Source of the DNA: Escherichia phage phiD2-2
Strand: one strand, 5' to 3'
Sequence record: OR861627.1
DNA length: 49,337 bases
Shown here: positions 1 to 49,337 of the stretch, piece after piece
Layout of the letters: every line of letters starts with the position of its first letter
Position numbering within the stretch: position 1 is the stretch's first letter
Program-made: the position numbers and the translations under genes
The notes under the pieces: generated by a model
What the model saw: the letters and a program-made list of their open reading frames with translations, nothing else
Databases searched by the model: none
Told to the model about the DNA's origin: nothing

Positions 1-39
1 GATTCATCTATCGTCCAGAAATGACAGGATCGCACTAAT
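1..39 (+). CDS. 3' end of an upstream gene truncated by the window edge
   Basis: Open frame from window start to TAA at about 37-39, with the stop inside the first boundary palindrome as at other gene ends. Confidence 0.3.
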
Positions 40-101
40 TGATAAAAACGCCCGAAGGGATTCGGGTATAGTAACCACATCGAAAACAAAGAGGATATAT
101 C
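29..101 (+). promoter_or_regulatory. gene-boundary cassette (degenerate palindrome, GC hairpin, TATAGT, leader)
   Basis: ATCGCACTAATTGATAAAAAC, CCCGAAgggaTTCGGG, TATAGT, CATCGAAAACAAAGAGG, ATG. Confidence 0.5.
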
Positions 102-278
102 ATGAAGCGAGTTAAGTGCATCCGAAATGACTCCAAAACACTTCCATTCCGCGTAAATCAGATCTATAGTGTTGGTTATGATTTCGGTGGGGGATTATTT
201 GAGATTTACGACGGGCGAGGTTCAGCAATTCAGGCTCCTCTGAACGGTAGCTATCTGGAATTTATTGCGATAGATTAA
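102..278 (+). CDS. hypothetical small protein (58 aa)
   Basis: ATG at 102 with AAGAGGA about 8 nt upstream, TAA at 276-278; below the track cutoff, hand-translated MKRVKCIRND...EFIAID. Confidence 0.45.
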   Translation: MKRVKCIRNDSKTLPFRVNQIYSVGYDFGGGLFEIYDGRGSAIQAPLNGSYLEFIAID

Positions 279-297
279 CAATATCATTCATCACCTT

Positions 298-333
298 ACA
301 GGCTGGCATGATTTACATGCTAGCCTTTTTGCG
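298..333 (+). terminator. rho-independent terminator
   Basis: Stem GGCTGGCATG/CATGCTAGCC then TTTTT. Confidence 0.55.
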
Positions 334-396
334 TTGTATCAAGTAAATTTGAAGGTTAAAATCGACTCACTTGTTCAAAAAATATATGGTGAGATT

Positions 397-612
397 ATGA
401 AAGAATTTTTAACAGCAGCTACGTCAAGCACGGGCGGTGCTTCATTAGTCGGGGCCGCTACCGGGCAACTTTATATTGCTGGCGCTACATTCATTTGCTT
501 TCTGCTTTTTGGTGCCTGGGGTGCATACTGGAAGTATCGTGATAGTAAGGCAATTCAGGAAGCGTTAAACGATGGCGATCTAAATAAGGCGCTTAAGATC
601 AGGGGGAGATAA
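397..612 (+). CDS. putative holin (71 aa, one TM helix)
   Basis: Sits directly upstream of the lysozyme with stop overlapping its start; hydrophobic core [21 protein letters not shown] and charged C-terminus. Track start 334 is an upstream in-frame alternative; ATG at 397 has GGTGAG upstream. Confidence 0.55.
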
Positions 613-1100
613 TGAGCTTAAAAAATAACGTTATAGGCGCATCGATCGGGGCTGCTTTGACGTTGACACCCACCCTACTGGAACGAATCGAAGGTATAGA
701 ATACGAGGTGTATTACGATATAGCCGGAGTCCCTACCGTATGCAGCGGAATAACCGGGCCGGACGTCATACCTGGTAAGAAATACACTAAGCGAGAATGC
801 GATGCATTGCTGATAAAACATATCGGCGTCGCTCAGCGATACGTTGACAAAAAGGTGAATGTTGATATTCCGGTAACGATGCGCGCGTCACTGTACAGCT
901 TCACTTTCAACGTTGGAACTGGCGCGTTCGGATCTTCTACAATGCTTAAGCTAATAAATCAGAGTAAGCACAAGGAAGCGTGCAATCAGTTATGGCGATG
1001 GGTATACTACTACAACCCAAAAACCAAAAAGCGAGAAGTGTCTAGAGGACTCAAGAACCGACGCGCTGAAGAATACGCGTATTGCGTTAAGGAATTATGA
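612..1100 (+). CDS. endolysin, T4-lysozyme-like (GH24) with N-terminal SAR signal-anchor
   Basis: N-terminal weakly hydrophobic segment [16 protein letters not shown] followed by E-x8-D-x5-T catalytic spacing ([26 protein letters not shown]); 162 aa. Confidence 0.8.
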
Positions 1101-1501
1101 TGAAACTGAAGAAAACGTGCATTGCGATTACAGTGGCTGTTGGTGTTATTTCTCTATCCGGTTGCTCTACGGCATCTGCCCTGAGCGGTTTAATCGGATC
1201 TAAACCGGAAGTTACAGCACAAATCGGAGAGGAGAACACAAAGCAATTAGCAGGAGTAACCGCAAAATCCGAAGATAAGCGAGATGTTAAAGTTGAGAAG
1301 TCCAATGTAGGAAAGATTGACTCTTCCTTGAAGAAGTCAATTGAAGTGTCAACCATTAAGGCTAACACGGTTAACGCTGAAAGCATCACAATAACAAAGC
1401 CAGAAAACTGGTACGATGCAATTGTAGGATGGACTCTCGTTTTCATTGGCCTATTGCTGGTTTATTTTTCAATTCGTAAGGACGAAAAAAAAGGAGGCTA
1501 A
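1097..1501 (+). CDS. unimolecular spanin (T1 gp11-like lipoprotein with C-terminal TM anchor)
   Basis: Signal peptide plus lipobox (VISLSGCS) and a single C-terminal TM helix ([15 protein letters not shown]); overlaps endolysin stop (ATGA). Confidence 0.7.
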
Positions 1502-1516
1502 GCCTCCTTTTCTTTT
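1486..1516. terminator. bidirectional rho-independent terminator between spanin and leftward operon
   Basis: A-run, stem AGGAGGCT/AGCCTCCT, T-run; both convergent genes end here. Confidence 0.7.
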
Positions 1517-1856
1517 ATGCATCTGCCCACATGTAACTCTCGTTAGTGAGTTTTGCATATTCTCGAACTTCAAACTCGCAAGTGTCACCGTACATCTCAG
1601 CAACCTTCTTCTCGTTAGCTACCGCTGATTCTTCGGTCCACCCATCAGCTTTACTGTAAAGAGTAGGAATCTCACTGCTAGTACCGTTTGAGTGATTGTA
1701 AACGCGAACTACTAAAAATTTGTTAGCCGTGATGTTTTCCTTCAGGTCGTTTCGTTTCGATGAAACAAATATACCCGATGCGAGATCGGGTGTTTTAACA
1801 AAAAGTGCTATTTGTACCTTTTTACGTGAAGGAGTAACTCCCCCTCCTTGTCGCAA
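1515..1856 (-). CDS. hypothetical protein; true start unclear
   Basis: Track ORF starts at a TTG; a boundary cassette lies inside the ORF at 1792-1810 and the codon at the expected start position after its AAGGAA RBS reads ATC, not ATG. Confidence 0.3.
   Translation of the reverse strand: MRQGGGVTPSRKKVQIALFVKTPDLASGIFVSSKRNDLKENITANKFLVVRVYNHSNGTSSEIPTLYSKADGWTEESAVANEKKVAEMYGDTCEFEVREYAKLTNESYMWADA
1714..1810 (-). promoter_or_regulatory. gene-boundary cassette lacking a canonical start codon
   Basis: TAGCACTTTTTGTTAAAAC, hairpin, TATATT, ATCGAAACGA, AAGGAA, then ATC where ATG is expected. Confidence 0.45.
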
Positions 1857-1919
1857 AGATTATGCTCGCTTTCGTTACTGGCCCTCATTGAAGTGAGTAA
1901 CAGACTCAACAACCCTTGC

Positions 1920-2327
1920 TCAAATTCTTCTTTCGTAAGCTGGAGCCTTGCGCACAATTCGACGTTCCGATCTATCAATGTTTCTACGTTCGCCAAACAA
2001 ATCTTCATCACTCATCTCTCCAATGTGCATCATTTCCCACGTATACCGATTGTTGTAGCCATCAATACACATCAGCTTCATCATTACCGGGCGCTTAATC
2101 TTTCCCTTGCACCAGTAAACTCCATCCTTGCGATCTAAGTAACCCTCAGTCACGCAACGAGCGCAAAACTCCTTAGATAGCGCGCTTGTAAATTCACGGC
2201 GAGTCATTCCAGCAGCCTTAGCAAATCGCTCACTTTCCTTGTGGGCGTATATAAATTTCGCTATGTGCTGTCGAGTGTATTTGTCGTAACCTTCGCAGAA
2301 TATGAACAGATCTAGAAGAAGCAGCAT
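1920..2327 (-). CDS. hypothetical protein (135 aa)
   Basis: Track ORF; start 4 nt after the stop of the upstream gene, suggesting translational coupling. Confidence 0.45.
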   Translation of the reverse strand: MLLLLDLFIFCEGYDKYTRQHIAKFIYAHKESERFAKAAGMTRREFTSALSKEFCARCVTEGYLDRKDGVYWCKGKIKRPVMMKLMCIDGYNNRYTWEMMHIGEMSDEDLFGERRNIDRSERRIVRKAPAYERRI

Positions 2328-2331
2328 ATCA

Positions 2332-3900
2332 TTAACCCATCAGCCGAGGATTAATGAAAACAATATCATCAATCCGGCAAGTGTAGTTCATCTCTTCGAG
2401 CGTGATAAGAAGACTATCGATTCGCTCAGATACTTTCTGTTGACCGTTGAAAGGCGTAACGTTCCGGCACTTTGCAACGATGCTATGAATAGGTGCGCGG
2501 CCTTTGTTTTTCTTCGCGATCTCAGTGATAACATCAATCAGCTTACGAGATTCAGCCTCATCACCAGCATACCCGGCAGCGCTGGCAGACGACAGATAAG
2601 TCCTGGAAAGCTCATTGAAGATCATGATTGCTTCCTGCATTGTTTCAAGGTCAATCTCACGGTTGGAACGGTTCGGTGATTCACCCTCCCAATTCTTGAT
2701 CGTGTGGAGAACTGAAGCAATACGCAAGGCGTGCTTATCGAACTTGCCGAGATGACCGCGTAGCATTGAGTGAGAGTATTTCCCACCTGCGGCGAAATCC
2801 GGTTCCATCGCCTGACGCGCAAGGTTTAATTCACGCATAGCATTACGGCTTACAGAGAGAACAACGTTTTCCTCCTTCATGATGTTGTGAACGAGTCTGT
2901 AATATTTGCTAACCAGTCCTCGATCGACTTCTTTATACAATGCATCACCATTTTCATCACAAAGAATACGAGTACCTAAAAGCGGTTCCTCGCGAACTAA
3001 CAGGAAGCGCTCAGATACACCGATACCTCGTTGGCCTGCGTCCATGATACCTTTGATTGTTTCATCCTGCGCAATTACGCAGATCGAGCCAACCGGGCAA
3101 AGAGACAAGTTGTTGTCCTGATTGGAGCGAGCGACCTCCATATGGTTTTTATCCCACGCCTTAAGAATAAGCTCACTGTTAGATTTCTTATCTGAACCTC
3201 CATACGTAAGACCGAGCAATGTATTGATTGCCGTTGCCTCATCAGAAATTACGGAAAAGTGGCCCTGAACAGCGGCTACTTTCGCAAGACCTTCAGGTGT
3301 AGGATCTGATACAGCAAAAACAATATCAGCCATCTTTTTGATCTTCTCTTCCAGTTTTTCTTTGTCCTCGTATAGTGCCGCAGTCGTGTTTCCTTTAGGA
3401 TCATTCTTGATTTCCTTCTCAACCTGGCGTAGCTGACTGGTTAAACGAATACGTTCCTTTTTGCGCTCTTCATTCAGTCGCTGAATCTCCGCACGCATAG
3501 GTGTAATCGCCGCTGAGTTAATCGCGGACTTACCTGTTGATGGTGGCTGGCTGATTACCATGTAAAGCGCGGTCGGCTGTTCCTCTCCGTGATATTGCAC
3601 CCAAAACTTCCCGAGCATCGCGGCTGAGATGCAACCTATAAAATGAGCATACGCGGATGAAACCGGGAACTGGACTGATTCAGCTTTTGCTTTTGCATAT
3701 TCGAATACCAGGTTATCGCCACCTAACGAAATCAGAGGGAACTTATCGTTGCCGCTATTGATATCGATCGGATCTTGCCAAAATGAAACTGAGTCACCAT
3801 AGCTGTTTTCACGAATTGCGATCGCCACCGGATTAACTCCAGTGCTATTGGCGATCTCAATAATCTGTTGGTAATTCAGTTTTGGCTTAATATTAAACAT
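2332..3900 (-). CDS. P-loop NTPase, DUF3987-like putative replication/helicase-associated protein
   Basis: Walker-A-like PPSTGKS, long coiled-coil insert, acidic VISDEAT Walker-B-like stretch; ATG (MFNIKPK) preceded by AAGGAG. Family assignment is from memory of the architecture. Confidence 0.45.
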   Translation of the reverse strand: MFNIKPKLNYQQIIEIANSTGVNPVAIAIRENSYGDSVSFWQDPIDINSGNDKFPLISLGGDNLVFEYAKAKAESVQFPVSSAYAHFIGCISAAMLGKFWVQYHGEEQPTALYMVISQPPSTGKSAINSAAITPMRAEIQRLNEERKKERIRLTSQLRQVEKEIKNDPKGNTTAALYEDKEKLEEKIKKMADIVFAVSDPTPEGLAKVAAVQGHFSVISDEATAINTLLGLTYGGSDKKSNSELILKAWDKNHMEVARSNQDNNLSLCPVGSICVIAQDETIKGIMDAGQRGIGVSERFLLVREEPLLGTRILCDENGDALYKEVDRGLVSKYYRLVHNIMKEENVVLSVSRNAMRELNLARQAMEPDFAAGGKYSHSMLRGHLGKFDKHALRIASVLHTIKNWEGESPNRSNREIDLETMQEAIMIFNELSRTYLSSASAAGYAGDEAESRKLIDVITEIAKKNKGRAPIHSIVAKCRNVTPFNGQQKVSERIDSLLITLEEMNYTCRIDDIVFINPRLMG

Positions 3901-3972
3901 CACAATAAACTCCTTGGTTGACGGTGTAAATGATACACCGCCAATGGTACACGCGTTTTGCAAAAAGTGCTA
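3901..3972 (-). promoter_or_regulatory. gene-boundary cassette upstream of the DUF3987-like gene
   Basis: TAGCACTTTTTGCAAAAC, hairpin CGGTGTA/TACACCG around TATCAT, CCAAGGAG leader. Confidence 0.5.
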
Positions 3973-3976
3973 TTGG

Positions 3977-4393
3977 TTATAAGTATTTGGCCTCAAAGGT
4001 TGTGCCGTCAGCTATGCTAAAACCGATCTCTTCGCGAAACAATGTCCAACGGCAACCATCCTCATCAAAAATATAACCAGCTACGCCGCCGAGAGCGCGA
4101 CCGCTTTCCACCTGGTAACGCTTGCCAAGTTTGAATGATTTTTTCATCGGATTACGATGGTCAAGCCCGGTGCACTTGAGCGTCTTTGTTTTCAACTCAG
4201 CGAACTTCGCGAAGAAGATTTCATCAGATCCGTGAATCTGTAATTCATCATGCTTTTCAAGTTTTAAATACTTTCCGCATTTTAATTTTACTTCGCGAGT
4301 GCCATCATAGCGCTCACGACCTTTGTACAGGTTGTTTACTTCAAATCCTGTGATTTTATCTGCGGAAGTACATTTAAGTTTGATGGATTTCAT
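3977..4393 (-). CDS. hypothetical protein (138 aa)
   Basis: Track ORF preceded by conserved leader CCAATCAGGAG and a boundary cassette. Confidence 0.6.
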   Translation of the reverse strand: MKSIKLKCTSADKITGFEVNNLYKGRERYDGTREVKLKCGKYLKLEKHDELQIHGSDEIFFAKFAELKTKTLKCTGLDHRNPMKKSFKLGKRYQVESGRALGGVAGYIFDEDGCRWTLFREEIGFSIADGTTFEAKYL

Positions 4394-4472
4394 TGCGTTA
4401 GCTCCTGATTGGTTATCTTGAATAAGGTCACTTTATCAAATGACCTTACGGCAATATTAACAAATCGTGCTA
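4394..4472 (-). promoter_or_regulatory. gene-boundary cassette
   Basis: TAGCACGATTTGTTAA, hairpin AAGGTCA/TGACCTT enclosing TGaTAAAGT, CCAATCAGGAG leader. Confidence 0.5.
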
Positions 4473-4473
4473 T

Positions 4474-4686
4474 TTACCAGGGAATATAATCGTCGTCGTC
4501 ATTATCACCAGTATCATCGCCTGGCATATCGAAGTCGGGATTATATTCACTTTCTGCGTCCATATCCATATTCCCTAGCGCGTCGTCAAGCGTAATTTCT
4601 TTATATGCAACCTTGATACACCATTCCGCACCAAGCCCGGCATCGAGCGCTGCAAAATAACGAGTCCAGAAATTATCCTGTTCCAT
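4474..4686 (-). CDS. small highly acidic protein (70 aa)
   Basis: GGAG 8 nt upstream of ATG; C-terminal half is strongly acidic (DMDAESEYNPDFDMPGDDTGDNDDDDYIPW). Confidence 0.55.
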   Translation of the reverse strand: MEQDNFWTRYFAALDAGLGAEWCIKVAYKEITLDDALGNMDMDAESEYNPDFDMPGDDTGDNDDDDYIPW

Positions 4687-4689
4687 TAA

Positions 4690-4914
4690 TTAGCTCCATG
4701 AATTAATGTAAATCGAGTTATCCTCAAGCGTTGCGCGAACATCCGCATCTGTTGCATTTATCAGTCGAGATCCCGGTACACTTCCGATAACGCTATTTCC
4801 GTTACGCGTCTTAGTTACCGTCATTGAAATAAAACCGGAAGACTTATCCATCTTGATAACTACACGGCCTTTTGCGTTAAGATGCTTGATGATATTCTCA
4901 ACTTTAATGCTCAT
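4690..4914 (-). CDS. hypothetical protein (74 aa)
   Basis: Track ORF with AGGAA RBS and its own boundary cassette upstream. Confidence 0.55.
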   Translation of the reverse strand: MSIKVENIIKHLNAKGRVVIKMDKSSGFISMTVTKTRNGNSVIGSVPGSRLINATDADVRATLEDNSIYINSWS

Positions 4915-4993
4915 TTTTAATTCCTTTGTTTTGTTTGGTGTGTGAGTAATATACCTTACTCACTATTTATTGTCTTTAGCAATTAGTGCTATC
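4915..4993 (-). promoter_or_regulatory. gene-boundary cassette
   Basis: TAGCACTAATTGCTAAA, hairpin GTGAGTAA/TTACTCAC enclosing TATATT, AGGAA RBS. Confidence 0.5.
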
Positions 4994-5131
4994 AGTACTC
5001 GGAAATTACTTGGCACTCCTTGATTGTTCCACCTAGAACTACTTTCTGCATCATTGCTTTTTGGTGACTATCGTAAACGCGAACATTTTTTACGCTGTTA
5101 AATTTGCCAGTATAGAAAGTGTGAATATAAA

Positions 5132-5452
5132 TCATTTTTTACCGTCCCAGGTTTGATACGCCGTCACAAGGTTAATGCTATGGTCAAACTCGTCAATGCT
5201 AAGCGAACCTATTCGAACCAGTTCTTTATCATGCTTAATATCAATCATCCGGCTATATGGATGACCTGGCACGTATTTGAACAGTCGCTTGCTGTCAGCA
5301 ATGTCGGCGTTGATTCCATAGAATCGGCCTACTGCCGCCTTCACGCGCTCCATGATGTTTTTTTCGTGGATTGCTGCCGCGTTATTAAGCGCCGCAACCG
5401 TGCTTCCGTTAATCTTCGGTGACTTCGTTGTGATTTTATAAGTGTGGTTCAT
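5132..5452 (-). CDS. hypothetical protein (about 107 aa)
   Basis: Track ORF trimmed to internal ATG (MNHTYK) with GGGGGA RBS, which removes the overlap with the upstream gene. Confidence 0.5.
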   Translation of the reverse strand: MNHTYKITTKSPKINGSTVAALNNAAAIHEKNIMERVKAAVGRFYGINADIADSKRLFKYVPGHPYSRMIDIKHDKELVRIGSLSIDEFDHSINLVTAYQTWDGKK

Positions 5453-5468
5453 TATTCCCCCTAACCAG

Positions 5469-5669
5469 TCAGGATAGCTTTCTCGCTTCATCAATGATAA
5501 CAGGTTCAAGACGCTCAAGTCTAACGCGGAACGTGTTCATAAATCCTTCGTTATTCTTCAGTAGCTCGAATGCGTCTGTTGCCTCAATTGCGCTATTTCC
5601 CATGTAGGCAACTACGCTCTTTTGCGTCCTGCGTGAGATCGCAACCACGCGGTAAATATTATCACTCAT
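5469..5669 (-). CDS. hypothetical protein (about 66 aa)
   Basis: Track ORF trimmed to ATG (MSDNIYRV) with GGAGG 6 nt upstream; ATGAGTGA overlap with upstream stop. Confidence 0.5.
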   Translation of the reverse strand: MSDNIYRVVAISRRTQKSVVAYMGNSAIEATDAFELLKNNEGFMNTFRVRLERLEPVIIDEARKLS

Positions 5670-6033
5670 ATAATGCCTCCTTGACGCGACCCGCAATGCA
5701 GGAGTTGACGGTGATTGAGTAGTTAGCCACACCCCACAATGCAATATTGCCAAGTTCAGTGCGCATTGATGGATTGTTAAGCTGGATTATCATCTCTCCA
5801 GTATCGTTATCTACGAAACGAGACGCGCCAGAATGGTCCGCCACGCGCGTTACTCGGTTCACGCACTCCATTGCATCACTTACACCGTAATAAGCGCTTA
5901 GAGCGGCTCTCACTGCCTTCTCTTGCTTGTTGTAAATCTTGCGCGCAATGTTCTCGATCGCTACGTTCTCTTTCTCGTCAGTCTGGATTGCTGTGCTTGC
6001 TGAGAAGTCCAGGTCTACGAATTGTTTAAGCAT
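5662..6033 (-). CDS. hypothetical protein (123 aa)
   Basis: Track ORF preceded by a full boundary cassette. Confidence 0.6.
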   Translation of the reverse strand: MLKQFVDLDFSASTAIQTDEKENVAIENIARKIYNKQEKAVRAALSAYYGVSDAMECVNRVTRVADHSGASRFVDNDTGEMIIQLNNPSMRTELGNIALWGVANYSITVNSCIAGRVKEALYE

Positions 6034-6108
6034 GGTGATTGCCTCGTTTTCTGTTGATGGGAGAACTATAGCAGCCCTCCCGCATTTTCGTTTAGCAAAA
6101 AGTGCTAT
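6034..6108 (-). promoter_or_regulatory. gene-boundary cassette
   Basis: TAGCACTTTTTGCTAAA, hairpin GGGAG/CTCCC enclosing TGcTATAGT, ATCAACAGAAAACGAGG leader. Confidence 0.55.
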
Positions 6109-6294
6109 TTAGAATTTTACATCTTCAACAAGCTCAACCATTTTGTAACCAAGTCGATAGGAGTCCCCGAACAATAACAGACCCATAAATTCATCGTTGG
6201 TTATTGACTCCTTGCCAACAGTTTTAAGCTCTCCGTTGTGAATCACGGTATCGCCGATCTTGATTTCTGATTTATGAACTAATTTTGTTTTCAT
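6109..6294 (-). CDS. hypothetical protein (61 aa)
   Basis: Track ORF immediately downstream of 6310-6495 in the same operon. Confidence 0.45.
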   Translation of the reverse strand: MKTKLVHKSEIKIGDTVIHNGELKTVGKESITNDEFMGLLLFGDSYRLGYKMVELVEDVKF

Positions 6295-6309
6295 TTACTG
6301 GCCTGTTAA

Positions 6310-6495
6310 TTAGAAGAAAGATACGTAATTTGCAATACCTTTAGCGTCGTCGTTAGGCATTGCCTTGATAGCCAGGTCATAACCAGCCTCGACCTTTTGC
6401 CTTGCTGATTCTTCGCTGTATCCCCATATAACCAGAATTTTAACTACGTTTTCTTTGTTCAGGACTTTAAGGTCTTTAGTGATGCGACGTGACAT
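6310..6495 (-). CDS. hypothetical protein (about 61 aa)
   Basis: Track ORF 6310..6543 starts at GTG; internal ATG (MSRRITKD) has GAGGAA 8 nt upstream and fits the cassette leader. Confidence 0.5.
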   Translation of the reverse strand: MSRRITKDLKVLNKENVVKILVIWGYSEESARQKVEAGYDLAIKAMPNDDAKGIANYVSFF

Positions 6496-6573
6496 TTTGT
6501 TTTTCCTCAATCTCGTTTCGATGAGGTAATTATGCCAAATCACACCGATCGAGTTTTAACAAAAAATGCTATC
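6496..6573 (-). promoter_or_regulatory. gene-boundary cassette
   Basis: ATAGCATTTTTTGTTAAAA, TATAAT, TACCTCATCGAAACGAG, GAGGAA. Confidence 0.5.
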
Positions 6574-6712
6574 AGCAATCGCTTTGAAAAATCCACGAGG
6601 ATATAAGGAACGTATCAGCTTCGTTTTGGCAGACTTGCCGCCCAGCTTGTTTTGCTGTGCAGAGTACCCGTCAGGCAGGCTTACAGGTTTTCTCTCGGGC
6701 ATGACAAAATCG

Positions 6713-7261
6713 TCAGAGGTCCCAAAGACAAGTTTTCTTCGGGTAAGCATCTCGCGGCGCAATATACATCGGGAACCAGGGGTGTGAGTCATTCTCAGGA
6801 AGATAGCCGCCATACTCCCAGGGATTGAAGGAGTGATTTGGTTTTCTCCACGCAGACGACAGGGCGCTCACCGGATTCTCAATGATGTAAGTCACGCCCA
6901 GGCTATCTCCAATGTTCGCAGCAATCCGGGCACTAGCGACAGCCTTCTCCTGGAATAACGGATCGCGTTCACGCTTGCTGGCAAAGTGTCGCGCACCACT
7001 AACAGCCAGGTCAGTGCACGGCGGGAAAGCCATAATGAAATCCGGCTTGCCATACACGCCAGCGATAGCATCACGTTCGAACGTTTCATCAATGAACACG
7101 TTCACATACTCAATGTTCGGATGCTCCACTCTGGCATTGTACTTTTCGTAATCTCCGTGATCGGCTCCGTCAAAGTTGAAGCACATCACCTTATGACCTT
7201 GCTTAGCCAGTTCATGACCTGCAAGACCGGAACCGTCAAATAGCGACCAGATTAATTTCAT
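6713..7261 (-). CDS. DNA cytosine-C5 methyltransferase-like protein, unusually short (182 aa), possibly frameshifted
   Basis: Motif I-like LFDGSGL, motif IV-like FPPCTDLAVSG (PC dipeptide, Q replaced by T), motif VI-like IIENPV; AAGAGG RBS. Overlapping frame 6556..6813 carries an RRKLVFG stretch that resembles motif VIII. Confidence 0.5.
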   Translation of the reverse strand: MKLIWSLFDGSGLAGHELAKQGHKVMCFNFDGADHGDYEKYNARVEHPNIEYVNVFIDETFERDAIAGVYGKPDFIMAFPPCTDLAVSGARHFASKRERDPLFQEKAVASARIAANIGDSLGVTYIIENPVSALSSAWRKPNHSFNPWEYGGYLPENDSHPWFPMYIAPRDAYPKKTCLWDL

Positions 7262-7470
7262 TTCGTTACCTCTTTGAATACCGTCTGCCCGTTATTGGTC
7301 AGGAAGCGATCCCATCCATTCATTGAGCGGAAAACGCCGATCTGATTTTGCTGATTGTCAGTAGCGAAGTACCCACCATCAATAAGGTAGATCTCATACA
7401 CTGATTGATTCGTGAAGCTGTCGGTGCTAACGCTAATGCATTGCACGGCACATTCAAATTTTGGTTCCAT
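7258..7470 (-). CDS. hypothetical protein (70 aa), first gene of the leftward early operon
   Basis: Track ORF preceded by CCAATCAGAGGAAT leader and cassette; stop overlaps the methyltransferase-like gene start. Confidence 0.55.
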   Translation of the reverse strand: MEPKFECAVQCISVSTDSFTNQSVYEIYLIDGGYFATDNQQNQIGVFRSMNGWDRFLTNNGQTVFKEVTK

Positions 7471-7546
7471 TGCGTGATTCCTCTGATTGGTTGATGAGGT
7501 GAATCATACCCGATCGGCAGGACTGATGTGTGGCAAAAAATGCTAT
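7471..7546 (-). promoter_or_regulatory. gene-boundary cassette heading the leftward early operon
   Basis: ATAGCATTTTTTGCC, TATGAT, CATCAACCAATCAGAGGAAT leader. Confidence 0.5.
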
Positions 7547-7615
7547 TCCAATAGTTGCTCATTATTCCACCAGCAATGGAATATCTGGAATAATTGCGAT
7601 CCCGATTGATCTAGA

Positions 7616-7690
7616 ATGATGAAATGTGATTGTTGCATGATGTGCAACTGTTGATGTGATTGTTGCTTGGAATGCAATGATTGTGAGAGG
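7616..7690. repeat. tandem operator-like units (GTGATTGTTGC with TTGCA-N5-TGCAA inverted repeat)
   Basis: Two about 30-bp units; first contains perfect TTGCATGATGTGCAA. Confidence 0.5.
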
Positions 7691-7733
7691 GAGGATCTAG
7701 TGTTACCCGGTTCGTCTGGTAGTCATCTCCATT

Positions 7734-7753
7734 TTTAGCAAAAAGTGCTATCG
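7734..7753. repeat. boundary palindrome copy at the edge of the AT-rich hub
   Basis: TTTTAGCAAAAAGTGCTATC. Confidence 0.5.
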
Positions 7754-8154
7754 ATTACACTTTACCTTGTCACGGATGTAATATTTGTCTAGAATCGCAC
7801 TTGTGACAAAATTACACACTGTGACGCCTCTAAATATACATATAGATATATGTATCTATATAATATATATAGTGTTTTTTTTATTTATATATATAGATAA
7901 TTATATTGTAATAGTTGTGTATAGTTGTCTTACATTGTCTAGCGTACTGTTGGCATATTTCTATCTGCATGTTTATATATACAGTACTTTTTTGAGAGCT
8001 ATATATTTCTATAGTGACTCTAGACAGCTAGACAAATGTTACACGGCTTAAAATTGGCTCGCAGGCATTGACAGCTCTACATCGCAATGTCACAATGGCA
8101 ATTGTTGGCACATTATGACACCATTTACACACGAATAGACAAAGAGGGTATATT
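7754..8154. promoter_or_regulatory. AT-rich divergent control hub 1 with GTGTAA/TGTCTA-type repeats
   Basis: Alternating TA tract (7840-7910), TTGTCAC/GTGACA repeats, GTGTAACATTTGTCTAG in reverse orientation near 8027-8046, TTGACA near 8069. Confidence 0.5.
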
Positions 8155-8670
8155 ATGAGCAACACCAATCAGGAATTAAAAATCACCGATATGATTCGAC
8201 TAACCTGCGATGCAATGTATCGCGACAAAGGCATGAATGAGTTCTCTTTCGTGGCTGATGATATGGCCCTCGAGGCCGCGCGATTCTACTTCCGTGACCA
8301 GGAGGTAAGTGATAGCGATCTTGAATCTGCCGCTGCCGGATGGGTGGACCAGAACCAGGGTGAGGTGGAGAAGCGATTCAAGTCTGCTTTCATTACGCCA
8401 ATCATTACCCGGCACTTTTGCAAGTATGGCAAGGTGGCAAAGGTGAAGGTAGGCCGGAATGACGCTGCAATCACAATGATAACGGTTATCGTTACCGACG
8501 AAGAGATTCCCGTGAAGAAGCGCCGCAGCCGGAAAAAAGTTAGCCTGGCCGACTGCCTGGATTCGTTTGATGTTGATGTTGGCAAGCTATCGGATAGCGA
8601 GTTAATGGTTCGCGACGTGAATGAGATCGTACGCCAGATGAAAGCACATATCGAAAAGTGCGGGCTGTAA
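8155..8670 (+). CDS. hypothetical protein (171 aa), first rightward early gene
   Basis: Track ORF with AAGAGGG RBS; acidic patches. Confidence 0.6.
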   Translation: MSNTNQELKITDMIRLTCDAMYRDKGMNEFSFVADDMALEAARFYFRDQEVSDSDLESAAAGWVDQNQGEVEKRFKSAFITPIITRHFCKYGKVAKVKVGRNDAAITMITVIVTDEEIPVKKRRSRKKVSLADCLDSFDVDVGKLSDSELMVRDVNEIVRQMKAHIEKCGL

Positions 8671-8684
8671 CGCTGATAGGTGAA

Positions 8685-8760
8685 ATAGCACTTTTTGTTA
8701 AAGCCCGGTCGAGCGGATCGGGTATTATCTTCTCATTGACACGATACAGAGGAATCGAAG
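8685..8760 (+). promoter_or_regulatory. gene-boundary cassette
   Basis: ATAGCACTTTTTGTTAAAG, hairpin CCCGG..CGGG, TATTAT, CAGAGGAAT. Confidence 0.5.
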
Positions 8761-8955
8761 ATGGAAACGCAAATTGACGTAGTGGTTGTTCAGCGAGACT
8801 CAACTCATGAAAAGGGTCTGTTCAAGAAAGGAACCGAAATCACGATCGACCTTGAGGATATGGTTGCGTATCACTCTGGCCTCACTTGGAACGTGGTGCG
8901 CGTAGGCAGCGACTACAAACTCAAAGGCTTTAACACTTACTTTGCGGAGGTTTAA
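8761..8955 (+). CDS. hypothetical protein (64 aa)
   Basis: Track ORF with cassette and GAGGAA RBS upstream. Confidence 0.55.
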   Translation: METQIDVVVVQRDSTHEKGLFKKGTEITIDLEDMVAYHSGLTWNVVRVGSDYKLKGFNTYFAEV

Positions 8956-8957
8956 TT

Positions 8958-9428
8958 ATGGCGACAATTACCGTATTTCTTGCTAAAGATGAGCTTGATG
9001 GCGAAATGTCATTCTTCGCGTTTGAGCATAAAACCGGCTCGCACTGGCACACTTACAGCCATTACACGGTTATCTCAATTGAAGCGTACGACGGCGAACT
9101 GCTCACTGATAAACTGAGTAATTTCATTGAAGCCGTTAAAGCTAGCGGCGGCTGCGAGTGGAAGGAAGATCACGAAGTTATGCGAATGTTTGAGATGGTC
9201 AATCCGGTTCGCCTTGAGTCGTTCGAGCTTGATGCTAATGTGACTATCAAGGTGAGAAAGTCGGGTGAGTTATTGCCAGGGATGCGTGTACTGACTGGTT
9301 ACTCTGGCCGTAAGGTGTGGCGCACTGTATCCAAGATTCGCCAGCGCTCGGCAACATGCTATAGCGTATTCTTTGATGATGGTTGGAATATGATGTCCGG
9401 TAGTGAGGTAAAGTATCTCACCAAATAG
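8958..9428 (+). CDS. hypothetical protein (156 aa)
   Basis: Track ORF with GGAGG RBS; TAG stop lies inside the downstream palindrome. Confidence 0.6.
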   Translation: MATITVFLAKDELDGEMSFFAFEHKTGSHWHTYSHYTVISIEAYDGELLTDKLSNFIEAVKASGGCEWKEDHEVMRMFEMVNPVRLESFELDANVTIKVRKSGELLPGMRVLTGYSGRKVWRTVSKIRQRSATCYSVFFDDGWNMMSGSEVKYLTK

Positions 9429-9506
9429 CACGAATTGTTAAAACCTGATCGGGGTATCTTGCTATAGTTACCCCATCGAAACGAGATACCAATCAGAGGA
9501 ATAACC
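9425..9506 (+). promoter_or_regulatory. gene-boundary cassette (upstream stop TAG inside palindrome)
   Basis: ATAGCACGAATTGTTAAAAC, hairpin GGGGTA/TACCCC enclosing TGcTATAGT, CATCGAAACGAG, CCAATCAGAGGAAT. Confidence 0.6.
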
Positions 9507-9737
9507 ATGTCAATCGTCAAGAACCAGCAAGCCATCGATTCAACCAACAACAACCGCTTTGCTATTTTCATCACTCGCGACAACAAGCGTTTTGCGGTCA
9601 AGGTAGTACCGGGTGGATACAATACATACATGGAAGGTAACGGAAAATGGGTTCGGTGTGACAACCTCTCAAACTTCCTGGTCTGGAATGCAGAACTCCA
9701 GGGATTTGATGATATCAGCACTTTAATTGAGGAGTAA
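9507..9737 (+). CDS. hypothetical protein (76 aa)
   Basis: Track ORF preceded by cassette and CCAATCAGAGGAAT leader. Confidence 0.55.
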   Translation: MSIVKNQQAIDSTNNNRFAIFITRDNKRFAVKVVPGGYNTYMEGNGKWVRCDNLSNFLVWNAELQGFDDISTLIEE

Positions 9738-9742
9738 TAATC

Positions 9743-9970
9743 ATGCCACGTTACAGCAACCTAACTCAACTAACCCGCGTCAACGGGCACATGATCCCGG
9801 CTAAATCTACTCACTGCGCGAAAGGCGCAAAGCACGGATTATATTTCAAGTGGCGCGGCCAATGGAACTTCACAGCTGTGAATAATTTCTACATGCGAGT
9901 TCCAGGTGATGACCCGCAATCAGTAGTAGAAAACTCAATCGGTGACAACAAGATCGAGGTACTAAAATGA
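9743..9970 (+). CDS. hypothetical protein (75 aa)
   Basis: Track ORF with GAGGAG RBS. Confidence 0.55.
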   Translation: MPRYSNLTQLTRVNGHMIPAKSTHCAKGAKHGLYFKWRGQWNFTAVNNFYMRVPGDDPQSVVENSIGDNKIEVLK

Positions 9971-10077
9971 ACTTTAATACAGTAGCGCTATGGTCTGCCG
10001 TCTGGTTCTTCTGCATGGGTCACGTCATGGTCGGCATCGTGGTAATGCTTCTCCTGTGTGCGGGGGCGTTCGAATGA
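9967..10077 (+). CDS. small hydrophobic membrane peptide (about 36 aa)
   Basis: Hand-translated (MNFNTVALWSAVWFFCMGHVMVGIVVMLLLCAGAFE); ATGA start/stop overlaps on both sides; below track cutoff. Confidence 0.35.
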   Translation: MNFNTVALWSAVWFFCMGHVMVGIVVMLLLCAGAFE

Positions 10078-10247
10078 TGCGTATATTGATTTGCATGATG
10101 GCTGCTGTCGCCCTGACTATCCTGGTAGTGTCCGGCTGCGGCGAGGTCAAAGAGCGATGCCATGAAACCGGGAGCCAGGTTACTACTTTCGTGATGGTTG
10201 GCAACGTATTGCTACCAATCACATCAAATGAAATCACTTGCGAATAG
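10074..10247 (+). CDS. small putative lipoprotein (about 57 aa)
   Basis: Track ORF 9990..10247 trimmed to MMRILICMMAAVALTILVVSGC, a signal peptide with lipobox-like VVSGC. Confidence 0.4.
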   Translation: MMRILICMMAAVALTILVVSGCGEVKERCHETGSQVTTFVMVGNVLLPITSNEITCE

Positions 10248-10281
10248 GATGTTAAAATGGCTGATTTTATGCACCAAATGA

Positions 10282-10449
10282 TTGGCAGTATTCAAATGTA
10301 GTGATGACCAGGAAGTTAAAGAGTGCTTTACCGTTGACAAGCCTTATAACGCATCGCTAACCAGCTTCGGGAACATCTCATTGCTTGATGATAATGGCGA
10401 CCCCTGGATATTCGACGAAGACACCGATTGCTTCGAAATTAAAGAATAG
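10282..10449 (+). CDS. possible small acidic protein (about 55 aa), TTG start
   Basis: Hand-translated open frame ending at the TAG inside the 10447 palindrome; no convincing RBS. Confidence 0.25.
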   Translation: MAVFKCSDDQEVKECFTVDKPYNASLTSFGNISLLDDNGDPWIFDEDTDCFEIKE

Positions 10450-10520
10450 CACTTTTTGTTAAAAATAAATTCCGGGGTTGCGATATAGTAACCCCATCGA
10501 CAACGAACGAGGACGATAGC
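10447..10520 (+). promoter_or_regulatory. gene-boundary cassette
   Basis: TAGCACTTTTTGTTAAAAA, hairpin GGGGTT/AACCCC enclosing TATAGT, CATCGACAACGAACGAGG. Confidence 0.55.
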
Positions 10521-11009
10521 ATGAAAATCAAATTAATTTGCACTGGCGGTTACAAGGGATTTACCCGAGATCTGGAAGCGGACCCTATCGTGGTTGATGC
10601 GGTGAAGTGTGATTCCAGTACTGGAGGCTACCGTGTTAAGGTTGACGATCTGGTAAAAGCTGGCGTGTACGATCTTGATTATGGGCTTTCGGTTAGCCCG
10701 GTATTTGGTCCGGCCGACTTCAACGAGAAAGACGGAACGATGTTCTTTTTTGAGTGGGAAGTGCAAGCGAACGTCAAGCCTCGTAAGGTTCGACTTCTCA
10801 ACAATGGCGGCTACCCGATGAGACCAGGTTATGAGAATCGCACGTTCCCAGTTATTGTGGACTTCACCGAAATCACTAACAAACTGGTCTACGTCAGCAA
10901 TGAGCATTTCCAGGCTGTAGGATTCACTGGCGGTATGCATAAAGAAGCGCTGTGCTTCGTTCGAGAAGAAATGCACGGTTACTATTCTGAGTGCGAGTTA
11001 GTTTACTAA
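10521..11009 (+). CDS. hypothetical protein (162 aa)
   Basis: Track ORF with cassette and GAGGA RBS. Confidence 0.6.
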   Translation: MKIKLICTGGYKGFTRDLEADPIVVDAVKCDSSTGGYRVKVDDLVKAGVYDLDYGLSVSPVFGPADFNEKDGTMFFFEWEVQANVKPRKVRLLNNGGYPMRPGYENRTFPVIVDFTEITNKLVYVSNEHFQAVGFTGGMHKEALCFVREEMHGYYSECELVY

Positions 11010-11080
11010 GAACGAATTGTTAAAAGGGGATTTGGCCTGACTGGTATAATCCCCGCATAAACCACTAAGAGGAAAGCATC
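11008..11080 (+). promoter_or_regulatory. gene-boundary cassette (degenerate palindrome)
   Basis: TAAGAACGAATTGTTAAAAG, hairpin GGGGATT/AATCCCC enclosing TGgTATAAT, AAGAGGAAA. Confidence 0.5.
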
Positions 11081-11587
11081 ATGTTAAAATTAGAAGACGT
11101 AAAATTCCCGATTAAATTTATCAGCCTGGGTTGCGGTGAAATTACATTCACCAGTGAAGATAAAGGCAAGTTGGCCACTGGTGAGGTGTCTCAGCTTAAG
11201 TTGGATTGGTTTATCAATCGGCACAATGAAGTAAATCCTGAAAACTCAGCCAAGAAGGATTACCATTACATTATTAGTTGTAGTTATGATGCGTACGGAA
11301 AGTATGATGGTTGGAAAACTGATCGATCCATCTTCCACCCCTCAAAGCCAGAAGTCGAGCCATCGCTACAATGCACTCAGATCGAGAACATGCCATTGAG
11401 CGCTACGCTAAAGGGCGTCCAACTTGATAGCGAATCCTGGGCCGAGATTACAGCCACACCTAAAACTATTGAGGTACATGATGATGTGGTGATTCTCCTG
11501 TTGCATTACGGCAGCTTTAAGCACAAAACGGTATCAGGTGAAATCAGCATTAAGCGCGGAACGCTTGTACGATATGAGGTGAAATAA
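11081..11587 (+). CDS. hypothetical protein (168 aa)
   Basis: Track ORF with AAGAGGAAA RBS. Confidence 0.6.
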   Translation: MLKLEDVKFPIKFISLGCGEITFTSEDKGKLATGEVSQLKLDWFINRHNEVNPENSAKKDYHYIISCSYDAYGKYDGWKTDRSIFHPSKPEVEPSLQCTQIENMPLSATLKGVQLDSESWAEITATPKTIEVHDDVVILLLHYGSFKHKTVSGEISIKRGTLVRYEVK

Positions 11588-11736
11588 TGGCTGCGTGGGT
11601 CTTGATTATCTTGATGAGTACCGGTCCGGATCACGTATACATGGAAAGTCAGCAATCATGCAACAAGGCTCGGGAGGTGATTTCAGAGAACAAGCCGTTC
11701 GGATACGAAGTAAAAACGATGTGCGTTAAACGATAG
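11587..11736 (+). CDS. small membrane protein (about 49 aa)
   Basis: Hand-translated; ATG overlaps upstream TAA; hydrophobic N-terminus (AAWVLIILMSTG); TAG stop inside the 11733 palindrome. Confidence 0.35.
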   Translation: MAAWVLIILMSTGPDHVYMESQQSCNKAREVISENKPFGYEVKTMCVKR

Positions 11737-11816
11737 CACGAATTGCTAAACCTTCCGCAAGGCCATTTGATATAGTGGCCTTATTGAAGCAGAGCGACCA
11801 ATCAGAGGAATCGGCT
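11733..11816 (+). promoter_or_regulatory. gene-boundary cassette
   Basis: ATAGCACGAATTGCTAAAC, hairpin AAGGCCA/TGGCCTT enclosing TGaTATAGT, CCAATCAGAGGAAT. Confidence 0.6.
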
Positions 11817-12116
11817 ATGAAAATCAGATTAACCAGTAGCTACTTTAACCGTGAATCTTTCAATCAGTACATAATCACAGACGGAATGAATACAGGCATC
11901 GTCCTTGATGTATCCCACAACATTGGCGACGTTATGTTTGTATCAGCAACTGAGCTTGCAAAGTACGCAAAGCCAGAACATCGCCACCTGGCAGAGCCGC
12001 ACTTGAGCGATGGAAAGGTTACAGATTACGCATTCACCAAAGGTGAGTATGAAATCGTGAGATCTGGACCTTTCAGATTCTGGAACAAACTTAAATCAGG
12101 GGAGTTATTCAAATGA
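11817..12116 (+). CDS. hypothetical protein (about 99 aa)
   Basis: Track ORF 11775..12116 trimmed to ATG (MKIRLTSSYF) after CCAATCAGAGGAAT leader. Confidence 0.55.
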   Translation: MKIRLTSSYFNRESFNQYIITDGMNTGIVLDVSHNIGDVMFVSATELAKYAKPEHRHLAEPHLSDGKVTDYAFTKGEYEIVRSGPFRFWNKLKSGELFK

Positions 12117-12400
12117 GCAAAACTCATAAGTTAAAAATCGCCCCTGTACATTTCATTGGTGTAATGAACGGAACCAAAACGGCAGAGTTCCGCATCAATG
12201 ACCGAAACTTCCAATCTGGCGATATCCTGGAGCTATGCGAGTTCGATCGAGATGAGTTTACCGGGTGGGAAGTTCACGCCAGGGTATCCGATGTTACCGA
12301 TGTGACGCCATACATCAATCGCGGGTATGACGAGCAAGAATGCGACTTCACGCAATACGTGATGTTATCAATCAAGCCTTACAGGAAGGTTAGACCATGA
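12113..12400 (+). CDS. ASCH/PUA-like domain protein (95 aa)
   Basis: G-x-K-x-x-E-x-R followed by GD (NGTKTAEFRINDRNFQSGDILEL) matches the ASCH signature as I recall it. Confidence 0.5.
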   Translation: MSKTHKLKIAPVHFIGVMNGTKTAEFRINDRNFQSGDILELCEFDRDEFTGWEVHARVSDVTDVTPYINRGYDEQECDFTQYVMLSIKPYRKVRP

Positions 12401-13035
12401 AATTTGAATGTGTGCTTAGTAACGGATCTGGATTTAAGTACGGCAAAATCTACGAAGGCGCTCGCGTCAATTGCAACAGCTTCGTTATCACGGATGAGCG
12501 CGGTAGAAATGTTAACGTTGTCCGGCGTCACGAATACCAGGAAATTTTCCTGCCGTACGGCAATAGTTCAAAATACATCTTCCATCGAATCGTTGATGGT
12601 GTTAAATTTAAAGACGTAATCGAAGCAATCAACCAACTTCATAATAAAGAGGTAAAATTTATGAAATTCGAATGTATCAGCGATAACACCAAAAAATTTA
12701 CTGTTGGCAAAATTTACGATGTTCCCTCTGAGCACGCTAAGCACACGGCTGTAATTACCGACGACACGGGCCGCCACCGCATTGCAACCGTAACGCACAA
12801 CGGTGAAGGTCTTCGCTGGAATAGCGGCGGCACTAAGTTCGCAACGTTCGGCAAGAAGCGCAAGCGCACTTTCTGCGTCAAGGGCAATGTTGCGGCGAAC
12901 AAGACCCACAACGACAAGGCGTCACAAGTTGACCGCAAGCCAGCATTGAAGTTTGAAGAGAAAGCGGATTTATCCGGCCTGGCTGTTGCGCTTGTTCTCC
13001 TGGTAGCTTCGATTTCGCTGATGTTCATCATGTAA
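12397..13035 (+). CDS. membrane-anchored protein with tandem duplicated domain (212 aa)
   Basis: Two copies of an MKFEC...GKIY...ITD..GR module starting at residues 1 and 89; C-terminal TM helix LAVALVLLVASISLMFIM; internal ATG at about 12661 has its own AAAGAGG RBS. Confidence 0.6.
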   Translation: MKFECVLSNGSGFKYGKIYEGARVNCNSFVITDERGRNVNVVRRHEYQEIFLPYGNSSKYIFHRIVDGVKFKDVIEAINQLHNKEVKFMKFECISDNTKKFTVGKIYDVPSEHAKHTAVITDDTGRHRIATVTHNGEGLRWNSGGTKFATFGKKRKRTFCVKGNVAANKTHNDKASQVDRKPALKFEEKADLSGLAVALVLLVASISLMFIM

Positions 13036-13040
13036 TTTTA

Positions 13041-13076
13041 ACGGGGAATCGGATCTGAACGGTTCCCCTTTCTTTT
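13041..13076 (+). terminator. rho-independent terminator
   Basis: Stem GGGGAA/TTCCCC then TTTCTTTT. Confidence 0.6.
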
Positions 13077-13088
13077 GGAGAAAACACT

Positions 13089-13199
13089 ATGCCAGACTTT
13101 TCTAACTGGAATAACGAGCCGCCATCATTTCAGGAGTTGCTATTTTGCCTCCTGGTCCTGACATTATCTCTTAAGGGTGTTTTATGGCTACTATCATAA
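13089..13199 (+). CDS. possible small hydrophobic peptide (about 36 aa)
   Basis: Hand-translated ORF after a terminator, GGAG RBS; overlaps start of next ORF. Confidence 0.25.
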   Translation: MPDFSNWNNEPPSFQELLFCLLVLTLSLKGVLWLLS

Positions 13200-13402
13200 C
13201 CGCAGAAGATGCGGCGCGTGACGCAGTGGAAGGAATGCGCCCAAATACCTCCAGAATCGCCCACTACTACAAGTTTGAGGTGTCGGCAGTGCAATTGGTC
13301 CACGAAATTTTAAGGCTCCCACAAGTCGATTCAGCGCGAGTAGTGACGTGCTTAAAAAATTATTTTTGCATCACTATTAAAACGAATAGCACGAATTGCT
13401 AA
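13184..13402 (+). CDS. hypothetical protein (72 aa)
   Basis: Track ORF; stop is the TAA inside the 13386 palindrome. Confidence 0.45.
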   Translation: MATIITAEDAARDAVEGMRPNTSRIAHYYKFEVSAVQLVHEILRLPQVDSARVVTCLKNYFCITIKTNSTNC

Positions 13403-13469
13403 AACTTGCTCAAGGGTATTTGATAGAATGCCCTTCGTTGAGTTAAGCAACCAATCAGAGGAATAAATC
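13386..13469 (+). promoter_or_regulatory. gene-boundary cassette
   Basis: ATAGCACGAATTGCTAAAAC, hairpin AGGGTA/TGCCCT enclosing TGaTAGAAT, CCAATCAGAGGAAT. Confidence 0.6.
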
Positions 13470-14081
13470 ATGGATAAAATTACCATTTGGGGCCAGACTG
13501 TCAACCTGTTTCTAGGTACTCGCCGTGTGGCAATCTTTGACTTCGACGGAACGCTGAGTGACGGCTCAAAACGTCTTCACCTGCTACCGACAAAAGATTT
13601 GCACTTGACTGAAAGCTGGTCTGAGTTTAACCGCGCGGCAATATTTGATAACCCAATCCAAAGCACGATCGACGTAATGAACTCCATGTATGCCGCTGGT
13701 TATCATGTGATAATTTTAACCGGGAGAAGCGATGAGGTGCGTTACGCATCTGAGTTATGGCTTAAGCATCACGGCGCAAGATATGATTACTTAGTCATGA
13801 GGCCGCATACCGACAACCGCAAAGACACGGTAATGAAAGAAGAGGCGGTGCGCGCGATCGGCGTTGATAACATTCTGGCAGCTTGGGATGACTCACCGCA
13901 AATTATTCCATTATTCCGATCGCTTGGAATAACCACGTATGCCGTAGTTGACTATGGCGATAACGTTCACGATCATTTAAAATCTCACGGGGTGGATGAG
14001 GTTTGCAATCATGAACCATCTGAGCCGCTACCGCCATTTGGCGATAAAATATGCATTAAGTGCAAGGAGTTATTGAAGTGA
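13470..14081 (+). CDS. HAD-superfamily phosphatase, resembles the 3'-phosphatase domain of T4 polynucleotide kinase/phosphatase
   Basis: Motif I FDFDGTL, motif II-like ILTGRS, downstream NRKDTVMKEE and AWDDSPQII...VVDYGD; resemblance to T4 Pnkp C-domain is from memory. Confidence 0.6.
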   Translation: MDKITIWGQTVNLFLGTRRVAIFDFDGTLSDGSKRLHLLPTKDLHLTESWSEFNRAAIFDNPIQSTIDVMNSMYAAGYHVIILTGRSDEVRYASELWLKHHGARYDYLVMRPHTDNRKDTVMKEEAVRAIGVDNILAAWDDSPQIIPLFRSLGITTYAVVDYGDNVHDHLKSHGVDEVCNHEPSEPLPPFGDKICIKCKELLK

Positions 14082-14191
14082 ACCTGTACGAATTTATTGC
14101 AGCACATCCTGTATTGACGGTTATCATCCTGTTAATCATCAATCACACTATCATCAATGTGGCAAAATTATTTTTAGGGAGATACTAACAT
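14078..14191 (+). CDS. possible small membrane peptide (about 37 aa)
   Basis: Hand-translated GTG-start ORF between phosphatase and kinase (VNLYEFIAAHPVLTVIILLIINHTIINVAKLFLGRY). Confidence 0.25.
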
Positions 14192-14762
14192 GAAAACAGC
14201 TATCATTTTAAACGGCGCACCTGGAGCGGGAAAAGACACTATCGGATGCATCCTTGCTGACACTTACGATCACGTAGCCTTGCGCAGCTTCAAAGCGCCA
14301 ATGTTTGAGATTGCCAGGGCAATCCTGGGTGAAGCTAACTACGAGTATTTCATGTTCTTGTATGAGGACCGTCGATATAAAGAAGAGCCAGCATCAATCC
14401 TGAACGGTAAAAGCCCGCGCCAGTTTATGATCTGGATTAGCGAGGAAGTCATCAAGCCGCAGTTCGGAAATCGCTTCTTCGGTATGCGAGCGGAAAGCAA
14501 GGTGAAAGAGTCGCACTCCCTTTCGGTATTTACTGATGGTGGATTCAAAGACGAAATCTTGCAGATGATTGAAGGTGATATCCAGGTCAAGCTATGTCGA
14601 ATACATCGCAACGGTTGCAGCTTTGATAACGACAGCCGCGACTATATCTATCTTGACGACATGATCGGGGTTAACGGTTATCAGGAATGTGACTTCTTTT
14701 CTGTCGAAGGTCATCCAGAAATTACCGCTCAGCACATAGCCGCCACGTTCATCAATAAATAG
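14190..14762 (+). CDS. deoxynucleoside monophosphate kinase-like P-loop kinase (T4 gp1-like)
   Basis: P-loop GAPGAGKDT, FKAPMFEIARAILG and LNGKSP motifs resemble T4 gene 1 dNMP kinase from memory; GGGAGA RBS. Confidence 0.55.
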   Translation: MKTAIILNGAPGAGKDTIGCILADTYDHVALRSFKAPMFEIARAILGEANYEYFMFLYEDRRYKEEPASILNGKSPRQFMIWISEEVIKPQFGNRFFGMRAESKVKESHSLSVFTDGGFKDEILQMIEGDIQVKLCRIHRNGCSFDNDSRDYIYLDDMIGVNGYQECDFFSVEGHPEITAQHIAATFINK

Positions 14763-14834
14763 CACGAATTGCTAAAACGTCGATGGGGTGATTTGATATA
14801 GTTACCTCATCGACAACGAAGAGAGAAAATCTAA
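14760..14834 (+). promoter_or_regulatory. gene-boundary cassette
   Basis: TAGCACGAATTGCTAAAAC, hairpin enclosing TGaTATAGT, CATCGACAACGAAGAGAG. Confidence 0.6.
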
Positions 14835-15044
14835 ATGACGGTATCAACTGATAAGTTTTTCACTTGCACTAAAACTTCTGAAGTATTCGAACTGGTTCAT
14901 ACTGATAATGGTGATTTCATGCATGACGGTTGCGACGTTTTCATTGAAGTGAAAGAAAGCGACTATGACGACGGAGTTTATTACAGCCCGGCAGTTAACA
15001 CGCAGTTTTTTACCCCGATCGAGGAAGATGGAGAAGAGGCATGA
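14835..15044 (+). CDS. hypothetical protein (69 aa)
   Basis: Track ORF with cassette upstream. Confidence 0.5.
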   Translation: MTVSTDKFFTCTKTSEVFELVHTDNGDFMHDGCDVFIEVKESDYDDGVYYSPAVNTQFFTPIEEDGEEA

Positions 15045-15400
15045 TTACGATTAACCTGTCAGAGAAGCAAGCTCGTGAAATCCTGGACACGATCGGCGAC
15101 CAGTTACACATCAAGGGCGCTACCGCCGAACTTCTTAACCAGATCGAAAGGCAGCTTACCCCAGCATCAACGAATCAAGCTGAGTTCGCAGCATGGAAGA
15201 GTGAACGCATCTTGCCAAATATCATCAAGGCATGGAAGCGCAAGCATAAAAAAGAAATCAACGTTGAGGATTTGTTTACCGACGAATTAAGCCCTTCAAA
15301 GGTTGCTCAATATCAGTTGCGATACATGGAATCAGTTTGCAATCAGGTTTTAGGTGTTAATTTTCATTTTGGAGAGGTAAATAATGTTCGGATTAAGTGA
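15041..15400 (+). CDS. hypothetical protein (119 aa)
   Basis: Track ORF, start overlaps upstream stop. Confidence 0.55.
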   Translation: MITINLSEKQAREILDTIGDQLHIKGATAELLNQIERQLTPASTNQAEFAAWKSERILPNIIKAWKRKHKKEINVEDLFTDELSPSKVAQYQLRYMESVCNQVLGVNFHFGEVNNVRIK

Positions 15401-15614
15401 AGCGGAATGGAACGTGGTAAAGCGCGCGGCGAAGGAATTAAATAAATTCGTCAGTGGCATGAAGAAAGAAGATCGGAAAAACGACAAGATCATGATTGAC
15501 GTTATTTCTACTCACCACAAAAAGGTCGAATTACTCATCGATCGCTACAAATTTGTCTGGACTGCCGGGTATATTGCCGGGCGCGTAGGTAACAAAGAAG
15601 GGGATTACGAATAA
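15384..15614 (+). CDS. hypothetical protein (76 aa)
   Basis: Track ORF with GGAGAGG RBS. Confidence 0.5.
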   Translation: MFGLSEAEWNVVKRAAKELNKFVSGMKKEDRKNDKIMIDVISTHHKKVELLIDRYKFVWTAGYIAGRVGNKEGDYE

Positions 15615-15817
15615 TGGCTAATTTACCGAAGAAAGGAGATCAGGTTCGATGCATCACTTCACGTAATGGCGATGCTTTCTCAGCTGGGTGCTTGTATGAC
15701 GTTGAAAAAGTCAGTAAAGCAAAGAGGCTCGTATATGTGTACGGCGACGATGGAAACCTGCATGAGATTAATTACCCGCAGGATATGACTAAGGGTCAAT
15801 TTGAAATTAATGATTGA
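15614..15817 (+). CDS. hypothetical protein (67 aa)
   Basis: Track ORF with ATAATGG start overlap. Confidence 0.5.
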   Translation: MANLPKKGDQVRCITSRNGDAFSAGCLYDVEKVSKAKRLVYVYGDDGNLHEINYPQDMTKGQFEIND

Positions 15818-15843
15818 CCTACGTCCCTGAGCGGTGATAGTAT
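15814..15843 (+). promoter_or_regulatory. sigma70-type promoter with extended -10
   Basis: TTGACC, 18-bp spacer, TGaTAGTAT; drives a roughly 130-nt structured leader. Confidence 0.5.
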
Positions 15844-15978
15844 TAATCCCGTAGACAAACTAGGCGCAATGAAGCGCAACGCGTGAGACGATTCTCACAC
15901 TTCCAGCTAACAAGCTCGGTTGCATAGTGGTTAAGCAACGCCGCAGACCCGTAAGCGGCAACAATTCAAGAGGATTGC

Positions 15979-16143
15979 ATGATGCAAAACACCAAAGACG
16001 AATCAGTAAAAATTGAAATTAAAGTAACTCGCAACGGTGAAACCACTCGTTATAAAAAACGATTAAATCCGGGAGAGGCTGTTATTGGTCGAATTGCTGG
16101 CGTTATGATTAAGGCGCAGGAAGATGAAGCGATTCAAGGTTAA
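15979..16143 (+). CDS. hypothetical small protein (54 aa)
   Basis: Hand-translated; AAGAGGA 6 nt upstream of ATG; follows a structured leader. Confidence 0.4.
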   Translation: MMQNTKDESVKIEIKVTRNGETTRYKKRLNPGEAVIGRIAGVMIKAQEDEAIQG

Positions 16144-16309
16144 ATTAATTATTCGAAAGATGGGGATGTTTTGCCAGTCGTGCAAACAATCTTTCGAAAC
16201 AGAATTATCTGCAACCAGTCAGGCAGAAGCCATCACGAAAGCAAAAAAACTTTCCGGCGCTAACCTTGACACTCACAAAATAAATATTGAATTAATCAAG
16301 GAGATTTAA
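16124..16309 (+). CDS. hypothetical small Cys-containing protein (CQSCKQ); start uncertain
   Basis: Track ORF overlapping the previous gene; poor RBS at listed start, internal starts possible. Confidence 0.3.
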   Translation: MKRFKVKLIIRKMGMFCQSCKQSFETELSATSQAEAITKAKKLSGANLDTHKINIELIKEI

Positions 16310-16310
16310 C

Positions 16311-16538
16311 ATGACAATTTTTTTATTGATTATCGCTGGTGTCATTATTTTTGGTGCTGGTTTGTTTGCTGGCTTCGCACTTGTGGCGGCAGCAATTGCG
16401 ATGGACGCGAAGGATAAAACTGGTGTATGGCTGACCTACTCACCTAAGAAGGACCAATGGGAGATGACTGGCGACCTTGCTCACTGCTACTCTAAAGCTC
16501 AGACCCACCCTAAAGGAATTAAGCGACTATTGTCGTGA
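16311..16538 (+). CDS. small membrane protein (75 aa)
   Basis: AAGGAG RBS; N-terminal TM helix IFLLIIAGVIIFGAGLFAGFALVAAAIAM; followed by a terminator. Confidence 0.5.
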   Translation: MTIFLLIIAGVIIFGAGLFAGFALVAAAIAMDAKDKTGVWLTYSPKKDQWEMTGDLAHCYSKAQTHPKGIKRLLS

Positions 16539-16546
16539 TAAACACT

Positions 16547-16571
16547 AACCCGCTTCGGCGGGTTTTTTTAT
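16547..16571 (+). terminator. rho-independent terminator ahead of the packaging genes
   Basis: Stem CCCGC/GCGGG with TTCG loop then T7. Confidence 0.7.
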
Positions 16572-16622
16572 GCCTGCAATATGGTAAAATAGCACTAAAT
16601 GTTAAACAAAGAGGATGGATTT
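16572..16622 (+). promoter_or_regulatory. extended -10 (TGgTAAAAT) plus palindrome in the TerS leader
   Basis: After terminator: TGGTAAAAT then TAGCACTAAATGTTAAAC then AAGAGGA RBS. Confidence 0.45.
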
Positions 16623-17147
16623 ATGAGTGAACATAAAAACGCTCCCGTTGTTCAGGGAGGTAATTTCAAAGAGCTATACAAGAAAAAGTTCGGCACTGTT
16701 CTTGCTAAGAATCGGGCAATGACGCCTGAGCAACTATTCGATCTGTCAGTTAAGTATTTCGAATGGGCTGAAGACAATGCGATCAAGGCTTCTGAGTCTG
16801 CCAGCTTTCAGGGTGGCGTTTATGAATCGCTAGTTCATAAGCCGCGCGTCTTCACCTGGACCGGATACCGACTATTCATCGGTGCAAGCGAGGCCGCAAT
16901 CATTAAGTGGAAGCGAGAGGAAGAATACAGTGAGGTTATGGAGTTTGTGGAATCGGTAATCAACGAGCAAAAATTCCAGCTTGCCGCCAACGGTGTTATT
17001 AACGCCTCATTTATCGGTAAGGATCTCGGAATCGACAAGCCAGCCTCAATCAATATCGAAAACTCGTCAGCTTCCGCATCGACCGCTGTCGCCACTACTG
17101 AGGACGCAATGAAAGAGGCTGTAAACAGTATTCTTGACATGCTTTAA
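16623..17147 (+). CDS. terminase small subunit (putative)
   Basis: About 174 aa gene directly upstream of the large terminase; internal ATG with AAGAGGA RBS preferred over track start 16599. Call by position and size only. Confidence 0.5.
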   Translation: MSEHKNAPVVQGGNFKELYKKKFGTVLAKNRAMTPEQLFDLSVKYFEWAEDNAIKASESASFQGGVYESLVHKPRVFTWTGYRLFIGASEAAIIKWKREEEYSEVMEFVESVINEQKFQLAANGVINASFIGKDLGIDKPASINIENSSASASTAVATTEDAMKEAVNSILDML

Positions 17148-17185
17148 CGTTACGGGCGCGCAAGCGCCCATACAGGAGAATTGAT

Positions 17186-18754
17186 ATGATTCAATGGGAA
17201 GAACTCGACGCAACTCAGAAGTTGGCGATCAAAAAAATGAGCGAGGCCAATTTCGAAAAAATGATTCGGATCTGGTTTCAGCTTATGCAGGCTCAGCAGT
17301 TCCAGCCTAACTGGCATCACCTTTACCTATGTCACGAAGTGGAGGAAATTATTGCAGGCCGACGCGGTAACACTATCTTTAACGTCACGCCAGGCTCCGG
17401 TAAAACTGAGGTGTTCTCAATTCACCTTCCGGTGTACGCAATGCTCAAGTGTAAAAAGGTGAGAAACCTTAACGTGTCGTTTGCCGACAGCTTAGTTAAG
17501 CGTAACAGTAAGCGTGTCCGTGAGATTATCAGCAGCAACGAATTTCAAGAGCTATGGCCTTGCAAGTTCGGTACATCGAAAGACGAGGAGATGCAGGTTC
17601 TTAATGAAGACGGAAAGGTTTGGTTTGAGCTAATCTCCGCAGCGGCTGGTGGTCGTATTACTGGTTCGCGTGGTGGGTACATGATGCCAGGATTCTCAGG
17701 TATGGTAATGCTCGACGATATCGACAAGCCTGATGATATGTTCTCAAAGGTTAAGCGTGAGCGTACGCACATGCTATTGAAAAACACCATTCGATCCCGT
17801 CGTATGCATAACGAAACGCCAATTATCGCAATTCAGCAGCGACTACATGCTCAGGATTCAACCTGGTTCATGATGAATGGCGGGATGGGTATTGAGTTTG
17901 ACCAAATCTCAATCCCGGCGCTGGTGACGGAAGAATACGGAAAGACACTTCCTGATTGGTTGCAGCCTTACTTTGAGCGTGATGTTTTATCGTCTGAGTA
18001 TGTAGAATTGGATGGCGTTAAGCATTACTCTTTTTGGCCCAGCAAGGAAAGCGTTCACGACCTGTTAGCCTTGCGAGAAGCTGATCAGTACACCTTTGAC
18101 TCTCAGTATCAGCAGAAGCCGATCGCGCTTGGTGGCTCCGTGTTTAACTCGGAGTGGTGGACCTATTACGGCAGCAGCCTTGACGCTGACGAGCCAGATC
18201 CTGGTAAATATGATTACCGTTTTATCACAGCAGATACCGCTCAGAAGACGGGTGAGCTAAACGACTACACGGTCTTTTGTTTATGGGGTAAGAAAAACGA
18301 TAAGGTTTACTTTATCGACGGCATTCGCGGCAAGTGGGAAGCGACTGATATGGAGAAACAATTTACCGCCTTTGTGAATCAGGCATGGAGGCACAATAAA
18401 TCAATGGGCGTGCTTCGCAAAATCTACGTGGAAGATAAAGCGAGCGGAACGGGCTTGATTCAGAACTTAAGGAAAAAGACCCCGATCTCAATTACACCAT
18501 TGCAACGTAACAAAGATAAAGTTACCCGAGCGATGGATGCGCAGCCAGTTATTAAGGCCGGGCGTGTAGTTCTTCCAGAAGAGCACCCTATGCTTGCGGA
18601 AATCATCGCAGAGCATAGCGCTTTCACATATGATGACACACATCCGCATGATGACATTGTCGATAACTTCATGGATGCGGCGAACATTGAATTGCTGACT
18701 ATTGACGATCCTATTGAGCGAATGAAGCGACTTGCCGGGATGGTTAAGCGGTAA
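17186..18754 (+). CDS. terminase large subunit
   Basis: 522 aa; Walker A NVTPGSGKTEV near N-terminus, acidic nuclease-type C-terminal half; GGAG RBS. Confidence 0.85.
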   Translation: MIQWEELDATQKLAIKKMSEANFEKMIRIWFQLMQAQQFQPNWHHLYLCHEVEEIIAGRRGNTIFNVTPGSGKTEVFSIHLPVYAMLKCKKVRNLNVSFADSLVKRNSKRVREIISSNEFQELWPCKFGTSKDEEMQVLNEDGKVWFELISAAAGGRITGSRGGYMMPGFSGMVMLDDIDKPDDMFSKVKRERTHMLLKNTIRSRRMHNETPIIAIQQRLHAQDSTWFMMNGGMGIEFDQISIPALVTEEYGKTLPDWLQPYFERDVLSSEYVELDGVKHYSFWPSKESVHDLLALREADQYTFDSQYQQKPIALGGSVFNSEWWTYYGSSLDADEPDPGKYDYRFITADTAQKTGELNDYTVFCLWGKKNDKVYFIDGIRGKWEATDMEKQFTAFVNQAWRHNKSMGVLRKIYVEDKASGTGLIQNLRKKTPISITPLQRNKDKVTRAMDAQPVIKAGRVVLPEEHPMLAEIIAEHSAFTYDDTHPHDDIVDNFMDAANIELLTIDDPIERMKRLAGMVKR

Positions 18755-18772
18755 TAAATGAGATATAATCAA

Positions 18773-18797
18773 GGCTGTCAATTGACGGCCTTTTTTA
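18773..18797 (+). terminator. rho-independent terminator between TerL and portal
   Basis: Stem GGCTGTCAA/TTGACGGCC then T6. Confidence 0.55.
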
Positions 18798-18808
18798 TTG
18801 GAGGAAAC

Positions 18809-20092
18809 ATGAAAATTGTTAAACATGATGGATATAACGATATCTTTAACGGCGGCGCGGACGGTTCACCAAAGCCATTTTTTATGTCAGACGCATCATA
18901 TCACGTAGGATCTTTCTATAACGATAACGCAACAGCGAAGCGAATTGTAGATGTGATCCCGGAAGAAATGGTGACGGCTGGATTTAAAATTTCAGGCGTT
19001 AAGGATGAAAAAGAGTTCAAATCTCTGTGGGATAGTTACAAAATTGATCCTAGCTTGGTTGATGCTCTTTGCTGGGCGCGCTTATACGGTGGGGCGGCTA
19101 TTGTAGCAATCATTAATGACAACAGAATGCTAACCAGTCCAGTTAAGCCTGGGGCTAAACTTGAAGGTGTGCGTGTTTACGATAGGTTCGCAATTACAAT
19201 CGAAAAAAGAGTAACCAATGCGCGATCGCCTCGCTATGGTGAGCCTGAGATCTATAAGGTGTCACCTGGTGACAATATTCAACCTTACTTAATCCACCAC
19301 ACAAGAATTTTCATTGCTGATGGTGAGAGAGTTACCCCTCAGATGAGGAAGCAGAATCAGGGGTGGGGTGCTTCAGTTTTGAATAAGTCACTGATTGATG
19401 CAATCTGCGACTACGACTATTGCGAATCACTTGCGACTCAGATCCTTCGGCGTAAGCAACAGGCGGTATGGAAGGTCAAAGGTCTTGCCGAAATGTGCGA
19501 TGATGACGATGCTCAGTATGCGGCGCGTCTGCGACTTGCTCAGGTTGATGATAACTCCGGCGTAGGCCGCGCGATCGGTATCGATGCTGAGACGGAAGAA
19601 TACGATGTTCTAAACTCTGATATCAGCGGAGTACCTGAGTTCTTATCAAGCAAGATGGATCGTATTGTTTCCCTTTCCGGGATTCATGAGATTATCATCA
19701 AAAATAAGAACGTAGGCGGCGTATCAGCGAGCCAAAACACGGCGCTTGAGACTTTCTATAAGTTGGTAGATCGTAAGCGTGAGGAAGATTACAGGCCGCT
19801 TCTTGAGTTCTTGCTGCCGTTCATTGTTGACGAGCAAGAGTGGTCGATCGAGTTCGAGCCTTTATCTGTTCCGAGCAAGAAAGAGGAATCAGAGATCACG
19901 AAGAATAACGTTGAGTCGGTTACGAAAGCTATCACTGAGCAAATCATCGATCTGGAAGAGGCTCGCGATACGTTGCGCTCTATCGCCCCTGAGTTTAAGC
20001 TAAAGGACGGTAATAACATCAACATTCGCGAACCGGAAGAGCCAACCGAACCGGAGCCGGGATTAGGGGAGAAGTTAGAAGATGAAAATTAA
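18809..20092 (+). CDS. portal protein
   Basis: About 427 aa gene after TerL, acidic C-terminus; track ORF trimmed to ATG (MKIVKHDG) with GGAGGAAA RBS. Confidence 0.7.
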   Translation: MKIVKHDGYNDIFNGGADGSPKPFFMSDASYHVGSFYNDNATAKRIVDVIPEEMVTAGFKISGVKDEKEFKSLWDSYKIDPSLVDALCWARLYGGAAIVAIINDNRMLTSPVKPGAKLEGVRVYDRFAITIEKRVTNARSPRYGEPEIYKVSPGDNIQPYLIHHTRIFIADGERVTPQMRKQNQGWGASVLNKSLIDAICDYDYCESLATQILRRKQQAVWKVKGLAEMCDDDDAQYAARLRLAQVDDNSGVGRAIGIDAETEEYDVLNSDISGVPEFLSSKMDRIVSLSGIHEIIIKNKNVGGVSASQNTALETFYKLVDRKREEDYRPLLEFLLPFIVDEQEWSIEFEPLSVPSKKEESEITKNNVESVTKAITEQIIDLEEARDTLRSIAPEFKLKDGNNINIREPEEPTEPEPGLGEKLEDEN

Positions 20093-20843
20093 TGGCGTTG
20101 CTACTCAGTGGCGCTATCCTGAAATGAGCGAGCGCGCAATGTCGCGCTCCCTACAGGATGTAGCAGCCAAACTAACTGAAAAAATGCGTGACGAATTAAA
20201 GCCTATGAAATTTGATGCTACCGACGAAGAGATAGATCAGGCAGAAAGGTCATTGCTTGATTACGTTGAATCGCTCATCTCGCCGATTATAGGTTCTCTA
20301 TCATCCGTTGCGCTCACGATCTATAAATTCAACTCTAAGCAGTGGCTGCGCATCGCTCGCAATGCTGGAGGTAAGAAGAATCAAGCCGTGATGCTACTTG
20401 CCCTGATTGGTCCTACCGCTGACGAAAGCTGGTACTCAGGACAATATAATCTGTGGCGATCGCAGGTTACTACTTCTATCAGGAAATTTGCCGCCAACAT
20501 GGTTACTGATTTCACTGATAAACTTCGTGCGGCATCCGGTCAGGGTAAAAGCAAGGATTTTGTTGTTGAACTTGCTAAGGAACGATTTGGTATTTACCGG
20601 AACTGGGCCAAAAATAGAGCGTCGGGAATTGTCGGAACATGGAACAGTAGACTGATGCGGCAGCGTGTAAAAGACGCTGGTGTATCTTACTATTTCTGGC
20701 GCGGGGTGATGGATTTACGCGAACGTGAAAAACATGTAAGATGGGAAGGTAAGCGCATAGCGGTAGATTCCGATCACGTATTCCCGGGTGAAGAATACAA
20801 CTGCCGTTGTTGGGCTGTTCCAGACTTTTCCACAGGAGATTAA
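20082..20843 (+). CDS. head morphogenesis protein (Mu F-like minor head protein)
   Basis: 253 aa, downstream of portal; C-terminal FPGEEYNCRCWAVP motif typical of the F-like family. Confidence 0.65.
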   Translation: MKINGVATQWRYPEMSERAMSRSLQDVAAKLTEKMRDELKPMKFDATDEEIDQAERSLLDYVESLISPIIGSLSSVALTIYKFNSKQWLRIARNAGGKKNQAVMLLALIGPTADESWYSGQYNLWRSQVTTSIRKFAANMVTDFTDKLRAASGQGKSKDFVVELAKERFGIYRNWAKNRASGIVGTWNSRLMRQRVKDAGVSYYFWRGVMDLREREKHVRWEGKRIAVDSDHVFPGEEYNCRCWAVPDFSTGD

Positions 20844-20845
20844 AA

Positions 20846-21958
20846 ATGAAGGCAAAGCAAAGATTCGATTCGGTAAAAATCAAGGCACACTTTGATGATA
20901 ATGGTTTTTTGGTTGATCGCCCCATCGTGGCGAGAATTGGTGCTCAGGTTTACAAGACTCCACACGGCGATCGCGTTGAGTTCCGTCCGGCGTCCGAAGT
21001 TTTCAAGCAAGATTCATTGCAAAGTTTTGCAGGCAAGCCGATTACAGTAGGTCACGTAACGGTAACTCCCCAAAATGCTAAGGATGTTGTTGTCGGATCG
21101 TGTGCTGGCGCTGGTATTGCTTCAGGGGTTGGCGTTGAAGTTCCTTTGAGTATTTACAGCGACTACGCGATCAGCAAAGCTAAAGCGAAGGAGGCCGGGG
21201 AATTATCTGTAGGGTATACGTCGGTAGATATTGATAAGCCCGGCTGGGGTTCAAATGAGACTGGAGAATATATCTTCGAAGAGGATATGAAACAGGACGA
21301 AGCGCCGCCTGAAGGTTGGGTGAAATTCGACGCGGTACAGACTAATATCAAGGTCAACCATATTGCCCTAGTTTTTAAAGGTCGTGCGGGAATTGCTAAA
21401 TTAAATCTTGATGCCGAACAGGAGTTCCCGTATGATAATAACGTTCAATTAACTAACGAGGACAAGCAAATGAAAAAAATTAAGATCGACTCAGTTGATG
21501 TGGAAGTAACCGAAGACGTTGCGAACCATATCGAAAAATTAACCGCTCAGATTGCCACCATTCAGGGGAAAGCTGATGGCTTCGAAGCTGAGCGCGATGC
21601 GCTGAAGGTTAAGGTTGACTCTCTGCCGGAACTTGTGAAGGCCGAGGTAGAGAAGCAAAAAGCCGATGCCGCCGCACGCGCAGAAGTTACCGCAGTAGCA
21701 GAAACCGCAGGCGTCAAACATGATGGTCTTGATATCAAAGACGTCAAGATTGCCGTAGTTAAAGCCATGCTTGATAAAGATGTTAGTGAAAAATCTGATG
21801 CATATATCGACGCTATGTTTGATGTTGCTAAAGATTCTGATATCATGGCTATTCAGCGTAAAGCAGTAAAAGGCGACTCTATCGAAGGCGGTAAGCCGGA
21901 AGAGAAAAACGACGCCGCGCCTGTTACGCCAAATTCACGTTTAAGCAAAGTAATGTAA
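20846..21958 (+). CDS. putative scaffolding (or protease-scaffold) protein
   Basis: Track ORF trimmed to MKAKQRF with GGAG RBS; C-terminal half is alanine/lysine/glutamate-rich predicted coiled coil. Confidence 0.4.
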   Translation: MKAKQRFDSVKIKAHFDDNGFLVDRPIVARIGAQVYKTPHGDRVEFRPASEVFKQDSLQSFAGKPITVGHVTVTPQNAKDVVVGSCAGAGIASGVGVEVPLSIYSDYAISKAKAKEAGELSVGYTSVDIDKPGWGSNETGEYIFEEDMKQDEAPPEGWVKFDAVQTNIKVNHIALVFKGRAGIAKLNLDAEQEFPYDNNVQLTNEDKQMKKIKIDSVDVEVTEDVANHIEKLTAQIATIQGKADGFEAERDALKVKVDSLPELVKAEVEKQKADAAARAEVTAVAETAGVKHDGLDIKDVKIAVVKAMLDKDVSEKSDAYIDAMFDVAKDSDIMAIQRKAVKGDSIEGGKPEEKNDAAPVTPNSRLSKVM

Positions 21959-21969
21959 GGGGAAATATC

Positions 21970-22446
21970 ATGGCACAAATTAATGCATCTTATCAGCGAG
22001 ATATGGCGATTGCGCTTCCGGGTATGGTTGCGGATACTTCAAAGTACAATATTGACGGCGCTTGTGTCGTTAATGAAGGTGATGTTCTTGTTGGCGCTGC
22101 CGTACAAGTTGTTCAAGCTCAGGCGGTTGATGGTCATAAGTTGGTTAAGGCTCTTACTACCGGAACCACTCCTTACGGCGTGGCAATCCGATCTCACTGG
22201 CAGACTGTTAACGCTCAAAATCAGATGATTTACGAAGATGGCGGCGCTATCAACGTGATGACTTCAGGCCGAGTATGGATGCTTTCCAAATCCACCGAAG
22301 CACCAACTTTCGGCTCTGCCGTTAAACTTGATGTTGATGGTCAGGAAAAATCTGATGGCACGATCGAAACAACCTGGACCTACGCTGGCGGTTGGACTAA
22401 ATACAAAGATATTCAGCTTGTTGAGGTTCAGTTGCATCAACTGTAA
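21970..22446 (+). CDS. capsid-associated protein, paralog 1 (possible decoration protein)
   Basis: Shares N-terminal block (TSKYNIDGACV...AVQVV...TPYGVAIRS...GRVWML) with the next gene; terminator follows. Confidence 0.4.
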   Translation: MAQINASYQRDMAIALPGMVADTSKYNIDGACVVNEGDVLVGAAVQVVQAQAVDGHKLVKALTTGTTPYGVAIRSHWQTVNAQNQMIYEDGGAINVMTSGRVWMLSKSTEAPTFGSAVKLDVDGQEKSDGTIETTWTYAGGWTKYKDIQLVEVQLHQL

Positions 22447-22462
22447 TTAGCGTTTAATATGG

Positions 22463-22495
22463 GGACTATCTTTTTTTTGGATAGTCCTTTTTTTA
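22463..22495 (+). terminator. rho-independent terminator
   Basis: Stem GGACTATC/GGATAGTCC then T7. Confidence 0.65.
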
Positions 22496-22508
22496 TGGAG
22501 AAATCATT

Positions 22509-23276
22509 ATGGCTTACGAAAATTTGTTCTTGCGCCCCGCGTGTCCGGGAAATATTTCTGATACTTCAACCTACAATATTGATGGAGCTTGTGTGGCTCA
22601 AGGTGACATTGGGTTCGGCTCAGCGGTTCAGGTTGTAGGCATCGTTGACGGTGTAAAAGTTGTGGCGGCGCTTCCTGATGGTGGAACTCCTTACGGTATC
22701 GCTTTCCGTTCCCAATATGAACACCTGAGCGGTAAAATCCTTGACGGTGAAGTGTGCAACGTCGTTTCTCACGGTCGCGTATGGACTCTTACTTCTCTTG
22801 GTGAGGCTCCCAGCTTGTTCTCAAAGTTACAGTTTGGGTCTGGTGGAGTTGTTACTGGTGGATCTGGTTCCGCAGGTTGGACATTTGCGGGTGGCTTTGT
22901 TAAGCATGAAGATGGCTACATCATTGAGGTTCAGGTGAAACAAAATGCTTTCATCGCTCCACCGCCACCGCCCCCTGTCGTTCTTGTTGAATCTGCTACA
23001 ATCGCCACTGACAAGGAAAGCCCTCAACCAAACAATGTTACGATCCAGTGTGTAGCTAATGCTCTTCCGGATAATGCAACCGATAAGACTGGTAAATGGT
23101 CAATCGACGCTACCAATATCGCCACTGTCGATCCGGACTCAGGTCTTGTAACTCCTGTTGGTGGAGAGGTAGTCGGTGATTTCAATATTACCTGGACGGC
23201 TAACGATGCCAGCAAGACGACGGCAACTATTGCTTATCGCGTAGAAGCAGTGCCAACGCCAGAGGTTGATGCATAA
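22509..23276 (+). CDS. capsid-associated protein, paralog 2, with poly-Pro linker and C-terminal Ig-like domain
   Basis: N-terminal block paralogous to 21970-22446; APPPPPPVV linker; C-terminal beta-rich segment resembling a bacterial Ig-like (Big_2) fold. Confidence 0.45.
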   Translation: MAYENLFLRPACPGNISDTSTYNIDGACVAQGDIGFGSAVQVVGIVDGVKVVAALPDGGTPYGIAFRSQYEHLSGKILDGEVCNVVSHGRVWTLTSLGEAPSLFSKLQFGSGGVVTGGSGSAGWTFAGGFVKHEDGYIIEVQVKQNAFIAPPPPPPVVLVESATIATDKESPQPNNVTIQCVANALPDNATDKTGKWSIDATNIATVDPDSGLVTPVGGEVVGDFNITWTANDASKTTATIAYRVEAVPTPEVDA

Positions 23277-23296
23277 CATAAAAACACTTTGACGCT

Positions 23297-23313
23297 TTAA
23301 CAAAAAGTGCTAT
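23297..23313. repeat. boundary palindrome copy adjacent to a terminator
   Basis: TTTAACAAAAAGTGCTAT. Confidence 0.5.
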
Positions 23314-23318
23314 TATTG

Positions 23319-23348
23319 AAGCCGTGAACATAATCACGGCTTTTTTAT
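23319..23348 (+). terminator. rho-independent terminator ahead of the major capsid gene
   Basis: Stem AGCCGTGA/TCACGGCT then T6; a palindrome copy lies just upstream. Confidence 0.65.
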
Positions 23349-23367
23349 TAACTACGGAGAAGTAATA

Positions 23368-24327
23368 ATGACTACTAAAAAATTTGATGAAGCAGATAAA
23401 AGCAATGTTGAAATGTATCTGATCCAGGCTGGCGTAAAACAGGATGCAGCCGCAACGATGGGTATCTGGACCGCTCAGGAACTACACCGCATCAAGAGTC
23501 AGTCCTATGAAGAAGACTACCCGGTCGGCTCCGCTCTACGAGTATTCCCGGTTACAACCGAACTCTCTCCGACCGACAAGACGTTTGAGTACATGACCTT
23601 TGATAAGGTTGGTACTGCTCAGATTATCGCTGACTATACCGATGACCTGCCTCTGGTTGATGCACTTGGTACTTCTGAATTTGGTAAGGTGTTCCGTTTG
23701 GGTAACGCGTATCTGATCTCAATCGACGAAATCAAAGCAGGTCAGGCAACTGGTCGCCCACTGTCAACCCGTAAGGCGAGCGCGTGCCAGTTGGCGCATG
23801 ATCAGCTTGTTAACCGCCTGGTGTTCAAAGGTTCCGCACCGCACAAGATTGTGTCCGTGTTTAACCATCCGAACATCACTAAAATTACCTCCGGTAAGTG
23901 GATTGATGCATCTACTATGAAGCCGGAAACTGCGGAAGCTGAGCTAACTCAAGCGATCGAAACCATCGAGACGATTACTCGGGGTCAGCACCGCGCAACC
24001 AACATCCTGATCCCGCCTTCCATGCGTAAGGTTTTGGCGATTCGTATGCCTGAGACAACCATGTCTTATCTGGACTATTTTAAGTCTCAGAACTCCGGTA
24101 TCGAAATCGACTCTATCGCAGAGCTTGAGGATATTGACGGCGCAGGCACCAAAGGCGTACTGGTGTACGAAAAGAATCCGATGAACATGTCCATCGAGAT
24201 CCCGGAAGCATTTAATATGCTGCCAGCACAACCGAAAGACTTGCACTTTAAAGTGCCTTGCACTTCTAAGTGTACTGGTCTTACAATTTATCGCCCGATG
24301 ACTATTGTCTTAATCACTGGCGTGTAA
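23368..24327 (+). CDS. major capsid protein (putative)
   Basis: 319 aa gene with strong RBS, flanked by terminators, in the expected position after scaffold; no motif-level proof. Confidence 0.6.
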   Translation: MTTKKFDEADKSNVEMYLIQAGVKQDAAATMGIWTAQELHRIKSQSYEEDYPVGSALRVFPVTTELSPTDKTFEYMTFDKVGTAQIIADYTDDLPLVDALGTSEFGKVFRLGNAYLISIDEIKAGQATGRPLSTRKASACQLAHDQLVNRLVFKGSAPHKIVSVFNHPNITKITSGKWIDASTMKPETAEAELTQAIETIETITRGQHRATNILIPPSMRKVLAIRMPETTMSYLDYFKSQNSGIEIDSIAELEDIDGAGTKGVLVYEKNPMNMSIEIPEAFNMLPAQPKDLHFKVPCTSKCTGLTIYRPMTIVLITGV

Positions 24328-24334
24328 TATTATA

Positions 24335-24362
24335 GGGGCTAACTTAGTTAGTCCCTTTTTTA
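24335..24362 (+). terminator. rho-independent terminator after the major capsid gene
   Basis: Stem GGGCTAAC/GTTAGTCC then T6. Confidence 0.65.
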
Positions 24363-24376
24363 TTGGAGAAATCAAA

Positions 24377-24664
24377 ATGGCTAAAGAAAAAACTGTTGTT
24401 ATCGTAAACGTTGGTGTAGCTCTTCAGATGTTCCGTCTTGAAGATGGTTCCTTTGCTAAAGTTCTTCCAGATGAAGAGGTCACGCTTCCGGCGTCCGTTC
24501 TTGATTTGCCTGGCCTGCGTTGCTTAATTGCTCGCGAAGAAATCGAAGTTAAAGACGACAGTGCAACCAACCGCAAAATCCGCGCTGAAATGGCAAAGAT
24601 CACTAAGCCAGATCCGTGGGATAGCAAAAGCGTTAAAGAGCTTGAGGACGGCGGCGAATATTAA
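24377..24664 (+). CDS. hypothetical head-region protein (95 aa)
   Basis: Track ORF with GGAGAAA RBS between two terminators. Confidence 0.5.
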   Translation: MAKEKTVVIVNVGVALQMFRLEDGSFAKVLPDEEVTLPASVLDLPGLRCLIAREEIEVKDDSATNRKIRAEMAKITKPDPWDSKSVKELEDGGEY

Positions 24665-24670
24665 TCATCA

Positions 24671-24696
24671 AGGCGCTCATGTAGCGCCTTTTTTTA
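24671..24696 (+). terminator. rho-independent terminator
   Basis: Stem GGCGCT/AGCGCC then T7. Confidence 0.65.
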
Positions 24697-24707
24697 TGGG
24701 GGTAATT

Positions 24708-25118
24708 ATGAATCAAGAAACTTTAATTGCAGCTGTTGAGCAAATGCGAAAGCTGGTTCCGGCACTTCGTAAGGTTCCAGACGAAACGCTTTATGCGTGG
24801 GTAGAAATGGCTGAGCTTTTTGTATGCCAGAAGACCTTTAAAGACGCATACGTCAAAGCGATCGCTCTTTATGCATTACACCTTGCTTTCCTTGATGGGG
24901 CGCTAAAAGGTGAAGATGAGGATCTGGAATCGTACTCACGCCGCGTTACGTCATTCTCACTGAGCGGTGAATTTAGCCAGACTTTCGGAGAGGTTACGAA
25001 GAACCAGTCAGGGAACATGATGCTTTCTACGCCGTGGGGTAAGATGTTCGAACAGCTTAAAGCGAGACGCCGTGGTAGATTCGCATTAATGACAGGACTC
25101 CGTGGAGGATGCCACTAA
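24708..25118 (+). CDS. head-tail connector/adaptor protein (putative)
   Basis: Track ORF 24528..25118 trimmed to ATG (MNQETLIAAV) after terminator; call by size and position. Confidence 0.45.
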   Translation: MNQETLIAAVEQMRKLVPALRKVPDETLYAWVEMAELFVCQKTFKDAYVKAIALYALHLAFLDGALKGEDEDLESYSRRVTSFSLSGEFSQTFGEVTKNQSGNMMLSTPWGKMFEQLKARRRGRFALMTGLRGGCH

Positions 25119-25489
25119 TGAACTACTCACAGATTGAAAGAATGGCTCGCAAAGGCGTGGCTTTCTTCACCGATCCGTCAAGACCTATGAACCTGATAAA
25201 ACAAGGTGAATACGGATATGATGAAAACGGATTCGAGATCCCACCGATGGAACAGGTTATTCCAATATCCGGCGCGACGAGAAGACCGAACGCGCGTGAG
25301 ATTGACGGGGAAACTATCCGCGCCTCAGATATTTTGGGGATCTTCAATAATGATCATGAAATAAACGAAGGTGACTATATAGAGATTGATGGCATTCGTC
25401 ATGTTGTCGTTGATGCTCGCCCGGTTCAGGCGTCACTGGAACCAGTTGCCTATCGTCCAGTGTTGCGGAGGGTATCAGTCGGTGGCTAA
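25118..25489 (+). CDS. head-tail joining / head closure protein (putative)
   Basis: Track ORF; second ATG preferred because GGAGGA abuts the first; call by position. Confidence 0.4.
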   Translation: MNYSQIERMARKGVAFFTDPSRPMNLIKQGEYGYDENGFEIPPMEQVIPISGATRRPNAREIDGETIRASDILGIFNNDHEINEGDYIEIDGIRHVVVDARPVQASLEPVAYRPVLRRVSVGG

Positions 25490-25925
25490 TTATCAGATTC
25501 GTAGATTTCAAGGCGAGATTGATGCGTGGATTAAGGCAGCTGAAAGCACGTTAGAACATGCCATTGAGATATTCGTAAGGGATGTTCACGACGCTCTTGT
25601 TAGCCGCTCCCCTGTTGATACAGGTCGATTCAAGGGTAACTGGCAGATAACTTTTAACGAAATCCCTAACCACGCATTAAACCGATACGATAAAACTGGC
25701 AGTGTCGTAAGAGGTGAGGAGCAGGCCAAAACTTATGGCATGTTCAGCCGTGGCGGCGCGATAACATCAGTTCACTTTTCAAACATGTTGATTTATGCAA
25801 ACGCTCTTGAGTACGGTCATTCACAGCAAGCACCGAGCGGAGTTGTCGGTCTTGTGGCATTAAGGCTGAGATCATATATGGCTGACGCAATCAAGCAGGC
25901 AAGGAGACAGCAAAATGCACTATGA
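25482..25925 (+). CDS. neck/tail completion protein (putative); start uncertain
   Basis: Track frame 25386..25925 overlaps previous gene; GTG at about 25482 with GGAGGG upstream is the best start. Confidence 0.35.
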   Translation: MANYQIRRFQGEIDAWIKAAESTLEHAIEIFVRDVHDALVSRSPVDTGRFKGNWQITFNEIPNHALNRYDKTGSVVRGEEQAKTYGMFSRGGAITSVHFSNMLIYANALEYGHSQQAPSGVVGLVALRLRSYMADAIKQARRQQNAL

Positions 25926-26313
25926 GTTATCAGCGGCGGCGCGAGCCGCTTTTCTATCAAAGTACAGAGACTTTCCTCACTACATGGAAAACAGAAATTT
26001 CACACCTCCTAAGGATGGCGGCATGTGGCTGAGGTTCAACTACATTGAGGGGGATACGCTTTATCTATCCATTGACAGAAAGTGTAAATCTTACATCGCA
26101 ATCGTTCAGATCGGCGTAGTGTTCCCTCCAGGCTCCGGCGTTGACGAAGCAAGATTGAAGGCAAAAGAGATTGCTGATTTTTTCAAAGATGGTAAAATGC
26201 TTAACGTTGGTTATATTTTCGAGGGTGCAATCGTGCATCAAATTGTTAAACATGAAAGCGGGTGGATGATTCCGGTTCGCTTTACAGTACGAGTAGACAC
26301 AAAGGAGACTTAA
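25915..26313 (+). CDS. tail terminator-like protein (putative)
   Basis: 132 aa, AAGGAG RBS, immediately upstream of the major tail gene. Confidence 0.4.
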   Translation: MHYELSAAARAAFLSKYRDFPHYMENRNFTPPKDGGMWLRFNYIEGDTLYLSIDRKCKSYIAIVQIGVVFPPGSGVDEARLKAKEIADFFKDGKMLNVGYIFEGAIVHQIVKHESGWMIPVRFTVRVDTKET

Positions 26314-26314
26314 T

Positions 26315-26983
26315 ATGCACTTACCAAATGGCGCGCAAATTTTCGTGGAAACCTCTCGCGGAGAAGAGATAGAGGCGACCGCTGTCACTAACGAAAAAAA
26401 TCCTGTTGCTACAGTTGCATCTAAGGGCGACTTAGCAAAAGGCGATTACGTTATTGTAACTCAGTCAACCTGGGCCAAGATGGTCAGTCGAGTGCTAATT
26501 GTTACTGACGCTCAGGAAACAAGCATCACTCTTGCTGGGATTGACACCTCTGATACTCTTGTTTTCCCGGCTGGCGGTACGATGAGCTTTGCAAAAATTA
26601 CTGGCTGGACTGAGATTCCTTGCGTACAGGAGATTGGTCAGGACGGCGGCGAGCAGCAGTATTATACTTATCAGTGCTTGTCAGACGATAAAGAACAGCA
26701 GATCCCAACGTTTAAATCTGCGATCTCGCTAACGTACACTTTCGCGCACGAATTTGATAACCCGATCTACCAGATTCTGCGCAAGCTGGATTCGTCTGGT
26801 CAGGTAACAGCGGTTCGAATGTACGTTCCGAAAGCGAGCGAAATGCGTATGTGGGCTGGCATCTTGTCGTTTAACGATATCCCATCCACGCAGGTTAACG
26901 AAATGGAAACGGTGGAACTCGCCGTATCCCTGAAAGGTGACTTTACTTTCATTTCATCCACTCTGGCATCGCCTGGTGCTTAA
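26315..26983 (+). CDS. major tail protein (putative)
   Basis: 222 aa gene directly upstream of the G/GT chaperone pair, followed by a terminator. Confidence 0.55.
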   Translation: MHLPNGAQIFVETSRGEEIEATAVTNEKNPVATVASKGDLAKGDYVIVTQSTWAKMVSRVLIVTDAQETSITLAGIDTSDTLVFPAGGTMSFAKITGWTEIPCVQEIGQDGGEQQYYTYQCLSDDKEQQIPTFKSAISLTYTFAHEFDNPIYQILRKLDSSGQVTAVRMYVPKASEMRMWAGILSFNDIPSTQVNEMETVELAVSLKGDFTFISSTLASPGA

Positions 26984-26994
26984 ATCCTATCCAT

Positions 26995-27020
26995 AGGGGG
27001 CTTGCGCCCCCTTGTTCATT
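26995..27020 (+). terminator. rho-independent terminator after the major tail gene
   Basis: Stem GGGGGC/GCCCCC then T-rich run. Confidence 0.6.
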
Positions 27021-27056
27021 TCTGTAAAATCATCCTATCAACTTTATTCGATTAAC

Positions 27057-27096
27057 TTTTAACAAAAAGTGCTATCAACCAATCAGGAGAAACATC
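27057..27096 (+). promoter_or_regulatory. palindrome plus conserved leader upstream of the G chaperone
   Basis: TTTTAACAAAAAGTGCTAT then CAACCAATCAGGAGAAACATC then ATG. Confidence 0.45.
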
Positions 27097-27414
27097 ATGG
27101 CTAAATTCAATTTCGTGTTGGGCCAACTTCCAGACTTCAAACTTCCGGTGACATTCACCATGCCAAACGGCGAGGATGCGACTATTATTTTTACAGTACG
27201 CCACCTTTCCAGTAAAGAAGTGCAAGATATGTATGCGAAGCAGGGCGAAATGAATGATAGCGATTTCATCACTAAGATCGCGTCAGGCTGGAATCTGGAA
27301 GAAGAATTTAACGAAGAGAATGCGCGTAAACTGGTACAGTATTATCCTTCCGCAGCATACAATCTGACGGCAACTTACATCAAGGCGCTCGCCGGACACC
27401 GCGCAAAAAACTAA
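27097..27414 (+). CDS. tail assembly chaperone (lambda gpG-like)
   Basis: 105 aa gene immediately upstream of the tape measure gene; ends just after a slippery heptamer. Confidence 0.7.
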   Translation: MAKFNFVLGQLPDFKLPVTFTMPNGEDATIIFTVRHLSSKEVQDMYAKQGEMNDSDFITKIASGWNLEEEFNEENARKLVQYYPSAAYNLTATYIKALAGHRAKN

Positions 27415-27731
27415 AAAGGGCGGTTTATCTGTTATATCAGAAACCGCCGACAGAAGAGCAATTGCGATCGGTTGGTCTTAGTCTTTCTGACTATGAAGGC
27501 GAGGAACCGGAAACGATAATCGGCGATGCTGAAATGGTGAAGGCGTGGAATGTTTTTACGTCAATGCTCACTCAGTGGAGAAGTTCAGGCGCTGGAGCTT
27601 ATGGTCTTGACTATAATGTTTTGCCTATGTTGTTCAAAATCTATAAAATAGAAGATGAAGAACTGGCATTGCAGGACGTTAGGATCATGGAAGCGAAAGC
27701 GCTTGAAATGATTGCTAAGCAAAACAACTAA
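27097..27731 (+). CDS. tail assembly chaperone frameshift fusion (gpGT-like), by -1 slip near 27405-27411
   Basis: -1 frame is open from the slip site to the stop at 27729-27731 (about 211 aa total). Confidence 0.55.
27405..27448 (+). other. programmed -1 ribosomal frameshift signal (slippery A AAA AAC plus downstream hairpin)
   Basis: Heptamer at 27405-27411 sits 1 codon before the G stop; 7-nt spacer; perfect 8-bp stem GGCGGTTT/AAACCGCC at 27419-27448. Confidence 0.65.
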
Positions 27732-27753
27732 GCCGCCGTTTGGCGGTTTTTTC
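27731..27753 (+). terminator. terminator-like hairpin between GT stop and tape measure start
   Basis: Stem GCCGCC/GGCGG then T6. Confidence 0.5.
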
Positions 27754-27769
27754 GTATATAGGGGGTTAT

Positions 27770-30643
27770 ATGGTTGATAAGGTAGCAGGTCTGTCGCTTG
27801 ACGTTGATGTGTCAACAGTGCAGCGCGCCGTCAAGTCACTGAAAGAGTTTTCAAAGGCCAACGACCAGGCCGCTGATTCTATGGGTTCTTTAATCAATGA
27901 GTCAGAGGTTGCAAAACAGAAGGCCAAAGAACACGCTGAACAACTCAGGCGTCAGAGAAAAGAGTATGAGGCCGTGGAGAAGGCAATCGATCCTACAGTA
28001 TCAAAAATGGAAAGGTTGAAGATTGCATCTCAGCAGCTTGATAAACTCTGGCAGCAGGGAGTCGTTCCAGATGAGACATTTTTCCGTTTGGGTGAAATGC
28101 TGGATCTGCAAAACGCAAAACTTGCTCTCAGCCGGGCTATGCTTACGGAAGAAGGTCAGGCGGCATTGCAGGAAGCGAAAGCAAAAGAGCAGGCGGCAGC
28201 ACGAAGCAAGGCGTTCATGGATGCCCTGAATGGTCAAGTTAACGCGATCGGCAAGACTCATGCTGAATTGATGGAACTGAAAGCGGCTGAGCTTGGTTTA
28301 TCGAAAGAAGCAGCACCACTAATCGCAAAACTTAAAGATCAAGGCCGGGCTATGAATGCAGCAGGTATTAGCGCCGGGGAATACAGGCAGGCAATGCGAA
28401 TGCTTCCTGCACAGATTACCGACGTCGTTACATCTCTTGCATCCGGCATGCCAGTTTGGATGGTTGCCATCCAGCAAGGCGGTCAAATCAAGGACTCGTT
28501 CGGCGGGATCAGTAATACGTTTAAAGTGTTGCTGAGTTATATTAATCCAGTCACAGCAGGGGTTGGCGTTCTCGTTGGCTCGTTAGGTCTTCTGGCGAAA
28601 GCTGGTTATGACTCTTACAAGTCAATAACTGATATTCAGAATGCGCTTATTGAGACTGGCGGTTATGCAGGTGTTACGGCTGAAGAGCTTGATTCAGTGT
28701 CTAAAAAGATCGCACAGACAAGCAACTCAACCATTGGGAGTATTCGCGATATTGTAACGGAGTTGGCGAGTTCTGGTAAGTACACCCGCGAGCAGATCCA
28801 GAACATCACTAAGGCTACCGCAGAGTGGTCAGCGTCAACAGGAAAATCAGCAAGCCAAATTATTTCTGAGTTCGACAAAATCGCAAGCGATCCGGTAAAA
28901 GGCCTGAAGAAGTTAAACGAGCAATATAATTTCCTTGAAAAAGGGCAACTTACCTATATCGATACATTAAGCCGGACGAAAGGAGAAACTGAGGCAGTAT
29001 CAGAGGCTACCAAACTATTCGCAGACGTAATGGAAAAGCGAATGAAGTCGATCGCGGATAACGCTACTCCTCTGGAAAAGATGTGGAGCGATATTAAACA
29101 ATGGGCTTCGGACGCGTGGGGATGGGTTGGTGATCATACACTCGGGGCGCTAAACCTGATTGTCGACGTTGTTCAGGGTACAGTGATTCAGGTTAAAATG
29201 ATTCTTGCGAAGGGTGATGAGTACATCTCAAACTTTATCGCCTCAGCCATAAAGGCAACTCAGTCACTACCTGGAATGAGTGATTTCGGCGCTGATGTGC
29301 TGAAGGAGCAGGAGAACATCGTAAAAAGTTCTCGCGACAACTACGACCAGTTGGCTTCAGAGCTTGATGCTATTAACGCTCGCGTAGAAAAAGGCGAGAT
29401 GGGATACGTTGAAGCGATGAAGCAGCGTCGAACTCTTGAAAAGCAGTACAGTGAGGAAACTAGGGAGGCAATAAGGAAAGAAGCAGAAGAGATCGAGAAG
29501 CGAAACCGAGAAAGAAATAAGCAGTCGAAAATTGTACGCTCACCGACAGAGCAATTCGACAAGGAGTTAATTTCACTCAAGGCTCAACTTAAGGTATTGC
29601 AGGAGCATAAGGAGATCGGTCAAAAACTTTCCGCGCAGAGAAAGGCGCTGTTTACTACCGAGGCTACGATTGCTGTTCTTCGTGAAGCCAGCTCTAAGCG
29701 TCAGTTGTCTGCGGAAGAAAAAGCGTTGCTGGCAAGTCAGGAGAGAGTTATTGAGCTTGCGAAACAGAAGGCCGAGATTGGCGATCAGATTGTTAAGCAA
29801 CAACAGTTGAATGATCTTACCGATAAATCTCTGAAGTTTGTCAATGAGATGACGGCAGCTACAGAACAGCTAAACGCGTCTCGAGGGATGAGCACCCGAG
29901 AAATGGAAAGGCAAGCTGAGTTGGCTAAGATCACTACTGATTATATTAATGCAGGTGGCAGCGAAGGAGATGAAAAACTCCAGAACATGATCAAGGCACA
30001 AAATGATTACTATGCTGCGGAAGATGCCAAGCGTTCTGACTGGTTAGCAGGTGCTGAAAGTGCATTTGCAGATTACGGCGATTCTGCAATGGATATGTAC
30101 GGCAATGTGTATGATATCGCGTCAAGTTCACTTAACGGAATGAGTGACATGATGACCCAATTCCTGACTACAGGTAAGGCAAATTTTGAGGACTTTGCGA
30201 AAAACATCATTAGCATGATTATTAAGATGATTGCTCAAATGGTAATCTTCAATACGATCTCAGGCATGATGGGCGGTAAGACGTGGAGCTTTGCTGGAGG
30301 GGTGTCGCCTGGTGCTTCTGCGGTATCACAGGCAACTCCTACGCCTGCCGTCTCTGGTTTTAGGTCTTTATCTTCAGGCGTCGCTGTTACCTCGCTTGCT
30401 GCCGCTGCGGGTAGTGTTGCAACATCTGGATTTAACGCATCTAAATCCGCACCGAAGGCAGTGAACCAATCAGCAGGCGGGACGGTCGTTGATGTTAGGG
30501 GTATGGAGGTTAAAGTTGACAACGGTTCAGATCCGAGAGGAATTTCTCAGGGCGTAGAAATGATGTTCAAAAAAATGATTCGAGAGTCTTGTTCACAGGG
30601 CGGAGAGGTTTACAATTACATTCAGGAAAAAACAGGAGGCTAA
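27770..30643 (+). CDS. tail tape measure protein
   Basis: About 957 aa, coiled-coil-rich N-terminal two thirds, glycine/hydrophobic segment near C-terminus; track ORF trimmed to ATG (MVDKVAG) with AGGGGG RBS. Confidence 0.85.
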
Positions 30644-30645
30644 TA

Positions 30646-30999
30646 ATGGCGACACTTGACACTTTCAGTTGGTGTACGCAGGTTCAAGGGGGCGGCGGCT
30701 CCCTTACCACTACCAACAATGACAGATCCATACAGTTTGGAAACGGCCACATGCAGCTTGCATCTTCTGGATTTAACACCACGCGACGCGAGTATTCAGT
30801 TGTCTATGCTGGGGAAGATTTCATGGCTGTTTACGACTTCTGTGATTCTCACCGCATTAAACCTTTCGCATGGACGCCGCCGGACGGGAAGATCGGAATA
30901 TGGGTTGTTAAGCCTAACAGCCTGGGCGCGAAGCCAGTATCACGCGACGTGATGGAAATTAATGTCACGTTTATGGAGCAGTTTACATCTATGGAATAG
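30646..30999 (+). CDS. minor tail protein (lambda gpM-like)
   Basis: About 117 aa gene right after TMP; track ORF trimmed to MATLDTF with AGGAGG RBS. Confidence 0.55.
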   Translation: MATLDTFSWCTQVQGGGGSLTTTNNDRSIQFGNGHMQLASSGFNTTRREYSVVYAGEDFMAVYDFCDSHRIKPFAWTPPDGKIGIWVVKPNSLGAKPVSRDVMEINVTFMEQFTSME

Positions 31000-31010
31000 C
31001 ACTTCATGAC

Positions 31011-31037
31011 AAAAGCCCGCCTTGCGCGGGTTTTTTT
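31011..31037 (+). terminator. rho-independent terminator (repeated cassette, copy 1)
   Basis: CCCGC-CTTGC-GCGGG then T7; same stem as 33196-33224. Confidence 0.7.
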
Positions 31038-31040
31038 GTA

Positions 31041-31050
31041 GCTGTAGAAT
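31041..31050 (+). promoter_or_regulatory. extended -10 promoter element (TGTAGAAT) after repeated terminator
   Basis: TG-n-TAGAAT about 30 nt upstream of the gpL-like start. Confidence 0.4.
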
Positions 31051-31078
31051 GGTTGCAACTAAACAAGAGGAAAAGACA

Positions 31079-31861
31079 ATGAGCGAAAACAAAAAACTTT
31101 ATGATGAAGAAAGCGGGAAGAGCCTGTTTCACAACTGCCTTCAATCACTATACCCTGGAGAGATAATCACTCTGATTGAAGTTGATGGCAGCAAGTTCGG
31201 CGCTCAGGTGTACCGTTTCCACGGGGAAAATATCCAGTACACTCCAGAAGAAATCATGCAGGCACAGCAAACCGGAACGCTACCGCCGAAAGAAATCACC
31301 TTCCGTGGCGAGCAATACGGCGCGCGACCTTTCGGTATATCCGGGATCTCGTTCGACAGTTCCGGCAAGGCCACAAAGCCACAATTAACGGTGGCAAACA
31401 TCGATAGTCGCGTATCTGCGATGATTCGTGCATATAACGGACTAATGCAAGCTAAGGTGACTATCTGGATCACTCAAAAGGACTTAATTCAACATAACGG
31501 CTCAATCGCTGACGGAGCTTACCGAAAACTGGTATACTATATCGAACGCCCGAGCTATGTCGATAAGAGTGTCGCCAGGTTCGATCTAACGTCTCCTTAT
31601 GATATGGATGGAATCATGATACCGTCACGACTAACTCAAAGCGTTTGCTATTGGGCGCAGAGGGGATGGTATAAAACCGGGAAGGGGTGCGGATACAACG
31701 GGCAAAATGGTTACTTCGATAAAGACAATAATCCGGTAGACGATCCTTCGCTGGATTTTTGCCCGGGAACGGTAACGGCCTGCCGCCTGAGATTCGGCGC
31801 AAACAATGAATTGGATTTTGGCGGTTGCGCAGTCGCTTCACTACAGAGGAAAAATCAATGA
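31079..31861 (+). CDS. minor tail protein (lambda gpL-like)
   Basis: About 260 aa with C-terminal cysteine cluster (CPGTVTACRLRFG...GGCAV); track ORF trimmed to MSENKK. Confidence 0.6.
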   Translation: MSENKKLYDEESGKSLFHNCLQSLYPGEIITLIEVDGSKFGAQVYRFHGENIQYTPEEIMQAQQTGTLPPKEITFRGEQYGARPFGISGISFDSSGKATKPQLTVANIDSRVSAMIRAYNGLMQAKVTIWITQKDLIQHNGSIADGAYRKLVYYIERPSYVDKSVARFDLTSPYDMDGIMIPSRLTQSVCYWAQRGWYKTGKGCGYNGQNGYFDKDNNPVDDPSLDFCPGTVTACRLRFGANNELDFGGCAVASLQRKNQ

Positions 31862-32592
31862 TTAGTGCAAAAATTAAACTTGAAATTATGACTCACGCTC
31901 AAGAAGAATATCCTCGCGAATGCTGTGGGGTAGTCACCCAAAAGGGCCGCGTACAAAAATACCATCGCGTTGATAATGTACACCGCGATCCCGAGAATCA
32001 TTTCATGATGGATGCTGTACAATACGCTTGCATTGAGGACGATGCGGAATCAACAACAATAGCAATTGTTCACAGCCACACAGGAGACGGGGCTACAACT
32101 CTACCAAGCGCTCACGATACGTGCATGTGCAACGAGATGGAAGTTACCTGGATTATTGTTAGCGTGCCGGAAGGGGATATGCGATTTGTGAAGCCGGAGA
32201 AATTGCCTCTGATTGGTCGTCCGTGGTCATTAGGATCATTCGACTGTTACGGTCTTGTTATGGCGTGGCACAAAGAGCACGGCGTAGAATTGCGCGATCG
32301 CCGATTGAATTTTGAATGGTGGAAACCTGAGTACGGAATTAATCTCTATCAGGATTATTACAAGCAGGATGGCTTCGTTGAGATTCCAGATCAGAATAAT
32401 CCGTCATTCGGTGATATGGTAATCATGCAGATAGGGCAAAACGTTCCGGTATGGAACCATGCAGGGATTTACCTGGGAGATAATCAGATCTTGCATCATG
32501 CCTTCGGCAAGCTATCTCGTCGTGATATTTATTCCGGATGGTATCAGGATCATACTGTTTTAATCGTTCGCCATAAGGATCTTAAATTATGA
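31858..32592 (+). CDS. tail tip assembly protein (lambda gpK-like, JAB/MPN + NlpC/P60)
   Basis: HAQEEYPRECCGVV then HSH...SAHD (JAMM-type), followed by a Cys-His segment (FDCYGLV...H); track ORF trimmed to MISAKI. Confidence 0.7.
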   Translation: MISAKIKLEIMTHAQEEYPRECCGVVTQKGRVQKYHRVDNVHRDPENHFMMDAVQYACIEDDAESTTIAIVHSHTGDGATTLPSAHDTCMCNEMEVTWIIVSVPEGDMRFVKPEKLPLIGRPWSLGSFDCYGLVMAWHKEHGVELRDRRLNFEWWKPEYGINLYQDYYKQDGFVEIPDQNNPSFGDMVIMQIGQNVPVWNHAGIYLGDNQILHHAFGKLSRRDIYSGWYQDHTVLIVRHKDLKL

Positions 32593-33188
32593 ATGATGTA
32601 AAAGTAATTAAATTGTCAGGTTCACTTGGGAGACGCTTCGGCGTCTTTCACCGTTACGCTGTTGACTCTTACCCGGAAGCCATACGGGCGCTATCCAGTC
32701 AGGTGGACGGATTTAAAGAATACATGCAAAGCGAGGTAGGATCTCGTAGCAAGTTTTCAATATTTGTGGATGGCGTTAACGTGGGACACCATGAAGAGGA
32801 AAAATTCAAGTGCGCGAAAGAGATAAGAATCGTACCGATCCCTACTGGCTCTAAGACAGGAGGTCTATTTCAGGTTGTATTGGGCGCGGCAATAATGGTT
32901 GCAGCATTCTATACTGGCGGCGCGTCTCTGGCTTTAATGGGCACAATGTCCTCTTCTCTGTTTATGATGGGCGGCGCTATGGTGTTGGGTGGAGTGATGC
33001 AGATGATTTCACCGCAGCCGGGAGGCGCAAACTTTGAAGTTCAATCAAGCAAGAATAAACCTTCTTACGCGTTCGGCGGTGCTGTCAATACGACGGCGGC
33101 TGGATACCCTCTCCCGGTCCCGTATGGATATCGCGCCGGAGGTGGCGCAACTTTCTCAGCAGGTTCTTATGCCGAGGATATGAGTTAA
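32589..33188 (+). CDS. tail assembly protein (lambda gpI-like)
   Basis: 199 aa with Gly/Ala-rich hydrophobic C-terminal half; between the K-like and J-like genes. Confidence 0.55.
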   Translation: MNDVKVIKLSGSLGRRFGVFHRYAVDSYPEAIRALSSQVDGFKEYMQSEVGSRSKFSIFVDGVNVGHHEEEKFKCAKEIRIVPIPTGSKTGGLFQVVLGAAIMVAAFYTGGASLALMGTMSSSLFMMGGAMVLGGVMQMISPQPGGANFEVQSSKNKPSYAFGGAVNTTAAGYPLPVPYGYRAGGGATFSAGSYAEDMS

Positions 33189-33195
33189 AATTAAC

Positions 33196-33224
33196 CCGCC
33201 TTGCGCGGGTTTTTTTTCGCCTGT
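33196..33224 (+). terminator. rho-independent terminator (repeated cassette, copy 2)
   Basis: CCCGC-CTTGC-GCGGG then T8. Confidence 0.7.
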
Positions 33225-33230
33225 ATAATG
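33221..33230 (+). promoter_or_regulatory. extended -10 promoter element (TGTATAAT) after repeated terminator
   Basis: TG-n-TATAAT about 35 nt upstream of the gpJ-like start. Confidence 0.45.
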
Positions 33231-33243
33231 AGTCCACCGATAA

Positions 33244-33262
33244 ATAGCACAAAAAGGTAAAC
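33244..33262 (+). repeat. palindrome half-copy in the gpJ-like leader
   Basis: ATAGCACAAAAAGGTAAAC between the extended -10 and the ATG. Confidence 0.4.
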
Positions 33263-33265
33263 ATC

Positions 33266-36200
33266 ATGATTCAAAAAGTGATAAGTGGATCTAAAGGCGG
33301 CTCGCCTAAGCCTCATAATCCAGTTGAGATGGAAGACAATCTAATCTCAATCAACAAAATCAAGATCCTGTTAGCTGTATCTGATGGTGAAATTGACGAA
33401 ACATTCAGCCTGAAGCAGTTGATGTTTAACTCAGTCCCGGTGCAAAACGAGGATGGATCGTTCAACTTCGAAGGGGTAAAGGCTGAGTTCAGGCCGGGAA
33501 CTCAGACGCAGGAATACATCAAGGGCATGGAGGATAGTTCCAGCGAGGTAACTGTAAATCGTGAGGTTACTACCGATAACCCATACACGATCTCAGTGAC
33601 CAATAAAACACTATCGGCAATACGCATCAAAATGTTCATGCCTCGCGGCGTACGAATTGAAAGTAACGGTGATAAAAATGGCGTAAGAGTTGAGTATGAG
33701 GTGCAACAAGCTGTTGATGGCGGTTCGTTTGAGACTGTTCTTACTGACGTAATTGAAGGCAAAACAATGTCAGGTTACGACAGAAGTCGACGTGTAAACC
33801 TGCCTAGCTTTAACAACCAGGTAATATTCAGAGTTGTTCGAAAGACTCCAGACTCTAACGACTCTAACGTTGTTGATGCGATCCAGGTAAAGAGCTATGC
33901 CGAGGTGATTGATGCCAAATTCCGTTACCCTCTGACAGGTCTTCTTTTCGTCGAGTTCGACTCGAAGATGTTCCCAAACCAGTTACCTACGATCTCAATT
34001 CGTAAGCGCTGGAAGATTGTAAGCGTTCCGTCGAACTACGACCCAGAATCGCGAACATACAACGGCAATTGGGATGGCACTTTCAAAAAAGCATGGACGA
34101 ACAATCCGGCGTGGGTTCTTTATGACCTGATGATTAATCAGCGTTACGGCTTGGATCAGAAAGAGCTTGGTATCGCTGTCGATAAATGGGCGCTCTACGA
34201 GGCTGCGCAATATTGCGATCAGATGGTTCCTGATGGGAAGGGCGGGACGGAACCTCGATACCTTTGCGACGTGATAATCCAGTCTCAGACTGACGCTTAC
34301 AAGGTTATTCGAGATATTTGCTCAATCTTTCGAGGTATGAGCTTTTGGAATGGCGAAAGCATTTCGGTAATCATCGATAGGCCGCGTGAGCCTGCGTACA
34401 TCTTCACTAACGACAACGTGGTTAATGGTGACTTCTCCTACACGTTTGCAAGCGAAAAGAGCATGTACACGACGTGTAATGTGATGTTTGACGACGAGCA
34501 AAACATGTATCAGCAGGACGTTGAGCCAGTATTCGATCGTGAGGCTACTCTACGGTTCGGGAACAACGTAACGAGCATTACAGCGATCGGCTGCACACGT
34601 CGAAGCGAGGCCAACCGACGCGGGAGATGGATTCTGAAAACTAACCTCCGCAGCACTACGGTAAACTTCGCTACCGGACTTGAGGGTATGATTCCGACAA
34701 TCGGAGATGTTGTGGCAATAGCTGATAACTTCTGGTCAAGTAACTTGACGATGAACCTATCAGGGCGCTTGCTCGAAGTATCCGGTAGTCAGATTTTCTT
34801 GCCGCTCCGGGTGGATGCACGCGCGGGTGACTTTATTATCGTAAATAAGCCAGATGGCAAGCCCGTGAAGCGCACAATATCAAGTGTTAGTGCGGATGGT
34901 AAGACTATAGAGGTTAACATTGGCTTTGGCTTTCCTGTGAAGCCTAACACGGTATTCGCTATCGACCGCACCGACATTGCGTTACAGCAGTACGTCGTGA
35001 CAAAAATCGATAAGGGCGATGATGATGAGGAATTTACCTACAAAATAACGGCGGTGGAGTACGATCCTAACAAGTACGATGAGATTGATTACGGAGTTAA
35101 TATCGACGACCGACCGACGAGCATCGTTGAACCAGATCAGATCCCTAGACCGGAAAACGTGCAAGTGTCCTCAGAGTCACGAATCGTCCAGGGGATGAGC
35201 GTAGAAACGATGATTGTTAGCTGGGATAAAGTGCCGTACGCAGTTTTCTATGACGTCCAGTGGCGAAAGGATAACGGCAACTGGCAAAATGTACCGCAGA
35301 CAGCAAACAAAGAGGTATACGTTGAAGGTATTTACGCTGGCAACTATCAGGTTCGCGTTCGCTCCGTAGCTGGTTCCGGTACGACTTCAGGATGGTCAAA
35401 TGTCGTAGCTGCGACGCTGACGGGCAAACAAGGTGAGCCGGGTGGACCGATTAACCTTACAGCTACGGATGATGTTGTTTTTGGTATCCGTACAAAATGG
35501 GGGTTCTCTGATGGTTCTGGAGATACGGCCTATACAGAGTTGCAACAGTCACCAGATGGAACAGTGGATAACGCAAGTTTGCTTTCTTTGATTCCGTACC
35601 CGCAGCATGAGTATTATCACTCACCGATGCCTGGAGGGAATATTGTTTGGTATCGTGTAAGGACGGTTGATAGGATCGGTAACGTGTCTCAGTGGACTGA
35701 TTTTGTCAGAGGTATGGCATCAACAAACGTTGACGATATCATTGGGGAGATTTCTGTCGATATCGAAAACTCGCCGGGTTACGAGTGGCTTGTTGATAAC
35801 GCAACCGACAACGCGGCGCAGAACGCAGCTAACGCAGAGGCAGCAATAGAAAACGCGCTCGCCAATGACAAAGACGCGATCTACATGAAGAAGGAGAACG
35901 GAAAACGAAAAGCTGAGTACACGAAATCACTGAAACTTATTGCTGATGAGACGCAGGCGCGAGTGACGGCGATCGAGCAATTGAAGGCAAGTTTTGGCGA
36001 TCAGATTAGCGCTAGCAACAGCGAATTGCGTGAAGTTATCGCAACTGAGACTGGAGCGCTATCGCGTGAAATTGACCAACTCAGGGCAGAGATTGGTGAT
36101 GATATCCAGGCAAGTTTGACCGATATCAGAGAGGCTATAGCAAACGAGACTGAGGCGAGAACGCAAGCTGACTTGTCGTTAAGCGCGAGGCTTGGGAATA

Positions 36201-36685
36201 ATGAGGCAGCACTTTCTCAAAAACTTGATTCGTGGAGCAATGCAGATTCGACTGGTGCAATGTACGGCGTCAAGCTCGGTCTGAAGTATAACGGCCAAGA
36301 ATACAGTGCAGGCATGGCTATGTCTCTGATTGGTTCCGGAGCTGCGGTTAAGGCGCAGATTTTGTTTGAGGCATCACGATTTGCCATCATGAATGGAATG
36401 AATGGTCAGACTCAGTACCCATTCGTTGTTGAGAATGGCCAGGTTATTTTAAGTAGCGCGATTATCAAGAACGGATTCATCACGAATGCGATGATTGGTA
36501 ATGTTATTCAATCGAATAACTATGTCGTTAACAAGGCTGGCTGGATACTTGACAAGGGTGGAACATTAGAAAACTACGGAAGTGACGCTGAGGGTGCAAT
36601 GAAGCAAACTAATACCACAATATCTGTTAGGGATGCGAGTGGTCGCCTGAGGGTTCAGATTGGCAGGTTGACTGGTTCATGGTAA
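33266..36685 (+). CDS. central tail fibre / tip attachment protein (lambda gpJ-like)
   Basis: 1139 aa after the M-L-K-I series; coiled-coil segment near residue 850-950. Confidence 0.8.
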   Translation: MIQKVISGSKGGSPKPHNPVEMEDNLISINKIKILLAVSDGEIDETFSLKQLMFNSVPVQNEDGSFNFEGVKAEFRPGTQTQEYIKGMEDSSSEVTVNREVTTDNPYTISVTNKTLSAIRIKMFMPRGVRIESNGDKNGVRVEYEVQQAVDGGSFETVLTDVIEGKTMSGYDRSRRVNLPSFNNQVIFRVVRKTPDSNDSNVVDAIQVKSYAEVIDAKFRYPLTGLLFVEFDSKMFPNQLPTISIRKRWKIVSVPSNYDPESRTYNGNWDGTFKKAWTNNPAWVLYDLMINQRYGLDQKELGIAVDKWALYEAAQYCDQMVPDGKGGTEPRYLCDVIIQSQTDAYKVIRDICSIFRGMSFWNGESISVIIDRPREPAYIFTNDNVVNGDFSYTFASEKSMYTTCNVMFDDEQNMYQQDVEPVFDREATLRFGNNVTSITAIGCTRRSEANRRGRWILKTNLRSTTVNFATGLEGMIPTIGDVVAIADNFWSSNLTMNLSGRLLEVSGSQIFLPLRVDARAGDFIIVNKPDGKPVKRTISSVSADGKTIEVNIGFGFPVKPNTVFAIDRTDIALQQYVVTKIDKGDDDEEFTYKITAVEYDPNKYDEIDYGVNIDDRPTSIVEPDQIPRPENVQVSSESRIVQGMSVETMIVSWDKVPYAVFYDVQWRKDNGNWQNVPQTANKEVYVEGIYAGNYQVRVRSVAGSGTTSGWSNVVAATLTGKQGEPGGPINLTATDDVVFGIRTKWGFSDGSGDTAYTELQQSPDGTVDNASLLSLIPYPQHEYYHSPMPGGNIVWYRVRTVDRIGNVSQWTDFVRGMASTNVDDIIGEISVDIENSPGYEWLVDNATDNAAQNAANAEAAIENALANDKDAIYMKKENGKRKAEYTKSLKLIADETQARVTAIEQLKASFGDQISASNSELREVIATETGALSREIDQLRAEIGDDIQASLTDIREAIANETEARTQADLSLSARLGNNEAALSQKLDSWSNADSTGAMYGVKLGLKYNGQEYSAGMAMSLIGSGAAVKAQILFEASRFAIMNGMNGQTQYPFVVENGQVILSSAIIKNGFITNAMIGNVIQSNNYVVNKAGWILDKGGTLENYGSDAEGAMKQTNTTISVRDASGRLRVQIGRLTGSW

Positions 36686-36690
36686 TATCA

Positions 36691-36718
36691 AGGGCATCGA
36701 GAGATGCTCTTTTCTTTT
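36691..36718 (+). terminator. rho-independent terminator after the J-like gene
   Basis: Stem GGGCATC/GATGCTC then TTTTCTTTT. Confidence 0.6.
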
Positions 36719-36730
36719 GGAGGATTTATT

Positions 36731-37036
36731 ATGGCGTACGGTATATCAACTTGGGACGCAAATGGCGTTTATAATAACTATGGAATTAAGCCTGTTACGG
36801 TTGTTGGTTGGAACTTTTTGTCAGCAGGACAGAATTCAGCATCGTTCAGCTATCAAGTTCCTCCTGGTATGCATGTGAACTACGTTATAAGCCTTGACAA
36901 TGGCGCCATTAGTGGGCCTGGCAGGAAAATTATTGCTAGCGGTAATACGATAACAGTAACGCCAACAAACTCACCCGGGCCAAACGTGTACCCATCATCA
37001 AACTGTTACTTAATAGCATATCTGGAGAATGATTAA
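36731..37036 (+). CDS. small tail-fibre-region protein (about 101 aa)
   Basis: Track ORF trimmed to MAYGISTW with GGAGGA RBS; N-terminus resembles the next gene (MSYGAF). Confidence 0.5.
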   Translation: MAYGISTWDANGVYNNYGIKPVTVVGWNFLSAGQNSASFSYQVPPGMHVNYVISLDNGAISGPGRKIIASGNTITVTPTNSPGPNVYPSSNCYLIAYLEND

Positions 37037-37725
37037 TGTCATACGGTGCTTTTATAGATGTAAACGGAAACCCATTCATAACCCCGTTATCCACGCCATT
37101 CGCCTTATATGAGAGAGGGGAAATTCAATCAGTAAATGTTAGTGGTTCACAGGTTGCGGAGAGATATGTTCGGATACCTACAGGTGTTCCGGTTATAGCT
37201 TTTTGCAAAACAACAAACACGCAGCAGGGGACCGCGCTTTCAGCCTTTACTTTCAGAAGCGGACCCAATGTTGGAACTGTTTATATAAGGGGGACAAATC
37301 CAGCAAACCAATCATACACGCTAACATACTACATATTTGCCATATTTGAGCAGTCACTACCGAGCTGGGGTATGGCAATATGGGATTCGTCAGGAAAGCT
37401 AGTGCTGACAAATGAGACAAAAGTCCTTAGTGATTTGGTTACAATCGGCACTCCTGGATACGCTGGAGGTGGATTAAACATAGACGCAACACTCAGCGGA
37501 AGCTACGCAGTTGTTCCAACTATACTTGGCAACTATCAAATTGTTATTGGCAGGCTGCCAACTGGGCAACCCATAATAGGAAACTCAACAGCAGGCAGCT
37601 CATGCAGATACAACGGGAGCACAACGAGAATAAATGCAGCAGCAACCACTGCGGCAGGTCGGATATTGAACACCACGAATAATGGAAATATTATAACAGC
37701 AATAAAAACGGCAGCATACGACTAA
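37036..37725 (+). CDS. tail-fibre-region protein, possible receptor-binding accessory (229 aa)
   Basis: Track ORF with ATGA overlap to the previous gene; Gly/Thr/Asn-rich. Confidence 0.5.
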   Translation: MSYGAFIDVNGNPFITPLSTPFALYERGEIQSVNVSGSQVAERYVRIPTGVPVIAFCKTTNTQQGTALSAFTFRSGPNVGTVYIRGTNPANQSYTLTYYIFAIFEQSLPSWGMAIWDSSGKLVLTNETKVLSDLVTIGTPGYAGGGLNIDATLSGSYAVVPTILGNYQIVIGRLPTGQPIIGNSTAGSSCRYNGSTTRINAAATTAAGRILNTTNNGNIITAIKTAAYD

Positions 37726-37750
37726 GCCCCTTTCGGGGCTTTTCTTTTAC
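37724..37750. terminator. bidirectional terminator between fibre-region gene and lipoprotein gene
   Basis: Stem AAGCCCC/GGGGCTT with TTTC loop then T-run. Confidence 0.65.
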
Positions 37751-37980
37751 ATCGAGCAATCGTGAGACTTGAAGTTATTCTCTGATACGTAATGGAATGA
37801 GAATGGATACCCAGCACGTAACAGCATCTCATCACCGCGCATCTTTGATCCAAAAACGGAAACCGAGTACTCTGCGTCACCTGATTCATAAATCGCAGTA
37901 CAAGTGCGCTCAGGCATCGATGAGCAACCAGTCAGGATGAATGCCGCAGCAATAATGGTGATTAATTTTTTCATTTGCAT
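37747..37980 (-). CDS. outer-membrane lipoprotein, Cor/Llp-like superinfection-exclusion candidate
   Basis: Convergent to the fibre genes; signal peptide with lipobox (MKKLITIIAAAFILTGCSS); short Cys-containing mature part; GAGGA RBS. Track start 38040 trimmed. Confidence 0.5.
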   Translation of the reverse strand: MQMKKLITIIAAAFILTGCSSMPERTCTAIYESGDAEYSVSVFGSKMRGDEMLLRAGYPFSFHYVSENNFKSHDCSM

Positions 37981-38040
37981 GTCCTCGTCGTTAGTGTGAT
38001 TGCATTGTATGTCGCATTTACTTTTATTGCAATAGCGCAA

Positions 38041-38502
38041 TTACAATTTTTTTTCGTGTAACGGGTGTCTATTTTTGTAACTGGAGATGGTGTTACAAAA
38101 TCTACCCAATCCGAACGCAGGTAGATATGATAAAAACTCTATATAATATATATAGATAGATAATATTTAATTTTAGCTTTATATATATAATTATTGTTGT
38201 GTAACAGTTGTCTATCGTGTAACTGGTGATTTGATTGATTCGTCAAATTTCTATCATATATGTTCAAAATTTAATCAATATGGATTCTACTTGTAGCTAT
38301 CCCTGTATTTCTAAGAAAAAGCGGTTACAAGTATTACACAGTAGACATCACATAAAAATAGACTTAAGCCATTGATTCCGTTAATGCTGGTTGTAACTTG
38401 AGCGATATAGACACGCTATTACACACCAATTACATGTATCCGATTGACTAAACGCTGTTAATGGCTATAATGGATTCATCGTAAACGAGGGAGATAAACG
38501 CA
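38041..38502. promoter_or_regulatory. AT-rich divergent control hub 2 with GTGTAAC-N-GTCTAT-N-GTAACTGG iterons
   Basis: Direct copies at 38055-38084 and 38197-38226, inverted copies near 38320-38350 and 38388-38426, TA-rich tract 38130-38200, consensus promoter at 38444-38471. Confidence 0.55.
38444..38471 (+). promoter_or_regulatory. sigma70-type promoter for the recombination operon
   Basis: TTGACT, 16-bp spacer, TATAAT; about 30 nt upstream of the exonuclease ATG. Confidence 0.65.
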
Positions 38503-39567
38503 ATGTTCCAGGTGTTCACATCAAGTCAGCTTTCTAATGACGAGTATCATAGCAACGAAGGTTGGGCGGCAGAGTATGTAAGCGGTTCTAGCCTTGCAGA
38601 AATTTATCAGACTTGCCCGGCCAACTGGAGATTCAAGAAGAATGAGACAACGAAGGCGCTGGAGTTTGGTACTCAGTCGCATACCAACTTTGAGAGCCGA
38701 GATCTGTTTACTGCAACGTATGCACGTTGTCCGGCTCCGTCAGAGTTCAAGGATCTGATTACGTCACAAGCCGCACTGGCTGCAAAATTAAAATCTTTCG
38801 GCCTGAAAGGTACATCCGGTAAGCAGTACCCGGACCTCATCAAGATGATGGTTGATTGCGGTGAAGAGCTAAACGTCCAATATCTGATCGAGTTGATTGC
38901 GGAAGCAGAGGCGCGCTCTGAAGGAAAGAAATTGGTTGACGCTGACAAATACGACGCTTGCATGAAGATGAGAGCAATCCTTGAACAAAATCCTGATCAC
39001 GAAGCGTGCATCAACAGTGAAACGGCGCAGCGTGAGATTTCAATCTTCGGTGAGATATCCGGCGTCAAGGTTAAGGTTCGACTTGACCATCTGGACTACA
39101 AAGAGAATGTTCCAGGTCGTGTCCTGACTGGTTATGATGAGAATGGAGATCCGGTATTCGAAGATGTTATTTTCCCTGAAGCACTGATTATCACTGACTT
39201 CAAAACAACAATGAGCGCCAACCCGTTAGAGTTCCCGAGACTGGCATACAATCACGGGTATTATCTGAAAATGGCCTTGCAGCATGATCTGCTACGACGC
39301 GCAATCCAGGCTGGCGCTTTTGAAGGCAACTTCCCGGAAGATATCCCGATCGTAGTTCGATTGCTGGCTCAGGAGAAAAAAGAGCCTTACATCGCACTTG
39401 CTTACCGTATGACTATGGAGCAAATCAGGATCGGTCGTAGCCAGTATGTTAGCGTAGTCCACACTTACAAGGCTTGCTCTGAAATGGATGTTTGGCCTGG
39501 GTACGCTGGCGACGCAAGCGAGATTGAACTTGAAACGCCATCATGGGTGCGTTACCAAAATAAGTAA
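38503..39567 (+). CDS. PD-(D/E)XK-type recombination exonuclease (RecE/YqaJ-like)
   Basis: 354 aa upstream of Erf and SSB; RLDHLD, ITDFKTT (D-x-K) and YYLKMALQ segments fit the nuclease core. Confidence 0.6.
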   Translation: MFQVFTSSQLSNDEYHSNEGWAAEYVSGSSLAEIYQTCPANWRFKKNETTKALEFGTQSHTNFESRDLFTATYARCPAPSEFKDLITSQAALAAKLKSFGLKGTSGKQYPDLIKMMVDCGEELNVQYLIELIAEAEARSEGKKLVDADKYDACMKMRAILEQNPDHEACINSETAQREISIFGEISGVKVKVRLDHLDYKENVPGRVLTGYDENGDPVFEDVIFPEALIITDFKTTMSANPLEFPRLAYNHGYYLKMALQHDLLRRAIQAGAFEGNFPEDIPIVVRLLAQEKKEPYIALAYRMTMEQIRIGRSQYVSVVHTYKACSEMDVWPGYAGDASEIELETPSWVRYQNK

Positions 39568-39641
39568 ACGGCACAAATAGCTAAACAAATAATTAATGAG
39601 GTGTTATAATGCACCTCATACACCAATCAGGAGAAGTTAAG

Positions 39642-40289
39642 ATGCAATTATCACCAGAAACAAACGAAATTCTTCCCGCACTGTTCAATGCTCGCAACAA
39701 ATTTGCTAAAGCAAAGAAGGACGCAAAAAACAATCACCTGAAAAATTCATACGCAACCCTTGATGCAATGATGGCGGCCGTTAGCCCGGCGCTCACCGAT
39801 AACGATATTATGATCCTGCAATCAATGCTGGACACCAGCACGGAAACAACCTTCCATCTTGAAACGATGCTGATTCACAAATCCGGGCAATGGGCCAAGT
39901 TCTTCATGATGATGCCTATTGCAAAGCGCGATCCTCAAGGTGTAGGCTCAGCGATGACGTATGCGCGGCGTTACTCATTAGCCGCAGCGCTGGGGATTAG
40001 CCAGAGTGATGACGATGCTCAGCTTGCAGTGAAATCTGTCAAGGACTGGAAAAAAGAACTTGATGCGTGTGAAGATATCGAATCACTGAAAGAGGTATGG
40101 GCTAACGCTTACCGCCAGACGGACACGGCAAGCAAGTCAATCATTCAGGATCACTACAACGCACTTAAGGCTAAGTTTGAGATCGGTAAAGCTCGTGGTA
40201 TTCGCCCGGCGCAACCGGAGCAGAAAAAACAGGTTGAAGCAACGAGCGCGAAGCCTGTACAATCTCAATCAATCACCAACTTCGAATAA
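39642..40289 (+). CDS. erf: ERF-family single-strand annealing protein
   Basis: GVGSAMTYARRYSLAAALGI resembles the Erf core motif; sits between exonuclease and SSB; track ORF trimmed to MQLSPE. Confidence 0.6.
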   Translation: MQLSPETNEILPALFNARNKFAKAKKDAKNNHLKNSYATLDAMMAAVSPALTDNDIMILQSMLDTSTETTFHLETMLIHKSGQWAKFFMMMPIAKRDPQGVGSAMTYARRYSLAAALGISQSDDDAQLAVKSVKDWKKELDACEDIESLKEVWANAYRQTDTASKSIIQDHYNALKAKFEIGKARGIRPAQPEQKKQVEATSAKPVQSQSITNFE

Positions 40290-40335
40290 TCATCAGGACG
40301 GCTTCGGTCGCCCATAAATTTTAGGAGAGAAAATC

Positions 40336-40749
40336 ATGCATATTATCACTGGAGAGATCCGAAAAGAACCTAAGATTCTTGAACGTAACGGCGGGAATAC
40401 TTATATAATCGAACTGGCAGAGAGCTACAAGCCTCGAGATGGAGATCGAGAATACACCAACTACACATTCTTTTTTAGCGACGGTGGAAAGCCTGGCCTT
40501 GCTGACTGGTATCGTGAAGCATTCCAGGTTGGTCGCGTCGTATCAGTATCATGCGAGACGTTGAAGATCTCATCCCGTGAACACAATGGAACGGTTTACA
40601 ATTCATTGCAGGCCGCTGACTTCCCGAAGTTGGTATTTAGTCAACGAGGACAAAGCAATCAACAACGAGCACCGCAGCAACAACAGCGAACGCAATCACA
40701 GCCACAGCCAAATCCTCAATCAACTTTCGATGATGATATCCCGTTCTAA
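40336..40749 (+). CDS. ssb: single-stranded DNA-binding protein
   Basis: Gln/Pro-rich linker ending in the acidic tip DDDIPF, as in bacterial SSB; 137 aa. Confidence 0.7.
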   Translation: MHIITGEIRKEPKILERNGGNTYIIELAESYKPRDGDREYTNYTFFFSDGGKPGLADWYREAFQVGRVVSVSCETLKISSREHNGTVYNSLQAADFPKLVFSQRGQSNQQRAPQQQQRTQSQPQPNPQSTFDDDIPF

Positions 40750-40750
40750 C

Positions 40751-40782
40751 AAAAATCCCCGCAATGCGGGGATTTTATCATT
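40751..40782. terminator. bidirectional terminator between SSB and side tail fibre
   Basis: A5, stem AATCCCCGC/GCGGGGATT, T-run. Confidence 0.7.
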
Positions 40783-42283
40783 TGGACTTCAACATTTTTA
40801 TCTCTTCTTGTAACTCTTCAACTTTCTTTATTGTATCCTGTAAAGCTCTCATAGTGTCAAGCAATAAAGGAGTTGTATCAAGCTCAAGCCTTTCAACTTT
40901 TGGCCCGTTTAGCTCGTGGCTCTCATACACCCTTCTCTTAACATATAGATTGTCGATCTCTTCTATCTCCTGAGCTATAACACCTCTCCTTACCCTTTCT
41001 TGCTCATCATCGTTAAATATAAAGTTCCTAAATCTCATTGATTTTATGTTGTTGTATGCAATGCTTGATTCATCATCCTTTATGCCGTGCTTTATATTTC
41101 TGTCAGATGCCGGAACCTGTTGGAAACTTCCAGCCCCTTGCGGTCCAGCGTAAGATATTTGCCCTGAAGCCATAAACCTGAAATGCATTTGCAGACCAAT
41201 ATTGCCTGCTCCATCCCTATCTTGAGTGCCTACTGATATTTGTGCCCTGGGCCATTCAGGATTACCCGTAGTCATCATGCCAAATGCTACGCCGCCAACG
41301 TATCCCTGACCTCTGGTGTCACACGATCCAGCAATAAGTGATTGATAGTTTTCAGCACCACTATCAGCGGTGTAAGCATTACCCTGGAAGCATGAAGCAG
41401 ACCACATCTGGTTGTAACCCATAGATGTTTTCTGGCATAAAAACTGATTAGCTCTGAATCTATTGTTAGTCTCGAAGTAGTTTGCCCCCTCATAAAATAA
41501 TAAAGCCCCAGCATAACCATTATCGCTACGTTCTTTTCTGACGTAAATACCTGGCGTAGATATTCCATCAGGTGACATAATCATCAATGATGACAATATG
41601 GACTGACTACCCCAGCTAGAACCGTCCCATGAATTCCTTCCTGCACCTATAGCGCCAGTGGTGTTAATAGCAAGAAAGTTAACAGCATCATTTTCACCTA
41701 ACCCAATATTTTTTCTTGACTCTTTTTTATCCTCAAGACCAGCTAAATTGCCATCCTTAGTTAAAAGATTTTCAGCATTGATGCTGTTAGCTGCGTCTTT
41801 TGCTTCTTGAGCACTTACCGCAGCCGCATCTTTTGAGCTTACCGCATCGTCACGCGCTAATTCAGCCTGATTTTGCGCAGCTTGAGAATCAGATTTCGCC
41901 TGATTCACATCAGCAACTATTTGCTCAAGTTTATTCATATCAAGCTGATTTATCAGGTCTATAGCTGCCGCAATCTCAGTCTCTTTGCTTTGATAGTATC
42001 GAAGAGTCTCGGCGACGTTTTGAGCTAATCCGTTAACGGTTAGAGAGTCATTAAGTAGGATCACATACTTACCGTCATCGGCAGTCTGACCATCAGTAGA
42101 GATAGCCTTTAATTCTGTATCACTAACGATATCGCTAATCACAGCTAGCTTAATTGGTTGCTCAAGGAACACGATAGTTGCACCTACGCGAATAAGAGCA
42201 AGCTGGTCTTTCCATTTTGTATCGGTTCCGTGAACCGTTCCGTCTGCATCCATTGATGCAGTACCGCGTCGATATAAAGCCAT
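40778..42283 (-). CDS. side tail fibre with C-terminal intramolecular chaperone (peptidase S74-like) domain
   Basis: 501 aa; coiled-coil N-terminal region, Gly-rich beta region, C-terminal PASDRNIKHGIKDD followed by helical segment. Confidence 0.7.
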   Translation of the reverse strand: MALYRRGTASMDADGTVHGTDTKWKDQLALIRVGATIVFLEQPIKLAVISDIVSDTELKAISTDGQTADDGKYVILLNDSLTVNGLAQNVAETLRYYQSKETEIAAAIDLINQLDMNKLEQIVADVNQAKSDSQAAQNQAELARDDAVSSKDAAAVSAQEAKDAANSINAENLLTKDGNLAGLEDKKESRKNIGLGENDAVNFLAINTTGAIGAGRNSWDGSSWGSQSILSSLMIMSPDGISTPGIYVRKERSDNGYAGALLFYEGANYFETNNRFRANQFLCQKTSMGYNQMWSASCFQGNAYTADSGAENYQSLIAGSCDTRGQGYVGGVAFGMMTTGNPEWPRAQISVGTQDRDGAGNIGLQMHFRFMASGQISYAGPQGAGSFQQVPASDRNIKHGIKDDESSIAYNNIKSMRFRNFIFNDDEQERVRRGVIAQEIEEIDNLYVKRRVYESHELNGPKVERLELDTTPLLLDTMRALQDTIKKVEELQEEIKMLKSK

Positions 42284-42322
42284 AATATAAACTCCTTAAG
42301 TAAATAGCACGAATTGCTAAAC
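42284..42322 (-). promoter_or_regulatory. palindrome in operator-like position in the tail-fibre leader
   Basis: TTTAGCAATTCGTGCTATTT lies between the predicted promoter and the AAGGAG RBS. Confidence 0.45.
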
Positions 42323-42326
42323 ACAG

Positions 42327-42355
42327 ATTTTATCATCGCGCCACGAGTCTTGCAA
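42327..42355 (-). promoter_or_regulatory. candidate sigma70 promoter for the side tail fibre gene
   Basis: Leftward reading TTGCAA, 17 bp, TAAAAT; predicted start falls on the palindrome at 42304-42322. Confidence 0.45.
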
Positions 42356-42372
42356 CGGGCAATAAAAAACCG
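42340..42372 (-). terminator. rho-independent terminator after primase
   Basis: Leftward reading: AACCGCC-TTCG-GGCGGTT then T6. Confidence 0.7.
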
Positions 42373-42383
42373 CCCGAAGGCGG

Positions 42384-43319
42384 TTATAGTAGATCACTTG
42401 CTGAGAATAACTTAGCTTGCATTCCTGAGCGGTATCCTCCCTGATTCGGGATGATTATTTTTAATTGTCTGTCGTCTGCCATGTATAAAGTTTCTTTATC
42501 AGATGGTTCGCACGCCACCCTTACCTCCCGATCTCCCTTGTATCTGTACGCAACCATTTCTAGATTTTCAGGAGTGAAGCAGGCCCATACCTCTTGCTTT
42601 GTGTGAAATGCAATATGCTGAGCATCAATCCAATTAAGGCATAAGTAGATCGCTTTTTCAGTTTTACCAGTCACGGCAACCGAGCAACTTGTGTATTTCT
42701 TTGCATAAAATGACTCCCTACCCTCCTCATCAATAATCAAAATATTGCAAAACTCTTCATCAAGACCGTCCTCGTGTACAAGTTGACATGGTATGGTGTG
42801 AAATACACTCTCGCCGCCATCCTCTCGACGTTTTACGCCAACGTCGAATGATTCAGTAGGTAGCGACTCAAACATGCTTAGAGGTGTGTTTATGCGCTTC
42901 TCTGTGCGCTCCATAACTTTCATCACTGCCTCGTGTTCTGCCATCATAACATTGACGCCAGCTACCGGAGTTCTTCGCGCTTTTTTGTTGGCCTTGACAA
43001 TGTATTCCTGCGGAACCTTGCCGAGAAATCTTCCCAGGATATTTATACATTCGCTGTACGGCATACCAGTTAATTTAATCAACCAACCGACTCCAGAGTC
43101 GTTACCGCATGAGTTGCAGATCGCACCGCCGTCGCCCGGAGTGTTAAGGTTATCAGTCCAGCGAAAGCGGTCCTTACCCCCGCAGTTAGGGCAAGGTTGG
43201 TGTTTCTTATTAAAAACATCATTCGGCAATCCGCAGATTGATTGGAAAGCCTCGCGCCATAACCCCTTCATGTACGGCAAAACGTCCTCTTTCTGAAACA
43301 TCATAAATTCTTCGTTCAC
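42384..43319 (-). CDS. DNA primase (zinc-ribbon + TOPRIM-like)
   Basis: N-terminal CPNCGGKDRFRW...CNSCG zinc ribbon, acidic C-terminal half; followed by a leftward terminator. Confidence 0.6.
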   Translation of the reverse strand: MNEEFMMFQKEDVLPYMKGLWREAFQSICGLPNDVFNKKHQPCPNCGGKDRFRWTDNLNTPGDGGAICNSCGNDSGVGWLIKLTGMPYSECINILGRFLGKVPQEYIVKANKKARRTPVAGVNVMMAEHEAVMKVMERTEKRINTPLSMFESLPTESFDVGVKRREDGGESVFHTIPCQLVHEDGLDEEFCNILIIDEEGRESFYAKKYTSCSVAVTGKTEKAIYLCLNWIDAQHIAFHTKQEVWACFTPENLEMVAYRYKGDREVRVACEPSDKETLYMADDRQLKIIIPNQGGYRSGMQAKLFSASDLL

Positions 43320-43328
43320 TTCCAGATC

Positions 43329-43370
43329 TCCAAAATAAAAAACGCGTAGAAGGATGTTAACCCGCTACGC
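43329..43370 (-). terminator. rho-independent terminator after the HTH gene
   Basis: Leftward reading: stem ACGCGTAG/CTACGCGT then T7. Confidence 0.6.
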
Positions 43371-43376
43371 GTCGTT

Positions 43377-43397
43377 TGTTTTAACTAAAAATGCTAT
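43377..43397 (-). repeat. boundary palindrome copy containing the HTH gene stop
   Basis: Leftward reading ATAGCATTTTTAGTTAAAA with TAA stop inside; terminator follows. Confidence 0.5.
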
Positions 43398-43833
43398 TGG
43401 TCGTCCCGATATCTTCCTTCTTCACGACGCGCATAAATTTCTTGTTCTTGCATCGCTTCTCAAGGCACTTGCCGTTACCGTCAAACTTCAGGTCGAATCG
43501 CAACCATGCGGCACGAAATCCTTTACACCCCTGTCGTCGGTAAGCACGATGCGCAGCTTCAGCACCTTGCCACGAAATCATGTTGCGTTCTTTCCAGCCT
43601 TGCACCGTCTGATTGCTAACCTTTAGAGCTTTTGCGCAGGCCGCAGGGCCACCATAATATTCGATAAGCGCATCAAGTCGCGCTCGCAATCCGGCGCGTG
43701 TTTCTTCTTTATGAATATAGAAGCCGCAGCGCTGTCGAGGCTTTTTATCTTTACCGCGTCGTGTTCCGTTGTTACCATTGATGTGACGTTTATCGATTTC
43801 ACCAGTTGACTCTGCGATACGTTGAATACTCAT
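43381..43833 (-). CDS. putative DNA-binding regulator (Cro/YdaS-like HTH plus Cys-rich C-terminus)
   Basis: AACAKALKVSNQTVQGWKERNMIS looks like a Cro/CI-type HTH; C-terminal cysteines suggest zinc binding; AGGAG RBS abuts a palindrome copy. Confidence 0.4.
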   Translation of the reverse strand: MSIQRIAESTGEIDKRHINGNNGTRRGKDKKPRQRCGFYIHKEETRAGLRARLDALIEYYGGPAACAKALKVSNQTVQGWKERNMISWQGAEAAHRAYRRQGCKGFRAAWLRFDLKFDGNGKCLEKRCKNKKFMRVVKKEDIGTTNSIFS

Positions 43834-43845
43834 CTTAATTCTCCT

Positions 43846-43932
43846 ATAGCACTTTTTGCTAAAAACGTTTACTGTATGCCGTGTATTATAGCGTAAACGT
43901 TACAACGATTCAAAGGATTAATAGACGTGACA
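43846..43932 (+). promoter_or_regulatory. divergent palindrome/cassette between HTH gene and helicase
   Basis: ATAGCACTTTTTGCTAAAAAC, hairpin AACGTTTAC/GTAAACGTT enclosing TATAGC, AAAGGA. Confidence 0.5.
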
Positions 43933-45945
43933 ATGAACATTAAAAAGCAGATTGCATTACTTGGCGAGGACTATATAAAGCGAACTCAGGAGCGATTCAC
44001 TGTCGGTGAGGTTGTTCCTTATCCGTACCAGGTTGTTGCTTATGCTGAGATCGCGAAACGCCTATCAAATTACGAGCATCCATTCTTTGTTAAAGCGTCA
44101 GTATCTGCTGGTAAGACCATCATTTTTGCTATGGTTGCAAAGCAGTGTCAGAAAATGGGCTTAAAAATGCTCGTTCTGGCTCGCCAGGGTGAGATTGTCG
44201 ATCAGGATAGCGAGGAGATTGACAACTTTGGGGTAACTAACTCCATATTCTCAGCCTCATTAGGTATTAAGTCCTGCTATTTTCCTATCGTGGTAGGCTC
44301 AGAGGGTACTGTTGCAAATGGCCTCGACAATGAGCTTGCTGATTTCGTCCCGCATGTAATTGGGATCGACGAATGTCACCAGGTGGATTGGGAAGACCTT
44401 GCGCAAGCCATTGAGGGCAAGGAAACAATGGAACAAATGAGGGGCGAGAAGGGAAAAATCATCATGGATGGAGATATTCCCCTGATTGGTAATGATGGAA
44501 AACCTTTGCTTGGGACTAAGCGCAGTCAGTACACAATCGTAATCATGGAAATGATGCGGCGCTGTAAAAAGGTTCACGGTCACGATCTCAGAATATTTGG
44601 TATGACTGGATCTGAATTTCGTGGCGTAGTTCCTATTCTGGTAGAGAATCCGAAAGCATTGGGATTCTGGCGTGAGCGAGTAACTGATATCGACACAAAC
44701 TATCTGATTGAGTTCGGTTCTGTTGTGCCGACAATATTCGGTTCAACAGACGGAGTTCATTACGATCTGGATAAGTTCAAGGCGTCGAGCGAGGACGGAG
44801 TGCAGGACTTTACAGAGAAAGACATGAAGGCTATGGAAGATGAGATCCTTCATGATAAATCTCTTACTCAGCGAATCATGCAAATGGTTGCCAAAAAGGC
44901 TGAAGAGCGTAACGCGGTACTGATTACATGTGCTGGTGTGCGCCACTGCAAAGAGGCAGCGGCAGCACTTCCTCCGGGAAGCACCTATGCAATTATTACT
45001 GGCGACACAGACAACAAAACGCGCAAGAAGATTCTGGACGATGTAAGGGCCGGAAAAATTAAATACACCTTTCAGGTAATGGCGCTCACTACTGGTGTTA
45101 ACGTTCCAAATTGGGATTTCAGTGTCATACTCCGCAAAATAGGGTCGCTCACACTGTTGATTCAACTTTTGGGTAGGGGTATGCGTCTGCTTAAATCCTG
45201 GCAGGTTGCTGAGGGAATGGTTAAGCAGGACCATCTGGTATGGGATTTCGCAGGTACGATGGATGAGTTGGGCCAGCTTTATTTCGATCCGATACTTGAG
45301 CAGGCGCAATTCCAAAAGCGTTTTGAAAACGGCAAAGATCCGAAAACATGTCCGAAATGCGGTTGCGTAAATAGCTTCTATGCTCGACGATGCGTTAATG
45401 TCATTGATGGTGAACGTTGTGATCATTTCTGGACTTCTCAGGTTTGTGAGGACCAGGTTGACGAGCGCACCGGAAAAATCCTTGTTAAAGGATGCGGCGC
45501 AGAGAATGACGTTGTGGCCAGAGTCTGTCGTTGCTGTGATGTTTCGCTTGTCGATCCTAACCTGAAGTTATCCGGTAAGGCGTACACTAAGAATGACTGG
45601 TATGAAGTAAAGAATTTTGAGGTTACGCTAACCAAAAACCAGAAAGGCATAATATACAAATACACTCTTATTAACGATGATGGTGATGAGTTCAAGGCGT
45701 ATGAAAAATTCTTCCCCGAGTCTGACTCTAAGATTTGCGGTACGCTATGGAAAACTAAAGGTGTATTGCCACACGTATCGGATCCTAAAATGCGCCGATA
45801 CTTTATCGGAATGAAGAACGCCATCAAGATTTTGCAATACTCACATCATATTGCTCACCCGGTGCGCGTAACTCATCGTCGCAACCAGAAGAAAGAAGAT
45901 ATTATCTCACGAAAAGACTTTGGTATGGAGGATATCCCGGAATGA
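43933..45945 (+). CDS. ATP-dependent helicase (SF2, DExH-type)
   Basis: Walker A SVSAGKTIIF, DECH box, C-terminal Cys cluster; track start 43927 is an upstream GTG. Confidence 0.8.
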   Translation: MNIKKQIALLGEDYIKRTQERFTVGEVVPYPYQVVAYAEIAKRLSNYEHPFFVKASVSAGKTIIFAMVAKQCQKMGLKMLVLARQGEIVDQDSEEIDNFGVTNSIFSASLGIKSCYFPIVVGSEGTVANGLDNELADFVPHVIGIDECHQVDWEDLAQAIEGKETMEQMRGEKGKIIMDGDIPLIGNDGKPLLGTKRSQYTIVIMEMMRRCKKVHGHDLRIFGMTGSEFRGVVPILVENPKALGFWRERVTDIDTNYLIEFGSVVPTIFGSTDGVHYDLDKFKASSEDGVQDFTEKDMKAMEDEILHDKSLTQRIMQMVAKKAEERNAVLITCAGVRHCKEAAAALPPGSTYAIITGDTDNKTRKKILDDVRAGKIKYTFQVMALTTGVNVPNWDFSVILRKIGSLTLLIQLLGRGMRLLKSWQVAEGMVKQDHLVWDFAGTMDELGQLYFDPILEQAQFQKRFENGKDPKTCPKCGCVNSFYARRCVNVIDGERCDHFWTSQVCEDQVDERTGKILVKGCGAENDVVARVCRCCDVSLVDPNLKLSGKAYTKNDWYEVKNFEVTLTKNQKGIIYKYTLINDDGDEFKAYEKFFPESDSKICGTLWKTKGVLPHVSDPKMRRYFIGMKNAIKILQYSHHIAHPVRVTHRRNQKKEDIISRKDFGMEDIPE

Positions 45946-46358
45946 TTACAGACAAAGGTGATTATTTAGAATTTTACGAGAGAGATCCAAGCGACACTCG
46001 AAAGGAGGACGCTCATCAGGTGGATTGTGTATCCTGGCTGAAATACAATTTTCCTCACCTTCTATTTTGGCACACTGTCAATGAAGGTGAAAAAACAATC
46101 ACATCGGCGCTCAGGGATGAGCAGGCCGGATTACTTAAAGGCGTGTCAGACTTCGTTATCCTGATTGGTGTTAACTCACGATACCCGTTTGCAGCAATCG
46201 AACTTAAGCGGGTTAATAAGTCAGGCAAAGGAAAGGCGTCACCAGTCAGCGACAAGCAAAGGGAATTTCTCCAAAAGGTCCGGGAGCGTGGCGGCTTCTC
46301 TGCCGTCGCATACGGATTCGGGCAATTCAAGATCGCAATTTACGAAATGATGAAATAG
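45942..46358 (+). CDS. VRR-NUC domain nuclease
   Basis: GVSDFVIL...AAIELKR...SDKQREFL spacing fits the VRR-NUC core; overlaps helicase stop. Confidence 0.6.
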   Translation: MITDKGDYLEFYERDPSDTRKEDAHQVDCVSWLKYNFPHLLFWHTVNEGEKTITSALRDEQAGLLKGVSDFVILIGVNSRYPFAAIELKRVNKSGKGKASPVSDKQREFLQKVRERGGFSAVAYGFGQFKIAIYEMMK

Positions 46359-46425
46359 CACTTTTTGTTAAAACTGCCGGGATGGAATCTGGCATTATTA
46401 TCTCACCAAAACGAGAGGAATAAAA
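46355..46425 (+). promoter_or_regulatory. gene-boundary cassette upstream of Dam
   Basis: ATAGCACTTTTTGTTAAAAC with the VRR-NUC TAG inside, hairpin, ATTATT, CACCAAAACGAGAGGAAT. Confidence 0.55.
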
Positions 46426-47139
46426 ATGAAAGACTTTAATGATATCGAAACTATCGACTTTGCAGAAACTGGTTGCTCATTCACTCGCGAAGCAATAGCA
46501 TCAGGCGGTTATTATCAGGCATTGAAAACGCCAACCTGCAAAGAGATTTCAGGGCGTCGATACAAGGGGACAAATACCCCTGACGCTGTTCGTGATTTAT
46601 GGTCAACCCCGCGCGAGGTTATCGCATACCTTGAGGGTCGTTACGGAAAATATGATCTAGACGCTGCGGCAAGCGAAGAAAATAAAGTTTGCGAGAAGTT
46701 TTATTCCCAGGAAACAAACTGCTTAAAACGTTGGTGGGGTAAAAATAAGCACGTATGGTTAAATCCTCCTTATAGTCGACCTGATATATTCGTCAAGAAG
46801 GCGATCGAGCAAATGGAGCACAACAATCAGATTGATATTCTGTTGCCTGCCGATAATTCCACAGCGTGGTTTACTGAGGCGAGACAGAACGCGGCTGAGA
46901 TTATCTGGATTGAAGCTGACTTGACTGAAGATATCGACGGTAACGAGTACGCCAGATCTGGTCGCCTGGCTTTCATATCCGGTGAAACTGGAAAGGCGGT
47001 TGACGGCAATAACAAGGGTTCGGTAATTTTCATAATGCGCGAACTTAAAGAGGGTGAGACACAGCAAACTCACTATATCCCAATCACAAGCATTTGCCCT
47101 TCGGTGAAAAACAAGCGCGCAAAAGTGAGGAAAGTATGA
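46426..47139 (+). CDS. dam: DNA N6-adenine methyltransferase (phage Dam family)
   Basis: WSTP, DLDAAAS and NPPYS motifs; own boundary cassette upstream. Confidence 0.75.
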   Translation: MKDFNDIETIDFAETGCSFTREAIASGGYYQALKTPTCKEISGRRYKGTNTPDAVRDLWSTPREVIAYLEGRYGKYDLDAAASEENKVCEKFYSQETNCLKRWWGKNKHVWLNPPYSRPDIFVKKAIEQMEHNNQIDILLPADNSTAWFTEARQNAAEIIWIEADLTEDIDGNEYARSGRLAFISGETGKAVDGNNKGSVIFIMRELKEGETQQTHYIPITSICPSVKNKRAKVRKV

Positions 47140-47387
47140 TGAACGAGAAAATGATTCCGGTTAAGTTAACTGATCAAGGTTTATGGCTGCTTTATCGAGC
47201 TACCTGCTGCGAAATCATGGAACAAAACGGATTGACGCAGGATGTTATTGGTTGCGATCTGTGGGAGTTCACTAGCTCTCTTGATATGTCTTTCGATGAG
47301 ATAAAAAATGAATACATAGAGAATTGGCCTTCAATCATACAGAGAGACGTAGAGGAACTTAAAGCTGATATGATCGTTCAGCACTAA
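47136..47387 (+). CDS. hypothetical protein (about 83 aa)
   Basis: Track ORF 47094..47387 trimmed to MMNEKM with GAGGAAA RBS. Confidence 0.5.
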   Translation: MMNEKMIPVKLTDQGLWLLYRATCCEIMEQNGLTQDVIGCDLWEFTSSLDMSFDEIKNEYIENWPSIIQRDVEELKADMIVQH

Positions 47388-47453
47388 TTGCTAAAACTAC
47401 CCGGCGAAAGTCGGGTATAGTTATTTCATCGAGACGAAATGAGGAATCAAAAG
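47379..47453 (+). promoter_or_regulatory. gene-boundary cassette
   Basis: CAGCACTAATTGCTAAAAC with TAA stop inside, hairpin CCCGGCgaaaGTCGGG, TATAGT, CATCGAGACGAAATGAGGAAT. Confidence 0.55.
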
Positions 47454-47663
47454 ATGGCACGCATTAACGCAAACTTTTTCAATATCGCTCAACAGTCCGC
47501 AAAAATGGCTGTTCATATCACTGACAAGAAAGGCGGCAACTTTGATTGGGATATTGCTATGAACTTCCTTAAAATGGCTTATTACCTCTGCTCAGTCAAA
47601 GATGTTGAGTGTTTTATTGAAAGCGTGGAGAAACCAACCAATGCTGATAAAAAAACAAGGTAA
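47454..47663 (+). CDS. hypothetical protein (about 69 aa)
   Basis: Track ORF 47439..47663 trimmed to MARINAN with GAGGAA RBS. Confidence 0.5.
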   Translation: MARINANFFNIAQQSAKMAVHITDKKGGNFDWDIAMNFLKMAYYLCSVKDVECFIESVEKPTNADKKTR

Positions 47664-47913
47664 ACGAGAGGTTTGGGATCACGCGAAGGAGTGCGGAATC
47701 TCAGACGATATAGCACTAATAGCAAAATATTTCGATATAAAGGATGTTAGCATCATCTCAAACGGAAAGATTTCATTTATGGAAGATATGCCGAGAAAAA
47801 TGCATAGAGTGCCAGCCACCCCATCACTTGAATTTTATCGTGAAGAAGGAAAGAGAATTGAGCGAGAACGAAAAACAGCAAAGAACAACAAGTCTTCCAG
47901 GCTTAAACATTAA
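47641..47913 (+). CDS. hypothetical protein (about 90 aa); start uncertain
   Basis: Track ORF 47602..47913 trimmed to the ATG after GGAG; overlaps previous gene. Confidence 0.35.
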   Translation: MLIKKQGKREVWDHAKECGISDDIALIAKYFDIKDVSIISNGKISFMEDMPRKMHRVPATPSLEFYREEGKRIERERKTAKNNKSSRLKH

Positions 47914-48145
47914 CGCAGAAGATTATCAGACTATCTGGATCGGAAAAAAGCAGGTTAAGAAAATCCCTTTCTCTGATTGGTTGCCTCCTGACTTCGTTAA
48001 TGTGCTTTGCACCATCGGTATGGAACAGGAGTTGCATATAGGTTATTACTCACCAGGTAGAAACAGCATAATGCTTGAGGTTGATGGGAAACTTGTTGAG
48101 TTTAAATCTTCAGATCTCGGATTCTGGTTAAAGGCTGTGGCATGA
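47744..48145 (+). CDS. hypothetical protein in the +1 frame, overlapping 47641-47913; start unresolved
   Basis: Track ORF; protein-like downstream half (DYQTIWIGKK...GFWLKAVA) but no good RBS at the listed ATG. Confidence 0.3.
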   Translation: MLASSQTERFHLWKICREKCIECQPPHHLNFIVKKERELSENEKQQRTTSLPGLNINAEDYQTIWIGKKQVKKIPFSDWLPPDFVNVLCTIGMEQELHIGYYSPGRNSIMLEVDGKLVEFKSSDLGFWLKAVA

Positions 48146-48223
48146 ATCTTTATTTTGCTGTAGTATTAACACCGCTAATTTCATTTTTAGTAATGTATTT
48201 CATTATCATGTAAGGATTAAAAT

Positions 48224-49337
48224 ATGTCACAAGCTAAAATCACTACCGAACAACTTGTCGAAGAGCGCATGAACGGCCTAACACTTCGCGAGATCGCGGA
48301 AAAGTACGGTATGCACATTCGAACTGTTGAAGCTCGCCACGCAAAGTTGGCAAAAGAAGGTCACTTCCACGGTAACGAGCATGTTGCTAAGAACGTACCG
48401 GAAGGATTCATGGTAAAAGGCACATCAACGATGATTCGCGGCGATGGGACCGAGGTGGTGCGCTGGGTTAAGACCGATCAGGACCGTGAGAAGATTGCAG
48501 CAATGATGGAAGCGGCGCGTATTGCATTCTGTGAAGATCTGCCGCGAGCAAAGCCAACTGAGCTACTAACCTCACAAGGGCTTACTACAGCGATGGGTAA
48601 GCTGGCACTCTATCCGGTATTCGATCTTCATATTGGCGCGCTTGCTCATAAGCATGAATGCGGAGAGAACTATTCTACCGATGTAGCGGAAAAAGTGCTG
48701 AGTGACTTCTTTAATTACGCGATCGATATTGCTCCGAACGCAGAGAAGGCTGTTCTGTTAATCGGCGGTGACTTCCTGCACTCTGACGGACTTGATGCAG
48801 TTACTCCGGCAAGCGGTCACGTTCTTGATCAGGATTCACGATATGCTAAATTGGTGCATGTAGCGATTCGATCGGTGCGACGAGCTATAGACAAAATGCT
48901 GACGAAACACAAAGAGGTCGAAGTTCAGGTTATCGAAGGAAACCACGACCAGGCCGGGATGATTTGGTTACGCGCAGCAATGGCAGCATACTATGAAGAC
49001 GAGCCGCGAGTATTCGTTGACGTCAGTCCTATGATTCTGCATAAGACTCGTTGGGGAAATACCTTGTTGGGATACACTCACGGGCACACTATGAAAAAGG
49101 CAGACACGCGACTTGCAGCGATGGCAGCAGATTTCCGATCGGATTTCGGCGAGAGCAAGTATGTGTATACTCATAGCGGGCACTGGCATCACCAGACAAT
49201 CACTGAGCACTCGCTAGGTATTGATGAAGTACACGGTCAGTTAGGCGCGAAAGATGCATACGCAGCACGCGGAGGGTGGCGCTCATATCGCCAGGCGGCG
49301 GTAATTGTTTACGATAAGCAGTTTGGTGAAATCGGTC
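48224..49337 (+). CDS. HTH-containing calcineurin-like metallophosphoesterase (SbcD/Mre11-like?), 3'-truncated by window edge
   Basis: AAGGA RBS; N-terminal HTH-like LTLREIAEKYGMHIRTVEARHAKL; phosphoesterase motifs FDLHIG, GGDFLH, GNHD, YTHGH, SGHWHH; frame open to window end. Confidence 0.6.
   Translation, partial: MSQAKITTEQLVEERMNGLTLREIAEKYGMHIRTVEARHAKLAKEGHFHGNEHVAKNVPEGFMVKGTSTMIRGDGTEVVRWVKTDQDREKIAAMMEAARIAFCEDLPRAKPTELLTSQGLTTAMGKLALYPVFDLHIGALAHKHECGENYSTDVAEKVLSDFFNYAIDIAPNAEKAVLLIGGDFLHSDGLDAVTPASGHVLDQDSRYAKLVHVAIRSVRRAIDKMLTKHKEVEVQVIEGNHDQAGMIWLRAAMAAYYEDEPRVFVDVSPMILHKTRWGNTLLGYTHGHTMKKADTRLAAMAADFRSDFGESKYVYTHSGHWHHQTITEHSLGIDEVHGQLGAKDAYAARGGWRSYRQAAVIVYDKQFGEIG

Follow-up and report, generated by a model that had tools for sequence, protein, structure and literature searches.

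The locus is likely best explained as an accessory gene unit of T1-like phages, complete in itself, in which a recent change of the start codon from ATG to ACG would have produced a near-null allele. The module reads along the minus strand from a repeat cassette through a 71-codon gene to a bidirectional terminator. A single T-to-C transition at position 1729, in the lineage formed by phages FCWL1 and phiD2-2, has turned the initiator ATG into ACG. This is an ordinary case of a lost start codon, in an accessory gene whose family and preceding repeat cassette are both already known, and it involves no new mechanism.

Genomic context and organization of the locus

The window, by which we mean the whole stretch of 49,337 bases analysed here, is the genome sequence of a T1-like coliphage (Drexlerviridae, Tunavirus). 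Identity with phages IME18 and SH2 was 96–98.7% over the first 6 kb, and a 3.3-kb stretch around the locus was 100% identical to Escherichia phage FCWL1 (PP558327.2). A literature search for FCWL1 and phiD2-2 found no genome paper, the sole mention of FCWL1 being as a phage whose capsid has been solved. The locus is located at the end of a leftward gene block that contains a helicase gene (2332–3963) and a YdbL-like gene (1920–2327). It is faced by the rightward lysis genes, which encode holin, endolysin (612–1100), and spanin (1097–1501). The features of the locus, in window coordinates, are as follows.

1793–1813, minus strand: AAATAGCACTTTTTGTTAAAA, a copy of the 21-nt direct repeat known from T1-like phages and the most 5' of the cassette elements.
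1773–1791, minus strand: 7-bp hairpin ACCCGAT-ctcgc-ATCGGGT between the repeat and the −10-like box, with a T-rich run after it.
1768–1773, minus strand: −10-like hexamer TATATT, 22 nt downstream of the TTGTTA of the repeat.
1749–1762, minus strand: conserved leader box CATCGAAACGAAAC, also found in the cassettes starting at 30, 6571, 9426, 10447, 14760, and 47379.
1738–1742, minus strand: Shine-Dalgarno sequence AAGGA, invariant in close orthologues.
1731–1733, minus strand: ATC, a spacer triplet, the last of the 7-nt spacer between Shine-Dalgarno sequence and start.
1728–1730, minus strand: ACG, the mutated initiation codon (ancestral ATG), with T to C at 1729 (G on the plus strand).
1515–1730, minus strand: 71-codon gene body with its TAA (1517–1515), a member of phrog_27210 / VOG10338, intact except for the start codon.
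1485–1514, both strands: bidirectional intrinsic terminator, stem 1489–1511 by terminator scan, common to the gene and the convergent lysis operon.
1731–1856, minus strand: spurious 5' extension of a 113-aa open reading frame (ORF) from TTG 1856, crossing the cassette from its repeat to its Shine-Dalgarno sequence, hairpin and −10-like box included.

The terminator at 1485–1514 had a predicted RNA fold of −19.7 kcal/mol (z −4.5) and carries a T8 tail on the minus strand. It is polymorphic among the sequences that carry the ACG: both T and A occur at position 1500, and two contigs have a T-run shortened by one base.

Upstream of the gene, a 67-aa ORF (1808–2011, minus strand) reads in another frame across the 3'-terminal part of the YdbL-like gene and uses the TAG within the 21-nt repeat as its stop codon. 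The annotations of CLB_P3 (BPP3_14, VOG8724), vB_SsoS_008 (gp079), and Stevie (gp42) include small ORFs at the counterpart site. The 67-aa ORF may be a real overlapping gene.

The repeat cassette upstream of the gene

The cassette at 1714–1813 on the minus strand is real and complete, with the repeat, −10-like box, leader box, and Shine-Dalgarno sequence all in place. A reading made from the sequence alone (hereafter the sequence-only reading) had described a complete leftward cassette at about 1714–1810, and we recovered every one of its elements on the minus strand between 1813 and 1738. The repeat AAATAGCACTTTTTGTTAAAA at 1813–1793 showed no mismatches to the search pattern and fitted exactly the consensus aaATAGCACnnnTTGnTAAAA. 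This 21-nt direct repeat consensus was described in phage TLS and has been noted in T1, Rtp, and Rogue1 (PMC11447400). The TLS repeats are intergenic, lie ~76 nt upstream of start codons along the direction of transcription, and have a function that is still unknown according to the authors (PMC11447400). In the window, the repeat motif occurred 29 times against 4.8 expected, and the number of repeat copies was ~20. The copy studied here is on the strand of the gene, and the distance between its TAGCAC and the start position is 80 nt, inside the range of ~60–83 nt found for most other copies.

The hairpin between the repeat and the −10-like box had a predicted RNA fold of −9.4 kcal/mol (z −2.8) and was terminator-like in the scan. 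Its pairing is kept in orthologues, where a double change in XY3 has replaced T-A by C-G and atuna and mar001J1 have a G.T pair. Its equivalent site in phage Stevie is annotated as a terminator. Nested inside the cassette, the hairpin may act weakly as a terminator of transcription arriving from upstream.

Across the window, 15 of the 23 repeat cassettes had a distance of exactly 22 nt from TTGnTA to the −10-like hexamer downstream of it, a spacing too long for a sigma-70 −35 element. The cassettes considered in this connection start at 30(+), 1810(−), 4472(−), 6107(−), 6571(−), 8686(+), 9426(+), 10447(+), 11734(+), 13387(+), 14760(+), 43847(+), and 47379(+). Two sub-classes could be distinguished, one with a hairpin occupying the 17 nt before GGG-TATAGT and the other with a TGn extended −10 and an inverted repeat bracketing the −10.

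Identification of the start codon

Reading along the minus strand, AAGGA (1742–1738) is followed by AAACATC (1737–1731) and ACG (1730–1728), and no ATG, GTG, or TTG is found after the Shine-Dalgarno sequence. The initiation region is predicted to be unstructured (MFE −5.3 kcal/mol, z +1.4). Elsewhere in the window, complete cassettes have a gap of 6–8 nt, mostly 7 nt, between GGA and the start codon, as exemplified by GAGGAAAGCATCATG at the cassette starting at 11008. In the arrangement GGA-AAACATC-ACG, the ACG lies 7 nt from GGA and the ATC 4 nt.

The comparison with orthologous loci that the sequence-only reading had proposed was run on 14 loci, from CLB_P3, ISF002, Sfin-1, IME18, SA12KD, Sfin-3, damhaus, BIFF, an ADB-2-like contig, an SH6-like contig, XY3, atuna, mar001J1, and vB_SsoS_008. 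The codon aligned to the ACG of the window was ATG in 13 of them and AAG in the remaining one, vB_SsoS_008. A 216-nt coding sequence beginning at the aligned ATG is annotated in the orthologue records. The orthologous ATG and the within-genome spacing from GGA together place the start position at the ACG, and the 13 ATG codons at this site indicate that the change was a T-to-C transition at 1729. The sequence-only reading had taken the ATC at 1733–1731 for the expected start. We ruled this out by its spacing (4 nt vs. 6–8 nt) and by the alignment, in which the ATG of the orthologues falls one codon later. The triplet preceding the ATG is ATC or ATT in close orthologues, and other triplets occupy this place in vB_SsoS_008 and in the orthologues of 72% identity.

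Of the 216 nt of coding sequence, the C at 1729 alone is unique to the lineage of the window, which marks the mutation as recent. Over the 61 nt around the start (1700–1760), one of 90 phage records, that of FCWL1, was 100% identical to the window.

Occurrence of the ACG allele in independent sequences

The sequence-only reading had also raised the possibility of a wrong base call, in which case the true sequence would be ATG. A single-base difference from all close relatives is what such an error would look like, and the FCWL1 record has had handling problems, with coding sequences flipped in place in its version 1. However, the same C is present in two separately named GenBank isolates, FCWL1 (PP558327.2) and phiD2-2 (protein WRH07537.1). 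The exact 113-aa ORF containing the ACG was found on 15 contigs, one being PP558327.2 and the others Logan contigs assembled from at least nine different SRA and DDBJ runs (SRR34094698, SRR17478310, SRR23619850, SRR23619853, SRR35777054, SRR34831172, SRR24736400, DRR869229, and DRR869217). All ten placements shown read ...AAGGAAAACATCACGGCT... and were 99.9–100% identical to the window over the 1–3.3 kb compared. The contigs included at least three haplotypes, separated by two helicase positions or by the terminator loop and T-run, and ACG was common to every one. No Dam or Dcm motif is present at the site, which rules out a systematic miscall through such a motif. Given two isolates, at least nine independently assembled runs, and micro-diversity around an unchanged ACG, a base-call error can practically be dismissed. 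The ACG is an inherited allele of a near-clonal and widely sampled lineage.

Two further observations concern the records themselves. In version 1 of the FCWL1 record (PP558327.1), every minus-strand coding sequence had been reverse-complemented in place, so that all genes were on the plus strand when compared with 900–3960 of the window. Version 2 is colinear with the window, the first deposited sequence having been scrambled. Furthermore, members of the gene family and near-complete copies of the clone were found in a large number of unrelated sequencing runs and in assemblies labelled Escherichia coli, Shigella sonnei, and Ralstonia pseudosolanacearum, a distribution suggestive of carry-over of, or contamination by, T1-like phages in bacterial sequencing projects.

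The 113-aa open reading frame

As the sequence-only reading had noticed, the only long ORF at the locus (1515–1856, 113 aa) runs through the cassette from an upstream TTG, and we found that this crossing ORF corresponds to no conserved coding sequence. The ORF is annotated as gp64 in FCWL1, and annotators called the same ORF in vB_SsoS_008 (gp078). With its frame open over 113 codons and its presence in two records, it could be taken for the real product of the locus, starting at TTG 1856. We find this hardly credible. In-frame stops 5–27 codons upstream of the ATG close the extension in 8 of the 14 orthologues, and on this ground the ORF was rejected as a true gene. No Shine-Dalgarno sequence precedes TTG 1856, and the added codons cover the cassette in front of the 71-codon gene, from its repeat through hairpin and −10-like box to its Shine-Dalgarno sequence. 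Expression from the TTG would require read-through from upstream across the terminator-like hairpin. The PHROG profile is 71 aa long, as are most of the listed members of the protein cluster, and no Pfam match was gained through the extension. Furthermore, the two records that annotate the ORF are exactly the two without an ATG at the start position, as would be expected of a gene caller forced upstream. We therefore regard the 113-aa ORF, in FCWL1 as in vB_SsoS_008, as a gene-caller artefact. For annotation, the true gene of the locus is the 71-codon member of phrog_27210 with a mutated start, not the 113-aa gp64.

The encoded protein and its family

When codon 1 was set back to Met, the translated 71 aa matched phrog_27210 with an E value of 1.5e-51, residues 1–71 aligning with positions 1–71 of the 71-position profile. 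The family carries the label 'unknown function' in the database. At position 1 of the profile, the canonical initiation codon is absent here, being replaced by ACG. The conceptual protein is acidic (pI 4.7, 8.1 kDa) and 99% identical to the protein of damhaus, a phage of another subfamily.

No domain was found in a Pfam search of the 71-aa protein. A word-index homologue search returned six proteins, all uncharacterised, and HMMER, run exhaustively against 1.84 billion representatives, yielded six hits and no functional assignment. Two of these six hits were FG-GAP multi-repeat proteins with short matches to residues 9–53, which we judged to be repeat or composition noise. The AlphaFold (AF2) model of the protein has a beta-beta-alpha-beta arrangement with a pLDDT of 76. 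It had no significant match in the PDB, where the phage UDG inhibitor p56 scored best (E 0.76), and matched only family members in BFVD.

The pN/pS of the gene family was 0.085 over all pairs, excluding vB_SsoS_008. The family is thus under strong purifying selection in the relatives that carry ATG.

Dispensability of the gene and its decay in a relative

The whole unit, from the GCAC of the repeat to the stop codon (~1809–1512), is cleanly absent from SH2, which retains the terminator, and the whole module is also absent from T1. Shigella phage vB_SsoS_008 (MK335533, 305–680 of the locus) has independently lost the same ATG, to AAG. Unlike the window, it also has a damaged repeat (TTACCGTTAAAA), has lost the T-run of the terminator, and carries 12 unique nonsynonymous changes, which are clustered. 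Its pN/pS against its nearest relatives was 0.4–0.7. The absence of the module from SH2 and T1, together with this independent decay, argues that the gene is accessory and dispensable. The locus of vB_SsoS_008 could reflect either genuine decay or low-quality sequence; as decay, it would give a picture of a later stage in the fate of the same gene.

JGI metagenome contigs, scanned by exact pattern, contained neither the ATG nor the ACG context. Five relatives were found in IMG/VR, all of which carry ATG.

Consequence of the start codon change

The promoter-like elements, the Shine-Dalgarno sequence, the spacing, the frame, and the terminator were left untouched by the mutation. Since the promoter-like elements and the terminator are unchanged, the transcript is probably still made. 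When initiation from all 64 codons was measured in E. coli, ACG fell in the class of 0.1–1% of AUG and AUC in the class of 1–2% (Hecht et al., bioRxiv 10.1101/063800). On the basis of this value for ACG, initiation at the mutated start would fall to ~1% of the wild type or less. The loss of the start codon would thus probably nearly silence the gene, with an expected drop in expression of about two orders of magnitude. The result would be a very recent near-null allele of a dispensable gene, either an incipient pseudogene or a strong hypomorph. We infer that the change is without functional consequence for the phage.

The sequence-only reading had suggested a lost start in an eroding pseudogene. 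The loss of the start holds, as an ATG was replaced by ACG, but the lost codon is the one that follows the ATC, and there is no erosion beyond one base. Compared with its intact orthologues, the gene has one disabling lesion, the lost ATG. Relaxed constraint or further decay is not seen, as the frame is intact and the 216 nt contain no other unique substitution. In the absence of a second lesion, the allele would be at most an incipient pseudogene. The coding body is fully intact and gives no sign of relaxed selection in the ACG lineage.

An intact coding sequence would also be expected if the gene were still translated at a meaningful low level from the ACG (1730–1728) or the AUC (1733–1731), as a tolerated or selected down-tuning. 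Initiation at ACG in E. coli gives a Met N-terminus (Hecht et al., bioRxiv 10.1101/063800), and both ACG and AUC yield detectable Met-initiated protein in this host. Nothing has been damaged in the Shine-Dalgarno sequence, its 7-nt spacing, or the initiation region, which is unstructured, and the ACG lineage is widespread and slightly diversified with its ORF still undamaged. The ACG at its optimal spacing, or the in-frame AUC 3 nt upstream, would give some protein, and the amount could still be functional. However, non-canonical initiation at either codon, which was among the alternatives of the sequence-only reading, is possible at trace level only, with an expected yield of ~1% or less. None of the other orthologues has a near-cognate start and 13 of the 14 have ATG, which speaks against a non-AUG start as a conserved design; ACG was found only in the FCWL1/phiD2-2 lineage. 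The recency of the mutation explains the intact ORF equally well, and the near-identity of the lineage over the stretches compared leaves too little divergence to show selection. Functional initiation at the ACG or the AUC is unlikely in our view. It is less likely still that the change represents a selected throttling of a dosage-sensitive accessory protein to ~1% of its normal level, which would have aided the success of the FCWL1/phiD2-2 clone. If true, it would be a natural case of a bacterial virus using an ACG start.

As a recent near-null allele, the locus may provide a natural, near-isogenic knock-down of an uncharacterised and strongly conserved accessory gene of T1-like phages, which could be compared with ATG-bearing relatives for phenotype.

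Comparison with known systems

The ACG resembles near-cognate initiation sites in E. coli in that it likewise lies at the optimal distance from the Shine-Dalgarno sequence. Natural AUU starts, such as that of infC, are conserved and regulatory. Whereas non-canonical starts of the infC type are conserved, the ACG is a lineage-specific derived state, and its orthologues have ATG. The repeat itself is like the other 21-nt repeats of T1-like phages, and what is peculiar here is that the gene downstream of it lacks its ATG. The closest counterparts of the gene are found in phrog_27210, a family of hypothetical 71-aa proteins from Drexlerviridae, where the proteins of Sfin-1 (Sf11_46), ADB-2 (B508_00390), and damhaus (gp37) share 94–99% identity with the product here over all 71 residues. 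The position between a YdbL-like gene and the spanin gene, the cassette, and the terminator are also alike. The difference lies in codon 1, which is ATG in the members from Sfin-1, ADB-2, and damhaus and ACG in the window.

Follow-up and report, generated by a model that had tools for sequence, protein, structure and literature searches.

A full-length DUF3987 protein with a predicted MCM-like ATPase core is a probable replication-fork helicase of a T1-like phage

Escherichia phage phiD2-2 (sequence record OR861627.1) encodes a large P-loop protein in a run of leftward genes, apart from the genes for its primase and its SF2 helicase, which raises the question of what such a protein does. A preliminary description, made from the letters of the whole 49,337-nt stretch analysed here (the window) and from its open reading frames, had read the protein as a P-loop ATPase of the replication type and had listed helicase loader, iteron-binding initiator or something unrelated as its possible roles. 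The replication-type reading stands, but the list of roles lacks the one that we find best supported, namely the replicative helicase itself.

The phage is a Tunavirus. Its DUF3987 gene region (1.6 kb) is 100% identical to that of Escherichia phage vB_EcoS_SH2, 99.9% identical to that of phage FCWL1, and 93–98% identical to those of about 55 further Tunavirus (T1-like, Drexlerviridae) genomes; the whole window is circularly permuted relative to the SH2 record and essentially identical to it. The gene corresponds to gp69 of SH2 and to ST9 of T1, which also encodes 522 aa. Its identity is already known: the protein is 100% identical to an SH2 CDS that is annotated as "DNA helicase" in RefSeq, and it matches PHROG 2373, which bears the same label (E = 4e-234). 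The leftward run does include the gene, as had been described; its co-oriented minus-strand genes extend from about 7470 to about 1515, and the run stops at a bidirectional hairpin (1485–1515). Expression of these genes early in infection is presumed.

Translational coupling to the DUF3987 gene is possible for a 135-aa gene (gp68; 1920–2327, minus strand), which begins 4 nt 3' of the DUF3987 stop codon. By eye, gp68 contains a winged-helix-like stretch; it has no Pfam match. A role of gp68 as a loader or other conserved partner was rejected: only 16 clusters, all from close Tunavirus relatives, contain it, and it is unrelated to the genes that lie downstream of DUF3987 in two phage contigs with more distant homologues (L002 and L004). 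In phage T1, an HNH endonuclease gene (ST8; 16086–16625 of T1) is inserted directly upstream of the DUF3987 gene. The insertion is missing from the present phage (about 3900–3977) and from SH2, and an HNH gene is likewise annotated under the match of phage Eco_BIFF to the region; the site looks like a hotspot for insertion of homing endonucleases. The leftward operon also carries a 128-aa ORF (5132–5518, minus strand), and a preprint reports that Mokosh type I defence is triggered by a protein of the same length from SECphi27, another T1-like phage.

The longest frame at the locus (2332..3963, minus strand) opens at a TTG codon and comprises 543 aa. We place the start at the ATG at position 3900, because it is preceded by an AAGGAG box, because M1 is invariant in 28 homologues, and because the SH2 RefSeq CDS agrees. 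Translation from this ATG yields 522 aa followed by a stop codon (58.1 kDa), the length given in the preliminary description. Coordinates of this and the other features are collected in Table 1.

Table 1. Features of the DUF3987 gene and of related loci in the window
Feature	Position	Strand	Remarks
DUF3987 protein CDS	2332..3900	-	522 aa; stop codon 2332-2334; Pfam, PHROG, SH2 CDS
Shine-Dalgarno box AAGGAG	3910..3915	-	9 nt upstream of ATG; read from sequence
N-terminal helical domain	3616..3900	-	aa 1-95; AF2 secondary structure; acidic, pI 4.8
AAA+ ATPase core, MCM-like	2926..3615	-	aa 96-325
Walker A QPPSTGKS	3526..3549	-	aa 118-125; K124 in 259/259 aligned family members
Basic helical hairpin	3334..3525	-	aa 126-189; model pLDDT about 80-95; length varies in family
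Walker B strand FSVISDE	3238..3258	-	aa 215-221; E221 in 263/263 members
Beta-hairpin ahead of beta-4	3100..3141	-	aa 254-267; E254-256 and E265-267 in model; R258 invariant
SERF motif	3004..3015	-	aa 296-299; R298 in 262/263 members
Helical lid region	2578..2925	-	aa 326-441; alignment and model
C-terminal winged-helix domain	2335..2577	-	aa 442-522; basic, pI 8.0
Stand-alone DnaG/T7 gp4-type primase	42384..43319	-	zinc ribbon and RNA-polymerase/Toprim domain; presumed partner
RadD (YejH)-like SF2 helicase	43933..45945	+	670 aa; PDB RadD 6jde E=6.5e-42
VRR-NUC nuclease	45942-46358	+	annotated in SH2; overlaps SF2 helicase gene by 4 nt
Repeat copy upstream of DUF3987 gene	3960..3973	-	
ATAGCACTTTTTGY(TAAA) copies	1798, 3960, 4460, 4979, 6095, 6559, 7533, 7738, 23300, 27062, 43384	-	
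ATAGCACTTTTTGY(TAAA) copies	8685, 10446, 43846, 46355	+	

The protein, at first called DUF3987-like, is a full-length member of DUF3987. It scores 145.7 bits on Pfam PF13148, for which the cut-off is 27 (E = 2.7e-42), the alignment of aa 78–432 covering model positions 2–355 of 364, and the same family was matched by all 28 aligned homologues. DUF3987 has many members: of 1.84 billion cluster representatives, 5862 matched in a profile search at E ≤ 0.001, and homologues were present in 923 phage records by tblastn. When all 28 homologues were compared with Pfam at E ≤ 10, DUF3987 alone was returned, with no match to MCM (PF00493) or DnaB. NCBIfam profiles gave no match for the protein, and PADLOC gave only a 14-bit match to LmuB, which we treated as noise, and no membership of a defence system. 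These searches (relaxed Pfam, NCBIfam and PADLOC) produced no match to a profile of a non-replicative ATPase, and a role as a defence protein or another non-replicative ATPase is unsupported. A literature search for defence-escape mutations in the DUF3987 gene yielded nothing relevant.

The Walker-A-like motif noticed at first sight is invariant in the alignment of 28 homologues. The glutamate of Walker B is equally well kept in the wider family, whereas the preceding residue, D220, varies: it is Asp in 162 members, Ala in 64 and Ser in 30, replacement by Ala or Ser accounting for ~36% of family representatives. R298 of the SERF motif lies at the start of β-5 in the model, ahead of strand 299–303, and is a candidate trans-acting arginine finger; the likeness to the SRF motif of MCM is drawn from what is established for MCM and from inference. 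The catalytic set of a ring AAA+ motor (K124, E221 and R298) is kept across about 260 relatives.

In canonical AAA+ proteins and MCM, the Walker A lysine and the Walker B glutamate are about 58 residues apart. Here the distance is 96 residues, and values between 53 and 105 occur among 258 DUF3987 members; the helical hairpin that lies between the two motifs is thus a family trait of variable length and not a peculiarity of the present phage. This is the long coiled-coil insert of the preliminary description, which in the model takes the form of an extended, 45-residue Walker A helix (H122–166) and a return helix (H173–189). It is basic, with 17 K+R against 12 D+E and a pI of 9.7.

HMM search and structure prediction, two of the checks that had been proposed for the protein, gave the DUF3987 profile and a fold that is MCM-like and not DnaC-, ORC- or Cdc6-like. 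The AlphaFold (AF2) model has a pLDDT of 89 and a pTM of 0.87. Structure comparison of the model showed that its structural neighbours are AAA+ proteins and not RecA-fold proteins, and that the structures closest to the ATPase core are MCM proteins, with scores far above that of ComM. The initiator/loader clade was matched via the winged helix only (75–99 aligned residues); the C-terminal winged helix (aa 442–522) resembles those of ORC, Cdc6 and Stn1. Within the core, the β-hairpin ahead of β-4 is a candidate pre-sensor-1 β-hairpin (PS1BH), which would be a DNA-contacting pore loop. A helix-2 insert is not evident, helix 202–212 being uninterrupted in the model. In the lid, R381, G382, G385, K386 and D388 are invariant in the alignment of 28 homologues and are candidates for sensor 2. 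The N-terminal helical domain is possibly a partner-binding collar; in one relative (P0185) a DnaB N-terminal domain stands in for its initial ~60 residues.

We therefore weighed the protein against the known helicase and loader classes. The DnaB/SF4 class was rejected, as there is neither a DnaB Pfam match nor a RecA-fold neighbour. The AAA+ initiator/loader class (DnaA/DnaC, ORC/Cdc6) was rejected since the ATPase core is not of the initiator clade. The protein is best filed as a DUF3987 member that is "MCM-like", and not as a member of the MCM family, since it has no OB-fold/zinc tier, no PF00493 match and no PDB sequence match; both the single protein and the 28-sequence profile gave PDB sequence matches at chance level only. 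Sequence profiles thus reach neither MCM nor solved structures, and the link to MCM comes from the predicted structure and from published HHsearch results.

In that published work, Kazlauskas, Krupovic and Venclovas (2016) tied DUF3987 to MCM by HHsearch, described a C-terminal wHTH domain and an association with AEP or DnaG primases in DUF3987 proteins, and proposed that these proteins are replicative SF6 helicases of phages (PMC4889955). A survey of 2018 again reported primase fusions in which DUF3987 stands where known helicase domains are found in others (PMC5862659). In 2025, a purified PriCT-DUF3987 protein, AgaPH, was reported to unwind 5'-tailed and forked DNA with 5'→3' polarity, in a manner that depends on Walker A and B residues, and to bind its cognate primase-polymerase (PMC11724360).

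The two other replication-type genes named at the outset proved to be what they had been taken for, and the DUF3987 gene is indeed separate from both. The primase matches Zn_Ribbon_Prim and PHROG 510 and has the T7 gp4 primase fold; it corresponds to the primase half of T7 gp4 only and has no helicase domain of any kind. In its Toprim-like strand (aa ~226–232), most homologues read C.DW.DAQH; in the present phage the first Asp is replaced by Asn (LCLNWIDAQH), the residue also found there in a distant homologue from L002 (VSNYFDA). The canonical Toprim glutamate is not obvious in this primase family, yet the fold matches T7 and DnaG primases. The SF2 helicase matches ResIII and Helicase_C, and NCBIfam RadD at E = 2e-59, under the equivalog cut-off. 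Judging by these matches and by the adjoining gene, the RadD-like helicase and VRR-NUC likely form a repair/recombination module and do not provide the fork helicase. Since the primase has no helicase domain and the only other helicase is RadD-like, a helicase role for the DUF3987 protein is favoured.

The DUF3987 gene and the primase gene belong to the same replicon and lie ~10 kb apart round the permuted map, so they are not adjacent. Relatives link the two more closely. Among long DUF3987 relatives we found N-terminal fusions to a DnaG-type CHC2 zinc ribbon, placed on a whole T1-type protein (P0159), to a DnaB N-terminal domain (P0185), to a BT4734 archaeo-eukaryotic primase (P0245) and to an NrS-1 polymerase domain (P0259). 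In contigs L002 and L004, whose homologues are 35–37% identical, the DUF3987 gene is no more than one or two genes away from a primase of the same type, and these are followed by an SF2 helicase, a 131–138-aa gene, an exonuclease and SSB, with ERF in L002 too. This gene order indicates that DUF3987, primase and SF2 helicase belong to one conserved replication/recombination module, which in T1-like genomes has been broken up by rearrangement.

The annotations of the SH2 and T1 records list neither a polymerase nor a DnaB, a loader or an initiator. The TLS paper (2024 re-annotation) also describes T1 and TLS as lacking a polymerase, and the only replication proteins that it names are the primase and the SF2 helicase. 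By omitting the DUF3987 gene, it indicates that the gene has been largely overlooked in the T1-specific literature.

Taken together, we consider the DUF3987 protein likely to be a ring-forming AAA+ fork helicase, which would act on forks primed by the stand-alone primase and extended by host DNA polymerase III. MCM-like (superfamily 6) subunits would assemble into a ring with ATP bound at the subunit interfaces, K124 and E221 being supplied by one subunit and R298 by its neighbour. The ring would move on single-stranded DNA through its pore hairpins and unwind the phage fork; docking to DNA or to a partner is the probable task of the C-terminal winged helix and of the basic helical hairpin. 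The partner would be the separately encoded primase of the T7 gp4 type, whose helicase half was either lost or never present. As the phage lacks a polymerase of its own, synthesis would fall to host polymerase III; a search of the literature for a requirement of T1 for host dna genes found nothing relevant. Of this picture, the analysis itself shows the family, the predicted fold, the conserved catalytic residues and the link of relatives to primases; the helicase activity and the 5'→3' polarity are borrowed from a single relative, AgaPH, whereas ring formation, pairing with this primase and use of polymerase III are what we infer for the phage itself.

Several features speak against a fork helicase: the protein lacks the OB/zinc tier of MCM and has no evident helix-2 insert, the primase is non-adjacent, and the Walker B Asp is variable. 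Among known systems, the closest are DUF3987 helicases such as AgaPH from Seonamhaeicola and the helicase portion of dns from phage N4, with which the present protein shares the full-length Pfam match, the same variants of Walker A and B, the C-terminal winged helix and the existence of primase-linked relatives. It differs from AgaPH in having no fused PriCT or primase domain and in that its presumed primase is encoded elsewhere; moreover, AgaPH pairs with an archaeo-eukaryotic primase, whereas the presumed partner here is of the bacterial DnaG/T7 type. Compared with MCM (archaeal MCM, eukaryotic MCM2–7 and MCM8/9), sequence identity is only ~12%, a 95-residue helical domain stands where MCM has its OB-fold/zinc tier, and an extra helical hairpin follows Walker A. 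The polarity of MCM is also opposite to that of AgaPH. T7 gp4 and mitochondrial Twinkle share the primase fold, and the same two activities are predicted here for the phage; however, their helicase is a fused RecA-fold SF4 (DnaB-like) domain, in contrast to the separate AAA+ protein of unrelated fold in the present phage. The SCCmec protein Cch (DUF927) and the SaPI5 primase-helicase belong to other Pfam families, have other N-terminal domains, and gave a structural match much weaker than that of MCM.

Some replicative helicases also recognize their origin and load themselves, as do P4 alpha, SaPI Rep and the viral SF3 initiators, and the preliminary description had raised binding to hub iterons. 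Among the repeats of the window, the motif ATAGCACTTTTTGY(TAAA) occurs in 15 copies, against 1.05 expected in 49,337 nt. The copies are nearly always intergenic and oriented with the downstream gene, and downstream of each come a hairpin whose sequence varies and, at a distance of ~22–24 nt, a -10-like hexamer. The motif matches the published 21-nt repeat of T1 and TLS, aaATAGCACnnnTTGnTAAAA, which has been suggested to be a stoperator, an enhancer or an UP-like element (PMC11447400). That it is a standard sigma-70 -35 box was rejected on account of the ~22–24-nt spacing to the -10-like hexamers. This repeat (ATAGCAC...TAAAA) was likewise rejected as a set of iterons, being dispersed, promoter-proximal and a published T1-family repeat.

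The hub itself (7700–8050) separates the leftward genes from the rightward ones and has the lowest GC content of the region (25–30%). Within it are a (TA)n-rich stretch (7834–7906) and repeated TGTCTAGA/CTAGACA and TGTGACA/TGTCACA boxes and, close by, the two copies of a 24-nt direct repeat (ATGTGATTGTTGC...), at 7624 and 7654; the ends of the SH2 record fall about here. The hub may serve as an origin or a site of unwinding, as a cluster of operators and promoters, or as a pac-related site, and its AT-richness makes an unwinding element plausible.

A self-loading initiator-helicase, with origin recognition by the C-terminal winged helix, would extend the fork-helicase reading and is compatible with it; we regard this extension as possible but on balance unlikely. 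It draws on the resemblance of the basic winged helix to those of ORC and Cdc6, and on the fact that a separate initiator or loader is annotated in neither SH2 nor T1. The candidate sites, which we put forward just as tentatively, are the AT-rich divergent hub (~7700–8050), with its low GC content and short repeats, and the dispersed 21-nt repeats, one of which lies directly upstream of the DUF3987 gene. Against this extension, no iterons or origin were found beside or inside the gene; the 21-nt repeats are dispersed upstream of genes and co-oriented with transcription, for which a transcriptional element is the better fit; and the hub also holds divergent promoter-like sites and the SH2 record ends. 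Winged-helix domains of MCM, moreover, often bind proteins and not specific DNA.

The related AAA+ rings ComM and RuvB work in recombination and not in replication. The DUF3987 protein might accordingly be a motor for branch migration or fork remodelling in the recombination-dependent formation of T1 concatemers, with host DnaB unwinding the fork, but we find this improbable: MCM scores far above ComM in the structure comparison, the recurrent fusion partners are primases and the DnaB N-terminal domain and not recombinases, a job of this kind is already filled by the RadD-like helicase and VRR-NUC, and the sole characterized relative, AgaPH, pairs with a primase-polymerase. Finally, an ATPase that loads or hijacks host DnaB in the manner of lambda P or DnaC, with no unwinding of its own, would suit a phage that needs the host polymerase and for which no loader has been identified, but it is very improbable, given that the ATPase core matches MCM and the initiator/loader clade is met via the winged helix only, that all catalytic residues of a ring ATPase are conserved, including the trans-acting arginine, that AgaPH has helicase activity, and that the DnaB_N-DUF3987 fusion suggests replacement of the DnaB motor and not its loading.

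Returning to the fork helicase, a more specific arrangement can be imagined, which we offer as a speculation that is rather unlikely to hold in full. In such a hybrid replisome, an MCM-fold ring would travel 5'→3' on the lagging-strand template, having loaded itself at the origin by means of its winged helix; the basic helical hairpin and the N-terminal domain would act as a collar to which the stand-alone T7-type primase and the clamp loader of host polymerase III dock, and DnaB and DnaC would be dispensable. If this were true, a motor of the archaeo-eukaryotic type would be joined to bacterial priming and polymerization. For the biology of T1, the DUF3987 protein is likelier to be the fork helicase than the SF2 enzyme named in papers on the T1 family. 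T1-like phages are abundant and genetically tractable, and they may thus offer a convenient system in which an MCM-like motor would work with a bacterial-type primase and host polymerase III.

What the first reader, a model, noticed from the sequence alone, without database searches (positions are those of the whole stretch)
4474..4686. Small, highly acidic early protein - candidate DNA mimic or anti-defence factor
The 70-aa product ends in a run dominated by Asp/Glu (DMDAESEYNPDFDMPGDDTGDNDDDDYIPW) and is encoded in the leftward early operon with its own RBS. Small acidic early proteins are the usual form of DNA-mimic anti-restriction proteins (Ocr and ArdA type) and of some nucleoid-protein inhibitors.
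Basis: inference. Interest (0 to 1): 0.6.

Follow-up and report, generated by a model that had tools for sequence, protein, structure and literature searches.

The report
Small phage protein with SSB-like tail
This 70-residue acidic protein of a T1-like phage is real and conserved. It does not look like a DNA-mimic anti-restriction protein; instead it carries, on a floppy acidic tail, a copy of the short C-terminal "docking peptide" through which bacterial SSB recruits replication and repair enzymes, so it may be a decoy or adaptor for that network.

Summary
The ORF (4474..4686, minus strand, 70 aa, net charge -17) is real, coding and under purifying selection. The window is a T1-like phage (Tunavirus); the T1 orthologue is ST6. 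The Ocr/ArdA DNA-mimic reading is not supported. There is no sequence or fold similarity, and only residues 6-36 are predicted to fold (three short helices). Relatives replace the acidic run with a Cys knuckle. BASEL phages carrying the gene are restricted by type I and type III systems. What the family conserves is a ~45-residue N-terminal module plus a net-acidic tail ending exactly at the C-terminus in [ILVMF]-P-[FW]. Here the ending is DDDDYIPW; in most representatives it is IPF. E. coli SSB and this phage's own SSB end DDDIPF. The tip shows 38 synonymous and 0 non-synonymous differences. About 0.1% of background ORFs end this way. Thirteen genuine bacterial SSBs end DDDIPW. The gene is accessory: it is absent from one otherwise syntenic relative. 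Best explanation (confidence about 0.4, inferred): a free-standing SSB-tail mimic that docks into SSB-tip pockets of host or phage DNA-metabolism proteins. The target is unknown and binding is untested.

The parts
4474..4686 (-). Complete ORF (70 aa plus stop). Orthologue of T1 ST6, vB_EcoS_SH2 gp71 and LeonhardEuler bas13_0048.
   Evidence: phrog_9085 at E 7e-45; purifying selection
4694..4697 (-). Shine-Dalgarno GGAG, 7 nt upstream of the ATG. The upstream gene's stop codon is at 4690..4692.
   Evidence: read directly from the sequence
4549..4686 (-). Conserved N-terminal module (aa 1-46). Predicted helices at aa 6-15, 20-27 and 33-36, then the invariant LG-MDMD-ES stretch. Family core: AGLNxEWAxKVAxxExTLxEALGDMDMDxES.
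   Evidence: alignments A1-A3; AF2 pLDDT about 77; pN/pS 0.09; found in only 38 representatives among 1.8e9 proteins
4489..4548 (-). Acidic, probably disordered tail (aa 47-66: EYNPDFDMPGDDTGDNDDDD). Includes the semi-conserved [FY]-[ND]-P-[ND]-F stretch.
   Evidence: pLDDT 53-56; indels and substitutions among close relatives; pN/pS 0.27; replaced by or combined with a 4-Cys knuckle in relatives
4477..4488 (-). C-terminal tip Y-I-P-W followed directly by the stop codon: the SSB-Ct-like docking motif.
   Evidence: nearly invariant in the Tunavirus clade; 38 synonymous and 0 non-synonymous differences; 145 of 165 family members end in hydrophobic-P-[FW], PFW or SF; background 4 of 3721 ORFs
40729..40746 (+). 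Comparator: the last six codons (DDDIPF) of the phage's own SSB gene (40336..40749). This is the only other reading frame in the window that ends in [ILVMF]-P-[FW].
4690..4914 (-). Upstream, closely packed 74-aa gene (phrog_4344). It is a conserved neighbour in 4 of 6 contexts examined.
2332..4393 (-). Downstream conserved neighbours: the phrog_2684 protein (3977..4393) and the DUF3987 putative helicase (2332..3963).

Best explanation
The gene encodes an accessory protein with two parts. The first is a conserved ~45-residue helical N-terminal module of unknown partner. The second is a flexible, net-acidic tail that ends, at the free C-terminus, in a hydrophobic-Pro-aromatic tip (DDDDYIPW here, IPF in most representatives of the family). 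This tip copies the defining C-terminal peptide of bacterial SSB (DDDIPF, the SSB-Ct). SSB uses that peptide to recruit ExoI, RecQ, PriA, RecG, RecO, DnaG and the chi subunit of Pol III. I infer that the tail inserts its terminal aromatic residue and carboxylate into an SSB-Ct-type pocket (hydrophobic pocket plus basic lip and ridge) of one or more SSB-interacting proteins, host or phage. The N-terminal module would supply specificity, avidity (oligomerisation) or a second binding partner. The outcome would be either competitive displacement of SSB from a target (a decoy or inhibitor, for example shielding phage ssDNA ends from ExoI/RecJ/RecQ or disabling host restart and repair) or recruitment of a host factor (an adaptor). 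Shown: the gene is real, the architecture, conservation of the tip, its rarity by chance, that Trp is a natural SSB tip residue, and that the gene is accessory. Inferred: that the tip engages an SSB-Ct pocket, the identity of the target, and whether the protein acts as decoy or adaptor.
For: 1. Tip conservation. 145 of 165 family members and 25 of 34 representatives at 50% identity end exactly at the C-terminus in [ILVMFE]-P-[FW] (or PFW/SF), although the preceding tails are otherwise unalignable (acidic, Cys-knuckle or both). Examples: KFDDGIPF, FDFDQLPF, DYDDFIPW, GDEIPW, KDEIPF.
2. Selection. The tip has 38 synonymous and 0 non-synonymous differences in the Tunavirus clade. The tip's pN/pS is 0.07 in the knuckle clade. 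Pro is invariant in A3.
3. Not chance. Only 2 of 549 six-frame segments in the window end this way, the phage SSB (DDDIPF) and this ORF. In 0.86 Mb of unrelated bacterial DNA, 4 of 3721 ORFs do, and none also has an acidic residue at -4 to -6.
4. All tails are net negative, from -3 to -20. The tail has low AF2 confidence, consistent with disorder.
5. The Trp ending is compatible with SSB function. 13 ORFs ending DDDIPW in a genome scan are genuine SSB homologues, with E from 2e-6 to 2e-68 against the E. coli SSB OB domain.
6. Published definition of SSB-Ct recognition: the C-terminal Phe sits in a hydrophobic pocket, the alpha-carboxylate on a basic lip, and the Asp residues on a basic ridge. 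Pro to Ser (ssb-113) and deletion of the Phe abolish binding (PMC10164576; PMC3632105).
7. Biological fit. T1-like phages have no DNA polymerase and rely on host replication enzymes (PMC11447400; annotation). They encode an SSB with a canonical tip. The gene lies in a conserved string ending in the DUF3987 helicase. The long Ackermannviridae version lies beside a DNA polymerase gene.
8. Accessory status fits a modulator rather than a core replisome part. The gene is absent from RCIP0042, which has the same synteny, and from Pectobacterium and Vibrio relatives that carry the helicase.
Against: - The resemblance rests on a motif of 3-6 residues, and no binding was tested.
- In the largest clade (Tlsvirus-like) the tip is ...C-K-R-C-F-P-F. 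There basic, not acidic, residues precede it and a probable zinc knuckle abuts it, unlike the flexible acidic SSB tip.
- Three members end IPFW, which shifts the register of the carboxylate.
- In the window protein a Tyr, not Asp, sits at -4.
- A few short members (P0125-P0130) and all long members (143-309 aa) lack the tip, so the N-terminal module functions without it.
- A soluble SSB-Ct competitor would also compete with the phage's own SSB, which argues for a specific rather than a general target.
- AF2 could not show whether the tip is free in knuckle-type relatives (pLDDT 51-61).
Confidence: 0.4

Rival explanations
1. The C-terminal tip is a docking peptide for a phage-encoded partner unrelated to SSB-Ct pockets, for example the neighbouring phrog_4344 or phrog_2684 proteins or the DUF3987 helicase. 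On this reading the protein is a small assembly or regulatory subunit of the phage replication module.
For: Conserved synteny with phrog_4344, phrog_2684 and the DUF3987 helicase across distant relatives. Close packing with the upstream gene. The long homologue lies next to a DNA polymerase gene in Ackermannviridae.
Against: The gene is missing from relatives that keep the helicase and its neighbours (RCIP0042, Amona, a Vibrio phage). The helicase occurs in 918 phage records against at least 459 for this gene. This reading does not explain why the tip copies the SSB tip so closely.
Confidence: 0.2
2. The acidic, aromatic-tipped tail acts as a nucleic-acid (ssDNA) surrogate. It occupies the DNA-binding cleft of an OB-fold or other nucleic-acid-binding protein (host or phage SSB, a nuclease, a nucleoid protein), as the acidic tails of T7 gp2.5 and T4 gp32 do in cis. 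This is the nearest surviving form of the first reader's idea.
For: Extreme acidity. All family tails are net negative. The tail is predicted to be disordered. From established knowledge, marked as such: the acidic C-terminal tail of T7 gp2.5 competes with ssDNA for its own binding surface.
Against: Selection is strongest on the terminal tripeptide and weakest on the acidic stretch (pN/pS 0 against 0.27). In many relatives the tail is mostly a Cys knuckle with a net charge of only -3 to -8. Strict placement of the motif at the free C-terminus is unexplained by simple charge mimicry.
Confidence: 0.12
3. The family is basically a small zinc-knuckle regulator, and the hydrophobic-Pro-Phe ending is a structural cap of the knuckle. 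The Tunavirus form has lost the knuckle and keeps a vestigial tip, so function resides in the N-terminal module alone.
For: Most representatives have CxC-x5-8-CxxC directly before the tip. The knuckle is under very strong constraint (pN/pS 0.04). Long homologues work without the tip.
Against: Knuckle-free lineages arose more than once (Tunavirus, P0124, P0136, P0140, P0144, P0153, P0160) and all keep the tip. In the Tunavirus clade the tip shows no amino-acid change despite 38 synonymous differences, which is not vestigial behaviour.
Confidence: 0.1
4. One reading: an Ocr/ArdA-type double-stranded-DNA mimic that inhibits type I or type III restriction enzymes (or BREX).
For: Small size, net charge -17 and a position among presumptive early genes.
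Against: No Pfam match. No compact predicted fold and no structural neighbour. The acidic run is not conserved. Gene-bearing phages Bas12 and Bas13 are restricted 50- to 10,000-fold by EcoKI, EcoPI and EcoCFT_II. Drexlerviridae are described as generally very RM-sensitive.
Confidence: 0.04

Closest known systems
C-terminal tip of bacterial SSB (SSB-Ct, ...DFDDDIPF), the hub peptide for SSB-interacting proteins
   Same: An acidic stretch followed by hydrophobic-Pro-aromatic at the free C-terminus, at the end of a flexible tail. Pro and the terminal aromatic residue are under the strongest constraint. IPF is the commonest tip in the family, and IPW also occurs in genuine SSBs.
   Different: There is no OB fold and no ssDNA-binding domain; the scaffold is a ~45-residue helical module. 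There is no Gly/Pro/Gln-rich linker. Many relatives place a Cys knuckle directly before the tip, and some have basic residues there. Binding to any SSB partner is untested.
T7 Ocr (gp0.3) and ArdA DNA-mimic anti-restriction proteins
   Same: Small, strongly acidic, and encoded among early phage or plasmid-leading-region genes.
   Different: From established knowledge, Ocr and ArdA are compact, rigid dimers whose surface carboxylates mimic B-form DNA. This protein has no profile match and only a 30-residue helical core with a floppy tail. Phages carrying it are restricted by type I and III systems.
Acidic C-terminal tails of T7 gp2.5 and gp4 (terminal Phe), which dock on T7 DNA polymerase/thioredoxin (established knowledge; context in PMC10359462)
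   Same: The principle of an acidic, disordered tail with a C-terminal aromatic residue used as a portable docking element in a replisome.
   Different: Those tails belong to an SSB and a helicase-primase that act on their own phage polymerase. T1-like phages have no polymerase, and here the tail sits on a tiny stand-alone protein.
Bas52_0087, a phage SSB-like protein with an FDDDIPF tip that is needed to trigger the DRT10 defence system (bioRxiv 10.64898/2026.04.29.721553)
   Same: A phage protein carrying a copy of the host SSB tip, proposed to interface with host ssDNA-processing enzymes such as ExoI/SbcB.
   Different: Bas52_0087 has two OB folds and is an SSB-type protein of more than 350 residues. 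The present protein has no OB fold and is unrelated in sequence.
Small acidic phage inhibitors of host DNA enzymes, e.g. T7 gp5.9 (RecBCD inhibitor; PMC9836394)
   Same: A very small, acidic, early phage protein that targets host DNA-end processing.
   Different: gp5.9 is described as a folded DNA mimic that blocks the RecBCD DNA-binding site. There is no sequence relation, and no C-terminal hydrophobic-Pro-aromatic motif is known for it.

Membership tests
Ocr / ArdA DNA-mimic anti-restriction proteins | Sequence or profile similarity to the Ocr or ArdA families | tested here: not met
   No Pfam-A family matches at E<=0.1. The PHROG matches have unknown function only.
Ocr / ArdA DNA-mimic anti-restriction proteins | A compact, rigid fold displaying carboxylates in a DNA-like array | tested here: not met
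Ocr / ArdA DNA-mimic anti-restriction proteins | Large net negative charge | tested here: met
   Net -17 over 70 aa, pI 4.05. It is the most acidic ORF in the window.
Ocr / ArdA DNA-mimic anti-restriction proteins | Protects the phage from type I (and type III) restriction | tested here: not met
   Published EOPs for wild-type phages carrying the gene. Bas12: 0.005-0.02 on EcoKI (2 sites) and about 0.004-0.008 on EcoPI. Bas13: 1e-4 to 3e-3 on EcoCFT_II and EcoPI. No knock-out comparison is available.
SSB-Ct-type C-terminal docking peptide (a functional class, not a homologous family) | The motif lies at the extreme C-terminus with a free alpha-carboxylate | tested here: met
   The stop codon follows W70 directly. 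141 of 165 members end xP[FW]; three more end PFW.
SSB-Ct-type C-terminal docking peptide (a functional class, not a homologous family) | Terminal aromatic residue (Phe in E. coli SSB) | tested here: met
   Trp here and Phe in most relatives. 13 genuine SSB homologues end DDDIPW, so Trp is a natural variant. The literature calls Phe 'invariant', so this is a qualified pass.
SSB-Ct-type C-terminal docking peptide (a functional class, not a homologous family) | Penultimate Pro and a hydrophobic residue at -3 | tested here: met
   I-P here. Pro is invariant in A3. No non-synonymous change in YIPW.
SSB-Ct-type C-terminal docking peptide (a functional class, not a homologous family) | Acidic residues immediately upstream (-4 to -6) | tested here: inconclusive
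   Window protein: D D D D Y I P W, with Asp at -5 to -8 and Tyr at -4. Many relatives have D/E at -4 or -5 (DEIPF, DCIPF, ECIPF). The Tlsvirus-type clade has K-R-C before FPF.
SSB-Ct-type C-terminal docking peptide (a functional class, not a homologous family) | Presented on a flexible, disordered tail | tested here: inconclusive
   Low AF2 confidence for the tail of the window protein. The knuckle-type relative is also low-confidence, so whether its tip is free is not resolved.
SSB-Ct-type C-terminal docking peptide (a functional class, not a homologous family) | Binds the hydrophobic pocket, basic lip and basic ridge of SSB-interacting proteins | not testable with these tools
   Needs binding assays or complex prediction. 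Only single-chain prediction was available.
Bacterial/phage SSB (OB-fold ssDNA-binding protein) | OB-fold ssDNA-binding domain | tested here: not met
   No Pfam SSB match. The predicted N-terminal module is all-helical. The phage's real SSB is a separate gene at 40336..40749.

The most novel reading that the evidence does not exclude
T1-like phages encode a stand-alone mimic of the SSB C-terminal hub peptide: a non-OB-fold protein whose only SSB-like feature is the acidic ...IP[FW]-COOH tip. It would plug the SSB-binding pocket of a specific host enzyme (for example ExoI, RecQ/RecJ, PriA or the chi subunit of Pol III). By doing so it would rewire the host SSB interactome in favour of phage replication and recombination, or blunt a defence that depends on it. 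As far as my literature searches show, this would be the first described viral short-linear-motif mimic of the SSB-Ct.
Probability: 0.35. Interest if true: 0.75.

Novelty: new variant of a known kind. Interest (0 to 1): 0.55.

Why it matters
The SSB C-terminal tip is the central docking handle of bacterial genome maintenance. At least 17 enzymes use it, and it is an antibiotic target. Phage SSB-type proteins have also recently been linked to the triggering of defence systems such as Retron-Eco8, Hachiman and DRT10. A phage protein that presents this handle without any DNA-binding domain would be a natural, evolved competitor of the SSB interactome. It would be a new host-takeover or anti-defence strategy, a ready-made tool for dissecting which SSB partners matter during infection, and a template for peptide inhibitors. 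The claim can be tested directly with peptides and point mutants. It would also give a function to a family found in at least 459 sequenced phage genomes, mostly T1-like (Drexlerviridae-type) siphophages, including phage T1 itself (ST6). That family is currently annotated as hypothetical, or wrongly as 'cytosine DNA methylase'.

Tried and rejected
- Pfam scan of the protein and its neighbours: nothing for the target.
- Pfam scan of the long homologues (143-309 aa), to learn the N-domain's function from fusion partners: no significant domains.
- PDB sequence search with the family profile: only a chance hit to a designed protein, E 4.8.
- A second AF2 run on a knuckle-type relative with a 53-sequence alignment, to see whether the tip packs on the knuckle: confidence too low to tell.
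- Tip-host covariation test (do LPF-tipped members come from hosts whose SSB ends LPF?): not possible. The LPF/VPF/EPF members sit on short metagenomic contigs. tblastn with them finds only phages of Enterobacterales, whose SSBs end IPF.
- Literature searches for a described phage SSB-tail mimic or decoy found none. The nearest is an OB-fold SSB-like protein of Bas52.
- A search for T1 or Drexlerviridae transcript-timing data to verify 'early' found none usable.
- Considered and rejected as explanations of the tip: a beta-clamp-binding motif (no Q-x-x-L-x-F pattern) and ssrA/ClpX-type degrons (no similarity). Both judgements rest on my own knowledge of those motifs.

Full report
**What the window is.** A 1.7-kb stretch around the finding is 99.9% identical to Escherichia phage vB_EcoS_SH2 and 92-97% identical to many Escherichia and Shigella T1-like phages (Tunavirus, Drexlerviridae). 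Annotation of the related BASEL phage LeonhardEuler shows the usual T1 layout. It includes an SSB, a RecE-like exonuclease, a recombinase, a primase and two helicases, but no DNA polymerase. The TLS reannotation paper likewise states that T1 and TLS have no apparent DNA polymerase gene and probably use host enzymes, and that infection degrades the host genome (PMC11447400).

**The observation.** A GGAG lies 7 nt before the ATG, and the upstream 74-aa gene stops 3 nt before it. Net charge is -17 and pI is 4.05, with -13 in residues 37-70. It is the most acidic of 77 non-overlapping ORFs in the window. It is a genuine gene. It is identical to SH2 gp71, orthologous to T1 ST6, and matches phrog_9085 at E 7e-45. 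tblastn detects it in at least 459 phage records. Codon analysis of 14 distinct Tunavirus alleles gives pN/pS of 0.09 for the N-terminal 46 codons, 0.27 for the acidic tail and 0.00 for the last four codons (38 synonymous and 0 non-synonymous differences). Only the word 'early' remains an inference from position.

**Anatomy of the family.** Close relatives keep YIPW almost invariant while the acidic spacer drifts and has indels. More distant relatives (Tlsvirus, Kyungwonvirus, Klebsiella phages) share the N-terminal ~45 residues. They replace the acidic run with a CxC-x5-8-CxxC knuckle, yet still end FPF, MPF, IPF or IPFW. An exhaustive profile search of 1.8 billion representative proteins found only 38 representatives, so the family is small and phage-restricted. 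Its core is AGLNxEWAxKVAxxExTLxEALGDMDMDxES. Tails beyond the core are unalignable, but they end KFDDGIPF, FDFDQLPF, DYDDFIPW, GDEIPW, KDEIPF, NNHLPF and so on. Overall 145 of 165 collected members, and 25 of 34 representatives at 50% identity, end in hydrophobic-Pro-[FW] (or PFW/SF). Every tail is net negative. Longer proteins (143-309 aa) carry the core internally and lack the tip. The ~180-aa form (phrog_4823) is typical of Vi1-like Ackermannviridae, where it lies beside the DNA polymerase gene. No Pfam domain was found in any of them.

**The SSB connection.** E. coli SSB ends DDDIPF. This amphipathic tip is the docking site for more than a dozen genome-maintenance proteins. The terminal Phe enters a hydrophobic pocket, the alpha-carboxylate sits on a basic lip, and the Asp residues lie on a basic ridge. 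Pro to Ser (ssb-113) or deletion of the Phe abolishes binding (PMC10164576; PMC3632105).

The phage's own SSB (40336..40749) ends TFDDDIPF, as do three sampled SSBs of other Drexlerviridae phages. In the whole window, only two of 549 six-frame segments of at least 40 aa end in [ILVMF]-P-[FW]: that SSB and the finding. In 0.86 Mb of unrelated bacterial DNA the rate is 4 of 3721 ORFs, and none of those also has an acidic residue at -4 to -6.

The obvious objection is that the SSB Phe is called 'invariant' while this protein ends in Trp. I tested this by scanning 185,579 species genomes for DDDIPW-stop. Trp is therefore a natural SSB tip residue. The same scan also showed DDDIPW on non-SSB scaffolds such as a cyanobacterial helicase-like family, so the tip seems portable.

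**Core or accessory?** The gene sits in a conserved string: phrog_4344, this gene, (a Dcm-like methylase in some phages), phrog_2684, then the DUF3987 helicase. However, Klebsiella phage RCIP0042 has the same synteny without the gene. Pectobacterium and Vibrio relatives with the helicase also lack it. The helicase is found in 918 phage records, against at least 459 for this gene. It is therefore an accessory modulator, not an obligate helicase cofactor.

Beyond the lack of homology and of a compact fold, published phenotypes speak directly to it. [quoted passage not shown] Their raw data cover two gene-bearing phages.
- Bas12 BrunoManser (homologue P0060, ending GEDYIPW) plates at EOP 0.005-0.02 on EcoKI despite having only two sites, at about 0.004-0.008 on EcoPI, and at 0.05-0.24 on EcoCFT_II.
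- Bas13 LeonhardEuler (protein about 90% identical to the window's) has no type I sites. It plates at 1e-4 to 1.4e-3 on EcoCFT_II and 3e-4 to 3e-3 on EcoPI.

These are wild-type phages, not knock-out comparisons. Even so, an Ocr-like activity would not leave a two-site genome restricted about 100-fold.

**Best explanation and rivals.** I propose that the protein is a free-standing carrier of an SSB-Ct-type docking peptide. A small helical module would provide specificity, avidity or a second partner. The acidic flexible tail would insert its IPW-COOH end into an SSB-tip pocket of a host or phage DNA-metabolism protein, acting as decoy or adaptor. The architecture, conservation, statistics and accessory status are shown. 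Pocket binding, the target and the direction of the effect are inferred. Confidence is about 0.4.

Points against:
- The motif is short.
- The Tlsvirus-type clade has K-R-C-F-P-F, with a probable zinc knuckle, instead of an acidic flexible approach.
- Some members end IPFW.
- Some members lack the tip.
- A general competitor would also interfere with the phage's own SSB.

Rivals:
- The tip docks on a phage partner unrelated to SSB pockets (0.2).
- The tip is a structural cap of an ancestral knuckle and is vestigial in Tunavirus (0.1). This is contradicted by the absolute constraint on YIPW and by repeated knuckle loss with the tip retained.
- An Ocr/ArdA-type anti-restriction protein (0.04).

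**Comparison with what is known.** Five literature searches found no described phage protein that mimics the SSB tail without being an SSB. The nearest published case is Bas52_0087. It is an OB-fold SSB-like protein with an FDDDIPF tip that is required to trigger DRT10 and is discussed in connection with ExoI/SbcB. Phage SSB-type proteins also trigger Retron-Eco8 and Hachiman. The finding is best filed as a new variant of a known kind: SSB-Ct-mediated docking, here on a novel non-OB scaffold. The membership features I could test are mostly met, and the decisive one, pocket binding, is not testable with these tools.

**Verdict.** The DNA-mimic anti-restriction interpretation is largely refuted. 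A more specific and testable hypothesis replaces it. Interest is 0.55: the idea is attractive and cheap to test, but it currently rests on motif-level evidence.

Noticed in passing
window 6556..7261 (minus strand), frameshift near 6723: The Dcm-like C5-cytosine methyltransferase is split into two ORFs (6713..7261, 182 aa, and 6556..6813, 85 aa). The cause is a 1-nt insertion relative to LeonhardEuler bas13_0055, which has one 234-aa ORF. It is a pseudogene, a sequencing error or a programmed frameshift.
   Followed up: partly
L021, L027, L040, L104, L082, L119, L116, L015, L032, L068, L109, L047, L062 (genome contigs): Thirteen genuine bacterial SSB homologues end DDDIPW instead of DDDIPF (Orbaceae, Betaproteobacteria, Methylibium, Rhodoferax, Novosphingobium, Hahella, Clostridia and others). 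The 'invariant' terminal Phe of SSB is therefore not invariant.
   Followed up: partly
L018, L019, L023, L024, L025, L029 and 15 more; L020, L036, L067, L100, L118, L120; L026; L017: Non-SSB proteins also end DDDIPW. One is a family of 21 cyanobacterial (Microcoleus/Oscillatoriales) ~440-aa helicase-like proteins ending WGDDDDIPW. Another is a 7-member ~369-aa family in Stenotrophomonas/Luteimonas. There are several singletons. SSB-type tips may be a portable module on other DNA-metabolism proteins.
   Followed up: no
window 14835..15044 (+) and 10282..10449 (+): Two further small, strongly acidic ORFs of unknown function lie in the rightward gene block: 69 aa, net -14, phrog_10456; and 55 aa, net -10, phrog_11551. 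Neither has the Pro-aromatic tip.
   Followed up: partly
window 5132..5518 (minus strand): ORF-listing runs a 128-aa ORF here (phrog_10555; annotated as 106 aa in LeonhardEuler). Stokar-Avihail et al. report that a 128-aa protein of unknown function from phage SECphi27 triggers Mokosh type I. I did not check whether these are the same gene.
   Followed up: no
L176 5001..5558 (Salmonella phage Marshall, Ackermannviridae); P0164, P0149, P0154, P0162: The conserved core of this family also occurs inside ~140-180-aa proteins of Vi1-like phages (phrog_4823, 253 phage records). These have a different conserved C-terminus (PPLEVLMAGGWxxWEYQNEKNAWLDSR) and lie next to the DNA polymerase gene.
   Followed up: partly
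L148 977..1183 (Shigella phage vB_SsoS_008; P0063): In this phage the upstream phrog_4344 gene and the N-terminal domain of the target are read as one 98-aa ORF that stops after ...GNMDMD. This is an apparent frameshift or fusion that removes the acidic tail and tip.
   Followed up: no
P0116 (Pseudomonas phage Motto), H41, H42, H50, H55, H58 and others: Several database records label members of this 70-80-aa family 'putative cytosine DNA methylase'. This is probably an annotation carried over from the adjacent Dcm-like gene. The proteins have no methylase domain.
   Followed up: no
L177 1586..2125 (phage T1 ST8): T1 itself has an HNH endonuclease gene inserted between ST7 (phrog_2684) and the DUF3987 helicase. 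The window has no such gene there.
   Followed up: no

Follow-up and report, generated by a model that had tools for sequence, protein, structure and literature searches.

Small genes for Dcm-like cytosine methyltransferases have been described in several coliphages. In the BASEL collection the gene is labelled 'Dcm-like C5 cytosine methyltransferase', and N6-adenine and C5-cytosine methyltransferases were reported to be abundant in Drexlerviridae, although their presence did not relate in any simple way to restriction resistance (PMC8594841). Wang et al. identified the 711-bp dcm gene of the KarlJaspers-like phage K42 as the trigger of retron Ec86 (bioRxiv 10.1101/2023.08.16.553469; Cell Rep 2024;43:114857). 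Expression of K42 dcm was toxic only in the presence of Ec86, the enzyme raised the level of 5mC on the Ec86 msDNA as determined by LC-MS, a C82A/E128A/K175A/K176A mutant was inert, and mutation of the CCTGG in the msDNA stem-loop abolished defence (bioRxiv 10.1101/2023.08.16.553469). All four Ec86 escapers had dcm lesions: one carried a 2.3-kb deletion, another a 1-bp frameshift, and two shared the same upstream point mutation. A Dcm was encoded by 34 of 35 Ec86-sensitive phages (bioRxiv 10.1101/2023.08.16.553469). The same work places the native Ec86 operon in BL21(DE3) and assumes the CCWGG specificity of the K42 enzyme from the analogy with host Dcm (bioRxiv 10.1101/2023.08.16.553469).

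Earlier work has thus already covered the family itself, the activity of its enzyme, the triggering of a retron by that enzyme and the loss of the gene through frameshifts. What we add here is that the 'hypothetical protein' of the T1-like phages phiD2-2 and FCWL1 corresponds to a natural disrupted dcm allele, found in several independent samples. The sequence analysed was the 49,337-nucleotide record of Escherichia phage phiD2-2 (OR861627.1; Tunavirus, Drexlerviridae), referred to below as the window. Literature searches on phrog_757 (the protein family to which the gene belongs), FCWL1 and phiD2-2 returned no relevant report.

A methyltransferase gene split by one G

Both open reading frames named in the preliminary description of this locus, one of 182 aa and an overlapping one of 85 aa, are present on the minus strand. 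The features that the analysis rests on are as follows.

6713..7261, minus strand: 5′ part of the disrupted dcm-like gene, the 182-aa ORF (ORF listing, DNA of relatives, phrog_757)
6715-6713, minus strand: TGA that ends the 182-aa ORF; residues 1-180 are authentic and are followed by a wrong-frame D and L
6721..6723, minus strand: frameshift site, GGG on the coding strand and GG in all relatives compared (DNA alignment)
6556..6720, minus strand: 3′ remnant in the +1 frame, encoding residues 181-234 of the intact protein and a TAA (6558-6556)
6556..6813, minus strand: 85-aa ORF of the second frame, a mechanical ORF that overlaps the 182-aa ORF (ORF listing)
7258..7470, minus strand: 70-aa gene upstream of dcm; its TGA and the ATG of dcm overlap as ATGA
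46426..47139, plus strand: intact gene for a second phage methyltransferase, a Dam-type N6-adenine enzyme (TIGR01712)

The methyltransferase motifs that had been noticed were all located in the 182-aa ORF: motif I (FDGSG) at residues 8-12 (nt 7240-7226), motif IV (FPPCTDLAVSG) with the Cys82 codon at nt 7018-7016, and motif VI (ENP) at residues 128-130 (nt 6880-6872). This ORF ends in ...YPKKTCLWDL*, and GenBank labels its product 'hypothetical protein'. The 3′ remnant encodes TSDDFVMPERKPV...LGGKSAKTKLIRSLYPRGFFKAIADSIFC and contains no internal stops. The first ~31 residues of the 85-aa ORF (MAAIFLRMTHTPGSRCILREMLTRRKLVFG) are an out-of-frame version of the region that encodes residues ~150-180, and the profile comparison found no homologs for them. 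The peptide RRKLVFG, for which a resemblance to motif VIII had been noted, is encoded ahead of the shift; it results from reading the PKKTCLW nucleotides in the wrong frame and is absent from the intact protein. A boundary palindrome had also been placed at the TAA of the second frame, but no inverted repeat of at least 8 nt occurs in 6480-6620, and a terminator-like site was found neither in that interval nor anywhere in 6200-8200. The ATGA overlap between the 70-aa gene and dcm is likewise present in SH2 and EF3-1; the two genes form one leftward operon that starts from an AT-rich region (7470-8155).

Comparison with relatives revealed the origin of the two frames. Over 6400-7500, phiD2-2 and vB_EcoS_SH2 share 99.6% identity, and 112 phage records matched this region. 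In the DNA alignment phiD2-2 reads CTTTGGGACC, whereas SH2, EF3-1 and ADB-2 read CTTTGGACC, such that phiD2-2 has one additional G, inserted after nt 538 of the dcm-like gene. When this G was deleted in silico, we obtained a 234-aa protein (...PKKTCLW-TSDDFVMPERKPV...IRSLYPRGFFKAIADSIFC*) that equals the EF3-1 protein in length and is 94-99% identical to the products of intact 234-aa genes in ~30 Tunavirus records. The repaired protein matched phrog_757 ('DNA methyltransferase') over its full length (E 5.1e-83, positions 14-217 of 247). Frame 1 alone matched positions 14-164 (E 9.7e-67) and residues 38-82 of frame 2 matched positions 169-217 (E 1.4e-9). Because the two frames match adjacent segments of a single methyltransferase family, we conclude that they are the halves of one gene. 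The suspicion that this was a frameshifted methyltransferase was therefore correct, in that one inserted G splits a conserved 234-aa gene.

The residues that are invariant in the phrog_757 family are all still encoded, distributed over the two frames (up to W180 in frame 1 and G207-G223 in frame 2), but a single uninterrupted ORF of 225-250 aa is absent from phiD2-2. On this alignment evidence, the phiD2-2 gene is to be classed as a disrupted allele of the family rather than a functional member. The change from GG to GGG shifts the reading frame after Trp180, and translation stops two codons further on. The last 54 residues, invariant ones included, are thereby lost, and the product is most likely inactive. 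Taken as a whole, 6556-7261 on the minus strand is in our judgement very probably a frameshift-inactivated, inherited and non-recoded allele of a small phage Dcm-like C5 cytosine methyltransferase.

The described relatives place this allele in context. The LeonhardEuler gene bas13_0055, annotated 'Dcm-like C5 cytosine methyltransferase', encodes a protein with 94% identity to the repaired phiD2-2 protein, and the 711-bp gene bas07_0054 of JakobBernoulli (Drexlerviridae, BASEL) encodes one with 56% identity and with Cys82 at the equal position. The numbering of C82, E128, K175 and K176 in the K42 enzyme matches the invariant positions in the phrog_757 family alignment exactly. Once the extra G is removed, the phiD2-2 gene agrees with K42/KarlJaspers dcm, bas07_0054 and bas13_0055 in family, in length class and in these four residues, and, as do the K42, JakobBernoulli and LeonhardEuler genes, it occupies the beginning of a leftward operon made up of small genes. 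Of these four genes, only that of phiD2-2 is split by +1 nt after codon 180 and lacks a full-length product.

The phrog_757 family and the truncated product

Homologs from a large protein collection comprised 4,605 clusters at E≤0.001, nearly all of 225-250 aa, and tblastn located the gene in 1,521 phage records, chiefly from phages of Escherichia, Klebsiella, Salmonella and Shigella. The gene is common to most Drexlerviridae and to many other enterobacterial phages, and its product is normally about 234 aa long. Among 31 diverse members, the invariant residues were G10-S11-G12, D34-H35-G36, P80, C82, T83 and E128-N129-P130, together with K175, T177, W180, G207, R217-S218-L219 and R222-G223. 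Since P80, C82 and T83 do not vary in these members, PCT in place of PCQ, which had been regarded as an anomaly, is by this alignment the normal motif of the family and no defect.

By sequence, the family is only barely connected to the canonical enzymes. The C5-methyltransferase profile PF00145 gave only 13.2 bits on the phiD2-2 gene (E 0.058, against a gathering cutoff of 22) and covered the N-terminal ~100 residues; precomputed PF00145 matches exist for a few relatives. Neither frame nor the repaired protein matched an NCBIfam model, and the family profile matched no PDB sequence even at E 10. FDGSG, PPCT (Thr for the usual Gln) and ENP (Pro for Val) are nevertheless all present and invariant in the family alignment, and a structure model built for an intact relative with 94% identity adopts the C5-methyltransferase fold, with DNMT3A/3B as the nearest structures. 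Compared with canonical C5 methyltransferases (PF00145: M.HhaI, M.HaeIII, E. coli Dcm, DNMT3A/3B), the phage family has PCT rather than PCQ and ENP rather than ENV, is ~100 residues shorter than the bacterial enzymes and has a very short stretch after the motif VIII-like PKKTCLW. The stretch between PKKTCLW (175-180) and the C-terminal helices, which begin at ~201-211 in the model, is only ~30 residues long, and neither the alignment nor the model shows a large, variable target-recognition domain separating motifs VIII and IX. The observation that the 182-aa product has no such domain was thus roughly right, but it holds for the whole family, in which the region from the motif VIII-like segment to the C-terminus is small. 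This compactness, with its minimal recognition region, fits DNMT3 as the nearest fold. We read the intact enzyme as a SAM-dependent DNA cytosine-C5 methyltransferase with a compact DNMT3-like fold and a short C-terminal helical region; for one family member, that of K42, the addition of 5mC to DNA has been demonstrated. Its target is presumed, by analogy, to be CCWGG.

What the truncation removes can be read from the same model and alignment. The lost residues, 181-234, form three model helices (201-206, 211-217 and 222-232) and hold six invariant residues (G207, R217, S218, L219, R222 and G223). In solved C5 methyltransferases such as M.HhaI, the C-terminal motif IX/X region helps to form the AdoMet pocket. 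Given the lost helices, the invariant residues among them and this role of motifs IX/X, the 182-aa product is predicted to be inactive.

One alternative is a functional miniature enzyme: the 182-aa product could methylate DNA by itself, or with the help of a C-terminal piece started at the ATG at 6813. It does retain motif I, the catalytic PPCT, ENP and PKKTCLW, the second ORF has an ATG and spans the missing C-terminus, and a 181-aa allele found elsewhere ends at almost the same place. However, the listed full-length members of the family are 225-250 aa long, shorter entries being fragments or split alleles on full phage contigs, and three predicted helices and six invariant residues, in a part of the protein that contributes to the AdoMet pocket in solved enzymes, would be missing. 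The ATG at 6813 has a GGAG only 1 nt upstream and is identical in intact relatives, which argues that it did not evolve as a start codon. We therefore consider a working miniature enzyme very improbable, and the idea of a truncated catalytic-core enzyme raised in the preliminary description does not fit a family whose full-length members carry invariant positions in the missing 54 residues.

Origin of the extra G

Because an extra base in a short G run could arise during sequencing or assembly, with a true GG and an intact 234-aa gene in the phage, we compared the allele across records. An identical 182-aa product is recorded for phiD2-2 (WRH07549.1) and for FCWL1 (WYM31016.1, from PP558327.2). 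The identical 182-aa ORF together with TGTCTTTGGGACCTCTGA was found in PP558327.2 and in Logan assemblies of SRR34831173, SRR34831182, DRR869217 and SRR35248293, in copies 97.6-99.95% identical to phiD2-2. A one-off sequencing error is very unlikely, since the allele was recovered independently in isolates and read sets. Its 3′ remnant is free of stops in every copy, as expected if the lesion is recent.

A base-calling artefact would be compatible with the form of the lesion, which lengthens a short homopolymer, and with the single-base indels seen in this gene in several GenBank relatives, some of which may be errors. It would also be compatible with a second unique +G at 10285 that is missing from the first version of the FCWL1 record. 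The same GGG and 182-aa product in two separate isolates and at least four other runs (SRA, DDBJ) argue against it, however, and a 3-base G run is an atypical context for such errors. We regard this explanation as unlikely. The best reading of these comparisons is that the extra G represents an inherited mutation of a small clade of near-identical phages, comprising phiD2-2, FCWL1 and copies from environmental or laboratory read sets.

Over the whole genome, phiD2-2 and SH2 differ by 7 short indels in 49 kb, two of which are phiD2-2-specific +G insertions in conserved ORFs (6721 and 10285). The second lies in a plus-strand ORF at about 10256-10449, where phiD2-2 reads ATGATTGGCAG and SH2, EF3-1 and LeonhardEuler read ATGATTGCAG. 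It shifts the frame after codon 9 of a conserved 63-aa ORF (SH2 gp07 homolog, MADFMHQMIAVFKC...), which is intact in SH2, EF3-1, LeonhardEuler and the first version of the FCWL1 record (192 nt). The absence of this G from the first FCWL1 record would account for the lengths of 49,337 bp (phiD2-2) and 49,336 bp (FCWL1). Judging by the 10285 insertion, the phiD2-2 record may contain some base-calling errors.

The FCWL1 records have features of their own. PP558327.1, the first version, is scrambled relative to phiD2-2 and SH2: every minus-strand CDS is reverse-complemented in place and intergenic pieces run forward, with the consequence that all 78 CDS are annotated on the plus strand. Some blocks have also been moved (for example, window 6310-6543 is record 1127-894, and window 8671-9428 is record 48437-49194). 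PP558327.2 is collinear with phiD2-2 in the ~6.5-kb stretch compared. The Logan contig of SRR35248293 has 22 differences from phiD2-2, all within 6551-6676, behind the identical frameshift and 182-aa ORF, and its 3′ remnant is that of an EF3-1-like allele (QHSKLGG...SLSPRGFFKAIADSTFC). This haplotype could be the result of recombination or of a chimeric metagenome assembly.

A programmed +1 ribosomal frameshift around CUU UGG G could in principle supply some full-length enzyme from the split gene, by a mechanism loosely like that of prfB (CUU UGA C). CUU would occupy the P site, as it does in prfB, the +1-frame remnant is intact in every copy of the allele, even in the one whose 3′ haplotype differs, and the extra-G allele persists in several samples. 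The prfB shift, however, depends on an upstream Shine-Dalgarno-like element and on a stop codon in the A site. At the phiD2-2 site (UGU CUU UGG GAC CUC UGA) the A-site codon is UGG (Trp), the sequence before CUU, GAAGAAAACUUGU, has no Shine-Dalgarno-like element, and a slip at CUU would substitute the invariant W180. Other relatives have GG at the site and encode the protein in one frame, and all intact relatives are in frame at 6721-6723.

Relatives with broken genes carry their lesions elsewhere: -1 at nt 360 in ADB-2, -1 at nt 581 in IME18, +2 (CG) at nt 269 in LHE71, a nonsense codon at codon 62 in DELF2 and several deletions in vB_SsoS_008. A shift site is thus not conserved among relatives, whose lesions are scattered. 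Recoding is unlikely because relatives keep the frame here and have their lesions at other positions, and on the comparison with relatives and the site context we rejected a programmed frameshift, to which we assign hardly any probability. Among the causes that had been put forward for the frameshift, a real inactivating mutation fits best; sequencing error is disfavoured by the presence of the allele in several assemblies, and recoding by the relatives that are in frame.

Further small variants were observed in this gene. The SH2 copy (record 47919-47960; window 6556-6566) has an additional T in the run before the stop (T7 versus T6), which replaces the last two residues and adds 9 more to give 243 aa; this is either a further small lesion or a sequencing error. 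Clusters at 90% identity that include further T1-like assemblies (~47-kb contigs) contain truncated or split copies of 181, 112 and 158 aa. The 181-aa allele ends in ...KKTCLWT*, one residue from the phiD2-2 break and on a different backbone, and may point to a hot spot of mutation close to TGGACC.

DNA methylation and a possible link to retron Ec86

The Dam-type enzyme noted at 46426-47139 is well supported, with a match to TIGR01712 at 4.4e-71 (237.7 bits, cutoff 97). Judged from the two genes, phiD2-2 has most likely lost its cytosine enzyme and relies on Dam only. For relatives whose gene is intact, the proposed dual modification by Dam and Dcm is plausible; in phiD2-2 the cytosine enzyme is most likely lost, and 5mC should not be assumed in annotating this phage. 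CCWGG occurs 99 times in the genome, compared with 52±7 expected from dinucleotide shuffles, and is therefore enriched rather than avoided; GATC is neutral (236 observed, 221 expected). Because the sites are not depleted, the CCWGG counts are uninformative on methylation status.

One reason why loss of the Dcm-like enzyme would be tolerated, or even favoured, may be that retron Ec86 (Eco1) senses this enzyme as its trigger. The phiD2-2 lesion is of the same class as those of laboratory Ec86 escapers of K42 (for example, the 1-bp deletion of dG451), a single-base indel that leads to a premature stop, although it occurs in another phage genus (Tunavirus rather than KarlJaspers-like) and at another position (nt 538 rather than nt 451). 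FCWL1, which carries the extra G, was propagated on BL21(DE3) pLysS, an Ec86-positive host. E. coli B and BL21-type hosts are dcm-minus. The gene is disrupted in 2 of 3 close relatives propagated on BL21 (FCWL1 and IME18), compared with 4 of 35 others (Fisher p = 0.059), an association that is suggestive only. Selection by Ec86 is opposed by IME167, which was grown on BL21(DE3) and keeps an intact gene, and by disruptions in phages of hosts with no known Ec86. It is thus possible, though we hold this view tentatively, that the extra G became fixed in nature as a retron-escape mutation of a T1-like clade (phiD2-2, FCWL1 and the copies from several unrelated runs) in E. coli B/BL21-type hosts.

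If so, the allele would be the field counterpart of the laboratory Ec86 escapers and would help to explain the recurrence of disrupted dcm in Tunavirus (about 6 of 38 close relatives). Should the Ec86 link hold, surveys of disrupted dcm genes could map retron pressure on phages outside the laboratory and could assist in forecasting the T1-like contaminants that do well in cultures of BL21.

The AT-rich stretch at 7470-8155 contains few ORFs and separates the leftward operon of the 70-aa gene and dcm from rightward genes. Several sigma-70-like sites are present on both strands, and record starts fall within it (window 7700 for linear SH2 and 7632 for the first FCWL1 version). The genome 'end' is thus conventionally placed in this stretch, which is probably also a region of divergent early promoters.

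Follow-up and report, generated by a model that had tools for sequence, protein, structure and literature searches.

Phage SPP1 carries two distant regions, oriL and oriR, in each of which short direct repeats lie beside an AT-rich segment, and both regions are bound by the G38P protein. The cis-acting sites ori and crr of P4 lie kilobases apart, hold the same short repeat (TGTTCACC) and are bound by the alpha protein. The iteron origins of lambda, of plasmids and of SaPI elements have an AT-rich unwinding element with phased short repeats on its flanks, and related replicons differ in the specificity of these repeats. T4 oriF and oriG and the primary origin of T7 consist of a promoter-like box followed by an unwinding element and have no flanking iteron arrays. 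T1 belongs to the seven classic T phages. The 2024 re-annotation of its relative TLS found no iteron-like repeats in the TLS genome, stated that no origin had been identified in T1-like phages and named basic regulatory questions as open; it described the 21-nt element ATAGCAC-N3-TTG-N-TAAAA as a repeat family of T1-like phages (PMC11447400), the only repeat family described for them. Beyond that paper (PMC11447400) our search of the accessible literature found no described T1 origin, iterons or pac sequence, and no description of the modules reported here, which we regard as an undescribed yet architecturally familiar element. The analysis yields two precise conserved modules, together with candidates for the binding protein and the pac site, for a family of more than 800 sequenced genomes, and makes the putative T1 origin and the early control region directly testable.

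The window was a stretch of 49,337 nucleotides from Escherichia phage phiD2-2 (OR861627.1; positions are counted from its first letter), a T1-like siphophage (Tunavirus, Drexlerviridae). The surroundings of the region under study (7547-8154, hub 1) share 91-94% identity with many Escherichia and Shigella Tunavirus genomes, and phages JMPW2, SH2 and FCWL1 match a second region (38041-38502, hub 2) at 99.9% identity. Hub 1 lies in a gap of 684 nt between a leftward operon, in which the first ORF (7258-7470) is followed by a methylase-like ORF, and the rightward ORF 8155-8670; the region is divergent, as a sequence-only reading of the same DNA had described it. Hub 2 is flanked by the leftward gene cor and the rightward genes recE-erf-ssb, directly upstream of which it is placed. 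Genome-wide, a G+C content of 0.33 or lower was found only in these two hubs. Hub 1 coincides with the main gene-orientation switch and with the minimum of the cumulative GC skew, and the GC-skew argument is confounded by gene orientation. We treat 7547-8154 as a composite control region of two separable parts, a left one (about 7547-7700) and a right one (about 7752-8154).

The right part of hub 1 (7752-8154) and hub 2 (38050-38502) are collinear paralogs of about 400 bp each. Their local alignment, in the same orientation, scored 62, compared with 23.7 ± 3.2 for dinucleotide shuffles (z 11.8) and with 20.3 ± 2.1 and a maximum of 28 for the 15 lowest-GC 400-nt windows elsewhere. The two hubs have 17 ten-mers in common against 1.65 ± 1.67 expected, among them CTATATAATATATATAG from the core and ATTTCTATC from the spacer. 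The sequence-only reading had claimed a repeat family common to both hubs and had pointed to a pairwise comparison as the place where a similarity owed to AT-rich background would be exposed; the claim came through that comparison, the alignment score and the shared ten-mers lying far above such background.

Each module consists of arrays of three to four direct TGT(A/C)(A/T)N hexamers around an AT-rich core, with a spacing within the arrays of 8-11 bp, mostly 9-10. Direct copies, at least three in number and phased at about one helical turn as in iteron origins, are thus present in phiD2-2. The order of elements is common to both hubs: a plus-strand left array, one or two inverted copies, the core, a middle array, a spacer of 75-100 bp, two minus-strand arrays and a promoter. 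In hub 1 the left array (TGTCAC, TGTAAT, TGTCTA; 7768-7791, plus strand) has its copies starting at 7768, 7777 and 7786 with spacings of 9 and 9 bp, and the inverted hexamers TGTGTA and TGTCAC (7803-7818, minus strand) face it. The middle array (TGTAAT, TGTGTA, TGTCTT, TGTCTA; 7907-7941, plus strand) has spacings of 9, 10 and 10 bp, and the first right array (TGTAAC, TGTCTA, TGTCTA; 8021-8043, minus strand) runs in the opposite orientation. It is here that a reverse-orientation motif had been noticed near 8027-8046, and GTGTAACATTTGTCTAG was indeed located, reversed, at 8028-8046. The second right array (TGTCTA, TGTGTA, TGTCAT; 8115-8141, minus strand) lies downstream of a promoter at 8068-8096. 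The corresponding elements of hub 2 are a left array of TGTAAC, TGTCTA and TGTAAC starting at 38057, 38066 and 38076, with an inverted TGTAAC at 38092-38097 (together 38057-38097, plus strand), a middle array (TGTAAC, TGTCTA, TGTAAC; 38200-38223, plus strand) with spacings of 9 and 9 bp, a first right array (TGTCTA, TGTAAT, TGTAAC; 38324-38347, minus strand) and a second one (TGTAAT, TGTGTA/TGTAAT, TGTCTA; 38408-38434, minus strand).

These motifs are strongly enriched in the hubs. The composite motif TGTAAY-N3-TGTCTA was matched six times with up to one mismatch (0.31 expected), all six times inside the hubs, and 17 of the 19 genomic matches to dimers of TGT[ACG][AT][ACT] at N3-4 spacing fell into the 1.9% of the sequence that the hubs occupy. 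A search of the hubs for dyad-symmetric sites of the lambda type returned the hexamers as direct repeats, the sole short dyad seen being TTGTAAC-N10-GTTACAA at 38075-38098.

The AT-rich cores are 75-80 bp long in both hubs. The hub 1 core, a putative unwinding element, spans 7828-7906 (plus strand) and contains a conserved CTATATAAT box with TATAAT at 7859-7864; a TA-rich tract had already been seen at about 7840-7910. The hub 2 core (38122-38196, plus strand) contains the same CTATATAAT box with TATAAT at 38142-38147. In a genome-wide ranking of 60-bp segments by duplex instability the hub 1 core came first (z 5.8) and 38134-38194 in hub 2 second (z 5.5), the next segment having a z of 3.5. 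With windows of 60 and 100 bp alike the two cores were the least stable duplexes (z 5.2-6.0), so that the arrays have beside them the unstable segment expected of an iteron origin. Only three columns of segment 38141-38195 vary across 15 distinct Tunavirus sequences, which makes it nearly invariant. The core TATAAT together with an unwinding element is reminiscent of the T4 and T7 origins and would permit transcript-primed initiation, which we regard as a putative feature.

The reading that we prefer, to which we give a little less than an even chance, is that each module acts as a replication origin of the iteron and unwinding-element type coupled to early promoters, with the left part of hub 1 serving as a pac region. 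A sequence-specific protein encoded by the phage would bind the phased hexamers cooperatively on one face of the helix and would then melt or remodel the neighboring AT core, transcription from the core TATAAT box possibly assisting the opening; the same protein, once bound, would modulate the immediate-early promoters at the flanks as well. That a protein binds, which protein this is, that the modules are active as origins and that the left part works as pac are inferred from the sequence features. Several origin-like features occur together in phiD2-2, namely opposed phased arrays, an ultra-conserved and easily melted core, the location of hub 1 at the orientation switch and that of hub 2 beside recombination and replication genes.

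The putative origins share with SPP1 oriL/oriR the presence of two distant regions with common short repeats and an AT-rich segment, for which a single binder is proposed. They differ from SPP1 in having 6-bp TGT-hexamers, a 9-10 bp phasing and opposed arrays, in that both modules are intergenic and end in a promoter, and in that a G38P-like protein was not recognized. With P4 there is a resemblance between TGTTCACC and the TLS-type hexamer TGTTCAC, and phiD2-2 encodes a DUF3987-type helicase; however, neither this helicase nor a 135-aa protein encoded after it gave a sequence match to P4 alpha, and in phiD2-2 the two sites are paralogous throughout and have an AT core each. Compared with the iteron origins of lambda, plasmids and SaPIs, the phiD2-2 arrays are neither in nor beside an initiator gene, consist of 6-bp repeats, occur in two copies per genome and show no DnaA-box enrichment: allowing up to one mismatch to TTATNCACA, one box was found in hub 1 and none in hub 2, against 0.6 and 0.4 expected.

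For the comparison of sequence divergence 15 distinct hub-2 and six hub-1 sequences from Tunavirus were used. The hexamers diverge about 5-7-fold less than the remainder of each hub (0.0095 against 0.064, p 0.004, in one hub and 0.0093 against 0.044, p 0.007, in the other), which shows purifying selection on them. An AT-rich region upstream of recE (G+C 0.31-0.36) was present in all 46 Drexlerviridae loci retrieved, and each of these 46 recE-upstream loci also had a peak of same-strand TGT at lags of 9 and 10, which is absent in the recE coding sequence. The module architecture is kept in the 46 recE-upstream loci and in the six genomes examined. The repeat itself changes with the lineage, being TGTAAC/TGTCTA in Tunavirus, TGTAATC in SRT8, TGTTC(AC) in TLS-like phages (both hubs of TLS), TATACGC/TGTAAC in Rogue1-like phages (both hubs of Rogue1) and GTAAGAT in Webervirus (both hubs of Klebsiella phage Sweeny). 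In TLS, Rogue1 and Sweeny both hubs thus carry the repeats of their own lineage in addition to a paralogous core, and the number of 8-mers shared by hub 2 and hub 1 was 19-22 within the same genome but 0-10 between genera. This lineage-specific change is mostly parallel in the two hubs. In T1, the hub 1 hexamers are of the GTGTTAAT type and those of hub 2 are GTGTAAC, and in SRT8 the hexamer classes occur in differing proportions, mainly TGTCTA in hub 1 and mainly TGTAAT in hub 2; a scheme of one factor and one site is therefore too simple. The lineage-specific hexamers provide a natural system for studying the co-evolution of a DNA-binding protein with two target sites, and hexamers and modules alike are relevant to engineering or rebooting T1-like phages.

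The sequence-only reading had proposed that one factor acts at both hubs, and this proposal is backed by the collinear paralogy, the conservation of the hexamers and the lineage-specific repeats common to both hubs. A very improbable alternative would attribute the similarity to sequence history with no shared binder, either through an old duplication and gene conversion by RecE/Erf or because both hubs are targets of the host proteins IHF, Fis or H-NS. Such a history would agree with the direct paralogy of the hubs and with the presence of a recombination system among the phage's own genes, and the IHF core search of the hubs gave a single perfect core, at 38365-38377 in hub 2. Gene conversion alone does not predict hexamers that are selectively conserved relative to their spacers, and the 9-10 bp phasing, which holds family-wide, also speaks against this alternative. 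T1, TLS and Rogue1 share the host E. coli yet differ in their hexamers, which makes a host factor unlikely as the binder. The observations point to a phage-encoded protein co-evolving with both sites as the simplest reading.

Of the proteins considered for this role, the best candidate is a 150-aa Cro/YdaS-like helix-turn-helix (HTH) protein encoded between primase and helicase (43381-43833, minus strand). Its Pfam matches were weak (23.6 bits, below the cut-off). The basic N-terminal segment of the protein is invariant and the remainder conserved, whereas the recognition helix varies by lineage (SNQTVQGW, NLKTVWGW, TRQAVEEW, SIQVVQQW). TGTAAC/TGTCTA hexamers accompany a homolog of 75% identity whose helix is similar, and the 80%-identical homolog with a changed helix is that of SRT8, in which hub 2 is dominated by TGTAATC. 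Over three cases only, this covariation between helix and hexamer is suggestive. The search of phiD2-2 revealed no protein recognizable as an initiator of the lambda O, SPP1 G38P or Rep kind. In the DUF3987 helicase (2332-3963) divergence between genera is fairly even and somewhat higher in the C-terminal 60 or so residues, and a search of PDB sequences gave no informative match. The 135-aa protein encoded at 1920-2327 was set aside as the binder because genera that differ in their hexamers show no variation in its putative recognition helix; its structural model has a winged-helix-like N-terminal domain (pLDDT 72.6), for which fold matches were not significant (E above 0.4).

Sigma-70-type promoters were recognized at the end of both modules. 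In hub 1 the promoter TTGACA-17-(TG)CACAAT (8068-8096, plus strand) reads into ORF 8155-8670, and an equivalent one occupies the same position in TLS, Rogue1 and Sweeny. In hub 2 a near-consensus promoter for recE-erf-ssb, TTGACT-16-TATAAT, lies at 38444-38471 (plus strand), and most of 15 representative recE-upstream loci have a TTGAC-type promoter in this position. None of the arrays on either side of the 8068-8096 promoter overlaps it, and those of hub 2 stop 10 nt short of the -35 element of the promoter at 38444-38471. A perfect member of the 21-nt family (ATAGCAC-TTT-TTG-C-TAAAA; 7733-7751, minus strand) resembles an extended -10 promoter directed leftward, and a degenerate one (ATAGCATTTTTTGCCACAC; 7526-7546, minus strand), the position of which is kept in T1, TLS, Rogue1 and Sweeny, faces the leftward operon. 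The window contains 26 copies of this repeat against 2.3 expected.

Since each module has conserved promoters and the hub 1 arrays bracket one of them, a regulatory role is likely, beside or instead of that of an origin. The hexamer arrays might then be operators only, through which a phage regulator, for example a Cro-like one, would shut down the immediate-early sigma-70 promoters or adjust their strength, much as Cro and CI of lambda act at OL and OR, the core being a promoter or UP-element or curved DNA. We hold this main rival of the origin reading to be rather unlikely, even though it explains most of the facts behind the origin reading, both hubs having promoters. A strong and conserved sigma-70 promoter closes each hub, and in many lineages a leftward promoter of the 21-nt type opens it; the arrays at 8021-8043 and 8115-8141 stand on either side of the hub 1 promoter, and the genome encodes a Cro-like HTH protein. 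One repeat family at two early promoter regions is also what lambda OL and OR present. However, the phiD2-2 sites are direct repeats at helical spacing and not 17-bp dyads, the phage is virulent, and the sites are mostly far from -35 and -10 elements, most arrays being 100-350 bp off the strong promoters. The AT core is better conserved than the promoters, and its extreme instability is not something that a promoter requires. Webervirus has an inverted recE module together with which hub 2 was relocated, so that the hub is to be seen as a unit attached to recE and independent of the divergent gene junction; hub 2 of Sweeny retains the full architecture although it no longer lies in a divergent promoter region, which again speaks against operators alone.

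Two further observations concern possible transcripts and products of the hubs. Neither hub matched any RNA family in Rfam. A 46-aa ORF annotated in the hub 2 spacer of T1 was rejected as a gene, the substitutions being distributed 8/13/12 over the three codon positions, which is a non-coding pattern.

The left part of hub 1 (7547-7700) contains elements that recur in genera with differing hexamers. One of them is a dyad, TTATTCCACC...GGAATA..GGAATA (7566-7595), found conserved in T1, in SRT8 and in Sweeny; in TLS the equivalent place is taken by two AGACCGATTGGTCT palindromes. The other consists of GTGATTGTTGC-N-GCAA units, which in phiD2-2 form two tandem copies of GTGATTGTTGC-N6-TGCAA (7624-7677, plus strand). 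The two copies (7624-7647 and 7654-7677) have a period of 30 bp and are 83% identical. The presence of two such units with a perfect inverted repeat, proposed earlier for 7616-7690, was borne out for the first unit, where the dyad TTGCATGATGTGCAA at 7633-7647 is perfect; the dyad of the second unit (7663-7677) has four of five arm pairs. The exact 22-nt pattern GTGATTGTTGC-N6-TGCAA was found only at 7624-7677. The bare 5-N5-5 dyad showed a mild excess only (nine matches with up to one mismatch against 3.1 expected); specificity lies in the full 22-nt unit and the tandem arrangement rather than in the bare dyad. A reading of the units as a hairpin or cruciform was dismissed on account of weak DNA folding (-7.5 kcal/mol, z -1.5).

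The T1 reference record ends in ...ATGTGATT and begins with GTTGCATGGTGTGCAAC, which means that it was opened inside unit 1 and that its position 1 equals 7632 of the phiD2-2 window. Many later records start nearby, and these may simply have been oriented to match T1. For TLS, submolar pac fragments have been reported, of 5,882 bp with HindIII and of about 2.7 kb with EcoRV (PMC11447400), and in the TLS record the HindIII site at 5876 and the EcoRV site at 2733 agree with these fragments. This fit places the pac end at about TLS position 1, some 120 nt to the left of the first hexamer array; the matching distance in phiD2-2, from 7632 to the first hexamer array, is 136 nt.

We consider it about evenly balanced whether the tandem units are a putative packaging-initiation (pac) region recognized by terminase, as these record and mapping data and the sequence suggest. 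Related units occur in T1, Rogue1, Sweeny and SRT8, so that a repeated and conserved motif of the kind known from headful pac sites is present. A short repeated motif at the presumed end of the first headful would be a feature in common with P22, P1 and SPP1 and with the pac end of TLS that was mapped by restriction fragments (PMC11447400). A position within or next to the small terminase gene was not found for the units: the phiD2-2 candidate is not inside terS, as in headful pac sites of the P22, P1 and SPP1 kind, but about 8.4 kb upstream of it, terS being placed only approximately (about 16074-16622) by size and by gene order in the FCWL1 record. That record was discarded as an annotation template; it is not collinear with the phiD2-2 window and has all its CDS on one strand. 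Three GATC sites lie within 100 nt (0.57 expected), in which the region resembles the Dam-regulated pac of P1.

The sequence-only reading had assigned the tandem units to a second regulator, and of this claim the part that stands is that they are a distinct element, conserved across genera. As operators of a second transcription regulator for the leftward operon they would fit the observation that among Tunavirus genomes the dyad arms are conserved and the spacers variable, and they are situated in the leader between the promoter-like repeat at 7733-7751 and the first leftward ORF. In Rogue1, however, the units lie upstream and not downstream of the leftward promoter-like repeat, the relative position thus being unconserved, and the weak hairpin potential does not help this view either. 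Conservation across genera fits a conserved protein such as terminase, and since the start of the T1 record and the pac end of TLS fall at a homologous place and point to the units, terminase is a better candidate than a transcription regulator; we therefore regard the operator role of the units as unlikely.

Beyond the preferred reading of iteron-type origins with an adjoining pac region, one could imagine that a single small phage protein is both the origin-binding initiator and the switch of the early promoters, its invariant basic N-terminal arm contacting the invariant AT core and its fast-evolving recognition helix the lineage-specific hexamers. One 700-bp region would in that case organize the initiation of replication, early transcription and the first cut for packaging throughout Drexlerviridae, a picture that we hold to be quite improbable. 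Under such a single-protein arrangement the control point in hub 1 would lie about 130 bp from the putative packaging start.

The T1-family 21-nt repeat ATAGCAC-N3-TTG-N-TAAAA was found in 26 copies in the window, against 2.3 expected, and those copies that were compared with open reading frames faced the adjacent gene; examples are located at 1793-1811 (-), 8685-8703 (+), 43846-43864 (+) and 7733-7751 (-). The repeat resembles an extended -10 promoter (TGnTAAAA) preceded by an ATAGCAC box, and its role is among the open questions named in PMC11447400. In the TLS genome (49790-49830) two tandem perfect palindromes AGACCGATTGGTCT adjoin the leftward 21-nt repeat, and at this position the window carries the dyad TTATTCCACC...GGAATA instead (7566-7595). 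The palindrome or dyad site looks like an operator for the leftward promoter that varies between lineages.

The 135-aa protein encoded immediately downstream of the DUF3987 helicase (1920-2327, -) is predicted to be winged-helix-like in its N-terminal 80 residues (pLDDT 72.6; fold matches not significant), and the SKEFxAR helix preceding the wing is invariant in four genera. This helix would fit a DNA target that is conserved across the family, e.g., the 21-nt repeat. For the Cro/YdaS-like protein (43381-43833, -), 25 homologs showed no variation in the basic segment at the N-terminus, IDKR.INGNNGTRRGKD..R, whereas the recognition helix of its HTH was hypervariable.

The two paralogous hexamer-array modules, hub 1 (7752-8154) and hub 2 (38050-38502), were also followed into other phages. 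In Webervirus (Klebsiella phage Sweeny, 33989-36489) the recE-erf-ssb module is inverted and has carried hub 2 along, which now has recE on one side and the 3' end of the primase gene on the other. In phage SRT8 the proportions of the two hexamer classes differ between the hubs (5600-6114 and 35987-36698), with TGTAAT occurring 10 times in hub 2 and TGTCTA 5 times in hub 1, and despite this difference the 17-mer GCTTACATCTTATACAT is common to both; there may therefore be two classes of half-site, or two specificities of binding. In the window, hub 2 includes a perfect IHF core AATCAATGGCTTA at 38365-38377 (-), between the two right-hand hexamer arrays, which is one of six perfect cores in the whole genome; hub 1 has no perfect IHF core. 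The hub-2 spacer also contains a 46-aa open reading frame (38235-38375, +) that is annotated in the T1 record AY216660 (30110-30250) and has an intact reading frame in 13 Tunavirus variants. Its substitutions are distributed 8/13/12 across the codon positions, so that its evolution is not that of a coding sequence.

Within the small terminase gene, TTGCCAGTCGTGCAA at 16171-16185 (+) has one mismatch to the TTGCA-N5-TGCAA dyad of the tandem units (7624-7677) and is similar to the Rogue1 unit TTGCCAGTTTGGCAA; this occurrence may be due to chance. In the record of phage FCWL1 (PP558327) all annotated CDS translate on the + strand. Its genes do not follow the order of the window, although parts of the two sequences are nearly identical; this record looks rearranged or mis-assembled.

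Follow-up and report, generated by a model that had tools for sequence, protein, structure and literature searches.

The window analysed here is the whole 49,337-nt stretch of Escherichia phage phiD2-2. Between positions 8685 and 14834, genes on the plus strand are preceded by canonical copies of a repeated cassette, which begins with a 20-bp box (a candidate marbox, discussed below). The first copy (8685..8735) has its box at 8685-8704 (ATAGCACTTTTTGTTAAAGC), a -10 hexamer (TATTAT) at 8723-8728 and a predicted +1 at A 8735, ahead of a gene at 8761; a GC hairpin (type A) within its 18-bp spacer is also flagged as terminator-like. In the second (9425..9475; box 9425-9444, -10 TATAGT 9463-9468, predicted +1 9475, gene 9507) the -10 is in the loop of GGGGTA/TACCCC, and the upstream stop codon is the TAG at 9426-9428. 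The copy at 10446..10496 (box 10446-10465, -10 TATAGT 10484-10489, predicted +1 10496, gene 10521) likewise has its -10 in a hairpin loop, and the upstream gene stops at TAG 10447-10449. The next (11007..11057) has a degenerate head (TAAGAACGAATTGTTAAAAG) that contains the stop of the upstream gene (TAA 11007-11009), followed by a -10 (TATAAT) at 11045-11050, a predicted +1 at 11057 and a gene at 11081. At 11733..11783 (box 11733-11752, -10 TATAGT 11771-11776, predicted +1 11783, gene at about 11817) the -10 is in the loop of AAGGCCA/GGCCTT. At 13386..13436 (box 13386-13405, -10 TAGAAT 13424-13429, gene 13470) the upstream stop (TAA 13400-13402) is inside the box, and this box aligns with two sites in T1 on either side of an extra T1 gene. 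The last (14759..14809; box 14759-14778, -10 TATAGT 14797-14802, predicted +1 14809, gene 14835) carries its -10 in the loop of a 15-bp hairpin (dG -23 kcal/mol, z -8), with the upstream stop (TAG) at 14760-14762.

The same arrangement is found elsewhere in the window. On the plus strand there are canonical cassettes at 29..79 (box 29-48, ATCGCACTAATTGATAAAAA; spacer hairpin CCCGAA/TTCGGG; -10 TATAGT 67-72; gene 102), at 43846..43896 before a helicase gene (-10 TATTAT 43884-43889; gene 43927), at 46355..46405 before a Dam methyltransferase gene (upstream stop TAG 46356-46358; -10 CATTAT 46393-46398; gene 46426), and at 47378..47428 (box TCAGCACTAATTGCTAAAAC; upstream stop TAA 47385-47387; GAAA-tetraloop hairpin in the spacer; -10 TATAGT 47416-47421; gene 47439). 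Eight cassettes are on the minus strand, in the leftward early arm (1761..7546) plus one outside it. The boxes of the arm are at 1792-1811, 3954-3973, 4454-4473, 4973-4992 (with 19-bp spacing), 6089-6108, 6553-6572 and 7527-7546, and the -10 hexamers at 1768-1773, 3930-3935, 4430-4435, 6065-6070, 6529-6534 and 7503-7508. The eighth (box 43378-43397) belongs to the primase, and its -10 position is in the loop of a true terminator.

Some copies are atypical. One without a phased -10 (16589..16608, plus strand) is 15 nt ahead of the terS start codon (16623), just past a canonical terminator. A reversed copy (23294..23313, minus strand) ahead of the major capsid gene (23368) takes up the spacer between the hexamers of a sigma70-like promoter (TTGACG 23289-23294, 16 bp, TATTAT 23311-23316); its position is operator-like, and it is kept in T1 and TLS. 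Another reversed copy (27056..27075, minus strand), 22 nt ahead of the start of the tail-chaperone gene (27097), has TAGGAT at 18 bp on its own strand and is therefore a possible antisense promoter. A degenerate copy (ATAGCACAAAAAGGTAAACA; 33244..33263, plus strand) directly before the tail J start (33266) spans about +8 to +27 of a sigma70-like promoter (TTGCGC-17-TATAAT), and the copy at 42304..42323 (plus strand), antisense to the tail-fibre gene and after the primase terminator, spans -3 to +16 of a minus-strand sigma70-like promoter (TTGCAA-17-TAAAAT). An exact orphan without a phased -10 (7732..7751, minus strand) is in the divergent control region, with a counterpart at T1 position 103(-). 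Finally, a degenerate box (ACGGCACAAATAGCTAAACA; 39568..39587, plus strand) has TATAAT at 17 bp in a hairpin loop, with an Erf-like recombinase gene downstream.

The repeat is correctly written as ATAGCAC-N3-TTGYTAAAAC, a 20-mer. The initial annotation gave it as TAGCAC-N5-TTG[CT]TA, which has 5 matches against 3.6 expected, that is, chance level; a 5-nt gap is true only of the inner TAGCA-N5-TGCTA. With N3, ATAGCAC-N3-TTGYTAAA has 30 matches in the window at up to three mismatches, 15 of them exact. Shuffled sequences are expected to give 3.43 ± 1.87, and 0 of 100 shuffles reached 30. The element itself is therefore in clear excess, and all 25 positions originally listed do carry it, displaced by 0-4 nt. 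It is also present in the related phages T1, Rtp, TLS and KP36, where the initial annotation proposed to look for it. Copies absent from that first list are at 39568, 47710 and 30996 (degenerate), while coding sequence or chance probably accounts for the matches at 21362 and 46746.

To call the element a palindrome, or dyad, gives a wrong impression. The 20-mer lacks symmetry and has a direction: among 95 copies, C stands at position 14 in 54 and T in 38, no symmetric partner exists for the conserved flanks A1, C7, T11 and A17-A18, and the element shares its orientation with the downstream gene. An asymmetric 20-mer that matches the marbox, the site of monomeric proteins with a double HTH, contradicts an operator of dyad symmetry for an HTH dimer. 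Of the roles originally suggested, a binding site for a regulator is the reading that the sequence supports, and the symmetric operator is not.

The 20-mer is the upstream half of a cassette of about 90 nt, in which it is followed by 18 bp, a TATAGT-like -10, a conserved A, a leader CATCGAAACGA, a ribosome-binding site and ATG. After the conserved A the leader reads AUCGAAACGA. A -10-like hexamer lies exactly 18 bp past the 20-mer in 90 of 113 copies from six genomes, where 1.5 are expected, and any other spacing accounts for at most 10 of these copies. The hexamer often has G or TG upstream, and the A, a probable +1, follows it by 7 nt in 79 of 95 copies. No -35 was found in the cassettes, the best match to TTGACA averaging 2.55 of 6 positions. 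The early region shows no excess of ordinary sigma70 promoters (13, with 15.2 expected), and for TLS only three have been reported (PMC11447400). It would thus appear rather likely that each genome has about 20 promoters of this kind, with the repeat as their activator-binding half.

The stop codon of the upstream co-oriented ORF is inside the 20-mer in 52 of the 77 cassettes of the window, T1, Rtp, TLS and KP36 that have such an ORF, as had been observed for phiD2-2. These comprise 35 TAG of ATAGCAC, 11 TAA of GCTAAA, three at positions 8-10 and three at 1-3; in another 16 of the 77 the stop is no more than 12 nt upstream. This arises because TAG and TAA both occur in the motif, in two frames, and each gene lies hard against the promoter that follows it. 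The element had been called gene-terminal rather than promoter-internal, but it is both: the promoter of the next gene begins on the stop codon of the previous one. In 83 of 84 cassettes the motif is followed by a hairpin, which sits in the spacer or encloses the -10. Thirty hairpins have U-rich tails; 61 carry the -10 in the loop, and their T-poor tails rule them out as intrinsic terminators. The earlier suggestion of a termination signal is thus right in part, for the hairpin and not for the motif. No Rfam family matches, and the motif itself could form an RNA stem of only five weak pairs.

The 20-mer matches the consensus marbox, the site of the AraC-family host regulators MarA, SoxS and Rob (and of RamA in Klebsiella and Salmonella), and we infer that it is bound by such a protein. 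The patterns used for comparison are published E. coli consensus patterns, and were not derived from phiD2-2. The pattern GCAHWWWWTGYYAAA (PMC6900184) has 13 matches in the window and AYNGCACNNWNNRYYAAA has 17, against 0.035-0.08 expected; T1, Rtp, TLS and KP36 have 9-17 matches, and lambda has none. The conservation profile of 95 copies follows the degeneracy of the marbox, with GCAC, G13 and YAAA near-invariant, N8-9 variable, W10 divided 47:48 between A and T, and Y14 divided as noted above. Two points count against the marbox reading. Position 8 is G in 33 of the 95, outside the WWWW of the ChIP-seq consensus, although micF likewise has G there. A3, T11, T12, A19 and an A at position 0 are also conserved, making the phage box tighter than host marboxes; this may stem from selection for the strongest binding, or point to another, more specific binder.

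The closest parallel is E. coli micF, where ACAGCACTGAATGTCAAAAC is followed by 18 bp, TAGAAT, 7 nt and +1, with orientation and spacing equal to those of the phage cassette. The micF promoter is the archetype of the class II marbox promoters and has been solved with Rob, SoxS and RamA. Class II marboxes are forward, overlap the -35 and are centred near -41 (PMC12052159, PMC8811837, PMC10268841), and the -35 is absent (PMC10268841). The phage cassettes share with them an asymmetric 20-bp box with GCAC and YAAA, forward and 18 bp from a sigma70 -10, centred near -41 over the -35 position, with no recognisable -35 and frequently an extended -10 (PMC6900184, PMC10268841, PMC9178005). They differ in that A3, T11 and T12 are fixed, the spacer or -10 is within a hairpin, and the leader is conserved. 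Host sites are also scattered and degenerate, whereas this virulent phage has about 20 near-consensus copies in 49 kb.

T1, Rtp, TLS and Klebsiella phage KP36 conserve the cassette, as do about 1,100 phage records, and lambda lacks it. It occurs in T4-like Klebsiella phages, complete in the unrelated Matisse; these T4-like copies may have been carried along by gene transfer and have no function. The hosts of motif-bearing phages all belong to the Enterobacterales. The repeat was initially thought to be undescribed in T1-like phages, but a '21-nt direct repeat' (aaATAGCACnnnTTGnTAAAA) was reported in 2024 in TLS, T1, Rtp and Rogue1, with its function left open between stoperator, enhancer site and UP element (PMC11447400). 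It is the same element: the consensus and the A/T/G subgroups of the central triplet are the same, and it is intergenic, along the direction of transcription, about 76 nt ahead of start codons. The 18-bp phasing to the -10, the marbox match, the hairpins, the overlap with stop codons and the spread past four phages go beyond that report. We found no marbox reading of the T1-like repeat in the literature.

A protein encoded by the phage might instead read the box, as activator or repressor, the likeness to a marbox being coincidence or mimicry. The candidate originally proposed is the product of 43381-43833, a Cro-like regulator that is a core gene of Drexlerviridae (824 records), is distributed as the motif is, and lies between two divergent cassettes (43378-43397 and 43846-43865); any of the numerous small, functionally uncharacterised early proteins is another. 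The tightness of the box and the partial inner dyad are in keeping with this. However, the Cro-like match is below the Pfam cutoff and has a single HTH, no homologue is detectable among phages of the size of the T4-like ones with the complete cassette, and the conservation of the box is asymmetric and strictly directional. About 20 promoters, including the first genes of both early arms, would moreover need a protein absent at injection. The phages encode no AraC-type protein: in five genomes, no similarity to MarA, SoxS or Rob was seen in any ORF (best E 0.14). The exact match to micF in sequence, orientation and 18-bp phasing is unlikely as chance, and we consider a phage-encoded reader unlikely. 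Less likely still is that the repeat mainly targets RNA or polymerase in elongation, as a roadblock, termination or processing signal at gene ends, an idea raised for TLS in the form of a stoperator (PMC11447400). The internal stop codons and adjacent hairpins, some called terminators by other annotators, would fit, as would the late-gene copies, which lack a phased -10 and lie in transcribed leaders or core promoters. Such a signal needs neither a -10 at exactly 18 bp nor a conserved start-site A and leader, and neither the T-poor hairpins nor the weak stem of the motif favours it.

The least probable alternative, to which we give very little credence, is that the repeat is chiefly a recombination site, a portable boundary for the exchange of gene cassettes, with promoter activity secondary. 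Several indels relative to T1 end exactly at the motif, and 12 of 27 homology breakpoints against T1 are within 30 nt of a cassette (1.9 expected), although this test is confounded by gene boundaries in general and there is no enrichment against the more distant Rtp, TLS, KP36 and Rao1. The stretch 8671-9423 is swapped between two boxes, the extra T1 gene noted above is flanked by two, a T1 HNH endonuclease gene is located at one, and in the unrelated phage family the cassette carries different cargo. There is also a precedent in the promoter-early stem-loops (PeSLs) of T4-like phages, which combine promoter and terminator in one cassette and bring about modular shuffling (PMC2839356, PMC4122927). 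PeSLs resemble the present cassettes as short repeats with an early promoter and a stem-loop, flanking small genes of unknown function and with indel junctions at the repeats. They have no sequence relationship to them; their promoter is a strong sigma70 early promoter rather than one of apparent activator type, and their stem-loop is beside the promoter, not inside it. Homologous recombination requires similarity, not the information profile of a protein site followed by a free spacer fixed at 18 bp. Because PeSLs are themselves functional promoters, recombination complements the promoter explanation and does not replace it, and the boundary originally proposed is best retained as a side effect.

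We therefore favour, with reasonable though not high confidence, a host marbox protein driving about 20 class II-type early and middle promoters, its binding, the activation and the start site being read from sequence. The box would occupy the class II position, forward at about -50 to -31 in place of the -35, and the bound protein would replace the contact that sigma region 4 would make with a -35, and recruit host RNA polymerase to early and middle genes. T4 middle promoters are similar in lacking a -35 and in relying on a box whose bound protein takes over the contacts of sigma region 4. Their box is read by the phage-encoded MotA, together with AsiA, and is centred at -30. The present box differs in being centred near -40.5 and matching a host activator site, with no phage activator identified. 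The hairpin, whether it lies in the spacer or encloses the -10, may insulate or terminate the upstream transcript, and as a side effect small genes may be exchanged by crossover at the repeated cassettes. Unstressed cells contain little MarA and SoxS. There, Rob would be the likeliest protein, since its expression is constitutive and its level high; at micF it occludes sigma region 4 from the -35 (PMC9178005). It is nevertheless largely inactive without inducers ('sequestration-dispersal'; PMC9178005), and the dependence of a fast lytic phage on these proteins is therefore not obvious. With this reservation, the T1-like phage family probably borrows a host regulator of antibiotic resistance and stress for the expression of its early genes.

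The window is the genome of a T1-like coliphage (Tunavirus, Drexlerviridae), collinear with vB_EcoS_SH2 (97.9% identity) and with T1 (~90%). The initial annotation described a gene-boundary repeat of the form ATAGCAC-N5-TTGCTAAAAC, a pattern that matches the window only at chance level (5 matches, 3.6 expected). The element at its 25 listed positions is in fact ATAGCAC-N3-TTG[CT]TAAA(AC). Allowing up to three mismatches, the N3 pattern has 30 matches in the window, where 3.43 ± 1.87 are expected. They include every one of the 25 listed positions, and 15 are exact. The repeat is genuine, and it was the spacing that had been misreported. It was also thought not to have been described for T1-like phages, but it was reported in 2024 (PMC11447400). 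According to that paper, TLS has 18 intergenic 21-nt repeats with the consensus aaATAGCACnnnTTGnTAAAA, which run along the direction of transcription about 76 nt ahead of start codons, and similar repeats occur in T1, Rtp and Rogue1. TLS was found to have just three sigma70-like promoters, stoperators, enhancer sites and UP elements were proposed as roles for the repeat, and its function was listed among the unanswered questions (PMC11447400).

The repeat (here called the box) opens a cassette of about 90 nt. Past the 20-mer come 18 bp without sequence conservation and then a hexamer, which leads into a C-rich stretch and a conserved A; next are the leader CATCGAAACGA, a Shine-Dalgarno sequence and the start codon. 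Phasing was analysed in six genomes (the window, T1, Rtp, TLS, KP36 and Rao1). Rao1 had been considered as an unrelated 44-kb phage; its gene order is that of Rtp, which makes it another T1-like phage. A −10-like hexamer lies exactly 18 bp past the 20-mer in 90 of the 113 copies, where 1.5 are expected, and any other spacing is found in at most 10 copies. The spacer holds 0–0.4 bits of sequence information, and its length is nonetheless fixed. The hexamers are TATAGT, TATTAT, CATAAT and TATAAT, with A2 and T6 invariant, and an A is conserved 7 nt past the hexamer in 79/95 copies, at the position expected for a start site. With this A taken as the putative start site, the box would run from −50 to −31, with its centre at −40.5. 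A −35 hexamer was sought at 16–18 bp, and the best match to TTGACA averages 2.55 out of 6. When the copies are aligned in their own orientation, they are directional and point the same way as the next gene. We regard the element as very probably the upstream half of a set of promoters.

A standard −35/−10 scan of positions 8000–17000 gave 13 sites where 15.2 were expected, so ordinary sigma70 promoters are not enriched there. The sole strong canonical sigma70 promoter of the early region is TTGACA-17-CACAAT with a TG (8068–8096, plus strand). It lies in the divergent control region, ahead of the first rightward gene (8155–8670), and is a candidate immediate-early promoter needing no activator. 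It is worth adding that the box or the −10 contains some start codons that were annotated or called mechanically; examples are an ATG at 16599, within ATAGCACTAAATG, and one at ~39608 (39609), belonging to TATAATG, and ST28 of T1 is a further case. The later ATGs at 16623 and 39642, which have Shine-Dalgarno sequences, are more plausible starts.

Judged by its sequence, the 20-mer is a match to the marbox, which MarA, SoxS and Rob, activators with a double HTH, bind as monomers. The consensus derived by ChIP-seq is GCAHWWWWTGYYAAA, and class II promoters carry the marbox in forward orientation, overlapping the −35 (PMC6900184). This consensus, which is not derived from this phage, has 13 exact matches in the window against 0.035–0.07 expected. 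An older consensus of 18 positions, AYNGCACNNWNNRYYAAA, has 17 exact matches against 0.06–0.08 expected. Published consensus patterns give 9–17 matches in each of four relatives and none in lambda; for GCAHWWWWTGYYAAA the exact matches number 11 in T1, 9 in Rtp, 12 in TLS, 9 in the Klebsiella phage KP36 and 0 in lambda. The near-invariant positions of the box are GCAC, G13 and YAAA, as in the marbox consensus AYnGCACnnWnnRYYAAAYn. Position 10 (W in the consensus) is divided 47:48 between A and T, position 14 (Y) is C or T in the ratio 54:38, and positions 8–9 (N) are variable. The central triplet (positions 8–10) takes few forms, being TTT in 42/95, GAA in 33/95 and TAA in 9/95 copies in the six genomes, as was likewise noted for TLS (PMC11447400). 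Position 19 departs from the consensus, being mostly A where Y is expected.

The closest parallel is the E. coli K-12 micF promoter, which when read directly consists of ACAGCACTGAATGTCAAAAC, 18 bp, TAGAAT, 7 nt and the annotated MicF 5′ end. The orientation and the 18-bp distance to the −10 are thus equal to those of the phage cassette. It is on this class II promoter that the transcription complexes with Rob, SoxS and RamA were solved, and in these structures the activator sits at about −41 and sigma region 4 is occluded from the −35 (PMC8811837; PMC9178005). Genome-wide maps in Salmonella also place forward sites at −41, and class II promoters are reported there to be without a recognisable −35 (PMC10268841). 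The phage cassettes have an asymmetric 20-bp box, in forward orientation over the −35 position, together with a canonical sigma70 −10 and no −35. In the literature searched, we found neither the motif string nor a link between T1-like phages and the marbox, MarA, SoxS or Rob. A link between repeat and marbox, or the 18-bp phasing, is likewise absent from PMC11447400 and from a TolC review that covers both marboxes and TLS.

Other readings of the box fit less well. The inverted repeat at its core had suggested a symmetric operator for a dimeric HTH protein, but G4 is partnered by position 14 in just 54/95 copies, and A1, C7, T11, A17 and A18 are conserved without a symmetric partner. The placement of the box also depends on orientation, since the copies follow the downstream gene and the −10 is phased on one side only. 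A sigma54 promoter (TGGCAC-N5-TTGCW) has its GG and GC exactly 10 bp apart; the motif is shorter by 2 bp, with AG in place of GG, and matches with N5 occur at chance only. UP elements, one of the roles proposed for TLS, are A/T-rich, lie at about −40 to −60 upstream of the −35 and contact the alpha-CTD. The box, with its invariant G4, C5, C7 and G13, covers about −50 to −31 and takes the place of the −35. Sites of the IHF, Fis and CRP types fit poorly when compared by eye with their consensus sequences, and the window has no matches to Rfam families.

The cassette is widespread. T1, Rtp, TLS and KP36 represent four different subfamilies or genera, and the presence of the box in all of them bears out the expectation that it should recur in related phages. 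The full pattern (box, 20 nt and TAnnnT) occurs 10–13 times per genome against 0.03–0.05 expected. A BLAST search with two variants of the 20-mer found 8,644 places in 1,095 phage records, typically 7–16 per genome of ~50 kb, and the hosts of the phages with boxes are Escherichia, Klebsiella, Shigella, Salmonella, Citrobacter, Enterobacter, Cronobacter and Pantoea. Among the records, 21 bear the name of a Campylobacter phage and 11 that of a Streptococcus phage; these also have many copies and genome sizes typical of T1-like phages (for example ‘Streptococcus phage MBBL140’, 49,190 bp, 14 copies), and are probably contaminating or mislabelled T1-like phages.

The cassette is also found outside this group. 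The T4-like Klebsiella phage Matisse (Slopekvirus, Straboviridae; NC_028750) has a complete cassette and a second box, at 10069 and 10424 on the minus strand. In the cassette, a box and an 18-bp spacer precede TATAGT, which lies in the loop of a GGGGTA/TACCCC hairpin; the leader CATCGAAACA, a ribosome-binding site and ATG follow. The two boxes flank two small early genes of unknown function, which have no homologues in the T1-like comparison set. Several related 175-kb Klebsiella phages have 4–5 exact copies of the box each. These observations suggest that unrelated phage families with a common host have transferred the cassette between them.

They also bear on what binds the box. A homologue of MarA, SoxS or Rob was sought with hmmsearch and phmmer among 3,421 ORF fragments from five T1-like genomes, and none was found (best E 0.14; the MarA query sequence was checked against PDB 1BL0). 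The phage HTH protein encoded at 43381–43833 had been put forward as the binder. As an AraC-type protein it does not qualify, having only a weak, sub-threshold match to a P22_Cro-like single HTH. It is a core gene of the Drexlerviridae, present in 824 records, and among the matches sampled all its homologues are in genomes of ~44–53 kb. The weakest listed has E = 4e-20, and among those listed there is no tail of weak matches in 175-kb phages, so the cassette in the T4-like phages exists without a detectable homologue of that protein. In the host, Rob is constitutively present at a high level, while MarA and SoxS require induction (PMC9178005), and for RamA, binding to the same box is known from Klebsiella and other enterics (PMC12052159). 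This favours a host factor, most simply Rob. We consider it reasonably likely, from the sequence comparisons, that the binders are host proteins of the MarA/SoxS/Rob family; a phage protein of another fold may bind the box instead.

The observations as a whole would be best explained by class II promoters of the marbox type, which form a set across the phage genome and are nested with terminator-like hairpins. A hairpin is present between box and leader in 83/84 cassettes, with a mean of −12.5 kcal/mol and a mean z of −3.0 against shuffles, and its stem sequence varies from copy to copy. Two types can be distinguished. Type A comprises about 30 cassettes, whose 18-bp spacer is taken up by a GC-rich stem-loop, with the AAAAC of the box before it and the T-rich −10 region after it; the tails have a mean of 3.7 T per 8 nt, and 37% have at least 5 T. 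This looks like an intrinsic terminator of the upstream gene, nested within the next promoter. In about 61 cassettes, or about two thirds (type B), the arms flank the −10 and the hexamer is in the loop, as at 9463–9468, 10484–10489, 11771–11776, 14797–14802 and others. The arms differ in sequence between copies yet remain complementary, as in the 15-bp stem at 14779–14815. With their T-poor tails (0.8 T per 8 nt) they are not classical terminators, and possible roles are 3′-end protection of the transcripts from upstream or assistance in promoter melting. Within 8000–17000 just one cassette hairpin passes the terminator rule of the tool used. Existing annotations by others label the hairpins as ‘rho-independent terminators’ and have no promoters here.

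The placement of stop codons within the repeat, as described in the initial annotation, holds for the majority of cassettes. Among 77 cassettes with a long co-oriented ORF upstream, 52 have its stop codon inside the 20-mer. The stop is the TAG of ATAGCAC in 35 of these and the TAA of GCTAAA in 11, and it occupies positions 8–10 in 3 and positions 1–3 in 3. In another 16/77 the stop is no more than 12 nt upstream. Since the box carries stops in two of the three frames and genes abut the next promoter, this overlap is best read as extreme packing and not as a separate function.

The cassettes flank small genes of unknown function in both early arms. Compared with T1, 12 of 27 homology breakpoints are within 30 nt of a cassette, where 1.9 are expected from random positions, gene boundaries being a confounding factor; there is no such enrichment against distant relatives. 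The segment 8671–9423 of the window is replaced in comparison with T1, exactly between the boxes at 8685 and 9425. The box at 13385–13416 aligns to two T1 boxes around an extra T1 gene, and T1 has an HNH endonuclease gene inserted at the box at 3956. This modularity is similar to that of the PeSL cassettes (promoter/terminator) of T4-like phages (PMC4122927). The phage cassettes likewise combine an early promoter with a stem-loop at the boundaries of small variable genes. One cassette, at 1792–1811 on the minus strand, has no downstream gene and lies at the convergent junction with the lysis genes, within a segment of ~294 bp (region 1515–1811) absent from T1. It may be left over from an exchange of cassettes, or be an antisense promoter directed towards the spanin gene. 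The record of phage FCWL1 (PP558327; 49,336 bp) is 99.7–100% identical to the window. It has every minus-strand CDS reverse-complemented in place, exactly at the CDS limits, which leaves none of the 78 CDS on the minus strand, and a few genes are relocated (window 6310–6543 and 8671–9428). As the window is collinear with T1 and SH2, PP558327 looks like an artefact of assembly or submission, and on account of the flipped CDS it was left out of the comparison for recent recombination.

The copies at late genes are atypical. They have no phased −10. Each is found after a terminator, either inside a sigma70-like promoter or a short way downstream of one. At the major capsid gene (23289–23316) a reversed box fills the spacer of TTGACG-16-TATTAT. 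The box is at −3 to +16 of TTGCAA-17-TAAAAT at the tail fibre gene (42304–42355), at +8 to +27 of TTGCGC-17-TATAAT at the tail J gene (33201–33263), and at +19 to +38 at the tail chaperone gene (27056–27075). At terS (16589–16623) it ends 15 nt ahead of the start codon. These operator-like positions would fit repression rather than activation, and the same factor might repress the late genes. The late promoters are weak matches (8–10/12), and we therefore treat this as a lead only.

These elements can be combined into a single model, in which a host stress regulator runs the whole temporal programme of the Drexlerviridae. Early and middle genes would be switched on by Rob (or MarA, SoxS or RamA) at ~20 class II promoters, and that protein, seated on operator-like marboxes inside late promoters or a short way past them, would keep terS, major capsid, tail chaperone, tail J and tail fibre off. 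Replication would then supply ~25 high-affinity sites per genome copy and titrate the host protein, such that the early promoters shut down and the late promoters are released. Taken as one, this model is unlikely to be correct in full. If it were, hosts with high MarA, RamA or SoxS, which include many multidrug-resistant clinical isolates, would be altered in their susceptibility to these phages.

Few coliphages and Klebsiella phages are as common as the T1-like phages, many of which are therapy candidates. The reading of the repeat as a class II marbox addresses the question of its function left open in PMC11447400. If true, it would explain why standard predictors of promoters and terminators mis-annotate these genomes, and would provide a set of promoter-terminator parts that are compact and depend on an activator. 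Phage gene expression would be tied to antibiotic-resistance states, bile salts, salicylate and oxidative stress, with a bearing on phage-antibiotic combinations, and a whole family of virulent phages would depend on the activators that underlie multidrug resistance in enteric bacteria.
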